Position numbers and translations under genes: made by a program. DNA of 64,000 nucleotides, from the NCBI RefSeq assembly GCF_000143415.4, contig NW_003314398.1, forward strand, positions 278,005 to 342,004, given 5' to 3'. Below are positions 1 to 64,000 of this stretch, piece after piece (the first letter of the stretch is position 1; every line of letters starts with the position of its first letter). This stretch comes from Selaginella moellendorffii (Eukaryota > Plantae > Lycopodiophyta). The notes under the pieces are model-generated. The model did not search any database and was not told where the DNA came from. It was given only the letters and a program-made list of their open reading frames with translations.

Positions 1-200
1 TCGTATTCTTCTTCCCCTTGGATAACCTCAGGTAAAGGTCTCACTTGGTCCTTGCGAAGCAGATCCTCAAAGTACAGCTTGAGTAGATTCACATGGAACA
101 CTGGGTGCATCTTCCCCATCTCTCGAGGAAGTAGGAGACAGTAAACCACTTTACCGATTTGTATCTCAATCTCGTAAGGCCCCATGAACCTGCTTAAGGA
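1..200 (-). pseudogene. Ty3/gypsy integrase C-terminal fragment (GPY/F motif leading into a chromodomain)
   Basis: Minus-strand translation SRFMGPYEIEIQIGKVVYCLLLPREMGKMHPVFHVNLLKLY...IQGEEEYE contains the GPY, HPVFHV-LLK and EY motifs of chromoviral integrases. It runs off the window edge. Confidence 0.85.
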
Positions 201-249
201 ACTCAAGATCAATTCATTATCAGGAATACATGCATTTTACCTTTGGGTC

Positions 250-850
250 AACTTAGAGGCAGACTTGGAGACCAAGTTTGAGACTGAGTTCGAAACCAAG
301 TTCAAGATAGAGTCTGAGATCCGAGATCGGGTCTGAGACCAAGTCCGAGGTTGAGTCTAAAGTCGAGTCTGAGATTGGGTTTAAGATCAAGTCTGAGACC
401 AAGTCCAAGACCGAGTCCGAGTACTAATGCAGGTCAAGGGGTGAAAGCCCAAAGCATGTGTCTCCCAGTGGGGGGGGGGGATAGTGAGGTCTAGAAACTA
501 GTCTTGAAGGAGCTCTCCAATGGTGCTTCTAAATTGACTTGAGGTGAGACTGGGGCCGAGGGGCCTTGGGTGGGAGTGAGCATAGACTTGGGTGGTGCCA
601 AAGGGGACACTCAAGGAAGTGCTCAAGAGAAACTCCCACTCTCGAAAGGGAAACTGACTGTGGTGCTCCTGGCTCATGTGGAGTGGTGCCCCACTTAAGT
701 ACCTTGTAGCTCATTGGTCCTCGCCCTTCCTAAAGGCTTGGGCCTTCCCTTCGGGATGGAAGTGGGGGGGTAAAGGTACCCATACTAAGCCATTAGGCCA
801 TGGTGTTTCGCCCTGGCATCCTGAATGTGTTGCACCCAAGGCTTGGGATT
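250..850 (+). repeat. Decayed LTR-like sequence related to the family-B LTR, in the opposite orientation
   Basis: GAGACC/GAGTCT hexamer-type array followed by GGGTGAAAGCCCAAAGC (439-455), the same order as in the reverse complement of LTR 4410-6206. Confidence 0.45.
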
Positions 851-852
851 TA

Positions 853-988
853 AAGGGTCCCATGATCAAGTCTGCACCTCCTTTTCCAATTGGTTAAGGG
901 TCTTGGGATATTTGGGGTAAAACATCCTTGGGTTTGAATAGTACTGAGCTAGGTGACCTCCCAGGAAGTCTAAATTCAAGAGCTTACA
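853..988 (+). mobile_element. Cassandra-like LTR fragment (3' part)
   Basis: Matches 14333-14469, including the 5S-like TAGTACTGAGCTAGGTGACCTCCCAGGAAGTC, and ends in GAGCTTACA. Confidence 0.8.
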
Positions 989-3900
989 AAAGGGTTTGCA
1001 TTCTAAAAGCATTCCATATTTAGTAAATTTCAAGCTTGTCCCAGAGACTAACTCTTGCTACTAAGGGTGGCTTAAGGTGAAAGCCCAAAGCGTGTGTTCC
1101 TCAAGGGGGGGAGGGGGGGCAGGGGTGGGGGCAGGGGCCCAAGGCCTTGAAACTCGGGTTTCATACCACTATTCTATGGACACATGCCACATGAAGGGTT
1201 TAGGTTTTGCTTCGTAGTGTTATCCTATGGTAAATCACCATAGGATAAATGGTAAAAACCACATGTGCTACATTTGGTATCAAAGGATGAGTTTCAGCGA
1301 GTACTATGCAATGAGATTGGGCAACTAGTCTTGTTGCATATGCAGAGATGAAAACGATGGTCCGAGTGGGTACATGTCTGGTGCAAAGGCTTCACATTCG
1401 TTCCTTGGGTATGGATTTGGTTACCTTTTTGTACCGTAATAATATGAGCTTGCTCTTAGGCTTATAAGAGGGATTGAGTTGTACCATTTTTCCACGAGTT
1501 TTCGCTTGGGCTCGTGAGTGAGGCACATTAGCAACTCAAGGTTACACTTTGAGTTGGCAGGATTAATGTTAGCCTATCAGTTGTTCCATAAGTTGTTCCA
1601 ATGGTTCCATGAGTTGTTCCATGTACCATGGGTGAAAGTAAACCTTCCTTGGGTTTGCTATGAGCGGCAAATAGGCTAGTCAGTAGTTGTTTAGCACAAC
1701 ATTAGTGGATCCTTCATATCCATATTTACAAGTGGATCAATCAAGACTATAGTGATTTGTCTATTAGTTCAAGTAGTCATTGCCGTGTTCTCTTATAAAT
1801 TTTTCTTGGATTGGACTGAAGGTAGTGCGAATGCAAGCTTGAGGTTTAGTCAAAGATGAGACTGAAAAGAGAGTCATTAGGGATGAAAAATCAAACACGT
1901 AAATCATTTTCTCTTCTTGGAGAGATGATTTGCAACGAGGTGTTGACTCATTGCTTGTGTTCACGTTATATAATCAAGAGTCCTTACCTTGATGCATGTT
2001 AGAAATGATGGTCTTACATATGGCAAGTTGTGGGATTGATAGCGGTGAGGAGCTAAACCATTTTGTCTGAGCTTGTTATTGAAGACTTGGATTGCAATGC
2101 TCAATTCTTTTTCAGGGAACTTTGCTATTGCTCCTTGAGTAGCTTGGTTTTGCATTAGTGTTGAGTTTTGTCAGAAAGAGAGTGGCATGAACTTGTCCGT
2201 GCTGTGAACAAAAGTTAATGGTATTGGGTGTTGTAAATTTTTATCAGTGAAGTGTGGTATTTATGTTGCATTGTATTGAATCAAGTTGACACTTGATACT
2301 CACATAAACCTATGAAGTAATGACATTGGCATTGCTTGTGGTTGATGATCAAGACATTGTGATTTTTTATATCATATCCATGTGATAATGAGTAATGTGT
2401 TTATAAAGTTGCTTGGTTAGACAATAATCAACCCTAAAGTGATTGATAGTGAAGCTAGTCTACTTGCACGAAGTAACATTGTAGTAGTTTTGACTGAATT
2501 CTCAATGGTGGTCTATTATACTAAGTTTAAGTTGGTACCTTGTTTCCTTGAGTTTGCGTATAAGATGTTGGAAAGGGTTATACCATTCACTTGCTATAGT
2601 TTGTTAGTTTATCGGTTAACACTTGGAGTAAATTGTTAGATGGAGAAGATGTGTAGTTGAGGCATTGACATCACGAGCACTTGTGTTAGTGAATGTGGCA
2701 TTGTTATTTCGAGTGATAAAGAATTTTCTTTAAAGCTTGATTTTCCATGTTATTTTTCTTGTTAGTGTTTTGGCTTCACATTAGATCTTGAAGGTGATTG
2801 AAGAAGAGTGTTAGTGTAATATGGATATCCGAAGATATGGTCTTCGTGATCAAGCCTTGGATGTTCATTTTGCATTTTATGAATGTTGATATTGGATATT
2901 AGAAAAATGTGGGAAAAGATGTTCGAGGCTTAAGTATACTATGGGTTATGAGAATTGGTGTTGAGGTGAATCTATGTGAAATGTAGGTAGGAGGAAGTTA
3001 GTTGAGTCTTAAAAGTTTGCATTCTTGGATTGAGAATCATTCTTTCTCTAGAATAGAAATTTTTTCACAAATTTTCTTAGACTTATCCAATGGCTGATCT
3101 ATTGATCATTTTATCTGAAAACCATTCCATTTTTGTAAGCCAATACAAACTAGTGAAGGGGTTAGAGTTGACTTTGGTTAACCTAAACCTTAGTAGGTAG
3201 TTTGTATAATGCGGCCCAAAAGGGATGTTAACTTTTGGAAGGCAATTGAGTTGGATAGAGTCTGGAGTTGATGTAGAAAAATGGTTGTTGTGTTTTTCTA
3301 AGAAGGGTGACCCTTGCGCCTTTCTTCTATAACATTCTGCTTGGTGGCAAGTTGCACCTTGCATTTTGTTAAACTCTATGAGAGTAATGAGCTCTCATTG
3401 ATTTTGATTTGGTCTTAGTAGCTTTGTGTCTTGGCTGAGGATGGTGATATCCAACTTAGTTGTTTAAAGTTAAGATGTTGGTACCCATACTATAGCTTTG
3501 TCTAAGTGGAGGTTGCGTATCGATATGAATCCATCTCATGGTCTTCACTTTAATTTCAACTAAGTGTTAATCATGTATAGTTAGCTTCTTCAAAGGCATG
3601 CTCAAAGCTAGTGGCTAAATGCATTAGTGAGCTTATTGCGGTTGAGTTGGATTCGAGTAGTCATTCAGTTTATGCTTGTCCATGAACTTTTATCTCATAT
3701 CTGGGGTATTACGTTCATGTTGGCCAAGTATATGACTTGATGACATGAATTTAATGTTTAGGTCTTGTGAAGGCAAGTTGAAAGGTGATTGTTAGTTGTT
3801 TTGCAACTAGTGATTACTTGTAGATTTTGTCGAAGACTTTTAACACTTGCTCCATTCGATCAGTGATTGGTTTATTTTACCAGATGGTGTTGTGGAGGAT

Positions 3901-5406
3901 CATGTCGTTAGACTTACATGGGTTTTCCATGTTGGCATGTCGACTCTACTTTTGTCAATATGATTTGATTGCGTTTAGTCTATACTATTAGATTTCATTA
4001 AGTCTTGGATGTGGTGAATCACTCCTTGATGATGTGTTATCTATTTCCGAGTATTGTTGAAAGATTAGTCTCAAATGCTGTTTAAAGCATCTTCGACTTT
4101 GGTTAGCTTAGTTGCTAGGGAGTTTTGAGTGATGATTCACTTATGCTTTCTTCCAGCTTTATTATGGTGTTGATGGCATTGAAGTGATGTTTTGTCATTG
4201 ACATTATTGATATTGAGATTTGGGTGAAATGAAATGTCTTTCCAAAAGATTGATGTTGAGTTTCTATAGTCTTGATGAAGATACTGTTGATGATTTGGCT
4301 ATGACTTTATGTTATTGGCATTTGTGCATTTGCTAGTTAGCAACTACGTCAACGTTCAAACGAGCGGAGTGGCAAGTTTGAGTTAGTTGTGTTCTATTTA
4401 GTAGGGGTTTGTAAACGACTAAATTTTTCCATTCTACTTTAGTTACTTAACCACACCTCTAACCACTTGGAAGAGTCTCACTATCAACCTTCATAAGTCC
4501 TATTTTGAACTTGGGCTTGCTAGCCCCAAAAATGGCATCCCTGCCACTCAATCTTTGCACTTGGTCCAAGTGCTCCATGTGTTCGATCCCAAGACCGACA
4601 CCCAAAGGTACCACTGACATATTGGCCCGTTACGCTAAGGCTATGCCTATTCACCTTTGCCGCACTGGTGGTCCAATACCACTTGCATCACAATCCCGTC
4701 TCTCCAAGACTGGGCTGTCCGTCCACGAGTGGTCATCCCAGATCCACTCCTTAGCATCCTTAGGATGCCCACAGACATGGGGAATAGCCTTCCCCAACAT
4801 CCTTTTGTCAGTTCTTGCCAAGTCCCTTTTCCGTCCATGGCCATATTCACCAACACTGCCACTAGATCAAGGCCCGCAGGCCTGGCCACTAAGTCCCATT
4901 GTCCTCTGGGACTTCCTCACCATGTGACTCTATCCGTAGTCACTACACTAGAGGATTGCTCTTCCTCCTTCCCCCCATTTGGGACTTTGGGACAACACTT
5001 CGGAACACCGTGGCCCTACGCGAGCCCCGTGGGTACTCTCCCCACCTTCCGCCTTTAGGTGCTCTAGCCATGGGCTTAGAGCAAGGTTCCGTTGAGCCAC
5101 ACCAAGTATCCAAGTAGGTAGTGCCACCCACACTTGGACTGAGAGCATCGGCCAGTCGATCTTCCGGGGGAACTAGAGCCGGCTCTTGAACACTTCACCA
5201 AGCTACCCCGCTTGTCGGTCCGTATTCACTCTAGTCTTGGACTTCCCAGTGGTCAATTCATCACCCAACACTGGGTCTGGCCTTCCTAGGCCAAACTGGC
5301 CTTTCCTAGCCAAACTGGCTCCACTGCAGTCCTCCCCCTCACTATACTTTTGGAGCTCACCAAACCCCCCAGGGTCTGGGAGACGAACGCTTTGGGCTTT
5401 CACCCT

Positions 5407-5577
5407 CTCAGACTCGAACTCGGACTCGAACTCGGACTCGGGCTCGGGCTCGAACTCAGACTCAGGCTCAGACTCAGACTCGGACTCGAACTCAGACTCA
5501 GGCTCGGGCTCGGTCTCGGCCTTGGCCTCGGTCTCGGTCTCGGTCCTGGTCTTGGTCTCAGTCTCGGTCCCGGTCTT

Positions 5578-5608
<31 letters not shown>

Positions 5609-5980
5609 ATCCCGGTCCTGGTCTTGGTCTCGGTCTTGGTCTCGGTCTCGGTCTCGGTCTCGGTCCCAGTCTCAGTCCCGGTCTCGGTCTCGACCTTGGA
5701 CTCCATCTCGGGTCCTTCTCGGACTCCATCTCGGATTCCATCTTGGGTCCATCTCGGACTCCATCTCGGACTCCGTCTCAGTCCATCTCGGACTCCATCT
5801 CGGACTCCATCTCGGGTCCATCTCGGACTCCATCTCGGACTCCACCTCGGACTCCAACTCGGGTCCATCTCAGACTCCATCTCGAACTCCACCTCGGACT
5901 CCAACTTGGGTCCATCTCGGACTCCATCTCAGACTCCACCTCGGACTTCAACTCGGGTCCATCTCGGACTCCATCTCAGA
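5407..5980. repeat. CTCGGA/CTCGGT hexamer and CTCGGACTCCAT 12-mer tandem array inside the family-B 3' LTR
   Basis: Read directly; a shorter version sits in the other LTR at about 11905-12278. Confidence 0.95.
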
Positions 5981-8182
5981 CACTTCCACGTGTCATGTGT
6001 TGGTCCTTTTGGGTCCCTTTTTGGAGCCTCACTTATTGCTCGCTTCATGCTCGTTCCTTGAGCACTCCATTGGGAGTTCCACTCCCGCTCTCAACCTTTC
6101 AAGTCGGAGCATTTTAGTCCAAACATATTACGCTCGTTTGGCTTTTGCTTCGGCCATGTGGCACCCTTTCGGCTCCACTTTGGGGCTTAGGGATTTGTGT
6201 CTCACAACTCCACCACCCATAGACAAAGTTTGATGTCCTCATCGAACAGTAAACCCTTTTATAAAGTAACATCCGCAGGTATTACCATTTCCATCCTTGG
6301 CACATATTTGTCTATGGTTTGACCTCGAAAGCTCACCATGCCTTGTCCATCCTTTAAGGGGCATAGTCTCTCTAACATAGAGACTCATTTGGCCACCTAG
6401 GGTGGTTTACTCTTTTTTATTGGTTCAGTTCTTGCTAAACCCGTTAGAGACACCTTCTCTAACTCAATTCCACTACTCATTCTCGAGTAATCCCAACTTC
6501 TATTGACATAACTAATTCACCTTGGAACTTTTAATTTTGACTTCTCGAAGTCAATTTCTTTGGTGTCTTTGACACTTTTCACTACACATATTGTGCAACT
6601 TCACTTCCCATCCTAAGAAGCTCCCCACTTGAGGGCGCCATCGCCCTCGTTTCTATTTTATGCCACTTTTGGCACCAAGTTCCAGCCATCGTAAGTTGTG
6701 CTAGAGCTATCCACGGCCCTATCCTTTGGCTACTTCGCCACTCCCTCCCTTGGAGCTTTCACCTTTGCCAATTTAGAGCATTTGGGAATCCATCCTTGGA
6801 AGCACACTTCCTTTCTCACAATCCGTTAGCATCTAACACATTAGTGTTCCATACCTAACTTTGCCATTTGGATTCCTTCCAATGAATTCCATGGCCCACA
6901 CTTGGCCATTAGTCTTTTGTTTTTATCCATTGATTGTTGCACTGAGCAACATAGGATCACTACCTCCATTCTCGAGGTATCCTTTTGGTTCCATGGCAAA
7001 TGCTCTACTTTGCTAAGTCCAGCGGGTGCTCACCCGTAGTAGGTCTCTTTAGCAATTTCTGCTACGGGCTTCGTTCACAGCCCAACTTTGCGACCCTTTC
7101 ATGGGTCTCTCCCCGAGACTACTTTCTTGGACTTACTATACCATCGTATTGGCACAATTGATTTTCCTTTAGGTGTCCTTCTCACTTGGTCACCTCGACC
7201 AAGTCACACCATTATCAATAGTTCAAATCAACACTTTGAACTAGGAATCATATTCCTTAACCCAAACAAAGACCTTGTCTTTGTTTAGCCACAAAATCAC
7301 CTGGTGATCTCATCTTGACCCCTTAACAGGTCTACCAATAGGAACTAGGTCTTCTAGACCCTTTTAAATTGTTGACTATGACCCCGGGGGCATCCCCCAC
7401 ACTTGGCAGTGCGCCCAAGCTAGCCCTTCTAGCCAAGGATCCATAGCAACTGAGACTGGGTGTCCCCATCTCATTCACCACATCCTTGGTGCCTTTTACA
7501 CCAAAGTGTTCAAGTTAGATATGCTGAGCTTTCACTCTAAGCAATCTAATCGTGCATCATGACTCCGAGGCATCCCTCTCTTGGCGGTGTGCCCAAACCA
7601 GTCTCCTCACTGAGAGTCCATGACCACCGAAATATGAGTGTCCTCATATTCCAAACCATCACCACGCCCTAGTGATTTAGGACTCGAACCCAAGCACTAG
7701 AGGGTCGGGACTCGAACCCAACTTCCATATATGCATCTACGGATGGCATCACACAGGATGCTTGGCATGACTCCCCACGCTGGTGCACCAATATGTACTT
7801 AAAGCATGCTATAGATTACCACTTAGGAACCTAGTTCCTCCGCACTGCCAAGTCTTCTCACTTGACAAGTCTGTGATCATGCATGGCATGGGCCACCCCT
7901 TTAAAGTGGGGTATTCGTTCCCCTAACTTGCCAATCTCACTTAGCAAGTCATCCGACCACTGTAACATGGTTCATGCAGAAGCGTGAAAGTCCTTAACCA
8001 TTGACTTTCGTTCAAAGCCCTCTCTTTGAACACTCGGGAACTACTTCCTTAACCTTGATAGCCTCGCCTTTTGGCAAGCTTCAAGACCACGCTTCTATTG
8101 CGCCACTCTGATTTTGCGCGCTCTATAAACCATTTACACTTGGATGTCTAGGTACTTATCTACCTAAGGGAACGTTCAAGGA

Positions 8183-8856
8183 TGTAGCACATGTGATCAT
8201 GGGATGAGATTTGGATATACTGTCACTGTGGATCCTTAGAACCTTGGGGGATAAATGGGGATAAAATAGCCACTAAGGGCTCTCTCATCAAGCAATTGCC
8301 CCTTTTCTCGTTGGCTTAAAGGGAGAGAGATAAGGTGTGCTACAGTTGGTATCAGAGCAAATGGCACGGGTTCGATTCCCACTAATTAGTGGCTACTTAA
8401 AAATATAATATACCCTTGAGCAAGGTATATTCTTACCCCTAAATTTGAAATCGTACGTATTGGGCATCCATGTGTACGTCCTTCCTCTTGTGTGGAGTAT
8501 CCACGGACGAAGGTATCCACTGTGGGACTGCAGTACGGGTGGATGACTAGTTGCCTCATATGGAATAGCTGGTCTACACAATGGAAGGATTGGTAGATTT
8601 AGTGCGGAAATGGAGGTGTTGGTTCCCCTTGGCTCAGTAGGGGTTGTTAGTCAATAGTCAATGAGGACATTGACATCTTTGAAGGGGGGGTGAGTGTAGC
8701 GCATGTGATTATGGGATGAGATTTGGATATATTGTCACCGTGGATCCTTGGAACCTTGGGGGATAAATGGGGATAAAATAGCCACTAAGGGCTTTCTCAT
8801 CAAGCAATTGCCCTTTTTCCAGTTGACTTAAGGGGAGAGAGATAAGGTGCGTTACA
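8183..8856 (+). mobile_element. TRIM (674 bp, family T2) nested in element B
   Basis: 162-bp LTRs at 8183-8344 and 8695-8856 (TGTAGC...TACA); PBS TGGTATCAGAGC 8347-8358; PPT GAAGGGGGGGTGAG; TSD AAGGA on both sides. Confidence 0.95.
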
Positions 8857-11800
8857 AAGGAACTCTATTCCTTAGCTTGCTAAGGTCTCTCTATTCGCAA
8901 GCTTTCCAATTACCATATACTTTAACATGGACAATCCCATGCTTTAGACCCTCCATGGCATCCTGGTTGCTAATAACAACATGTTTGAGCACCCACTTTA
9001 TTCTCCACTCTCAACTTCCATAACCACCCTTGGTCATGCCTGTCAATTCTTATGGTTCGGTTCTATCCCTTTACTACTTGCCTTTTGGCCTCATACATTT
9101 CCTTCAGTTATTCTCCTCCAGACTAGGAAGATAGCTTTGCACTTTCTACCATGCCTTGACAAGTATTCACAGAGATGAACTTACCTGACAGCCTAGAGAG
9201 TGGTTCCTCAATCTGGGTTTGCTCACCTTGTAATCCCACACACTGGGATTACCGTTACTACTTATGGGCCTCCATATGCCCATCACAAGCCTTTGCCAAA
9301 ATCCCATTTTTGGCTTTGTCCAAATCAGGTAGATGGATTCCTCCCGTCTCCACAACCTTGGATATTTGGATGGCATCTCCTATCCATCATTCGCTAGGGA
9401 CTTAGTCCCTTGGGCTTTATCTAATGCCCTCGCGACACTAAACACCACTTCTTGGTGTTTTAGAGTGTTTGGGTGTCTCAATGATGGCCTCTTTGACAAT
9501 GAGTATTTCCTTTTTTGACATTGACTTACTATATCGCAACATAAGCAACTTATCCCCAATAAGGGTATATTTAACTTCTTTATGCCATTAAGAAGTCTTG
9601 GGTAGCTACCTTCTACCTATTTAACCAATTGCCTACACCTCTTGCTTAGTTGCCCCATAGTTGTCAAGTTCTACAACTCATTGCTTGGTGCTTCCACACC
9701 TTCATCATTATCTAAGTCACCACACTCCAACCACATGCGATTCAACTTAGGCTATGCCATTCCTTTGGCAAGGGGTTCTCCAACATAACCTTAAGGTATC
9801 TCACTTGGCACATTTGGTGTCTCCACACCAACAGCTCCACGAGCCTACCTCTATAACACTTCTTCCTTGTGTCTAGGTCTTTGCCAAGACCAATATGGTT
9901 GTCTCTTATGCCAAGAGGTCTTTGCCAAGACCAATATGGTTATCTCTTATTATCAGTTAGCACTGCACCATTGTATTCACACACAACTCTATGCCAAAGT
10001 TGTTTTCTCTTTGGGGAACACCTTTTCCACGACTTTAGCATGGCACATTCTGCCATCGATGAGATACCCTCTATTCTCATCCTTGGATTCTTTGATCCCC
10101 CCCCATCCTTCGTGGGGTATAATACACCTCGGTCCAAATGCTTCCATCAATCTTTTATGATTATTCCTTGACTCTATTTGAGTCATTCAGCTTTTTGGAC
10201 TTTGCCATCTGACGACCCATGAGGTCTTACCTTTGAGGTGCCAGCTCACTGGAGTACAACTTCTTGTATTTAGGTCCTACTCACAAGGACCATCTTTGCA
10301 AGTGTTACTCCGACACTTGATTTGTTTTCTGGGGGCAACCTTTTGCCCCTTAGGACCACTTGTCCATGTGATGAGAATACCAACTCATCCTCTGAGCACA
10401 CCCCCAACTCCTTGGGTTGTTCCAGCATTTATTAGAGGTAGCTCCAGCTACCATTTCAAGGACTTATGTCCTTTTCTGTATTTGACCTCCCGTGGTCATT
10501 ACTTTTGGTCTCACATTCATGAGCACCAACCTCAACTATATGAGGATAATCTTGTGACTCCTTTATTGCTTTGGAGTCTCTATCTTTCCTGTAATCCCAA
10601 CCATAGTTGTTTACCACAACCACATTAGCCAATTGGCTACGTCAAACACTCATTTGGATCACATCCTCAACTCTCTGAGGAAACGTTTATACTATTCCCA
10701 AGATCCCAAAGTCGTTCCCTTACTGGCCCTTTTCCATCCACCACATCATGCACAAGTTCACGTATGAACTTGAGTAGAGAGCCATGTCCTCACGACATGC
10801 TATTCCTCGAGCATAGGTCCATATCTAGGACCTTCCAATTCCAATACAAGTGATGATATACTTGGCCATCAGTAAGAGTCGGACTAAGGAACAACTCCGA
10901 TACCAAGTTGTAAGCGATTAAATTTTTCCATTCTACTTTAGTCACTTAACCACACCTCCGACCACTTAGAAGAGTCTCACTCACAACCTCTATAAGTCTT
11001 ATTTTGGACTTGGGCTTGCTAGCCCTGAGAATGGCATCCCTGCCACTCAATCTTTGCATTTGGTCCAAGTGCTCCACGTGTTCGATCCCAAGACCAACAC
11101 CCAAAGGTACCATTGACATATTGGCCCGTTACGCTAAGGCTATGCCCATTCACCTTTGCCGCACTGGTGGTCCAATACCACTTGCATCACAATCCCGTCT
11201 CTCCAAGATTGGGCTGTCCGTCCACGAGTGGTCATCCCAGATCCATTCCTTAGCATCCTTAGGATGCCCATAGACATAGGGAATAACCTTCCCTAACATC
11301 CCTTTGTCAGTTCCTACCAAGTCCCTTTTCCGTCCATGGCCATATTCACCAACACTGCCACTAGATCAAGGCCCGCAGGCCCGGCCACTAAGTCCCATTG
11401 TCCTCTGGGACTTCTTCACCATGTGACCGTATCCAAGTCACTACACTAGAGGACTGCTCCTCCTCCTTCCCCCCATTTGGGACTTCGGGACAACACTTCA
11501 GAACACCGTGGCCCTACGCGAGCCCCGTGGGTACTCTCCCCACCTTCCGCCTTTAGGTGCTCTAGCCATGGGCTTAGAGCAAGGTTCCGTTGAGCCACAC
11601 CAAGTATCTAAGTAGGTAGTGCCACCCACACTTGGACTGGGAGCATCGGCCAGTCGATCTTCCGGGGGAACTAGAGCCGGCTCTTGAACACTTCACCAAG
11701 CTACCCCGCTTGTCGGTCCGTATTCACTCTAGTCTTGGACTTCCCAGTGGTCAGTTCATCACCCAACACCGGGTCTGGCGTTCCTGGGCCAAACTGGCCT

Positions 11801-11904
11801 TTCCTAGCCAAACTGGCTCCACTACAGTCCTCCCCCTCACTATACTTTTGGAGCTCACCAAACCCCTCAGGGTCTGGGAGACGAACGCTTTGGGCTTTCA
11901 CCCT

Positions 11905-12278
11905 CTCAGACTCGAACTCAGACTCGGACTGGGACTCAAACTCGGACTCAGACTCGGACTCGGACTCGGACTTGGACTCGGGCTCAGGCTCGGGCTCGGT
12001 CTCGGCCTTGGCCTCGGTCTCGATCTCGGTCTGGGTCTGGGTCTGGGTCTGGGTCCCGGTCTCGGTCTCGGTCTCGGTCTTGGTCTCGATCCCGGTCTCA
12101 GTCCCGGTCTCGGTCTTGACCTCAGACTCCATCTCGGGTCCATCTCAGACTCCATCTCGGACTCCACCTCGGACTCCAACTCAGGTCCATCTCGGACTCC
12201 ACCTCGGACTCCAACTCGAATCCATCTCGGACTCCACCTCGGACTCCAACTCGGGTCCATCTCGGACTCCATCTCGGA
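11905..12278. repeat. Shorter hexamer/12-mer array inside the family-B 5' LTR
   Basis: Same repeat units as 5407-5980, with fewer copies. Confidence 0.95.
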
Positions 12279-13284
12279 CACTTCCACGTGTCATGTGTTG
12301 GTCCTTTTGGGTCCCTTTTTGGAGCCTCACTTATTGCTCACTTCATGCTCGTTCTTTGCATGTGGCACCCTTTCAGCTCCACTTTGGGGCTTAGGGATTT
12401 GTATCTCACAGGGTTGAGCTTTAGCTTTTCCTTGAAAAGTGATTTAGTCATGGACAACGTTAACTTTATGAGATGAAGAGTTAGTGATTGATATTGGAGA
12501 TGTTTGAATCTTTATTAGATTTGAATTAGAATATGCCAATCATTGATGATTTTTCTTATGCTTGTTATTTAGTGAGTTACGTCTTGCTGTAGATGGATTT
12601 ATGGAGGATCGTTTAGTGATCATTTGTTGAGCATAGCTCCATTGTGCATAACTTTTGGATTGATGCAGATGTGCTCTTCATTAGCTTTGCATTATGTTGT
12701 TTAGCTTATGGATATGTTGAGGAGGATATTGTGGGTTATATTATGATTTCTTCTTCAGCATTGAAGTTAGTTCATGCAAAACTTGTGAACATTATTAGGC
12801 TAGACTTAACTATAAGCTTCTTCAAGTTTTTGGGTCTTTGAGTTTTCATGCTCATTGTTCCATTAGAAATTGTTGGGGAAAGCATTTTGACTCATTAACT
12901 TCAATGTTGAAGTTGGCTTTTGCATTTAGCAATCATTAGTGATGATTGGCTATCATCTAGGATAATTGAATATCCTTGTTAAGGGTTTTTGCTTGATTAT
13001 TGTTGGTATAGATTGATTTACCGTTCTTTGGGATAGTAGATTCTTTCTTCGACAATGATTATGCATTTCTTCATTGATGGGATGATTGATGATCTTCATG
13101 ATAGTTAGTTATTCTCTTTGATAACTTATGGCTTTTTGCATTACCACATGTTCTTTGTGGTTTGTTCTGGATTGGTCTATTGGGTTTGAGACATCAGTAA
13201 GATGTTGCTGACACTTGCTTAAGCAACTTGAGTTCCTTTGTATTGTTAATCGGGATCTATTCAGATTAGCTAGTGCGATGATTG

Positions 13285-16046
13285 GCATGAACGAGTGTTT
13301 GTTGGCCATGCAATATTCATTCTATTCTGTTGATTATTGCTCGAGTTAACTTTGATAGATTGAAATGTTATTACTTTTGGGTGATACATTCGCAAGCATT
13401 TTGCTTGCCAGTCAATGATACTTTGTGTTCTTTGAGTTATTTTTCGTAAGTTATTTAGCATACTGTCTGCCATCTTCAATAATTAAATTTTATCATTGAG
13501 TTTTTTGCTGATATGCTTGCTATTGAGTTTTGTTGGATGGTGATTCCTATGTTTACCAATTATGATGATCTTGGTGGTTGCTATACTATAATACTAGTTT
13601 ATCAGATGATAACTTACTTGGAATACTTTTGTGTTCTAATCTAAGCTTTACTCACTGATACTTCAGTCTCTTAGATATCATTGTCTTTGACTTTGATATT
13701 GTCCATCTATTGATCTTGCAACTTGGGCCAGTATAGGCAGACTGGCTTCAGCACTTCGTGTGCATGGTGAAATTTCTAGTCATAGGGTAGCTACTGTCGA
13801 CTGATCACATCACTTGCCTCTCTGTCAATGTTCCTCATTCCGTTAAAAGGGCGTGACCGTGTAAACAACTTGTAAGCAACCAAAGGGAACGACTCAAGAG
13901 ACGATCCATAAGGGTTCAAATATAGAGGGAAAAGGGCCCATGAATAAGAGTGCACCCCATTTTCCAATCGGTAAAGGGTCTTGGGATACTTGGGGTTAAG
14001 TGTCCTTGGGTTTGAATAGTACTAGGCTGGGTGACTTCCCGGGAAGTCCAAACTTAGGAGCTTACATTTGGTATCAGAGAGGTCTCGGGTCCGACTCTGT
14101 TGGTTGGCTTAGGGGAATCACACCACATGTTGATTGACATCTGGCTGGTCCAATTTGCTCCCGCTGGGCTCGACCCGAGGGGTAGGGTGTCAAGAGAGTT
14201 GGGGCTCTCGGGAGAGCTGCGGCTCTCAGCTTCCGTTCACGAGGGCGTGAACTTGCAGGGAAGCGTGGTGGATTGTAAGCAACCAAAGGGAACAACTCGA
14301 GAGACGATCCATAGGGGTTCAAATATAGAGGGAAAAGGGCCCATGAATAAAAGTGCACCCCCTTTTCCAATCGGTTAAGGGTCTTGGGATATTTGGGGTT
14401 AAGCGTCCTTGGGTTTAAATAGTACTGGGCTGGGTGACCTCCTGGGAAGTCCAAACTCAAGAGCTTAAACAACTCTAACTGCCTGTTTACAGTAGTCTAT
14501 CTAAACCTTACCAACGGGTTTGGTTTCTTTGTTTAGGAGGGTTGGGGCCTCTGGCTTCTCTCTCTATGTCCTTGTAACGTATCACACTTTTGTATGCTGG
14601 GTGACTCCCAAAGCAGCAAGGGTGGCTGACTCTGTTGGTCATTTCCTTGTCAGCGATAGCCGGAAGGTGTCTGAGTTGGTAGCGCATCTGCATTAGACAA
14701 AGAGGTTGGCTCATAACTCATTTAAGATGGTGCATTTCTCACATAGTGTGAGTACCGTGAACTTTTTCTGGAGTTGTTTCTTTGGCAGTATTTTAGACTC
14801 GAGTATGCATCGATGAGGACATCAATCTTCCCTAGGGGGAGAGTGTTGCGAATGTGATTTCGGGTATCGAAAGTTACCTGTTAGCCAATCCTTACGGACA
14901 CTCTTACCTTACTGCCACGATGGTAGGAGGTCGGTATTGTTAGGCTCGTTATCAGTCTCCGCCTAAGCTAGTCAAGAAACTAGTTTTCTCATGTGCACTT
15001 GATCAGATGAGCATAAGGAAGGAATTCCTAAGTGTTTATTTAGTCAAGCATACTTAACCTGGTTAGAGAAACTCATTCGTTGACTTGCATTTGCTAGTGT
15101 TGGGAACCCCCGCGATATTGAGCTTGGTCCCTCAATATTGCTAGATGATAGCTTACTGTGTTTGCCAAACACCCTTGCTATCATGCCTTTTGTGTTTGTC
15201 TTAATTCGGTCCCAAATGTTATTTATGGAAAATGTCCAGATTTGCTCATTTGGCATATCTATGGAATGTAGAGATTGTTCTAAATACAATGGTGTTCGTC
15301 TCGTGTCCAAATTCGCAATCTAGCACCATTCTATATTTAGTAAGTTTTGAGCTTGTCCTAGAGATTAACTACAGGGTAGGCTTGGGGTGAAAGCCCAAAG
15401 CGTGTGTTCCTCGGGGGGGGGGGGGGGAGCTGTTGGGGGTTCCAAATGTATAGTAGGGATAGTGGGTAGGTTGGATATGGCCAACCAACCTGAGGCATAG
15501 TCTAGCTCTCGCTTGCGTGTCTGTCTCTGTTCTGTGTCCGGCTTGGGTCTAAGCCCAAGTTCCATTCCATGCTAGCTAGTGGAGTACCCATGTCCCGCGT
15601 TAGGCTATCAGTATACCGAAATAGCACCAGACTCCGTTTAGCTCTATTTTTCGTGCTAGTCTTGGCATTGGGATGCTGGTTGCTCTAGGACTGTTCCAAG
15701 TCGCTCCGGGCTCCTGTTCCTTTGCTCCTTGGGCTGTATGCTCGGGAGTTGCTTCATGGACCGATTCCATCATTCCTTGGCTCTATGCTTGGGAGTTTGA
15801 CACCGTTCCTTCATTCAATGGCCTAAGGCCCTGAACCTCGGGTTCCGCACCACTATCCTATGGATATGTGGTATATGATATGTGGCATGTGTCACGTGGC
15901 ATAAAGAGGGTTTAGGTTCCGCTTCGTGGTGTTATCCTATGGTAAACCACCATAGGATAAAAGGTAAAAACCATGTGCGCTACAATGATATAGATAGAGC
16001 ATTGCCTTCTCAACATCATTTCTGATTGTGTAAACTTTTGGTATGC
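13285..16046 (+). repeat. Near-identical inverted copy of the 3' end of element A3 plus 62 bp of its unique flank; contains LTR 14844-15984
   Basis: Reverse complement of about 37722-35409 joined to 22386-22341. It includes the ATGAT TSD and the empty target site of the DNA transposon. The left boundary is approximate. Confidence 0.85.
13871..14469 (+). mobile_element. Full-length Cassandra-like TRIM with a 5S rRNA-derived domain in the LTRs
   Basis: 196-bp LTRs at 13871-14066 and 14274-14469; PBS TGGTATCAGA 14069-14078; TSD CAACT. The LTR segment GGTTAAGCGTCCTTGGGTTTAAATAGTACTGGGCTGGGTGACCTCCTGGGAAGTCC (14397-14452) matches the plant 5S rRNA A-box/IE/C-box region. Confidence 0.92.
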
Positions 16047-18150
16047 GCTATTTTTGTTAGTCTTGCAATATTCATTCTGTTCTATTGATCATTGCTTGAG
16101 TTAGTTCTAATAGATTGGAATGTTATTTCCTTTGGGTGATACATTCACGAGCATTGTGCTTGTCAGTCAATGATACTTTATGTTCTTTGAGTTATCTTTG
16201 GTAAGTTATTTAGCATACTGTTTGCCATCTTTGGTAGTTAAGTTTCATCATTGAGTTTCTTTGATGATATACTTGCTATTGAATTTTGTTGGATGGCGAT
16301 TCCTATACCTACCAATTATGATGATCTTGGTGGTTCCTATCCTATAATCTTGATTTATCGGATGATAACTTACTTGGAATACATTTATGTTCTAATATAG
16401 GGTGTATTCACTAATAATTAAGACTCTAAGATATCATTGTCTATGACTTTGATATTGTTCATCTATTAATCTTTGAATTTTGGGCCAGTATAGGTAGACT
16501 AGCTTCGGCACTTCGTGTGCATGGTGAAATCTTTAGTCATGGGGTAGCTACTATCGACTGGTCACATAACCCGCCTCTCTGTCGATGTTCCTTATTCCGT
16601 TAAAAGGGTGTGATTGTGTAAACAACTCTAATTGCCTATTTATAGTAGTCTATCTAAACCTTACCAACGGGTTTGGTTTCTTTGCTCATGAGGGTTGGGG
16701 CCTTTGGTTTCTCTCTCTATGTCCTTGTGAGTAGGGGCGTATCACACTTTTGTAAGCTGGGTGACACCCAGAGTAATAAAGGTGGCTGACTCCATTGGTC
16801 ATTTCCTTGTCAGCGACGGCTGGAAGGTGTCTGAGCTGGTAGCGCATCCACGTTAGACAAAGAGGTTGGCTCTTAACTCATTTAAGTTGGTGCAGTTCTC
16901 ATATAGTGTGAATACCGTGAACTTTTTTTGGAGTTATTTCTTTGGCGATATTCTAGACTCGAGTATGCATTGACGAGGATGTCGATCTTCCCTAAGGGGG
17001 GAGAGTGTCGCAAATGTGACTTCTGGTATCGAAAGTTATCTGTCGGCCAAACTTTACGGACACTCTTTCCTTACTGCCATGATGGCAGAAGGTTGGTATT
17101 GCTGGACCCTTTATTATTCCCTCTTGTTCAAGTATTAGTAAACTGGACTTTGCATCTGTACTTGGCCAGACGAGCATAAGGAAGGAATTCCTAAGTGTCT
17201 ATTTATCTAAGCATACTTGGTTTGGCTTTTTAGTTTTCTTTTGCTCTGTTTTGCACTGGCTTGACAAAAACCCTTGCATATTGGGACTAGTCCTTCAATA
17301 TCGTTGGATGATAGCTTACCGTGTTTGCCAAACACCCTCGCTATCATGCCTTTTGTGTTAGTCTCATTTCGGTCCCAAATGCTATTTATGGAAAGTGTCT
17401 AGATTTGCTCATTTAGCATATTTACGGAATGTAGAGATTGTTTTGAACACAATGGTATTCGTCCCATGTCCAAATTCGCAATCTAAGGACATTCCATATT
17501 TAGTAAGTTTCGAGCTTGTCCCAGAGACTAATTCCCGGTACTAAAGGTAGCTTAGGGTGAAAGCCCAAAGTGTGTGTTCCTCACAGGGGGGGGGGGGGGG
17601 GGGTTCCAAATGTATAGTAGGGATAGTGGGTAGGTCGGGCATGGCCGACCAACCTGAGGCATAATCTAGCTCCCATTTGCGTGTCTATCCTTGTTCTGCA
17701 TCCGGCTTGGGTCTAAGCCCAAACTCCACACCATGCTAGTTGGTGGAGTACCCATATCCTCACGTTATGCCACCGGTATGCTGAAATAGCGACAGACTCT
17801 GTTTGGCTCCGTTTTGTGTGCTGGTCCTGGCATTGGGATGCTGGTTACTCTAGGACTGTTTCAAGTCGCTCCGGGCTCCTGTCCCTTCGCTCCTTGGGCT
17901 TTATGCTCGGGAGTTGCTCCGTGGTTCGGTTCTGTCACTCCTTGGCTTCATGCTTGGGAGTTTGGCACCGTTCCTTCGTTCAGTGGCCCAAGGCCCTGAA
18001 CCTCAGGTTCCTATGGACACGTGGCATGGACACATGGCATGTGACATGTGGCATCTGTCACGTGGCACAAAGAGGGTTTAGGTTCCGCTTCGTGGTGTTA
18101 TCCTATGGTAAATCACCATAGGATAAAGGGTCAAAACCATGTGCGCTACA

Positions 18151-21100
18151 ATTTTGCATGCTGGTCATGGCAATGGGATGTTGGTTGCTCTAGGACTATT
18201 CCAAGTCGCTCCGGGCTCCTGTCCCTTCGCTCCTTGGGCTGTATGCTCGAGAATTGCTCTGTGGTCCAGTTCCATCACTCTTTGGATCCATGCTTGGGAG
18301 TTTAGCACCGTTCTTTCGTTCAGTGGCCCAAAGCCCTGAACCTCAGGTTCCACACCACTGTCCTATGGATACGTGGCATGTGATACATGGTATATAACAC
18401 GTGGCACATGGAGGGTTTAAGTTTTGCTTCGTGGTGTTATCCTATGGTAAATCACCATAAGATAAAGGGTAAAAACCACGTGCACTACCTGTTAGTACTT
18501 GTGCTATAGCCTTATCTATGAGGAAGTTGTGTACCAATATGAATCCATCTCATAGTTTTCACTTTAATTTCAATTAAATGGTTATTATGCATAGCTAACC
18601 TCTTCAAGGCATGCTTAAAGGTAGTGGCTAAATGTATTAGTGAGCTTATTGTGGTTGAGTTAGATTCGGAGGTCATTTAGTTTATGCTTGTCCATAAACC
18701 TTTATCTCGTACTTAGGATATTACGTTCATGTTGGACAAGTATATAACTCGATGACATGAGGTTAGTGTTCAGGTTTTGTGAAAGCAAGTTGAAGAGTGA
18801 TTGTTAGTTGCTTTGTGACTAGTGATTGCTTATAGACTTCATCAAGAACTATTGACACTTGCCTTGCTCGATGAAGATTTATCGGTGATGGGCTTGCTTT
18901 ACCAGATGGTGTTGCGGAAGATCGTGTCATTAGATTTACATGGTTTGTCCATGTTGGCATGTCAACTCTACCTCTATCAGTTGCATTTATTCGTAGTGTT
19001 GAATTGCATTGAGTCTTAGATGTGATGATTCACTTTTTGATGAAGTGTTATCTGTAATTGAGTTTTGCTGAAGGATTGGTCTCAGATACTAACTAAAGTA
19101 TCTTCAACTTTGGTTACTTTAATTGCTAAAGAGTTTTGGGTGGTGATTCACTCTTGCTTTCTTTTAGTTTTGTTATGGTGTTGATAAAATTGAAGTAATG
19201 CCTTGTTATTGACATTGTTGATATTGAGATTCAAGTGAAATGAGATATCTCTCATTATGATTGATATTGAGTTTCATTAGTCTTGATGGAGATAGTGTTA
19301 ATGATTTAATTGTAACTTTGTGTTATTGACATTCGTGCATTTGCTAGTTAGCAACTATGTTAGCATTCAAACAAGCTGAGTGGCAAGTTTGAGTTAGTTG
19401 TGTTCTAAATGAGATCATTTAGTAGAGGGTTGAGCTTTGGCTTTTCCTTGAAAAGTGATTCAATCATGGACTATACTAACTTTACGAGATGAAGAGTTAG
19501 TGATCGATATTGAAATGTTTGAATCCTTGTTAAATTTGAGTTGGAATATATTGATCATTAATGATTCTTCTTGTGCTTGTTATGAAGTGAGTTATGTCTT
19601 ACTATAGATAAATTCATAAAGGATCATTTATTGATCACTTGTTAAGCATAACTCTATTGTGCTTAGCTTTTGGATTGATGTAGATATGCTCTTCATTAGC
19701 TTTGCACTATGAAATTTGGCTTATTAGAAATTGTTGGGAAAAGCATTTTGGCGCATTAACTTCGTTGTTGAAGTTGGTTTTTGCATCTACCAATCATTGG
19801 TGATAATTGATTGTCATCTAAGATAATTGATTATTCTTGTCAAAGTTTTTGCTTGATTATTATTGATATATAATGAGTTGCCATTCTTCGGGATGGTGGA
19901 TTCCTTCTTCAATAATAATTATGCATCTCTCTATTAATGGGATGATTAATGATCTTTCATGATAGTTAGTTGTTCTCTTTGATGGCGTATGGCTTTTCGC
20001 AATACCATATGTTTTTTGTGGTTTGCTTTGGATTGATCTTTTGGGTTTGAGACATCAGTAAAATGTTGTTGACACTTGCTTAAGCAACTTGAGTTCCTTT
20101 GTATTGTTGACAAAAATCTATTTAGATTGGCTAGTGCGATAGTTGGCATGACTAAATGTTTATTAGTTTTGCAACATTCCTTCTGTTCTGTTGATTATTG
20201 TTACAATTAGTTTTGATAAATTGGATGTTATTTCCTTTGAGTAATATATTCGTGAGCATTTTGCTTGCTAGTCAATAATACTTTGTATTTTTGAATTATC
20301 TTTGGTAAGTTGTTTGGCATACTGTCTATAATTTTCTGTAGTTAAGTTTTCTCATTAAGTTTACTTAATGATATTCTTGCTATTGAATTTTGTTAGATGG
20401 TGAATTCTATGTTTTCCAATTATGATGATCTTGGTGGTTTCTATACTATAATACTAGTTTATCAGATGATAACTCACTTGGAATACTTTTGTGTTCTAAT
20501 ATAAGATTTAATCACTAATAATTAAGTCTCTAAGATATCATTGTCTACGACTTTGATATTGTCCATCTCTTGATCTTTGATTTTGGGCCAGTATAGGTAG
20601 ACTGGCTTTAGCACTTTGTTTGTATGGTGAAATCTCTAGTAAAGGGGTAGCTACTATCGACTAGTCAAATCACCCGCCTCTCTATCGATGTTCCTTATTC
20701 TGTTAATAGTGCATGACTCTGTAAACAACTCTAATTGCTTGTTTACAGTAGTCTATTTAGTTTGTTTTCTTTGCTCATAAGGGTCGAGGCCTCTGGCTTC
20801 TCTCTCTCTATCCCTACAAGCAAGGGTGTATCACACTTTTGTAAACTAGGTGACACCCAAAGCAGCAAGGGTGGCTAACTCTGTTGGTCATTTCCTTGTC
20901 GGCAACAGCCGGAAGGTGTCTGAGTTGGTAGCGCATCCACATTAGACAAAGAGGTTACCCTAACTCATTTAAGTTAGTGCATTTCTCACATAGTGTAATC
21001 ACCATGAACTTTTTCTAGAGTTGTTTCCTTGCCGGTGGCGTAAATTGGAGTATGCATCAACAAAGATGTCGATCTTCCTTAAGGGGGGGAGAGTGTCACA

Positions 21101-22220
21101 AATGTGACTTCGGATATTGAAAGTTATCTATCAGTCAGTCTTTAAGGACACTCTTTCCTTTCTGCCACGATGGCAAAAGGTCGGTATTGCTAGACCCTTT
21201 ATCAATCCCTCTTGTGCTAGTGGAGTTAACTAGGCATTTCGAGTGTACTTAGACCAAACGAGCATAAGGATGAAATTCTTATGTGCTATTAGCTAAGCAT
21301 ACTTAGCTCGGTAAGGAGTTCCCGTCTCGTTGTCTCTTGCACTGGCTAGTGACAAGAACCCTCGCATATTGAGATTAGTCCCTCATTATCATTGGATGAT
21401 AGCTGACCCTATTTGCCAAACACCCTCGCAATCATGCCTTTTGTGTTAGTCTCATTCCGGTCCCAAATACTATTTATGGAAAGTGTCTAGATTTACTTAT
21501 TTGACATATCTATGGAATGTAGAGATTGTTCTGAACACAATGGTGTTCATCCCGTGTCCAGATTTGCAATCTAGGAACATTCCATATTTAGTAAGTTTCT
21601 TGTCCTAGAGACTAACTCTTGGTACTAAGGGAGGCTTGGGGTGAAAGCCCAAACCATGTGTTCCTTGGGGGGGTTATAGAGAGTTCCAAATATATAATAG
21701 AGATAATGGGTAGGTTGAGCATGACTAACAAACATGAGGTATAGTCTAGCTCCCGCTTATGTGCTTGTCTTTGTTCTACGTCCGGCTTGTGTCTAAGCCC
21801 AAGTTCATTCCATACTAGCTGGTGGAGTACCCATATCCTTGCGTTAGGCCACCAATATGCTGAAATAGTGCCAAACTCTTTTTGGCTCTATTTTGCATGC
21901 TAGTCCTAGCATTCGAATGCTAGATGCTCTAGGACTGTTCTAAGTCACTCCGTACTCCTGTCCCTTCACTCCTTGGGCTGTATACTCAGAAGTTGCTCCA
22001 TGGTTTAGTTCCTCGCTCCTCGACTCCATGCTCGGGAGTTTGTTACCGTTCCTTCGTTTAGTGGCCCAAGGCCCTGAAACTCAAGTTCCACTCCACTGTC
22101 CTTTGGACACGTGGCATGTGATACGTGGTATGTGACATGTGGCATATGGAGGGTTTATGTTCCGCTTCTATGGTTATCCTATGGTAAATCACTATAAGAT
22201 AAAGGAGCACATACGCTACA
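18151..22220 (+). mobile_element. 5'-truncated family-A copy A2: partial LTR duplication 18151-18488, internal 3' half, 3' LTR 21094-22220
   Basis: Colinear with A1/A3 internal sequence; PPT AAGGGGGGGAGAG is followed by TGTCAC...GCTACA. Confidence 0.85.
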
Positions 22221-22386
22221 TCATGCTACTAGTCAACAACCACCTCTTGGGCTGCAATTTTCAAAAATGGTAATTCCCATTGCATGAACATCATATACCT
22301 CTACAATGTGCTAGAGCATTTTGCTAAGAAGCACTGGTTAGCATACCAAAAGTTTACACAATCAGAAATGATGTTGAGAAGGCAAT

Positions 22387-22410
22387 AAGCTCTATTTCGT
22401 TAAAGTGGGA
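22387..22410 (+). repeat. Left terminal inverted repeat (24 bp)
   Basis: Exact reverse complement of 35381-35404. Confidence 0.97.
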
Positions 22411-23046
22411 CTTATTCAGTAAAATGGGACTAAGTACAAATTTTCAAGTATTTGAAAATGACGTGAAATTATATGTTTTTTGTCCAGGGGCTAGACATAT
22501 CTGGGGCATGGTGACTAGCGCGGTGACTTTGTGTCCAGACTGAGTCCATTTGGTTGTATAATAAATCTCATTGTCTAGGTGAACAAGCCGAATCTGAAGC
22601 TAAAGAAGAGCGATGGCATGTGCGCACACACTATTTGTTTGTTCATTGAGCGTGTGGTGAGCTTTCCAAGATGAACGTCATTCCTATTAGCCAGACATAT
22701 AACTTAATGGTGAGAACATTTAGATATTATTCAATGTTATCTTTTTCTAACGAATCTAATTGTGAAGGTGTAGCAAAAGGCATTGCTAGTCTGGAGAAGT
22801 CATTTAACTCATTTGACCCTTAGTGTATTTTCATGAAACTAAATAACATTCATATTATTAAGGAATTTCTCTAGTACCTTTTTTTTACGACATAGAGGCT
22901 TGCATTTCTTTCAAAGGTGATTTAGTAAAAGGCCTGAGGGCACATGCCATTCTATTTCTCAGACCGGTATTAAGATATACTAGTGCAAAGGGAAAAAGGT
23001 ATTTGGTGATCAAGTAAATGGCATGAGGGCACACGCCATTATAAGC

Positions 23047-23304
23047 CTAAGCGCTAGTGGACACCTCCTTTTTGGTACTCTCAGCAGTACTATCATCCTT
23101 CTCCGGGTCAGTTGTTTTGCTTTGGATTGTTATCTCTGACGTTACTGGGGCGTTCTCGATAGTTGTTAATGTTGCCGTTTGTTCAGAAAAATGATCACCT
23201 GGAGTATAGTACGGGGAGTTTGAAAGACTTATATATTCTACATCTTCACCTATCTCCTTCTCCATCTCCTTTTCTGCCTCACTTACAGATTTTGTGCTTG
23301 CCAT
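23047..23304 (-). CDS. Small acidic Ser/Thr-rich ORF (85 aa) downstream of the transposase, function unknown
   Basis: MASTKSVSEAEKEMEKEIGEDVEY...; preceded by a TTTTAG acceptor. No recognisable domain. Confidence 0.35.
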   Translation of the reverse strand: MASTKSVSEAEKEMEKEIGEDVEYISLSNSPYYTPGDHFSEQTATLTTIENAPVTSEITIQSKTTDPEKDDSTAESTKKEVSTSA

Positions 23305-23944
23305 GAGAACGCTCTTCACCCTAAAATATGGAATTCGTTGTGTTATGAAAGGAAACCAACACACACGCTGCAAGGGAATGATGGTACATAAAGCACGTAA
23401 GCCCACAATATGGGTTTATGTGCCATTAATATGGGCCACATGCCATATTATTAGATTTATGCACGTGTGATTGGTAAATGCATATGTCACATCATCTTTG
23501 TTTTACCTCACACACTATATCAGGCCTAATGAACCATATCACATGTGCACACATACTATATATATGGAGAAGTATTATGCAAGGATAGAAAAATTCAATG
23601 CATGATTGTGGAGAGCAATGGCATGAAGCCACATGCTAAATAACATTTTAGAGAAAGAATTAAAATAGAAACATGCAAACAGTACTGAGTGGACCAAGAC
23701 TTAGAAGTGCACAATTGAATGAGGTATTTCTAATAAATATTTCACTCACCTCATATAGGAATGGCTACCACTCTCAAATGGCGTATCGCCTCATGCCATC
23801 ACCTCGCAATTTGTTATAACAATCCGATGAATTCATATTCGGCTTGTTCACCTTGAACTTTAAGTAAGATTTGCTAGAACAACTAAGAATTTATACTTGT
23901 TATTTGTATCATCTCACCTAGGAATGGCGTAAGGCCACATGCCA

Positions 23945-26900
23945 TCACGCCTCCTCTGATTCAGATTTGGATTGTTCACCTTGAAATAAAATACATTAGA
24001 AACTTAGTAAAGGAATATTAATGAATCTCACCTTGAACCCGGGTTATGAATGCTCTTGCTGCATCTCTTGCATGGTCTGGCAAGGTGATGGTGGCACTCT
24101 GCTTCCGCATCCAACCATGCACAACATTATCCACCGATATGCTCATGCTGGGATCCCTTGGATTCAGCACCCATCTCTTTTCTAGGCAATCCTTCGTATA
24201 TCCGGAACTTGGCTTGAACCACTCCACAGTTACATTGAAGGAGTTAGTTTCCGCGTCCTCCTCTGCATCAGTGATGCAGCGCCCCACCCATATCATTTGT
24301 TTTTTATTATTGGGTCTGACAAGCACGACCATTCCTTTGCAAACCTGTACTGGATTGAATGCTGAATCCGGCTTCTTGTTCCTTGGCCCACAATAGTGAT
24401 CCTCAACATCGTTATCTGTCACTGCATTTCCAGAGGACATTGTTCCGCTACTATCTGGTGCTCTGGGTTCTGGCCAAAAGGACTCTTCCAATTCTTCATA
24501 TACAACCGGCCCATTTTGGATAGCAGATATAATCTTCTCCCAGTATTCGAGCAAAGGCTTGCACCTCTGAAAATAGGATTCTCCACCAAACACCAACCCC
24601 CTCTTCCAGAAGGCAATATGCTATCTAATCCCGGCCACTATACTTTCCTGGTCTTTGAGTCCATCCGGGTGCATCGGCCGTGGGGAACCCTGAGGAATCA
24701 TAGGTTCCCCAGTTATGGGATCTCTCTTGAAGAGTTCAATGCCGTCCACTGGCAGCCACACTGTGTCCCATTCTCTCATCTTGTACCTCATCACTGGAGC
24801 ACCGTCACGCATGCTGAAATGAAACTAAAGAAGCTTGGAGTGGCCAATCAGCGTTTCGGATCCATCCCTGATGTAGCCTCTTACAAACTCTTAAAGTCTG
24901 GAACCTCTGTCAGAAGTGCAGCTTCAACAGTGCCTTTGATGCAATTTTGGAATTCATCGTAGAGTTGTGGGAGGGTGAGGACATTGGATCGCTGGAGGGA
25001 CTCTGCCAGGTGACTGAACATGGCATCGACGTCTTCATGAGTGTGCCCAACCATGAGAAAGCCAAGTGTAACCGTTTCAAATATGCCTTTGGTAATAAGC
25101 ATCGCCAAGTACGCGAAGATGTACATGTTTTTGTTCTCACTGCCAGCATTGTCTGTTTGGAGCAGAAGATGGGGTGGAAGGCCACATCGGCCGCAAGAAC
25201 TTCCTTGAGATTCTGCTTCGTTTGGATGAGGCTGTGCATTCACCGGGCGACCAGCCTCGTCGGAATGGCATGAGGCCTCACGTGATAACCCTACAATCTT
25301 ACGGCCAACATATTCACTGGGATGGCATGGGGCCCCATGCGATACTGCAAGCCTTTGCTCCTCCTCCAGCTAAACCCTGTATGGGGTTTGATCGACAAAG
25401 GCCTTATGCAAGGGTTGGCCGTTCAGCTCAGTCTGCGCACTTTGCAGAGACCTTAAGTGTTTTGCTAGGGACGCAATCATCATGTTTGCACCCCCGCCAC
25501 CCCATAGAGGTACAAAGAAGTTCCCATAGTTCTGGGCACCATGCCCATGAGCGATTATGCCAAACAGAGACACAGGTAGCTGCATGGATGAAGAGATTGC
25601 CTTGGGGGCAGGATTGAGTCGAGGTAAGCACGTCTTTTTCTGGTCCATTTTGTCGTGGATGATGCAGAGGTAAGAGTCAGGTCTCTCCATGGAGAGAATC
25701 CTGTTATGATAATATGCAGTCCTGCAGCTTCTCTACTCGATGTTGTGGTCGAGCCGCCTTCTAACCAACGTCTCTCGCTCTTGAGCGCTGCAAGAATTCT
25801 TCGACAAAGCCATTTTGATAGCAGTGCACTCGTCACACTTTGAAAAGCTGGAGTACTTTCCTATACTCACATCCCTGAACCTGTTGCTCTACAATCTACT
25901 AAATCTAGATTGGCTCAGCTTCCTGTAGCCATTACTCTGGAGTTCCCGATTCACATCTTCCAATATGGCCCCCTTGGTATACATGGAAGGGAGAACTCGT
26001 TGGGTATCTCGTGTTCCATCTTCCAAGAGGCGGGTTTTATGTGGTTGTTGCTCGCTACATGTCTCGACAAACCTTTTGAAGATTGCCTCTCCATATACAA
26101 CATGACCCCTGGTTTTGTGCGTACCGTCGTTCCCATGGACTGCCTGTTGAACCCTTTGTTCCTCGAACTCAGTTTTGATTCTGTAGAATGTGGTTCGAGG
26201 GACTCCATAAATGATTCTCCATGCCTTCATGCAGACCAAACCCCTCTGGAAGACCATGCCCCCCACCTGATGTTTTGAAGCATCAACAGATGACCGTAAT
26301 GCCTCATACACAAAATTGCGAGCTGCCTTCCAGGACAATGTCTTGTATCTTGCTCTCTCCTCTTCAATAGCATCCCAATCAGCATGTTGACAGCACCTCC
26401 TTTTGCAACAAGCAACTGTTGAGACCATTCGAACCTCCATCACCATTTTCTGCCTTTTCGGTTCGTTGCTCAGATCCCTTTGGCTGCGCTTTAGGAAGGT
26501 GTACTTTCTTTTCCCATGAAGAGATGTTCTGTCATCAGTTGTAGTGGTGTTAGATTGTGAATCCTTCACATTCTCAAACACTAAGTGCCTCAATTTCCAC
26601 CGCACAATGCTTCCAATAGTCAGACTGTTTTCTTCTGTGTCAACAACCTCTAAAATCGCAACTCCAATATCATCCCAGCCCAATTTTTGATTAGCAACCG
26701 CATCTCTTGGATCGACAACTGTGGCTAAGCCCTCAGCTACCACCTCCCCCTCGGGGTTGTTTAGAAACACCTTTGCCTGAATCCATGTAGCACGGTTCTT
26801 AAGATCCACGGAGGGAACATGCGTCGCACTTGCGTTGTCCCCAACATCTGCTTTCTTCTAAAGATTTTTCAAGGCAACAACAACATTTACCCCGACGACC

Positions 26901-27085
26901 ATCTCTCCTCGTTCAATAGCGACCACATTCCCATCGAAGATAGTCTCTACTGATACAGCAGCATTGCCTTCCCCAAGCCTTTGACAGTGTATAACAAAGT
27001 TCCGATCCATAGACACAAGGGTCCCTTTTGCAACTCTCTTCCCACCATTCAAAATGTAAACCTTTTCCCCAACCCTGAAGGCCAT
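23945..27085 (-). pseudogene. Sola-like DDE transposase (about 1,030 codons when reconstructed), disabled
   Basis: Six listed ORFs join into one frame through in-frame TAG stops (26858, 25889, 25733, 25370, 24825, 24621) and one frameshift near 24885. Motifs: FSKCDEC, IIHDKMDQ (D1), LQTDNAGSENKN (D2), FLMVGHTHEDVDAMFSHL (third acidic residue region). A probable last intron at 23980-24031 leads to a stop at 23945-23947. Confidence 0.88.
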
Positions 27086-28379
27086 TCTGAAAGTGCAGAA
27101 AAGAAGTTAAGACCATACAAAAAATGATTGGAGAATGGCCTAAATCATAACATACCAAACAACCTCAATAGCATGAAGCCACATGCTATTATTCAAACAT
27201 GCTATTGACACCCACGTGAAATTTCGCATTCACAAAATTGGCATGAGGCCTCATGCCATCTTGATATACACACAGCTGCAGGCAAGTAAAAACATACATG
27301 ACAATATGCTAGCCATGAAATTGCAAGGGCCCAAGATGGCATGTGGCCTCATGCCATTTCTAAATGTGGTCCTAAGCCATTCCATGGTGAACATACCAGG
27401 AAGCACAAGTGCCGAATATCAAGAGGAAGCGGTAGCCACACCAAAGACAGTGCCGCTCGCAACACAGCAACTACTCGTAGCGCCGCTCGCAACACCGCAA
27501 CTGCTCGTAGCGCCACTCGCACAAACTGCCACTCGCATAAACTGCCACTCGCAATGGCGCTCGCAATGCCGCAACCGCTCGTAGACACATAAACCACAGC
27601 TCACAACGCCACTTACACAAGCAGCGCTCACTGCGCTCAGCGGAACCAAGAACACGGCGCACAAAAATGATAGACCTAGGAATGAGTTCGAGAATTCAAA
27701 AATAACACACGCTTGAACGTCACATCAAATCCTCTGACAAACCAGATATTATGATTCCTCTGACAAATTTCAAACTGAGTAGCTTCTAGACTTTGCTGTC
27801 GGAGGTTGAACTTTGTCACATCATGTCCTTGCCTCGATCCAGCTGTGCCATGTTAGTGATTCGAACTTTGCCATGCCATGTCAGCGATCCGCGCCAAGAT
27901 TATTCGCCGTATAAAGGAATAATTATGCTGTGTGTGTACGTCCATTTATGGCAATATAAGGCCACACGCCATTCAAAGAATAATGTTAGTCGAGCATTTT
28001 TTGGTGCATTTTTGGGTTCAAAATTGCATGAGCCCACACGCTATAAAGTTTACTGTACCAAAAATAGAAACAACTTTATTTACTTGGGAATTTAAGTGGT
28101 TGAGGCATTTTTAAACTTACAAACACATGCCCTACTTACATTCCTTTGGTTGCTTAAAATTCAAAAATATTATAAACCTTTCTTTTTGCATTTTCAATGT
28201 TTTCAATTATGGTTTTTGATTTTTGCAGGACCAACCTAGTAATCTATTTGCATCCCGTCATGTTTATAGCTAGCTTTCGTTTGTCCCCTTCGCTAGCCTG
28301 AGATACATCTGCTCGGCATCTGCCTCTTACAGCATTTGCCCAGAAAGGGCATCTTTCTTCACGCAGCATTTGCCACATG

Positions 28380-28405
28380 TTTAGGGTTTAGGGTTTAGGG
28401 TTTAG
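28380..28405 (+). repeat. Interstitial plant telomere repeat (TTTAGGG)3-TTTAG (telo-box-like)
   Basis: Read directly; lies midway between the two divergent genes of the transposon. Confidence 0.85.
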
Positions 28406-29438
28406 CAATTCAGTAGCTTGATAAACATGCAAATACAGAACTTGATGCAAAATCCTCTGATATGTCACAATGCCCCTAGGACCATAAACACATTTCAATA
28501 GAGAGGGTCCTTTCATTTCATAACTCCTTACGTAGATCTTGGTGAAACCAGAGTTAGTGAAGTTGGTTTCTTGTGATCCCGCATCTGATTGTGATGTCCC
28601 TTTGCAGTGTCGATGGAAAGGTCAATGCACACCAAATTGTAGAATCTTGGAGCAAAATAACGGTCGGATCTATGGCAAATGCCCCTGAAACATTGTAAGG
28701 CTCATGTGGTCTCATGTGGTGTCCGATCGAGATGCTTCTTTGCAGGGTCATCAAGAAGGACATTGTATACCATTCTTTATTTAGCTGAACATCTGGCATT
28801 TTTGGAAATACAAGATGCTTTGGAATATCCAATCATGCATGGTATAAATATAGCGAGGGTATTAAATGATATCCCAATCATGATCTTTCTTTTGGATTTC
28901 GCGTGCATGCAGTCCGAGGAATGATGACGTTGCGGATTTCTTTTGGATTTCACGTGCATGCATGCGCGTGGCGATCCAGAAATTAATGGTGGCGCCCAAG
29001 TCCGAGGAATGATGACGTGGCGGGATTACCAACCGTTGTGACATTTCGCGCGTGTGAGGTTAGGTTTTGCATTTTGCATCGTACTCGCGCTCGCATCACG
29101 CTCCCACTCGCGATCACACTCACATTCACGCTCATCTACCTTCTCTACAGGTTTCTCGTGTGCATCGGCGTCCACTCGCGCTTGCATCACACTCGCGTTC
29201 ACATCGCGCTCGTGTGCATCAGTGTCCACTTCAAGACACACCCAGTTTGTAACTTCGCCGCCAACTCCGCCGCCCACTCCGCCACCCACACGCAGCCCAC
29301 TTGGCGTCCCAGGAAATTTCAGCGCCACTCTCCAACTGTAAGTGGCAGAGTAGCCTTGCTGCTACGATCCGCTGCACACACAGTGCACATTCGCCAGCGA
29401 GTCCGGCCTCGATTGTCACGGCCTCCATTCGGCTTTAA

Positions 29439-32400
29439 ATGGTAAGTCTTTTAGGCCAAGTAGAAAATGGCATGAGGCCACATGCCATTCAGTAGCAACA
29501 TTGGCATGCACCAATTGGGCTCTCGAGTGCAGTCCGGTTACAGATGGCGTGTAGCCTCACGCCATCTTAGGATGCAGCCTCAAGACATCTGATGCAGTGG
29601 TGAATGGCGTGTGGCCTCACGTTATTTCCAGCTGCTAGCTTTTCATCTGTCAGCTCTAATTGTTGTGCATTTCTAAACAGGCGAGGAATTGCGTTCTTCT
29701 TCCAGCCACTGTCAATGTGGATGCAGAGAAGGGGGAGGAGCTCACCAGTTGGACTTTCGGGATGGAAGGCGAGGATCTGAGGCTATACAACACAGATGGT
29801 GGGAGAAAAGAATGCATGGGGATCCTCATCCAAGTGACAGACACTCCATGCAGTTCCATGCAAGAATATGGACTGGCACTTGTGGTAGAGACAGTGTCCG
29901 CCTTCAAGATCCACCTTGCACATCCTAGCGGCTTCCCGGAGGGGGGCAGCGGTTATGAGGAATTCCTAGAGGGAGCTAGGGAGAGGTTGTCCAGGAGGCC
30001 CACAATTTCAAAGACGCTGCGGGTCTATGAAGATCACATGGAATCCACGGACCTCACCTACGGCGATGTTCAAAAACTATATTCTAACATTGAGCCGTTG
30101 AGAGTGCCTCCAGTTCGCGAAGCAAAGGGGAAGGGGGTCGATCTGGAAACTACCCCGAAGCAGAAAAGGGTGGTCAAGCTCAAGCCGATGTCCGACTCTC
30201 TTGCTCCAAAAAAGAAGCTACTCGGTGATGCCATTGCCTCGGATTCGAACACTACACCCACCAAAAAGAAGAGCCACAAAGAGCAAAAAGAGCAAGAAGA
30301 GGCAGCAAAAATCGTCGCAGATAATAGTACTTGTTACTATTCCAACAAAGTATATACAATCGACGTGAGTTGTATCGACATCCAAAGCAAATACAACCAC
30401 AGGCTAGTATCTGATGAGTGGGTGGAGAAACTGAAGCAGAAGATGTTGGCAAGTCCAGTAACACCCGACATCGCAGACGTGATCCCCTACTATCGAACAA
30501 TGAAGGGCGAGACGAGGTTTCCAGACTTGATCAATAGGAAGGTGTTGGACGATCAGAACATCCGGTTCTATGCCGTCTCTAGGCAGCATTCTAGCTTGGC
30601 GATGCAAGAGATAGTTGTGGATATTATGGTGGGCGAGGAGGTGAAGAAAGTCTTCAAGACAAGAGTTGTCCGCTTGATAAAAGGCAACTCGCCCCTCCGA
30701 TCTATCATATCCATCTCCCACGCGCAGAATGTCAAGCAAGAAACGTGCTACAAATCGGGTCTGCACGAGACATTGGCACGAACACGAAAGCTCTGGGTTC
30801 AACTGAAGAAGCCACAAAAACCAGGACAAGGACGTGCACTAGCAACTAGCGCCTGGCAGGTAAGCCTCGTTGCATGTGGCATAGCATGTGGCCTCACGCC
30901 ATTTCCATTGTAGGAATTCTCGAGTCTTCTCTCGAAAACACTGGGGGTCAATGACACACTCAGCATCCATAACATTCTACTCGCAACAAAAGTTGTTTTT
31001 GACAAATGGGTAGATGTGCTGAGGAGGTACCATAACGGGGAGTTGCTAAACTCAATGGGTGTGGAGGACGGCCGGAAGCCCAATGATTTGAAGCTCAACG
31101 CCTTGCATTTCTCGCGGTTTCTAGACGACGACGACCTTCTGACAGTGGCTAATGCTCTTCTATGTGGTGAGGTAGTCTTCAACAAGACCAAAATGACTCC
31201 CGGCCATATTGTGACATACGAGGACTTGTGCACGACTCTGAGAGCTCATGCGTTATTGAAGGATTGGATCTTCGAGCAAGTGGCCGTGGAGAGGGTGAGC
31301 ATCGACACCACGCAAGAGATGATGGAAGAGCTGGAGTTGTCAAATGAAGACATCGGCGAGTACGTGAAGGGGGCCCCCAAGTTCATCGATCTGCTGCGGG
31401 ATGCCACGAAAAGTAAAGCTGAGAAGTTGGATCAGTATCCAAATTTCATTAAGAGGGATGTCGACCGCCGGCTTCAGAAACAGCTCAACCCCGCAGCAGA
31501 GGCCTATCGAGAACCTTACCGGGTATATGTGAATTCGGATGAGGATCAAAGGTGGAGGAGCATCGTTTCCCGCGGAGATGAGCAGGTCAAGAACATCTTT
31601 TGTGTGATGGACTTCACAAACGAGGAGATCACTCATGCAGACGAAGTCAGCTCCATCATTGACTTAATGGTGGGACTTGCGGAGGTGGAATCTTCAGTCC
31701 ACTATATGATCTACGACTCCGAATCCTATCACAAGTTCTGGAAGGCCTTGAACGAGGTGAAGGCTCGGTTGAAAAGCAAGGAGATGCAGGAGATCCATGG
31801 GATAATGGCTAAGAAGAAGATACCGACGAATGTCCGCATCTTCACACTCGCCCTTGTTATTGGTCCTGCAGTAGAGTGGGATTGGAGTGACTTCCCAGCT
31901 TCATTCGACAAGGCCGATCGAATTGATCTGAGGGAGGTCAATTTACCCGTGCCTGAGGAACTGAAGACGGCTATGGAGCTTTTGAATCCAGAGAAAGCTC
32001 CAGGTGCAGCATGGGAAATGCTCAACTGGGTCTTCAACGCAATAGCGGGTGGGTCACCTGCTTCCAAGGGCAAATGCGTTGTCGAGTACAACTGCGGTGG
32101 ACTATTCTTTCGAGCCGCACTACTCAAGGGTGTCCCGTGTGTTGCGGTGACAAACTCCATTGAAGAGGTGACTTCAATGGAGCATATAATTATAGTTGCC
32201 AAAGAAAAACAGTATCTTCTCTGCGAACTTGGTGAGTACGCACTTTAAGTTTAAATGTTATCTCACAAGCTCTGTATGCAGGAGCGTGGCCACCCCCAGA
32301 TGCTGAAATGGCGTTAACAGCTACTGTTGAAGATACCCATGTTGGGCCGAGCTCACAACCTGCACAAGGTAAGGTCACGTGAGGCCTCATGCATTTTGAT

Positions 32401-34859
32401 TATAGATCGTTGTGAATATTCAGACACGAGGACTGAAAAGCGCACTGGTGGCGCGTCAAAGAAGGACAAACAGACAAGCAATAGGAAAAAAGGAGGTACA
32501 AATTATATTTGCAATAGCGTGTGGTCTCATGCCATTCCTTGCAGGAGACACTTCTTCAAAGGCAAAACAGGCAAGCACCAGCCAAGCTCAAACTGACAGT
32601 GGTCATAAAAAGTGAAAGCACGTTGGACAGTCGTCGGGATCAGAGGCGTTTGATTCGAAAAGGAAGAAGGGCAACGAAAAGATGATAGGTAATGCCTCGC
32701 GGTCACCACCTCCTGACTCAGATTCCTATGGCGGACTCCCCTTCCCCAATCTCAATGGAGAGGTACAATGGATGAGGGATGCTTTTCAAGTCAGGGCCAC
32801 GTTTTTCTCATCTCGTCGTCTTCGAAGGGTGCAAGAACGTGCAGAAACCATGTTAAGACAGTCGGGTGAGGATACGGTCCTAGGTCACGCACTAAAACAG
32901 GCTATGGATGTCTTGTATTTTGAGATGGAGACTCGGCCAGATGATTTTCCCAAGATGGTCCTGGAAGAACAAGCCATCCAACCTGAGCAGCCTATGGAAG
33001 AAATGCAGGAGGGGGATGAGGAGCCAGAGAAAGATAATGAGCAGGAAGAGTAGAAGGACGAAGAGGAGGACAAAGAAGAGGAGGACGAAGAAGAGGAGGA
33101 CGAAAAGGACTTGGATGGTCCTCACAATGGTGACGATCACAATAACGATGACAACGATGATGACGATGATGGCCAGCCTGAGGTGGCCAAAAAGCAGCGG
33201 AGGAAGGTCATACAAGACAAACCATCAAGTAAATAATAGTACATCCATTCTTAACCTTTCTAACATTGTCCATATAGGTTGCAAAGCAAATGGTAAGTAG
33301 AGATTATTCAGTTGAATTAAGATACAAACTCTAGCCTTTAGTGTCGAGGAAGGATAGTGCCAAGCAAGGGTCGAAACATATGTCCAATCCTTCAGAATCA
33401 GCAATGCGCCCAAGTGATATCGGTCCTAGTTCCTCAATAGCAGTTGATGGTAAATACAGTATAGTCGATTCAATGTGCTAATGAGTTTGTTTTTAGTAGC
33501 CAGTAGGGAGGATACCATCTCAATCGAAGGGAGATATTTGGACATGCATATAGATTCGGCAGTGGACTCTACTTGCTTGCAAGAGTCATCAGAGCTGGTG
33601 GAGGCTACTATCCATATCAACGCCAAGCAAGCTGACCACGCTCCACTTGATGCTGCCCATACCACTGAGTCAATTTTGTCCACGTATCCAACTGACGGTG
33701 ACCAGGCGCCATTGGACCCGCATGAGGCCGCCCCAGCCGCCGAGCCGGTCGTATCCTCATTTCCAACAGACTCAATGTGTGCCCAATCGTCTGACTACAC
33801 GCTGTTGGAACCTCCCTACACCGCCCCTGCTGCCTGTTCAGTCATGTCTACTTTGCCAACGAAGGCACCAGCTTAAATGGCGTGTGATCACACGCCATCG
33901 GAACCACCCCATGCCACTGTTGAGCCAGTTGTACCAGAGTCTACAGCTGAAATGGCATGTGCCCACACGCCATCGGATGCGATTGACCCCACATTGCAGA
34001 GGAGAGTATTTCCGCCCTTCACGTTTCCTCGACCAAAACCCTCTCAACAACCATCGGGAGCACCATTTGCTAATATTGTAGATGGTAAAATTGACTTGTA
34101 CCATTTTTTATGCTGACGCATTTCATTTCAGAGTCACGGCGAAGGTACTGTATCGTTTTTGATCTGAACGGTGTCCTTTTCTCCCATGAGCGTGGCTCGT
34201 CCTCGAATGTCACTACACCCTCCAAAGCCTACGGTCGCAAGTTGGTCAAAAGAGACAGATTCACATTAATCACACGGGAGAAACTGCGGGATCTAATAAT
34301 GACCATGCGACACTTAAAACAGAGGGCCGGGTTCAATTTGCAATTGGGAGTTTGGACATCCATGATGCGCCACAATGCATTAACGTTGCTACAGATGATG
34401 CACAATCAGACGCGAGTAATATTACCATTTGACTTTCTCCTAACGCAGGAGGATTGCTTGACTATGGTCCATGTGAGGGGTAGCAAGCCCATCTTCGTCA
34501 AGGCAGAGGCTGTAGTGATGAACCGGACTGCTAGGTCAAGTGAAATCCTCATCATCAATGACTCGCCGATTAAAACTGCAGCGAACACGCACACATATGC
34601 AGTGCACCCCATCTCTTGCAATATGGAAACTAGGGAGAAGAAACCGTATGTTCTAGGGGACTTTGCAAAACGGCTTGGAGCGATGGTGATAGAGAACCGG
34701 CCAGTCCAGGAGGTGGCTGCAGAAATCAACCAAATGGCAGATGGAACGGTATATCAGAAGCCATTTGATCGGACAGACACCAGTCATCATTTATGGCATG
34801 TATATTGTCTAGCCAAGCACTATCCACATCTCCATAATCTGCTCAACCGGACATATTAG
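29439..34859 (+). pseudogene. Multi-exon transposon cargo gene: ParB/Srx-like domain + degenerate N4C/N6A DNA methyltransferase-like domain + acidic linker + FCP1-like HAD phosphatase
   Basis: In-frame GT-AG model: ATG 29439-29441, then exons 29681-30859, 30914-32231, 32282-32368, 32424-32495, 32545-about 33228, small exons, about 33497-34084 and 34132-34859. Motifs: RLVSDEWVEKLKQKM...FYAVSRQHSSLA; EKAP...KCVVEYNCGGLFFRAALLKGVPCVAV; IVFDLNGVLF...VWTS...KPIFVK...IINDSPIK. Premature stops at 32613, 33051 and 33874. Confidence 0.72.
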
Positions 34860-35380
34860 AGAAGAGATGGCATTACTATTGGGTTTAAATCCTGATAGTG
34901 TGGAGAGTGATGAAATTCCAAGATTATTGTATAGGCGTTGGAGGCAAAAAATAACAGTCTGAGATGGCATGTATTTATTTAAAAATATAACTTATTATGG
35001 CATGGGGTTCCATGCCATTGTATTAATATTAAAAGACAATTCTTTGAGAGGATTTGCATTATACTAGAAGTGTTACAGCATGTTATTGGAAGTCTACGAA
35101 GTTGTTTTATTAATAAGGGGAAAGTAAAGATTGAATGGGGACTTGGGCTCCACCTAGACTCGGAGCAACTGAGCCAATATTAAAAGGATGGAAAGAAATT
35201 GGATGACGATGACAAAGAGAAGAGAGAGGTGAAGCAGTGGCAGGGGGAGGAGAAGTGATTGAGTAGACATTTCCTTGTTTAAAATAAAATGGCATGTGCC
35301 TCAATACAGTTGAATTTTGTTATATTTATATACTATATAAAGGTTTGGAAACCTTATTTTACAAGTGGGATAATGACAAT

Positions 35381-35404
35381 TCCCACTTTAACGAAATAGA
35401 GCTT
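35381..35404 (-). repeat. Right terminal inverted repeat (24 bp)
   Basis: TCCCACTTTAACGAAATAGAGCTT; a subterminal AAGTGGGA (35363-35370) can fold back on it. Confidence 0.97.
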
Positions 35405-36933
35405 CAATGCTCTATCTATATCATTGTAGCGCACGTGGTTTTTACCCTTTATCCTATGGTGGTTTACCATAGGATAACACCACGAAGCGGAACCTAAACC
35501 CTCTTTATGCCACATGACACATGCCACATATCATATGCCACATGTCCATAGGATAGTGGTGCGGAACCCGAGGTTCAGGGCCTTAGGCCATTGAATGAAG
35601 GAACGGTGTCAAACTCCCAAGCATAGAGCCAAGGAATGATGGAATCGGTCCATGAAGCAACTCCCGAGCATACAGTCCAAGGAGCGAAGGAACAGGAGCC
35701 CGGAGCAACTTGGAACAGTCCTAGAGCAACCAGCATCCCAATGCCAAGACTAGCACGAAAAATAGAGCCAAACGGAGTCTGGTGCTATTTTGGTATACTG
35801 ATAGCCTAACGCGGGACATGGGTACTCCACTAGCTAGCATGGAATGGAACTTGGGCTTAGACCCAAGCCGGACACAAAACAGAGACAGACACGCAAGCGA
35901 GAGCTAGACTGTGCCTCAGGTTGGTTGGCCATACCCAACCTACCCACTATCCCTACTATATATTTGGAACCCCCAACAGCTCCCCCCCCCGAGGAACACA
36001 CGCTTTGGGCTTTCACCCCAAGCCTACCCTGTAGTTAGTCTCTAGGACAAGCTCGAAACTTACTAAATATAGAATGGTGCTAGATTGCGAATTTGGACAC
36101 AAGACGAACACCATTGTGTTCAGGACAATCTCTACATTCCATAGATATGCCAAATGAGCAAATCTGGACACTTTCCATAAATAGCATTTGGGACCGAATT
36201 GAGACTAACACAAAGGGCATGATAGCAAGGGTGTTTGGCAAACACAGTAAACTATCATCTAGCAATATTGAGGGACCAAGCTCAATATCGCGAGGGTTCC
36301 CAACACTAGCAAATGCAAGTCAACGAATGAGTTTCTCTAACCAGGTTAAGTATGCTTGACTAAATAAACACTTAGGAATTCCTTCCTTATGCTCATCTGA
36401 TCAAGTGCACATGCGAAAACCAGTTTCTTGACTAGCTTAGGCGGAGACTGATAATGAGCCTAACAATACCGACCTCCTACCATCGTGGCAGTAAGGTAAG
36501 AGTGTCCGTAAGGATTGGCCAACAGGTAACTTTCGATATCCGAAATCACATTCGCAACACTCTCCCCCTAGGGAAGATTGATGTCCTCATCGATGCATAC
36601 TCGAGTCTAAAATACTGCCAAAGAAACAACTCCAGAAAAAGTTCATGGTACTCACACTATGTGAGAAATGCACCATCTTAAATGAGTTATGAGCCAACCT
36701 CTTTGTCTAATGCAGATGCGCTACCAGCTCAGACACCTTCTGGCTATCGCTGACAAGGAAATGACCAACAGAGTCAGCCACCCTTGCTGCTTTGGGAGTC
36801 ACCCAGCATACAAAAGTGTGATACGTTACAAGGACATAGAGAGAGAAGCCAGAGGCCCCAACCCTCCTAAACAAAGAAACCAAACCCGTCGGTAAGGTTT
36901 AGATAGACTACTGTAAACAGGCAGTTAGAGTTG

Positions 36934-37129
36934 TGTAAGCTCCTAAGTTTGGACTTCCCAGGAGGTCACCCAACCCAGTACTATTCAAACCCAAGGACAC
37001 TTAACCGCAAGTATCCCAAGACCCTTTACCGATTGGAAAACGGGGTGCACTCTTATTCATGGGCCCTTTTCCCTCTATATTTGAACCCCTATGGATCGTC
37101 TCTTGAGTCGTTCCCTTTGGTTGCTTACA
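36934..37129 (-). mobile_element. Cassandra-like solo LTR
   Basis: 196 bp, TG...CA, TSD AGTTG on both sides; same insertion site as the full element at 13871-14469. Confidence 0.93.
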
Positions 37130-39107
37130 AGTTGTTTACACGGTCACGCCCTTTTAACAGAATAAGGAACATCGACAGAGAGGCAAGTGATGTGACCAAT
37201 CGACAGTAGCTACCCTATGACTAGAAATTTCACCATGCACACGAAGTGCCGAAGCCAGTTTGCCTATACTGGCCCAAGTTCCAAGATCAATAGATGGACA
37301 ATATCAAAGTCAGAGACAATGATATCTAAGAGACTGAAGTATCAGTGAGTAAAGCTTAGATTAGAACACAAAAGTATTCCAAGTAAGTTATCATCTGATA
37401 AACTAGTATTATAGTATAGCAACCACCAAGATCATCATAATTGGTAAACATAGGAATCACCATCCAACAAAACTCAATAGCAAGCATATCAGCAAAAAAC
37501 TCAATGATAAAACTTAATTACTGAAGATGGCAGATAGTATGCTAAATAACTTACGAAAAATAACTCAAAGTAACTCAAAAAACACAAAGTATCATTGACT
37601 GGCAAGCAAAATGCTCACGAATGTATCACCCAAAAGTAATAACATCTCAATCTATCAGAGTTAACTCGAGCAATAATCAACAGAATAGAATGAATGTTGC
37701 ATGGCCAACAAACACTCGTTCATACCAATTATTACACTAGCTAATCTATATAGATCCTAGTCAATAATACCAACGAACTAGAGTCGCTTAAGCAAGTGTC
37801 AACAACGTCCTACTAACGTCTCAAACCCAAGAGACCAATTCACGGCAAACCACAAAGAACATGTGATATTGCGAAAAGCCATAAACCATCAAAAAGAACA
37901 ACTAACCATCATGAAAGATCATCAATCATCCCATCAAAAGAAGATATGCAAAATCATCATTAAAGAAGGAATCCACCATTGCAAAAAATGGCAAATCATT
38001 CTTTATCAACAATAATTAAACAAAACTTCAAACAAGAATAATCAATTATCCTAGATGATTGCCACATGCAAATACTAACTTCAACATTGAAGCTAATGAG
38101 CCAAAATGTCTTCCCCAACAACTTCTAACAAATGGACCATAAGCATGAAAACTCAAGGAACCAAAAGCTCAAAGAAGCTTATAGTCAAGTCTTGCCTAAT
38201 AATGATCACAAGTTTTGTATGAACTAACTTCAATGCTAAAGAAGAAATCATAGTGCAACCCACAATATCTTCCTTAACACATCCATAAGCCGAACTTCAT
38301 AATGCAAAGCTAATGAAGAGCATGTTTGCATCAATCCAAAAGCCAAACATAACGAAGTTATGCTCGACAAGTGATCACCAAACGATCCTCCATGAATCTA
38401 TCTATAGTAAGACGTAACTCACTTCATAACAAGCACAAGAAGAATCATCAATGATCGATATATTCCAACTCAAACCCAATAATGATTCAAACTTTCCAAT
38501 ATCGATCACTAACTCTTCCACTTGTAGAGTTAGCATAGTCCATGACTGAATCACTTTTCAAGGAAAAGCCAGAGCTCAACCCCTACTAAACAATCTTGTC
38601 GAGACTACAACTAACTCAAACTTGCCACTCAGTTCATTTGAATGCTAACGTAAGTGCTAACTAGCAAATGCACGAATGCCAATAACACAAGTCATAGCCA
38701 AATCATCAACACTATCTTCATCAAGACTAATGAAACTTGACATCAATCTTGCAGAGAGACATTTCATCCCACTTGAATCTCAATATCAACAATGTTAACG
38801 ACAAGGCATCACTTCAATGCCATCAGCACTAGAACAAAACTATAAGAAAACACGAGTGAATCACCACCCAAAACTCTCTTGCAACCAAGCTAGCCAAAGT
38901 CAAAGATACTATATTTAGTATCCGAAACCAATTCTTCAGCAAAACTCAGTTACAGATAACACTTCCTCAAGGAGTGAGTCACCACATCCAAGACTCAATG
39001 AAATTCAACACTACAAACTAAACGCAACCAAATGATATTAACAGAGGTAGAGTCGACATGCCAACATAGAAAACCCATGTAAGTCTAACGACACAATCCT
39101 CCGCAAC

Positions 39108-39781
39108 TGTAGCGCACCTTATCTCTCTCCCCTTAAGCCAACTGGAAAAGGGGCAATTGCTTGATAAGAGAGCCCTTAGTGGCTATTTTATCCCCATTTA
39201 TCCTCCAAGGTTCCAAGGATCCACGGTGACAGTATATCCAAATCTCATCCCATGATCACATGCGCTACACTCACCCCCCCTTCAGAGATGTCAATGTCCT
39301 CATTGACTATTGACTAACAACCCCTACTGAGCCAAGGGGAACCAGCACCTCCATTTCCGCACTCAATCTACCAATCCTTCCATTGTGTAGACCAGCTATT
39401 CCATGTGAGGCAACTAGTCATCCACCCATACCGCAGTCCCACGGTGGATACCTTCGTCCGAGGATACTCCACACAAGAGGAAGGACGTACGCCTGGATAT
39501 CCAATACGTACGATTTCAAATTTAGGGGTAGGAATATACCTTGCTCAAGGGTATATTATATTTTTAAGTAGCCACTAATCAATGGGAATCGAACCCATGC
39601 CATTTGCTCTAATACCAACTGTAACGCACTTTATCTCTCTCCCTTTAAGCCAACTGGAAAAGGGGCAATTGCTTGATGAGAGAGCCCTTAGTGGCTATTT
39701 TATTCCCATTTATCCCCCAAGGTTCCAAGGATCCACGGTGACAGTATATCCAAATCTCATCCCATGATCACATGCGCTACA
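39108..39781 (-). mobile_element. TRIM family T2, second full copy (674 bp)
   Basis: Reverse-complement match to 8183-8856; TSD GCAAC. Confidence 0.95.
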
Positions 39782-42700
39782 GCAACACCATTTGGTAAAG
39801 CAAGCCCATCATTGCCAAATCATCATAGAGTGAAGTAAGTGTCAAAAGCCCTTGACAAAGTCTATTAATAATCACTAGTCGCAAAACAACTAACAATCAT
39901 TCTTCAACTTGCCTTCACTAGACCCAACACTAAACTCATGCTATCGAGTCATATACTTGTCCAGCATGAACATAATACCCCAGATACGAGATAAAGGTTC
40001 ATGGACAAGCATGAACTAAATGACCACTCGAATCCAACTCAACCGCAATAAGCTCACCAATACGTTTAGCCAACAACTCTGAGAATGCCTTTTGAAGAGG
40101 CTAGCTATGCATGATCAACACTCAGTCGAAACTAAAGTGAAGATCATGAGATGGACTCATATCGGTACACAACCTCCTCATAGACAAAGCTATGGTACGG
40201 GTACCAACATCTCAAACTCAAACAACTAAGTTAAACATCACTATCTTCAACCAAAGTGCAGGGCTACCAAGACCAAATCAAGATCAGTGAGAGCTCATTA
40301 CTCTCATAGAGTCTCAACAAAATGCAAGGTGCAACCTACCACCTAGCACAATACTACAAAAGAAAGGCACAAGGGTCACCTTTCTAGAAAAGTGCAATAG
40401 CCACTTTTTTTCACCAACTCCAGACTCTATCCAACTCAATTGCCTTAGCCCCAAAAGTCAGCATCCCTTTTGGGCCGTATCATACAAATTACCTACTAAA
40501 ATCTAAGCCAATTGAAGTCAACTCCAATCCCTTCACTAGTTTGTACTGGCTTACGAAAATGAAATGGTTTTCAGACAAAGTGATCAACAGATCAACCATT
40601 GGAAAAGCTTAAGAAAATTTGTAAAAATTTTCCATCCCAAAGAAAGAATGACTCTCAGTCCAGGAAGGCAAACTTTCAAGACTCAATCAACTTCTTCCTA
40701 CTAACAACTTCACATAGGTTCACCTCAACACAAATTCTCATGACCCATAATATGCTTAAGCCTCAAACATCTCTTTTTGCCCATACTTCCGACATCCAAC
40801 TCCAACATCCGAAAAATGCAAAAATGAACATCCAAGGCTTGATCACGAAAACCACATCTTCAGATATCCATATTGCACTAACACTCTTCTTCAATCACCT
40901 TCAAGATCCAATGTGAAGCCAAAACACTAATAAGAAAAATGACATGGAAAATCAAGTTTTAAAGAAAGTTCCCCATCACTCAAAATAACAATGCCACTTC
41001 CACTAACATAAGTGCTAGTGATGTTAATGCCTTAACTACACACCTTCTCCATCCAACAATCTACTCCAAGTGTTAACGGATCAACCAACAAGCCATAGCA
41101 AGTGAATGCTACAACCCTTTTCTAACACCACAGTGGGCAAACTCAAAGAAACAAGGTACCAACATAAGCTTAACATAATTAAACCATTATTGAGAATCTA
41201 GTCAAAGCTACTACAATGCTATTTCTTGCAAATAGGCTAGCTTCTCCATCAACCACTTTGGGGTTGATCATCGTCTAACCAAGCAACTTCATAAACACAT
41301 TACTCATTATCACATGGATATGATATAGTATCACAATGACTTGATCATCAATTGAGCAACACCATAAGCGATGTCTATGCTATTACTACAAAGATTTATG
41401 TGAGTATCAAGTGCAAACTCGATTTGACAAAATGCAACATAAATGCCACACTCCACCAATAGAGATTTATAACACTGAACACCACCAACTTTTGTTCACA
41501 ACATGGACAAGTTCATGCCACTCTTTTTCTGACCAAACTCAAAACTAATCCATCACCAAGTTACTCAAGGAGCAATAGTAAGGTTCCCTAGAAAAGAATC
41601 GAGCATTACAACCCAAATCTTCAAAAGCAAGCTTAGACAAAATGGTTTAGCGCTTCACCGCTATGCATCCCACGACTCACCACTTGCAAAACCATTATCT
41701 CCAACATGCATCAAGGTAGGGACTCTTGATTGCATAATGTGACCACAAGCAATGAGTCACACCTCGTTGCAAATCATCTCTCCAAGAAGAGAAGATGACT
41801 TACGTGTTTGATCTTTTGTCCCCGATGACTCTCTTTTCGTTCTCAACTTTGACTAAACCTCAAGCTTGCGTTCGCACTACCTTCGATGTCTATGTCATTA
41901 CTTCAAAGGTTTATGTGAGTATCAAGTGCAAACTCGATTCGACAGAATGCAACATAAATGTCAAACTCCACCGATAGAGATTTACAACATTCAACACCAC
42001 TAACTTTTATTCACAACACGGACAAACTTATGCCACTCTCTTTTCAACAAAACTCAAAATTAATCCAACACTAAGCTACTCAAAGAACAATAGCAAGGTT
42101 TCCCAGAAAAGAATTGAGCACTGTAACTCAAGTCTTCCAATAGCAAACTTAGACAAAATGGTTTAGCACTTCACCGCTATCCATCCCATAACTCACCATT
42201 TGTAAGACTATCATCTCCAAGATGCATCAAGGTAAGGACTCTTGATTGCATAATATGAACACGAGCAATGAGTTAACACTTTGTTGCAAATCATCTCTCC
42301 AAGAATAGAAAATGATTTACATGTTTGATCCTTCGTCCCCGATGACTCTCTTTTCAGTCTCATCTTTGACTAAACCTCAAGCTTGCTTTCGCACTGCCTT
42401 CAGTCTAATCTAAGAAAAGTTTATAAGAGAGCACGGCAACAATTACTTGAATCAATAGACTCATCCCTACAACCTTAATTGATCCACTTGTAACCATGCC
42501 TAAGAAGGATCCACTAGTGCCATGCTAAATAGCTATGGACCAGCCTATTGCCACTCATAGCAAACCCAGGGAAAGTTTACTTTCACTCATGGTACATGGA
42601 ACAACTCATGGAACCACCGATAGGCTAACATTAATCCTGCCAACTCAAAGTGTAATCTCGAGTTGTTAATGTGCCTCACTCACAAGCCCAAGCACAAACT

Positions 42701-44075
42701 CATGCTACCAGAACAACTCAATCCCTCTTATAAGCCCAAGAGCAAGCTCATATTATTACAGTACAAAAGGGAACCAAATCCATACCCAAGGAACAATTGC
42801 GAAGTCTTTGCACCCAAATGTGTACCCACTCGGATCATCGTTTTCATCTCTGCATATGCAATGAGACTAGTTGCACAATCTCATTGTATAGTACTCACTG
42901 AGACTCATTCTCTGATACCAAATGTAGCGCACGTGGTTTTTACCCTTTATCCTATGGTGGTTTACCATAGGATAACACCACGAAGCGGAACCTAAACCCT
43001 CTTTATGCCACATGACACATGCCACATATCATATGCCACATGTCCATAGGACAGTGGTGTGGAACCCAAGGTTCAAGGCCTTGGGCCACTGAACGAAGGA
43101 ATGGTGCCAAACTCCCAAACATGGAGCCAAGGAATGATGGAACCGGTCCACGAAGCAACTCCCGAGTATACAGCCCAAGGAGCAAAGGAACAGGAGCCCG
43201 GAGTGACTTGGAACAGTCCTGGAGCAACCAGCATCCCAATGCCAGGACCAGCACACAAAACGGAGCCAAATGGAGTCTGGCGCTATTTCGGCATATCGGT
43301 GGTTTAACGCGAGGACATGGGTACTGCTAGCATGGAATGGAACTTGGGCTTAGACCCAAGCCGAACACAGAACAAGGACAGGCACGCAAACAAGAGCTAG
43401 ATTATGCCTCAGGTTGGTTGGCCATACCCGACGTACCCATTATCCCTACTATACATTTTAGAACCCCCCAAAACCCCCCCCCCCCCCCCCCCCCTTCCCC
43501 TTTGAGGAACACACGTTTTGGGCTTTCAACCCTTAGTACCAGGAGTTAGTCTTTGGGATAAGCTTGAAACTTGTTAAATATGGAATGGCACTAGATTACG
43601 AATTTGGACACGAGACGAACACCATTGTGTTCAGGACAATCTCTACATTCCGTAGATATGCCAAATGAGCAAATCTGGACACTTTCCATAAATAGCATTT
43701 GGGACCGAATTGAGATTAACACAAAGGGCATGATAACAAGGGTGTTTGGCAAACATGATAAGCTATCATCTAGCAATATTGAGGGACCAAGCTCAATATC
43801 GCGGGGGTTCTCAACACTAGCAAATGCAAGTCAACGAATGAATTTCTCTAACCAGGTCAAGTATGCTTGACTAAATAGACACTTAGGAATTCCTTCCTTA
43901 TGCTCATCTGGTCAAGTGCACATGCGAAGACTAATTTCTCGACTAGCCTAGGCGGATACTGATAACGGGCCCAATAATACCAACCTCCTGCCATCGTGGC
44001 AGTAAGGTAAGAGTGTTTGTAAGGACTAGCCGACAGGTAACTTTCAATACCCGAAGTCACAGTCACGACAATCAT

Positions 44076-45470
44076 GAAGCCTGAAGATGGTTAATGGATT
44101 TTCAAGTAATGGTAAGTTTGTTACACAACTTACAATCCTAGAAGTATCTAAGATAGTGGCTTTATATGGTAGATAGCTCCAAATAATGAGTTTATCTATT
44201 TCCAAACTTTGTTCAACCTAGAGCTCCAAACACTAAATTTCAAGGTGGTCTATGGTAATGTAATTGGAGGAGCCTTGATCTAGGAGATAGTTATTATTGA
44301 TGGGGGTGGCTCATGTGAAAATGCTATCAGGGGCCATCCTTTAGATTCCCTGAAATGTAAACTCTAATAGTATTAATCTCTATCATTGTTTATATATTCT
44401 CTTATGCTTTGTTTTCTCCAATCTAAAGGATTGTTTATAAATGGTGAGGGGAATTTCTATTGACACTTGCAAAAGCCAACACAATTGAGAAACCTGCATC
44501 AAAGAAAGAAGGACATGGTAAGTATTGTATATGCTTTTAAATTGCATCTTCACAAAGTTGTTTTTTCTTTCCTTAGGCTATATACATTAGGTGGCTTTTA
44601 TTTTTAGCATTTTAGAACAATGCTCAAGTATTAAAGGGTTATTGCCACTAGGGAGGTTCTTAGTCTAGATGATCACAGACTCAATCAAGGAGGAGTTTAC
44701 AAATAATACTTGAAGTGTTACACACCAAAGGTATGGAATTTTTTGGATATACTATATAAGGCAATAGCTTGCATAGACCGAATAACCAACGCAAGACTAT
44801 GGACTACATGTTGGAGAATAACAATACCATTACATACTTGAACACATATGCAAGATTGGTGAACATCAATACTGATAATGAAGAGGTCATCAAGCATTGT
44901 ATAAGAGTGGTTGTCTAGAAATTTTTGTTCAATAATTTGAGTGCAGTGGGGGATTGGCTACAAGCTGGATTCTACCATTCCATGGTCATAGAAGCTAAGC
45001 ACCGGTTGCATATGAGTGGCATTTTACTTGGAGCACTTACTTGCATTGGGACAGATGCACTATGTCAAGCATTCAAAGTGCAAACAATGATCAACACGAG
45101 AGAACTCTTTAACTGTTTGGTTTTTAGATCAAATTTTAGTGACAACTAAATGCAATGGATTGAGGAGGTAATTAGAGGTAAGTACAATGTTTCTTTTGTC
45201 TTGTTCATTAGCTCTAACTGTGTAATGCCAGAGATGAGTTCCAAATGGTTGTCACTACTCCACAACTTTGTGGTGGACTCACCAAAATTCCATCTATGGT
45301 CACCAATCTGTATCAATTGTGACACCTCTAATACAAATTCAACCCGCTACCCAACTCTATCAATGTGCACTCACTCCATTACCTTCCCACAAAGCTACCC
45401 AACGAAGAAATGGCTTAAAAAGAAGCTTGAATTTGCTATTCAAAACCCCTTGTACTATGGAAATATTTAA
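44076..45470 (+). pseudogene. HECT-type E3 ubiquitin ligase pseudogene (C-terminal domain)
   Basis: Removing a 54-bp intron (45178-45231) gives MQWIEEVIREMSSKWLSLLHNFVVDSP...RYPTLSMCTHSITFPQSYPTKKWLKKKLEFAIQNPLYYG, which fits the HECT C-lobe with the catalytic Cys at 45366-45368. An IDGGG motif occurs near 44296. In-frame stop at 45147. Confidence 0.7.
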
Positions 45471-47319
45471 GAACTTTTGAGAGCATATGATTTTGTCCTT
45501 GTTAAACACTTTTCAACTATGTTATCCTCAGAACTTAAATGAAAAGAAGACTTACCTAGATCTTCCACTATTAGAAATAAACTAGATGAAGATTGTGACA
45601 AACACCCATTATAGCCTTTTGTCACCATACTCTCTAGCTTTGGAACTAATAGTTGTGTTTATCAACGATGAGATTAGAGAATTTATAGTTGGAGAGAAAA
45701 TTGAGTTGTGGGCATGATCTTGATTAAAGATATCATCTTTGAAGTCTTCTTCAGCTGTCCAATACCCTTCTTCAGTTATAATGTACCTGTTGTCATCATT
45801 CATATCACTTGCTATGTTTCTATTGATGTGCAAGGGATTATGAGGATTATGAGAGATGGCTTTGGTGACAATCTATCTTGGCATACTATTTTGTCTTAAT
45901 CTACAATGACTGTAACTCGTTAATGGTGTGTAGTTTGCAAACAAAAATGAGTGGTTGCCTTCTAGATAGATAAGTAGAATGGAGAGGCTTTTGGAACACT
46001 TACAAGGCCCAAATTTGGTGTGGGCAAGATTCAAGCCCACAGGTTTTGGAACCAAGAAAGTTACAAACCTTAATCACAAACACACAACTAGTAATGTAAA
46101 CATATATTTAAAACATGAATCTTACCAAAGTTTCTATAATCCACCAATCTTTAAATAGGCTGACTCTTCTTCCATGGCACAAGCAGTACAAAGGGTAATT
46201 CAGCCCCATTATCAAAACATAACCTTACAAATACAAAATAATCTACTCAGGAGAGGGATAGATAATATAACCCATAGATACTCCAATTTGGGTATTTGGG
46301 AGATCCAATTGCCTTTTCCTCTAAAACAACGATGGCTAAGTCTTGAATGGGTATGATGGATATATTATAGGGATAGGCATGTATGACATATAGGATACAG
46401 GGGATGGGGTCATTCAAATGGCTATAATGGCCATCCCAGAAATTCACAAGAAAATTTCAGTTGGGCAAAGGTATATTTAAGAGATATTCCAAGGTGTATT
46501 GGAATTTCACGAGACATATTATAAATGCACCAATGAGAAGATGCCATGTGGCACATAGGTTTTCTGCTCAAGTATACAAATAGCATGCCATATGACACAA
46601 TAAAGGAAAAAATATCAAAATTATCCATATATCTTAGGATATATTTCAATCTAGTAAGTGTGTTTTGGCCTCTCACTGGAGAAAGAAAAATGGCACTGCC
46701 ACCTCTCCTTCCCCATGGGCAAGAAGTCAGTAAGACCCAGCCAGTACAAATATCTAAGCTATATATATTGAGCAATATCAAGATGTGGAAATCAAGGAAT
46801 ATAACCTTGAGTGGCAGCAAAGCAAACAGCCTATATCATTACATAGGTGCAATATAAACTTGTTGCATACTAATATAACAGTCACCATTTTTGAGTTAAG
46901 GTGGGTCAATAAGCTCATCCATAACTTCTTCAATATTACCAAATTTGCAATAGTGCCCAAGTAAAATTTATGTGTTCCTTGATTTGTAATATATTTTTGA
47001 GGTAAACTGTACTTAGTGATAATGCTAACCTGTAATAAAGTATTATTTTGCCTTTTCTCAATCAAACCATAATAAGTTAATTCTCAGATTACTACTATCA
47101 AAGTTAACAATTTAGTAGAATAACATTTGCAGCAAAAGAATAAATGTAACCTAGTAAATTATACTAGAACATCTATAAATTTAAATTTTTTCCTATCAAG
47201 TTATAGGTGAAATTAAATTTAATAAACTATGATTTCACTTAGAAGTGAAACATAATAAAATGAGCTTCCAACTTCCACTTCATCAAAAAACTTATTTCTA
47301 GGAGAATATTCTACTTGAA

Positions 47320-48686
47320 TATGAGTAAGCAATCTAGTCCCATTCCATATTTAGTATCTTTTCATGATTGTCCTAAAGAGTAACTCCTAAGACTTAAGTG
47401 AAAGCCCAAAGCATACATTCCTTTACGGGATGGTATGGAGATTAAGTTTTGACCCAAGTTGGACTCAAAACAAGGAAAAGCACGCAAATGGGAATTAAAC
47501 TATGCCTTAAGTTGGTGGAGTGCTTATATCTTCACATTAAGCTACTAGTATATTAAATTAGCACCAATGTAGCATATGTGATCATGAGATGAAATTTGGA
47601 TATACTGTCACCATGGATCCTTGGAATCTTGGGGGATAAATGGGGATAAAATAGCCACTAAGGGCTCTCTCATCAAGCAATTGCCCCTTTTCCAGTTGGC
47701 TTAAAGGGAGAGAAATAAGATGCACTGTAGTTGGTATCGGAGCAAATGGCACGGGTTCGATTCCCATTGATTAATGGCTATTTAAAAATATAATATACCC
47801 TTGAGTAAGGTATATTCCTACCTCTAAATTTAAAATCATACGTATTGGGCATCCATACATACATCCTTCCTCTTGTGTGGAGTATCTACGGACGAAAGTA
47901 TCCACCATAAGACTGCGGTACGGGTGGATGACTAATTGTCTCACATGGAATAGCTAGTCTACACAATAGAAAAATTGGTACATTTAGTGTGGAAATGGAG
48001 GTGCAATAGTCAATAGTCAATAGTCAAAAGATTGGAGGTGCAATAGTCAATAGTCAATAGTCAAAAGATTGGTACATTTAGTGTGGAAATGGAGGTGCAA
48101 TAGTCAATAGTCAATAATCAATGAGGACATTGACATCTCTAAAGGGGGGGTGAATGTAATAAAGTGCGCTACAACCAAACTTATATGAGCCATTTCGTGC
48201 TCCAGTTCATTCGCTCCTTGATTATACTTTCAGAGTTTGTTCTATCCTTTCATTCAATGGCCCAAGGCCTTGAAATTTAAATTCCACTCTATTACCCTTG
48301 GCCCACGTGTCCAAGGGTTACATTCTACTTTATGGTTATCCTATAGTATATCACTATAAGGTAGAAGGTGAAAACTATATATATTACATTTAGTATCAAA
48401 CGATATATCTCAGTAAGTACTATCTAATGAGATTGGGTAGTTGTATATGTAGTGATAAAAATGATTATTTGAGTGGGTACACATTTCATTGCTATGACTT
48501 TACATGAATCTTTACCAATTGCATGAGCTTTCACTTGGGCTCATAAAATGGATGTGAGATATACCATTTACATGAGTTTGTGCTTGGGCTCATGAGAGTA
48601 TATTAGCAACTTAATGTGACACTTTAAGTTGGTAGATTAATATTGGTGTATTAGTGGTTATCATAAATGCTTCATATTTCTGTAGA
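47320..48686 (+). mobile_element. Heavily decayed family-A 5' LTR and start of internal region
   Basis: GTGAAAGCCCAAAGC motif, LTR-end hairpin relic, end ...ATTACA near 48388 followed by a PBS relic TAGTATCAAA; runs into the gap. Confidence 0.65.
47568..48173 (+). mobile_element. TRIM family T2, third copy with internally deleted 3' LTR
   Basis: TSD ACCAA; PBS TGGTATCGGAGC; internal CAATAGT tandem expansions at 48004-48122. Confidence 0.88.
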
Positions 48687-49441
48687 NNNNNNNNNNNNNN
48701 NNNNNNNNNNNNNNNNNNNNNNNNNNNNNNNNNNNNNNNNNNNNNNNNNNNNNNNNNNNNNNNNNNNNNNNNNNNNNNNNNNNNNNNNNNNNNNNNNNNN
48801 NNNNNNNNNNNNNNNNNNNNNNNNNNNNNNNNNNNNNNNNNNNNNNNNNNNNNNNNNNNNNNNNNNNNNNNNNNNNNNNNNNNNNNNNNNNNNNNNNNNN
48901 NNNNNNNNNNNNNNNNNNNNNNNNNNNNNNNNNNNNNNNNNNNNNNNNNNNNNNNNNNNNNNNNNNNNNNNNNNNNNNNNNNNNNNNNNNNNNNNNNNNN
49001 NNNNNNNNNNNNNNNNNNNNNNNNNNNNNNNNNNNNNNNNNNNNNNNNNNNNNNNNNNNNNNNNNNNNNNNNNNNNNNNNNNNNNNNNNNNNNNNNNNNN
49101 NNNNNNNNNNNNNNNNNNNNNNNNNNNNNNNNNNNNNNNNNNNNNNNNNNNNNNNNNNNNNNNNNNNNNNNNNNNNNNNNNNNNNNNNNNNNNNNNNNNN
49201 NNNNNNNNNNNNNNNNNNNNNNNNNNNNNNNNNNNNNNNNNNNNNNNNNNNNNNNNNNNNNNNNNNNNNNNNNNNNNNNNNNNNNNNNNNNNNNNNNNNN
49301 NNNNNNNNNNNNNNNNNNNNNNNNNNNNNNNNNNNNNNNNNNNNNNNNNNNNNNNNNNNNNNNNNNNNNNNNNNNNNNNNNNNNNNNNNNNNNNNNNNNN
49401 NNNNNNNNNNNNNNNNNNNNNNNNNNNNNNNNNNNNNNNNN
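48687..49441. other. Assembly gap (N run); 100-N gaps also at 53928-54027 and 60618-60717
   Basis: Runs of N. Confidence 1.
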
Positions 49442-49740
49442 CATGATGAATATAAGAGGTTCAAAACAAGAGAGGGAGCACCATAAAACAGGTGTCAGTT
49501 CGTGTTAGTTATGAGTTGATCATAGTTTCTTATGCATATAATTATGTGTTAAGCATGAAACAAACTAGTATAATTTTTTCTTCAAAAGGAGTAAAGTTAT
49601 AGCTTTTGCTAATGCTGATCTCATTGGTGACTATAATGATAGAAGATCTAACAAGAAATAATAATTAAGCTTTCTCAAATTGCAAGATGAAAAATATAGA
49701 AATTATAACATTTCTTTAAAACCCATTGAAGCCACAACTT
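49442..49740 (+). pseudogene. Ty1/copia RNase H relic
   Basis: KVIAFANADLIGDYNDRRS resembles the copia GYSDADWAGD..DRRST motif. Confidence 0.6.
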
Positions 49741-49943
49741 CAATAGTTGTAAGTATATTCCTATTTTTTGTTTTCATTCTTGTTCTTGTTAAAAATAGAG
49801 CAATTAGCTTTCTTTCAAGCTATTTGATATTTTTTGGTTTCTTAAGCAAACCTCTAGAGGTATATGTAGAATATGTAGTTGCTATTCATTTATATTAATT
49901 TTATATTTATAATATAAACACTTCATAACCATTTAATAGCTTT

Positions 49944-50347
49944 TTTTGGTTTGCTTAATTGGTGGTAGTGAATATACCTAGAATATTCTTGGATATTCTA
50001 GGATATTCTACCATCTAACAGTTGTTATTTATTTAGATTAATCTTATATTTATAATTTATAAACATGTTTATAATTTATAAACTTTCCTAATAACTTCCT
50101 AGTATATTCTAGTTTATTCTATCATCTAATTCAATAAGATTAATCTTGTGTTTATAAGTTACAAATATGTTTATAATTATATATGATCAATTAAATTAAT
50201 AAATAGAAATAACACTACTATTAAGAAAATCAAGAGTTGCTGCATATAATGTGCAGCAAATTATTTATAAATTATAAACATGTTTATAATTATAAACTTT
50301 CTATTATTTAATAAATAGTACTAAAGTACTATTAAGCAAAACCAAAC
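49944..50347. repeat. AT-rich MITE/foldback-like repeat; related copy at about 57560-57915
   Basis: Imperfect inverted ends TTGGTTTGCTTAAT / ATTAAGCAAAACCAA; core CTTGGATATTCTAGGATATTCTACCATCTAA shared with about 57694-57724. Confidence 0.5.
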
Positions 50348-50401
50348 ATTACTATAACAAATTATTTTACCTTGCACTACTGATTTTGATCAACCAGGCC
50401 A

Positions 50402-52202
50402 TTATATTTTCTCCATGACGAGAGGAAGACTGTGGCGAGGTCTGAGCGTAAGTTTGAACACTGGGCAGTGGCGATACGATGGTGACAACCGAAACCGGAA
50501 GTGCTGGAGAATGGTGGCCAAGGCGATCTTGGCTTCCATGAGTACAAAGGACTGGCCGACGCACACCCGGGGGCCAAGCGAAAACGGCATGAATGCGTTC
50601 GGGTGCTTGGACGCCTTGGTGACACCATCCTTGAAACGCTCCGGATTGAACTCGTGGGCGTCCTCCCCCCAGAGCTCCTTGTCGTGGTGGATGGCGAGGA
50701 TTGGAAAGGAGACCGCCGCTCCCTTTGGGACGAGGATATCTCCCAGTATGGTGTCCTCGAAGCACGATCGCATCATCACCCCCACCGGTGGATACAGGCG
50801 GAGAGTTTCGTGGAGGATCATGTTGATCTAGCCATGAGAAAGAAAGCTTGAGCTCGTGAAACTCGAAAGTAACGTAAAACCTTTACCAGCTTGAGCTTGC
50901 TGATTGAATCGGCTTCTGGAGTGGCACCTTCGCAGACTTCCTGGGCCTCGGCGCGAGCGCGCTCCTGCCATTCCGGGTGCAAAGCAAGCAGCATTATGGA
51001 CCAGGTGAGCAGAATTGCCGTCGTCTCGTGGCCAGCAAAGTAGAAAGTCTTGCACTCCTCCATCACGGCCCGATCATCGAAAGAAGAGTTTCCACACTCG
51101 GCAAGCATCAACCCCAGCAAGTCATGACTCTGGCCACTCTGAGCTCGCCGCTCCTTGATCAGGCCAAGCAGCAGCGAGTCGAGGTCGCTGTAGAGCTTTC
51201 TCAATCGAAAGTTTGCTGGAAACGGAAGGAATCTACGGTCGATCAGAAAATCGTGTTATAGTACGTAAACGAAAGAGATTTGATCACCTTTTGCCTGGTA
51301 TATAGTTGTATCGATTGACCTTGGAAAGCTCCTCTTGGATTGCTCTCAAGGTTTCGAAGGCCTTCTGGCCTTTGAGATAGCTGCTTCCGAATGCCGTGTG
51401 GGAGATAATGTCTGCGGTTAGCTTTGAGAATTCACTGCTCATTTCAATCTCGGGCTGCTCGCGGAGCGCTTCTTCCCACCTGTCTAGCATCTCGAGCGCG
51501 CACAGTCCGATACGGGGCACCATTTTCTGGTTTGTATGACCAAGTAATGAAAGTTGATAAGAAGCAAAGAAAGAAAAAATGGAACCTTGAGCTTCTCTAG
51601 GTAAAAAGCTGGAGCCACAACACGTCGATGGTAGCTCCACTCGTCACCTGTCACGGCAACGAGCCCTCGGCCAACTATGGAGACCAGTTCGGAAACCATT
51701 ATGTCCGACTTCTCAAACTGAGTAACTTTCTTGGCAAGAACTTCTCTGATGAGCTCGGGCTCTGTGACCATGATCCTGGGCTCCGTCGCCCACCAGTAGC
51801 AATACCTCTTTCCTGCGAAGAAATCGTCCAGAGTACAGGAATTTACGAGGAGAAGTTACCATATTCCTTGGACCACTGGTGGTAATCCAGCAACACATGC
51901 TTCACAATGTCGTGATTCAAGCCTTCCATGTCCCGCTCCTTGCCAGTATCTCTCATCTTCATCACCTGGAGCATGTTGCCGGCCATGAAAGTCCTTGGTG
52001 GCCCCTCGATACCCTGGCTTCGAATCCTTGCGTCGAGCGATCTTGGCTCCAGCCAGAACCTGGTGACAATCGATCGCCATAGCTTCGCAACCAGTGCTAG
52101 CAACACGAGCAGCGCGCCCGTCCACACTGCCTTGCCAATGCCCTCCATGAAATGCCCCATTGGATCAGATAATAATAATAAAGACGTATTTTTCGTGGCC
52201 AC
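50402..52202 (-). CDS. Cytochrome P450, CYP72 clan, 5 exons
   Basis: Exons 52202 (or a downstream ATG near 52150)-51860, 51812-51586, 51526-51288, 51232-50887 and 50827-50402 splice in frame. Motifs EECKTFYFAGHETT, ETLRLYPP, PERF and the heme loop FSLGPRVCVG. Confidence 0.95.
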
Positions 52203-52922
52203 CTGGATGATATCCAGTTCTGGAATTTTCCTAGAAACCTGGAAACTGTTTTCTAGAGAACTCCTTTGCTTAAGACAATCAATGGCGCCAAAATGGGACT
52301 TGGATCGTCAGGAAAATGAATAATTTGAATGTTTGAACATATATAATTATTTAAAAATAAATTTAGTTTCTGAGTTCTGTCGTTATCGCATCAGGGATTT
52401 AATGTAATGCTTGTCAAGATCTTTCAGCAAGCACTGAACACCTTTTACAATTGAAAAATCTTCTAAACTCTCAGTGGCAGTCAGTGACAGTCCGTGTGAT
52501 TCTGAGCAAAGACTGTTGTGGTCTTCAATGCCATGCGCCAGCCCGTCAACTTTTTGTCCCTTTGTATATCCACGGGCTCCCCGAAAGCAAATTTCATAGA
52601 CATGTTTCTTTCAATGGAAGAAGTCTTGCGGACGAGACAAAAGCGATCGGACCCAACACTTCTTTATGGTGGTATCTTTGCAGGCCCGTCATTGATCCAA
52701 AGATTAGGTGGATCATGGTTATAAATGCATCTAAAACTTGTTCCTCTTCGTGTTTGATCTCTCCGCGCTACACGAAAAGAATCGCCATCTCCATACATGG
52801 TCGGTTGAGTGATTGGATACCTTTTCGCAAAACCTGGCTTTGATTCCGGATCGTTTTTGTGATGCATGGGCCGTGTCTTGTTTTGGCAGGAGGAGCACGC
52901 TGTCGAGTTACACAAATCCAGT

Positions 52923-54888
52923 ATGAATCTCGAGGCAGGAGCCGAGGGAGACCAGCGAGCCGAGGATCCCGAGTGGAGCACGACTTGGCGAGGCCGCCGA
53001 ATCGTGAAAGGAGGCTGGAAGACGAGCCCTTTCATCTTTGGTATAACTCTCTCCCTCGAGCATTCTGCAAGGATCTAGAAGATCGTCATCTCGCTTTGCT
53101 GCTTGACTTGCAGGGAACGAGGCGACTGAGAAGCTGGGAGCCATTGGACTGCAAGTGAATCTGGTGACATACCTCGTCCAGCAGCTCCATTTCAAGCCGG
53201 CCGATGCGTCCAACACCCTCACCACTTTCGGCGGGACCGCAGCCTTCACACCCTTTGTCGGTGCCATCATCGCTGATGCGTATGTTGGTCGCTACTGGGT
53301 GGTGCTCTTGGGCTCTATCCTCTTCACACTGGTAAGAAACCATCCATCCCTCCATCTAGCCAAAAGTTTGGATAGATAGAGCCTTCTCCGGTAGATTCTA
53401 CGAGGGGAATGATCGATAAGATATAATCATCGTAAGATCGAGGATAAGTCAAAGAAGAAGAGAAGAAAACCAGAGAAAGAACAAGAGAATCAGATACTAG
53501 AAGCCTAGAAAGGATCAATCTCAACTGTGGAGCACTGATTTGATTGGTGGCTTGGCAGGGATCCTTCGTTCTTACGATCCAAGCCCTGGTTCCCAGCCTG
53601 AGACCCGACCAATGCGCGGCGAAATCATCGCTGTGCGAGCGCTCGACAGTGGGTCAGCTGGGATTCCTGTACCTCTCCTTCGTTTTGCAGGCCGCGGGCT
53701 CGGGCGGGATCCGGCCATGCGTCGCTGCATTTGGGGCGGACCAATTCAACGAGGAGGATCCCAAGCAGCGCACCCAGATCCTCCACTTCTTCAACTGGTA
53801 CTACTTCACACTCCAGCTCGCCACGCTCATCACCTCCACCGTGTTCGTGTGGATCCAAGACAACGTCGGCTGGGCCGTCGGATTCGGCCTCCCCGCCGTG
53901 CTCATGGCGCTGTCCGTCATCAGCTTCNNNNNNNNNNNNNNNNNNNNNNNNNNNNNNNNNNNNNNNNNNNNNNNNNNNNNNNNNNNNNNNNNNNNNNNNN
54001 NNNNNNNNNNNNNNNNNNNNNNNNNNNGGACAAGCTGCGATCGTAACAGACGATGACCAGCGGCGCAGCGGCGGCGATGTGGACCCCTGGAAGGTGAGCA
54101 GCGTCCACAGCGTGGAGGAGCTCAAGCTGCTGCTCCGGCTGCTACCCATCCTATGCACGGGCGTGCTCGTCTTCACGGCGTGGGCGCAGCAGGGCACCTT
54201 CTGGGTCCAGCAGGGCCGGACAATGGACCGCCGCCTCGTCGCCTCCAGCTCCTTCGAGATCCCGCCCGGATCGATGACGGCATTCACCACTCTCGCGCTG
54301 CTCGTCCTCATCCCGGTCTACGACAAGCTGGGGATCCCAGTACTGCGCCGGATCACGGGCCACCCCCGCGGCCTCACCTCCCTCCAGAGGATGGCCATCG
54401 GCCTCGTCGTCTCCATCCTCGTCATGGTGGCCGCCGCCGCCACCGAGGTGAAGCGGCGCAGCGCCGCCGCCGCCGCGGGGCTGCTCGACTCCCCCGACCG
54501 GACCATCCCCATCTCGATCTTCTGGCTGCTCCCGCAGTACGTGCTCATTGGGGTGACGGAGCTCTTCCTCTCCATCGGCCAGATCGAGTTCTTCTACGAT
54601 CAGTCGCCCGAGAGCATGCGAAGCATGGCCACGGCGGTGTTTTGGATGGTGATTGGCGGTGGTAACTATTGTAGCACCGCGATGGTGAGCGCCGTGCACG
54701 CCAGGACCAACTGGGTGCCCGATAACATCAACCGCGGACGGCTGGATTTGTTCTACTGGATGCTGGCGGGGATCCTGACCGTCAATCTCGGCGTCTACTT
54801 GGTGGTGGCAAGGTGGTATAGGTACAAGCGCTGGAACGACGTGCCCGAGGAAAATGGGAAGGTTTTGAAAAAGGTGGAGCAAACTTGA
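52923..54888 (+). CDS. NRT1/PTR family (NPF) transporter, NPF3/NPF2-like
   Basis: Exons 52923-53040, 53114-53331 and 53559 onward across the N gap to 54888. Motifs GGWKTSPFIFGNEATEKL (ExxEK), GSGGIRPCVAAFGADQF, FFNWYYF, EFFYDQSPESMRS. Confidence 0.93.
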
Positions 54889-54951
54889 AATGTATAGTCA
54901 TCTATTAAAGATCAATGTAATCACACGACTGTATGATATATTTCTCTCTAT

Positions 54952-57014
54952 CTAAATCATCGCAATGGGAACTTGATCGTCGTCATCGGCGTAGTCCGGC
55001 TTTGTGTACGTGTAGAACGTAGAGACAAGAAGGTGAGCCACGAAATCGACGGCCAGGCAGCCCGCCAGCACCCAGTAGAAGTACTCGAGGTTCCCGGTCA
55101 ACGAGAGCCAGCCCTGGTCGTTGGTCGGAGTCCTCGTTGACCGCTTGATGAGCGCCACGATGGCGGTGCTGACGTAGTTGCCAGTGCCGATGATCGCCCA
55201 CACCACCGCCGCCGCCATGCTCCTCATGCTGGGCGGCGATTGATCGTAGAAGAACTCGAGGTAGCCGATGGTGACGAAGGCCTCGGAGAGGCCCAGCAGG
55301 CAGAACTGGGGGATCAGCCAGAAGCACGAGAGGGGGTGGGCGAATCCGAGGCGCCGCCGCTTCACCTCCACCGCGCCCGCCACCAGCATCGCCGAGGCGG
55401 CGAAGGTGATCCCCACGCCGATCCTCTGGAGGAAGGTGATGCCGCGCGGGTTCCTCGTGACCTTGGCGGCCAGCGGGACAACGAGCTTGTCGTAGAAGGG
55501 GAGGAAGATCATCATGGTGAGGAGGGAGAAGACCGGGAGCGTCGCGGGCTGCATCTTGAAAGCGTGCGGGGAGGATCCCATGCGGAGATCCATGACGTAG
55601 CCCTGCCCGATCCAAAACGTGCTCTGCTGCGACCATGCCACGAAGATCGGGATGCCCGTCGCCCACACGGGCGTCATTCGCAGCAGCGATTTGAGCTCCT
55701 CTACATGGCTCACCGGGCATAGCCTCCACGGATCGATCTTTTCGGAGCCGTGGTGCTCTCCGTCGACGATTGTGGCTGCTCGGTCCAGAAACCTGCGATC
55801 AGAGTTTCGATCAATCACTCGGGACTATGATTCTTCGTGTCAACTTCACGTACCGGTATTGCATTGTGTGACGAAGAGTGATACCGCCAGCGCCAGTTTT
55901 GGGCACCTCATTGTTGAAGAGCTCCCTGGGATCGTTGGGAATATCAACGCGCCACTTGCGACAGACAGCGACGACGACCTGCGCGAGGTGGGTGAAGGGG
56001 CTGCCGGCGGGAGAGATCTTCCTGTAGAGCGGGGAGCCGGCCCAGAAGAGCGCCACCGCCACCACCATCCCCACCGCGGGGATGCCAAACCCCCACACCC
56101 AGCCAAACGTGTTTTGGATGTAGACGAGCAGGGTGGTGCTGGTGACCATGGCCGCCACCACGAAGAAGTAGTACCAGTTGAAGTAGCTAAAGAGCTGCTT
56201 GCGCTCCACGGGGTTATGCTGGTCGAACTGGTCCGCCCCGAAAGATGGCGCATTTGGCCTCACGCCCCCGGCGGCGATGGCGATGAGCACGAAGGCGGCG
56301 TAGAGGTAGCCGAGGCAGTCGTGCTTCTTGCAATGCGGAGGCTTGGTGGACGGGAGCTTGGCCTCGATCACCATCACGAACAGGGCCTTGTATATAAGAT
56401 CATGAAAACCACGCATCAAAACGGTGTGAAGTAAGAAACACCAAGAACAATCAAAGTTTGACCATCCTTTTTCTTTTTTGTTTAAAAAGAGGAGGGAGTT
56501 TACCGCGACATAGATGGTGGAGGCGATCAAGATTGTTGCGTATCGCCCGATCATGGCGTCCGCCACGAAGGCACCCAGCAGTGGCGTGTAGGAGCACATC
56601 CCCATGAAGTTTGTGATGGTGTTTGCGGCGTCCACCAAGTCGAGCTTGAGCCGGTGCTGGAGGTAAGCCATCATGTTGAGCATGATCCCCAGCGACGCCA
56701 GGAAATCCATGGCTCCACAACCTGTGCGGATCGAGAAATTCACAAAAGGGGGGCTCGAGAAAACAAAGATAGTTACTGAAGATGTATGGCGCTGTTCTCC
56801 ACCCGCCTTTGTTTCCATGGCGACGATCAGCTGGCACCATGTCGCTCGCGATCGGCTTTTGATCCACCATGACTTCTTCCGCGGGGAAATCGCCGGTGGC
56901 CTTCGCATTCCCGTGCTCAGGACTGGTCCCTTGCCATTGCTCGTCCCTCTTTGTTCCTGGCAGAGCTTTTAAGTCTGCTGTTGGCGTTTGAGCGGCACCA
57001 TTCTCCATCGCCAT
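54952..57014 (-). CDS. NRT1/PTR family (NPF) transporter lacking the ExxER/K motif, 4 exons
   Basis: Exons 57014-56777, 56721-56504, 56386-55854 and 55792-54952 splice in frame. Motifs GGVRPNAPSFGADQF, YFNWYYF, VEELK, LQRIGVG, EFFYDQSPPSMRS. Confidence 0.93.
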
Positions 57015-59194
57015 GGTGGTCGATCGAAGAGAGGGAAGCGGGAGGAAATGCGCGACAGCAAAGAGCGAAAATGGCCTAGTTTTGTGGTCGAATAAGATGT
57101 CACGCGTGGCGCCAAACATCCATAAAGGGCCCAGAACCTGGAGAATGACACCATTTCTGGCGTCATGCATATCAACTTCTACGGTTTGTCCATGCCTGCT
57201 GTGCAGCCAACCACGATTCTAACGCCCGCTATCTTGTGGGTGTTTTGGTATTGATCAGCAAGCGGCATGGTGTTTATAGGGGTTTAATCAAAGCTTGTAC
57301 CGAGATTTCCGTTTTGATAAAGATTGAAAGCCTGAGTTGAGTGGGAACTTCCTGGACAATTTTTGTACATCACAGAGAACGTGACTTAATGCCTGGGTCG
57401 TGTGAGCCTTATGGAGCGCTGCATTGGCGTGTCTCTAGCTCCGCCTTTGCTTTGCTTCCACACTAAGAGTGTTCTGGATTTCACGAGATTTTGAAGGTGA
57501 TCTAGAAGATTTAGTTACAAGATCAAGGAATCAGGTGTAAATCTAAAACTACTTATATAAGCCAATTATAGACCAAGAAACTAGAGAATATATTTAAAAT
57601 ATTTAGGCATATTCTAGGATATTCTTTAATCTAATGGTTAATATATTTAATATTAATATTTTCTGTTTACTTAAGCAATTGGTCTAAAATATACTTGGAT
57701 ATTCTAGGATATTCTACCATCTAATGGTTATTATTCATTTATATTAGTCTTGTATATATAAATTATAAACTTTCCCAAACACTTAGTGTATTTTAGTTGA
57801 TTTTACTATCTAATGTAAGCTTGTTTATAAATTATAAACATTTTTATTATAAATTTCCAATTGATCAATTGGATTAATAAATAATTATCACTACTATTAA
57901 GTAAACCAAGCATTGGAGTATGCAAAACACAACAAATTATTAGTAAAACCTGAAAGGTGTATACCTTGAATATCTAGGTGGAATATTCCTCAATCTAATG
58001 GTATTAAAATTTCTCTAATTCATTTGTCATCAAATTTAATATTAATATTCTTGCATATATTTATATAAACTATATTTAATTCTAACAGTTAAAAGAGTGC
58101 TAGCATTGATGTGGAATAGAATCAAGAGGAAGGGGAGCAAAACCAATGTCACCATAGCCAAGTTCCTCCTTTAGTTGATCACTCTACTAATATTATATAA
58201 GGTAATGAGTCCTCGGGATTTTACACAATCAATAATTATAACAATGTTATAATAATGATTATTAGTCAATGTAATACTTTTGGAAGGCCATCAAAGAAGT
58301 ACGTATGCTTTATATAAAAAAAATTCTAATTTTTTATATTATTTTCTTGAATGTTTTCCCTTGCTTCTCTAATTTGGAAAGCTAGCTAAACAGCAAGGTT
58401 GGAAAGTGTGTGGTGATTGTATCTTATGTCAGCTTTACACTTTCTGGCTTTGAAAGTGTGTTTGAAGCTATTTTGCAAGTGAGTATCTGGAAGAATGGGA
58501 AGAGTTAGAGCCTATTACTTTATTAATCCAGAGTTTTGGGCTTTTGTTTTGGCATGGTGTGTTGTTATGAACAATTTAAGAGTTGTAACATTAAAAGTTC
58601 TTGTTACTTACTTGTTGAGCAAAGGTTAAAGGGTTGACTTCTTTATTTTATAGATAAAATGTATCAATTGTAATTGCAATTAAACACACAAGAGAGTTAT
58701 TCACGTTGAAGATTAAGTTGAATTGCCTCCACTACTTTTGTTTAATCTTGGACTTAATAAACTCTTGTGTTATTGAATCAAATAGTATTAGAAGTCAATG
58801 AATTTTGAATGTTAACTACCACACAACCATTAATACCACTTTTATCTCCTTCTAAAACTCACAAGGTTTGATAAGTCTGACAAGAATTATTGGTGGTAGC
58901 ATTTGATTGCTCCTTTAAGAAGCTTTCCAACATGATTGTAAACAAAGATTAATTGTTTTAACAATCTTTATGAAAGAAGTACTAATGAATGTTCTAAAAG
59001 TTTTCAAGGAATATAGCTTGTTGTCCATATTCTATTATGTTTTAAAATTCTTACATTATTAAAAATATTTTTTTATTGACACAATTAAATTTTGAAGTTG
59101 ATCTGTCCAAAGGTTCCTTATTAACTTTACTTTCTTGTGGCTTATAATTATATATATAAGAAGTATCTATGACATCACTTTCTTTGTGTGAAAG

Positions 59195-59370
59195 TTTAAG
59201 ATATAAGACCATAACTTGCATTTGTGTTAACCTATTCTAGAGAGAATTGAAAGTTTTTAACTTTTCTTATACTTTTCAAAGATCCTCTAGAAGGAAATTA
59301 TCTATTATAATTTTATTACCTTATATTAATATTTTTTAAATATGAAAAAGAATATTAAGGTACTAAAGAA
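59195..59370 (+). pseudogene. Ty1/copia RT relic
   Basis: IRP*LAFV...SR and KRILRY relics of the TRPDIAFAV and KRILRYL motifs. Confidence 0.45.
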
Positions 59371-59624
59371 GATATTGCAAAAATGAGCTATATATGTGGA
59401 CTTATTCTTCTTCTAGGATTAGCTCATGGTCCTTTATATAGACTGAAATCATTAAGAGGATTTCTGTAAATAGTTAATATCAAAAAGAAATAAGACAAGT
59501 TAGTGTGATTTTAATACTTATTTGATTGAGATTCACATCTTTTTTCTAAGCATCTAATAGGAAAATGGGAAATAAATATTTTATTATCTTCCAGTATTCA
59601 TGGCTTTATGGATGCTATATTGTA

Positions 59625-59920
59625 TAAATAGTCAAAAAGAACAATTTGAGAGACAATTCATTAAGGATTAAATATAAAGGGAAAAGGCCCATGAATAAAA
59701 GTGTACCTTCTTTTCCAGGGTTACATGGTTAAAAATATCCAATCTTGTATACAACAATTTAAAATGCTATATAAGATTAAAATTATGAAGATTAATTAGT
59801 TATTGAGAAAAATCTATAATAATAAAAAGGTGTTGCTAAAATTTTGGCATTAAATGTCCTTAGGTTTGAGTAATATTGAATTAGATGACCTATTGGGAAA
59901 CTCAAATTTAAAAGTTCACA
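59625..59920 (+). mobile_element. Highly decayed Cassandra-like LTR
   Basis: AAATATAAAGGGAAAAGGCCCATGAATAAAAGTGTACC and a decayed 5S-like tail match 14320-14469. Confidence 0.6.
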
Positions 59921-60259
59921 CATTCCCAAAACTTATACATTGCTTGTCATATTCATGCTTTAGTTAAAGTTCCTCTTTTATTTATTTTATAAATCACTCT
60001 CAACTTGATCAAACCCCACAAATCCTTTACATTTTATTCTTGAGCTAAATTATGACAATGGCATTCCATGAGAGGACATTATACACATAGTGACCCTTAC
60101 TCAATCTAATTTATATTTCTAATCCAAACCATATTCCTCTCCAAGTAACCATTTCGAAATTTAGATTGATGATTAAATATTACCTATCAAGCCAATCAAG
60201 CCTAAAGCCAAGTGGCAACTTTGGCCAGATTTCTGATTTTTATAAAACTATTTATAGTA

Positions 60260-63200
60260 ATGTCTAGTGTATGTGATTAATATATTGTCATCATTGATTT
60301 TTGAATTCTAGATGATAAATAAGGATAAAATAGCCACTAAAAGCTATCTTATCAAGTAATTAATATAGATATAAAATGTGTTATATATAGTATTAGAGCA
60401 AATAAAAATGGAATAAGTTCAATTTGTGGCTACTTAAAATATAATATACCCTTGCTAAAAAATAATATAGAATAAATACATTGTTGTGGTTCTAAAATGG
60501 GTGTAAGCTCATTGGAAGATGTTGCCTTGCAAAGAAACTCACCACCTACACACATTCCCAACTTTTGCCAACCCAAGACTCTGCATCCTAAAGCTTCCCA
60601 TACTCCCCCCCCCCCCCNNNNNNNNNNNNNNNNNNNNNNNNNNNNNNNNNNNNNNNNNNNNNNNNNNNNNNNNNNNNNNNNNNNNNNNNNNNNNNNNNNN
60701 NNNNNNNNNNNNNNNNNAATACATGGTCACCTATCTGGAATGGATGCTTGGCAATTCTCTTGTTGAAGTTTCTAGCAGAATGTTGCTGCTCTTGTCAAAT
60801 GTTAGCTTTTGCATGCTCACCTCAGGTCCTACAGTTCTTGGCTAAATGCTCAATGTATTTCACGAAGTCTAGGCTCTCCTCTAGAGCTGGCATGTCAGGC
60901 ATTAGATGTTATGGCTTCCTTGACCTCTATAAAGCAACTCAAAAGCCCATGGACTCATGTTTAGAGATCCTGTATGCACTTTAGCCTTGGAAACAAAGTG
61001 TCCCAATCCCAGTTGCTGAAACCATGTGGCCAAGACTTTCCATGAAGAGGTGGCATTTCCTGGGCTTGACTTTTAGGCCTGTTGCTGAAAAGACTCTCCT
61101 CATATCCAAGAGATCTGATCTAGCATCCTTATACATTGACATCATCAATGTATACCAAGGCACATTCCCATCTCAGGCTCCCAAGTACTTTATCCATGAG
61201 ACACTGGAATGTGGTGCTTGCATTACATAAACCAAATGGCATCATGTTGAACTGGAATAGTCCATCCCTGCAGATGAATGCCATCTTCTCTTGGTCTTCT
61301 TCACATACTAGAACTTGTCAAAAACCCGATGCTAGATCTAACGAGCTGAAAAATCTTGCACCTACGAGCTGGTCAAGTGTATCATCCACCCATACACGTT
61401 TCTCTTTGTCACTGCATTCAAGTTTTGGTAATCAACGCACAATCTCATGCTCCCATCTTTCTTTGCCACCATCACAACTGATGATGCCCATGGAGAGGTT
61501 GACGGCTCCACAACTGCATCAAGAATCTTCTGCAGCTCCTCAGATAGTCATAGCACCCTTCTCTGTTTTGGAGATTCGCCGTAAGGATGTTGCTTGATAG
61601 GATGCTCAGCTATTGTGTGGATTCTGTGTTGTATTATGTCCGTTTTGCCAATGTTGTTGGCCTTCGTGCTGGAAATGTGCCAGTATCGAAGAAGCAATTC
61701 ATTGAGCTCATTCTCTATCCTGGCTCCTGCTAAGCACGGGCCAAGCTGTAGCTGTGACTTCACCTAGGTCAGAAATTCCTTGTCGCATTGAGAGTGCTCA
61801 ACCTTCAGTGCCTCATCATCAAACTTGATAGTAGATACACATACTTCCCAAGTCTATGCCCCAGGCTGATGCTGGAGAGCTTGCACAGGTGAGGAATGTT
61901 GGTGATTGATGCTATCCTCTCACAGTGCAGCAACACCAAATGTTCACCTCTGTGGTTTTAGACAGCATAGGGCGAGACGTTGCTTATTAGCACCTTGTGC
62001 ACTTGGCGTGCTCCAGCATCCCGGCAGCAAACAGGCCCTGCCTCCTGGCTTGGTTGTTTGCCATGACCTCCATGTATGACCTGACTCTGTTGTTTGTTGT
62101 GACCTCCATGTACAATAAGCTCGAGCAGATCACTGCCACTCTCATCCTCGTATCTAGAACTAAGGCCAGGAGGATAATATTATCTCCCTTTATATCATAA
62201 GCCTTGTATGGTTGGTGTGCCACACCTTTTTTTTCTAGGGTCTTCCAAATATAGAGGACTTCATCTTCTGTCTCATTGCAAAAGCTTGGCAATCATGAAC
62301 TTATTGCCCCTCACATAAGTAACCTCTTTTTGCGTATCTTGATAGCTGCATCCACCTTTGATAGATGCTGGAGGATTAAGCAGCCCTCCCAGTCAAACAC
62401 TGTCTACACCACCTTACATAAGTAGCCTATCTTTCCACCTTTGGTAGATGAGGATTCCATAGGGCTTGTTTAAGTTTAAAGATGTGAATGTGTATGTGTA
62501 AGGTCCTGAATTTGGATTTACTCAAACCTAAAGACATTATATTCCAAATTGATTGGAAAAATGGATGTTTATAGTATAGTCTCCTTCATAATCTTGTCAT
62601 TCTTCTTCAAAATATATGCAATCACGAGCAGCCATCCTCATTGCACATGAAATAAAGTCATTCTGCAAGATTTGTTCTACTAATGTCCTCTTAGTGTGCC
62701 TTGGCATGAAGCCATGGCCATCTCCATCACACTTTGAGCACCAAGTACTAGTTCTCTACTGTTGTCACTAACAACTAAAAGAACCATGCTAGTGTCTACC
62801 TCTGCTCCTATTGTACTCACCTCGACATGCTATAAGCTTTCAGTGCTCTAGATCCTTTGACTCTTCCCTATTAGACTCACAACATATTTCTATTGCTACC
62901 AAGTGTTTTCTCCTCCCACTCTCAGGTAGCCTTGTTTGCCATGCTTAGCAAATCCTTAAGCCTTGCTTGCTTGGTAGGAAATATTGTGTGCTTCTAGTGC
63001 TATGCATAACACATTCACTTTCTCACAACTAGCCACTCTATTATTGTGTGTTGTATAGTAAAAAATATCGAGGTAAAGGTCAAACTCTGCACCCATCTTA
63101 TACACAAGGTATTGATGTGCAATGCCAAAGAAATCTTTAGTAAAAAAAGCTCCTTTTTTACTTGAGTGTCATGCATAGGAGCTAGCAACTTTCCTAGTTT

Positions 63201-63975
63201 TCATGCTATTTTGGGGTTCTTGAGGAGTGCTATAATAGGCACTATAAGCTTCTCATCCATCCACATGGTCTAGGGCCAAGCCGTCATTATCAGCTCCCCA
63301 CTATGGCTCCTTTGACACGATTGAATGTGTCCTCCCTTTCCCTCAAGGGGAGAGGAATGTGAATCTCCTTGTCTAGAAGTCCTTCCTCTTGAGAGTGGAG
63401 ATGCCATTTTTCCTAAAAATAGGAGGAGGGAGATTTCCAGAAGTGAGGTGGCATTCCAAAGTATGGAGACACTATAGCAAACAATTGACTAAACAAATAG
63501 CTACTAGAGACAAACAATTACAATAACAAACTTACACTCTCATATTGGGAGAAGATGCATAAAGAGGGGTGTGGATGAGTGTCCAAGTAATCATGCTATA
63601 AGGAGCATCATGAGGGGTTAGTAGAGGAAACCACAAGAACTCTTAGATGTGCTAGCTGATCCCCTTGCTAACAACACCATCCCCTCCATGTTAGATTCTT
63701 AAGCATGTTAGTATGGTTCACATCCTCTACCACATGGCTAGCCTTGAGTCCTCCTATGGATCAATATGGGCTGTTATAATGTACTTTGTACTTTGTCTTG
63801 TAGGGCATTCATTAGAATTCATTGTAGAATTGCAATACAAGTGGATAATTAATTATCTAACATAAAATACTTTGTCTATACAATAGAAGGATTAATAAAT
63901 TCTATGCAAAAATGGAGGTGCTGGTTCCCTTTGGCTCAATAAAGGTTGTTAGTTAATAAACTAAAAAAGGGGCAT
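60260..63975 (+). mobile_element. Decayed TRIM T2 pieces (about 60260-60455 and 63900-63975) bracketing a gypsy remnant
   Basis: GGATAAAATAGCCACTAA, GTGGCTACTTAAAATATAATATACCCTTG and AAATGGAGGTGCTGGTTCCCTTTGGCTCA match the T2 LTR and internal sequence. Confidence 0.55.
60720..61765 (-). pseudogene. Ty3/gypsy reverse transcriptase remnant
   Basis: IGKTDIIQHRIHT..HPIKQHPY, QFNMMPFGLCNA..TFQ, YIDD (61141-61152), LKVKPRKCH..LGHMVS; broken by stops and frameshifts. Confidence 0.88.
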
Positions 63976-64000
63976 ATAATTTGAATGAACAAAATTCTAT

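Follow-up and report, generated by a model that had tools for sequence, protein, structure and literature searches.

The window analysed here (the whole 64,000-nucleotide stretch of Selaginella moellendorffii DNA) contains a complete DNA transposon in which an accessory gene (+ strand) and a transposase gene (- strand) are arranged head-to-head between terminal inverted repeats (TIRs) of 27 bp (Table 1). The element is flanked by a 4-bp target site duplication (TSD), CAAT, at positions 22383-22386 and 35405-35408. An empty site was found at positions 15960-16046 in a paralogous copy of an LTR-like repeat, in which the flanks are continuous and the target is present once, indicating that the element is a true insertion generating a 4-bp duplication. 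The original prediction, which described the accessory protein as transposon cargo, is borne out by the TIRs, the TSD, the empty site, and the DUF7869 transposase encoded on the opposite strand. Multi-kb inverted repeats around the element were considered as giant TIRs and rejected, since they are copies of the LTR-like repeat hosting the insertion. A CACTA/Plavaka assignment was dropped because the TSD is of 4 bp and the ends are not of the CACTA type.

Table 1. Features of the element and of its two genes (positions in the window).
Feature	Position	Strand	Basis or remark
Complete DNA transposon, Sola1-like, 13,018 bp	22387-35404		TIR pair, TSD and empty site
Left TIR, 27 bp	22387-22413	+	96% complementary to 35378-35404
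Right TIR	35378-35404	-	Pairs with left TIR
Transposase gene, several coding blocks, broken	24018-27085	-	Pfam DUF7869 (E=3e-35); translations
Accessory gene, predicted 10 exons, ~1,593 codons	29439-34859	+	GT-AG chain, sequence-predicted splicing
Predicted exons of accessory gene	29439-29441, 29681-30859, 30914-32231, 32282-32368, 32424-32495, 32545-33228, 33278-33292, 33342-33449, 33497-34084, 34132-34859	+	
ParB/sulfiredoxin-like N-terminal domain (NHR, Box I-like; SRQHS, Box II-like)	30350-30760	+	Atlas; profile-profile alignment
Helical linker, conserved among plant relatives and a candidate for DNA recognition	30760-31500	+	Best-scoring stretch against P0002 and P0003; helical in models
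Beta-class amino-methyltransferase-like domain (DFTN, 31610-31621, at motif IV; EYNCGG, 32084-32101, at motif I)	31514-32231	+	VIA-align; Atlas
Low-complexity, charged, acidic spacer, exons 4-9, containing the three premature stops	32282-34084	+	
FCP1/SCP-like (NIF) HAD phosphatase domain, last exon	34132-34859	+	Pfam NIF, 22.6 bits (cut-off 21.8), E=9.3e-05
22-bp palindrome repeated along the element (consensus ATGGCRTGWGGCCWCAYGCCAT; 20 copies, each with 4 mismatches or fewer)	22613-35018		Pattern search and repeat family D1

Positions 16-22 of the left TIR read AAAGTGG, as do the same positions of the TIR of the insect element Sola1_NA (PMC3845634). The 4-bp TSD and the AAAGTGG-bearing TIR point to the Sola1 superfamily, an assignment made from the TIR and the TSD, the transposase itself matching DUF7869. 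With respect to the AWWT target preference of Sola1, the single insertion available (CAAT/ATTG) agrees at three of four positions, and a Sola1 family of Ectocarpus also departs from this preference (PMC12477816). Sola elements have been described as absent from angiosperms (PMC9804982).

The transposase gene of the window copy is interrupted by in-frame stops near positions 25889 and 25730 and by a one-base frameshift near position 24887, where other copies represented by contigs carry an extra base. Contigs from three sequencing runs (67,681 and 158,394 contigs from two of them) covered all 30 bins of the stretch, which indicates that many variant copies of the element exist, although this cover gives no copy number. 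Comparison of the window copy with the other-copy contigs revealed 402 differences and an identity of ~98.5% across the accessory gene. In run X6, 179 of the 218 changed places were A>G or T>C in the direction from the window copy to the other copies. This excess indicates that G>A and C>T changes have accumulated in the window copy by decay, and this copy of the element is itself dead.

The exon chain of the accessory gene is supported by prediction. It starts with an ATG micro-exon (29439-29441) and ends at a stop codon at 34857-34859. The nine predicted introns are all of the GT-AG type, eight of them of 47-55 nt and one of 239 nt, and their phases chain the exons into a single frame. Four acceptors were tried for exon 9, two of which preserve the frame. 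The frame is open across 909 codons; the three premature stops are located at positions 32613, 33051, and 33874. The original prediction placed the protein at positions 29681 to 32231. These limits do coincide with an AG acceptor and a GT donor, and they enclose two exons in frame, separated by a phase 0 GT-AG intron of 54 nt (30860-30913), but they correspond to exons 2 and 3 of 10 only. In one sequencing run presumed to be RNA, a contig continues straight across intron 1, and the predicted introns were matched by none of 15 of the 176 joints. This run is silent on splicing.

The N-terminal part of the accessory protein probably adopts a ParB-N/sulfiredoxin (Srx) fold, a conclusion drawn from sequence comparisons. 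The peptides on which the original prediction was based are all present, VYTIDV being encoded from position 30350, NHR from position 30395, and SRQHS at positions 30578-30592. The reading of SRQH as one change away from SGQH is also correct, the Arg codon AGG differing from GGG by a single G>A substitution. As that prediction had anticipated, GQH was found in the three relatives that cover the ParB part (SGQH, SGQH, and DGQH at this position). In the language-model search Atlas, the ParB part scored 0.95 with DUF3723 clusters of fungi and 0.92 with a ParB_N cluster (35% ParB_N). No publication connecting DUF3723 to ParB was found in a search in which subscription journals were thinly covered. 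Alignment with hhalign of a four-member family profile to ten phage ParB_N domains gave an E value of 0.0012 over 52 columns, a score reached by none of 100 column shuffles, and paired NHR with NPR and SRQH with DGH-R. With the window protein as a single sequence against a ParB HMM, the score was reached by 7 of 200 shuffles. The N-terminal 216 residues did not match P0004 significantly (E=0.059). The model of the ParB part has a mean pLDDT of 43, and the order of its elements fits ParB/Srx. The ParB/Srx-like domain of the original prediction is moderately supported by the profile alignment and the Atlas match. Fold searches returned only generic helices and no ParB/Srx row and are uninformative for such a poor model.

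In ParB CTPases, the arginine of the Box II motif GxxR is required for nucleotide binding (PMC12704722). The Box II-like SRQHS of the window protein is devoid of this arginine. It is also missing from the three independent relatives (GQHS, GQHS, and GQHT), hence from all four members, making a CTP-clamp mechanism unlikely. ParB CTPases also possess an HTH domain that recognises the palindromic parS site. In the window protein, the ParB-like domain is followed by a helical region, in which no HTH was identified, although palindromes are present in the element (see below).

The C-terminal part very probably has the permuted Rossmann fold of a beta-class amino-methyltransferase (CcrM/PvuII/MboIIA type), as judged from structure models. 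The peptides proposed for this part were located at 31592-31621 (NIFCVM-DFTN), 31991 (EKAP), and 32075-32101 (CVVEYNCGG). In the model of exon 3, DFTN follows the strand formed by residues 225-231 and EYNCGG the strand formed by residues 388-392, so that motif IV precedes motif I, as originally proposed. The pLDDT of this model is 46.6 overall and ~55-75 over residues 201-300. A VIA-align search against 48,161 chains returned beta-class N6A/N4C methyltransferases for all of the 11 top rows (Z 6.4-8.0, rmsd 4.3-5.3, 158-205 aligned residues), including CcrM (Z 8.0), M.BceJIV (7.9), MboIIA (7.2), EcoP15I Mod (7.1), rotifer N4CMT (8s9n; 7.0, rank 5), and M1.HpyAVI (6.4). The first unrelated row had a Z score of 6.0, and the best score, 8.0, falls in the range that the tool calls common. 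When Foldseek candidates were re-aligned, beta-class enzymes occupied the top 9 of 999 ranks, the same exon 3 model being used. Foldseek itself returned nothing at E<=0.001 against PDB and BFVD and placed PvuII at rank 44 in one search. For this part, Atlas returned unnamed clusters (0.94) and an N6_N4_Mtase cluster (0.89).

At the profile-profile level, the methyltransferase part gave E values of 0.21 and 0.14, neither of them significant, and 8 of 100 shuffles reached the score. These alignments cover the strand-helix-strand of motif I, the motif I region pairing with DPFAGS of a phage/E. coli profile. A methyltransferase HMM did not separate the window protein from its shuffles, whereas P0010 and P0012, two of the relatives, each outscored 200 of 200. 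Pfam detected no match to PF01555 in the window pieces or in 11 relatives. ParB or methyltransferase families gave no sequence match in Pfam, PHROGs, NCBIfam, or PDB. A Pfam SLT match (E 0.03-0.09) and PDB DndE matches (E 0.3-0.9) were set aside as chance.

The last exon, which is in frame in the gene model, encodes a predicted NIF domain, the Pfam match being barely over the cut-off. The catalytic motif of FCP1/SCP-like HAD phosphatases is DxDx(T/V). The window copy departs from it with DLNGV, the Asn codon AAC being one G>A change from Asp. No NIF domain is seen in any of the relatives found, and P0002 and P0010 end without it.

The element is punctuated by a 22-bp palindrome. All 20 matches detected in the window are inside the element, none being present in the other 51 kb or in any of 30 shuffles. 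The search pattern was derived from these copies; a pattern-free repeat search returned the same family as D1. Palindromes are located in both flanks, between the coding blocks of the transposase gene, and upstream from it. Within the accessory gene, three copies are present in intron 1, one each in introns 2 and 5, and two in exon 9; an additional copy in intron 4 has five mismatches. The palindromes are thus kept even in introns of 49-55 nt. Six copies are found within 1.6 kb of the left end, and the right end has one full copy. The original prediction had missed this array, as well as the C-terminal NIF domain, the Sola1-like element, and a published algal precedent considered below.

Our preferred reading, which we hold tentatively, is that the accessory protein of this Sola1-like element may bind the 22-bp palindromes of its own element and act as a non-methylating, element-specific chromatin regulator. 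Since ParB-N and beta-class methyltransferases both form dimers, the ParB-helical part might dimerise on the dispersed palindromes. The dead methylase would serve as a scaffold or as a reader of bases, and the FCP1-like phosphatase would be delivered as an effector keeping the element expressed or mobile. This scheme would parallel both a proposal made for algal accessory genes and the VANDAL anti-silencing proteins. Anti-silencing has been shown for VANDAL proteins. A more complete scenario is possible but rather unlikely as a whole: a prokaryote-derived ParB-methyltransferase fusion would have lost both activities, become the reader of a parS-like palindrome distributed over the entire element, including its introns, and gained an RNA-polymerase-CTD-type phosphatase effector, thereby forming a self-addressing chromatin module of land-plant Sola1 elements, of which a truncated derivative could now be a host gene in S. 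moellendorffii.

The palindromes could instead be binding sites used by the transposase for transpososome assembly, the accessory protein, with the same folds, helping in another manner, for instance by partnering the transposase or RNA polymerase II. Transposase-bound subterminal repeats are common in DNA transposons, and both the cluster of six copies near the left end and an accessory protein without an identified HTH or a Box II arginine would suit this alternative. We consider it rather unlikely, since the palindromes mostly lie away from the ends, within introns and about the starts of the two genes, and the right end offers a single full copy.

The proposed lack of methylation was examined at the level of the catalytic motifs. 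The 8 reference enzymes compared all carry PPY in motif IV. DFTN is present at this position in the window protein, and PP(Y/F) is absent from relatives P0002, P0007-9, P0010, and P0012. At motif I, DPFxGxG is replaced by EYNCGG in the window protein, EYGCGG in the S. moellendorffii relative, and DINTGG in P0010, the sequence VEYxCGG being common to the first two. Also missing from the window protein is the acidic residue at the end of the strand that follows motif I (CVAVT). Conversion of DFTN to DPPY requires four changes, two of which are transversions, whereas the decay of the window copy is of the transition type, so that DFTN is unlikely to have arisen by mere decay. Other-copy contigs differ from the window copy by only 15 letters over the 1,072 nt spanning both motifs. 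Since degeneracy affects motif IV, motif I, and the ParB arginine both here and in plant relatives, the accessory protein is probably a pseudo-enzyme, and catalytic degeneracy is not confined to the window copy. The suspicion of a pseudo-enzyme voiced in the original prediction is thereby strengthened, neither PP(Y/F) nor DPFxGxG having been found in the window protein or in the plant relatives spanning the region.

These observations make it improbable that intact copies encode active 4mC/6mA methyltransferases marking their own element, with motifs that are eroded here or form an unusual active variant. Such an activity matches the model proposed for the Ectocarpus gene (PMC12477816), and clades with unusual strand-4 motifs do exist (Iyer et al., 2016; PMC4738411). 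The fold and the motif order are retained, the aspartate at the first position of motif IV is kept (D233, invariant in alignment A3), and G>A and C>T decay is plain to see in the window copy. Against this, the catalytic motifs are absent from all relatives examined, the acidic residue is missing, and the other copies are nearly identical to the window copy, with differences that are mostly transitions.

A search of 1.84 billion representatives returned five relatives at E<=0.001. They include one sequence from S. moellendorffii and one from the liverwort Calypogeia fissa, and no named prokaryote, which does not support the recent prokaryotic transfer implied by the original prediction. Alignment of the family with bacterial enzymes was unreliable at this divergence. 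Two word-index homologue searches gave no match, and a third returned P0003 itself and nothing else. Searches of phages by tblastn returned five records at E 3-4. None of 22 candidates from viral contigs was confirmed, and the only match among 20 from metagenomes, L001, spanned 18 residues and was rejected for want of a supporting ORF. Two of the ParB-covering relatives terminate no more than a few residues from the intron site, and two Selaginella annotations differ exactly there, suggesting that the intron is shared with the relatives and that the family is an old eukaryotic one rather than the product of a fresh transfer.

The relative of S. moellendorffii is present at nearly a single locus and is annotated without the ParB core or the NIF domain, as might be expected if the gene were neutral cargo, derived from a host gene or a chimera that was picked up a single time and has since been transported passively in the manner of a Pack-MULE. 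Such passive carriage is very improbable in view of the element-specific palindromes inside the short introns of the gene, of the 909-codon open frame in a family of repeats of which many variant copies exist, and of the occurrence of the same domain pair in a brown alga, again opposite the transposase of a Sola1 element (PMC12477816). An error in one or both fold assignments, the motifs being chance likenesses in a generic alpha/beta protein, would be in keeping with the low-confidence models (pLDDT 43 and 47), the lack of a Pfam, PHROGs, NCBIfam, or PDB sequence match to either family, and the absence of ParB from fold searches of a poor model, but it is very unlikely since eleven different beta-class enzymes outrank every other fold, the language-model search independently gives N6_N4_Mtase and DUF3723/ParB_N, and the profile alignments land on the motifs named at the outset.

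A ParB + methyltransferase gene on a Sola1 element is already known from the brown alga Ectocarpus. In Sola1-1_Ec32, a gene encoding a 1,104-aa protein with ParB-like and N4C/N6A methyltransferase domains lies opposite the transposase, and binding to and modification of its own element have been proposed (Dinatale et al., 2025; PMC12477816). The two elements have in common the Sola1 type, the 4-bp TSD, an accessory gene and a transposase gene on opposite strands, and both domains. They differ in host (brown alga versus land plant), size (21.5 versus 13.0 kb), and TIR (282 bp and imperfect versus 27 bp). Compared by description, the window element additionally displays degenerate catalytic motifs, an extra NIF domain, and element-wide palindromes, of which the available text on Sola1-1_Ec32 makes no mention (PMC12477816).

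In the red-algal Plavaka elements, PAG2/PAG3 include a ParB-like accessory protein, and inverted repeats have been proposed as binding sites (Petroll et al., bioRxiv 10.1101/2025.02.11.637652). These elements share with the present one the status of giant DNA transposon, a ParB-like accessory protein, candidate inverted-repeat sites, and a methylase accessory gene. However, in Plavaka a 2OG oxygenase is the fusion partner of ParB, the methylase is encoded apart from it as a Pfam-detectable SET fusion, the transposase is of the EnSpm/Plavaka type, and the repeats form tandem arrays beside PAG3 instead of palindromes dispersed along the element.

Fusions of ParB_N to N6_N4_Mtase were found in phages and prophages, for example Wolbachia phage WO and Streptococcus phage Javan124. 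They share the domain order and both folds with the accessory protein but are of ~410 aa, retain both DPPY and DPFxGSG, have a short linker, and are devoid of introns, spacer, and NIF domain. No sequence-level match was detected between these fusions and the plant family. Marchantia MpDN4MT1a/b and rotifer N4CMT are eukaryotic and have the beta-class fold, but they are active host enzymes that keep SPPY (bioRxiv 2021.02.12.428880; PMC10406627); a link to these enzymes is not supported beyond this fold. The term 'ParB' does not appear in the available text of the Marchantia preprint (bioRxiv 2021.02.12.428880). In chlorophytes and chytrids, Dam enzymes fused to a ParB HTH have been traced to phage loci (Iyer et al., 2016; PMC4738411). 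This chlorophyte-type family is likewise eukaryotic and links ParB to an amino-methyltransferase, but it belongs to group 2, is unpermuted, and contains a ParB-type HTH. The same study provides a precedent for dead enzymes on transposons, inactive methyltransferase domains being carried by DIRS1 elements (PMC4738411).

We found no publication on a ParB + methyltransferase transposon gene in land plants, subscription journals being thinly covered by the search and the algal papers alone being relevant by title. The present analysis adds to the Ectocarpus precedent a land-plant Sola1-like setting, a family-wide loss of catalytic motifs, a fusion to NIF that is predicted, and a clearly delimited candidate site for binding. 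This loss across plant relatives argues against self-methylation as a general function of such genes, and the accessory gene does not demonstrate a new 4mC/6mA writer in plants. The element of the land plant offers a single candidate protein together with a precisely delimited candidate site of 22 bp. Elsewhere in the window, the neighbouring genes include members of the P450 and POT families (Pfam).

The premature TAA of the accessory gene, located at position 33874 in predicted exon 9, corresponds to GAA at the equivalent site in the sister unit of a 34-bp direct repeat. The annotated S. moellendorffii relatives of the accessory protein (P0002 and P0007 to P0009) start directly downstream of the ParB core and end directly past the methyltransferase-like domain. 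Near-identical versions of the relative are carried by two scaffolds. Either domestication of a single-locus derivative or an artefact of annotation could account for this relative.

Two small β-rich segments of the transposase N-terminus (VAKGTLVS... and VAEGLATVV...) are alike, and one more such segment is present at the C-terminus; a Pfam search with these segments returned no match. One set of CG-rich tandem repeats is located immediately 5' of each of the divergent genes, and these repeats are possible promoter or 5' UTR elements. Roughly three units of TTTAGGG, a repeat of the plant telomere type, also lie in the intergenic region.

The Sola-like element is inserted approximately 20 bp beyond one LTR end, outside the LTR, and long 12-bp tandem arrays are present within copies of the flanking LTR-like repeat. 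Assembly gaps are found close to the host genes.

Repeats, transposase segments and host genes in the window
Feature	Position	Remarks
LTR-like repeat	1-22386 and 35405-48400	Copies nested and partly inverted, both sides of element
12-bp tandem arrays	5380-6000 and 11875-12335	
Transposase C-terminal segment	24018-24330 (-)	
Transposase N-terminal segments	26520-27085 (-)	
CG-rich imperfect tandem repeats, short	27443-27584 and 29083-29211	Repeat search, families D4, D10 and D14
TTTAGGG repeat	28381-28403	
34-bp direct repeat	33869-33977	Repeat search, family D8; two palindrome copies
One cytochrome P450 gene; two or more genes for POT/NPF transporters	50400-57200	Host genes
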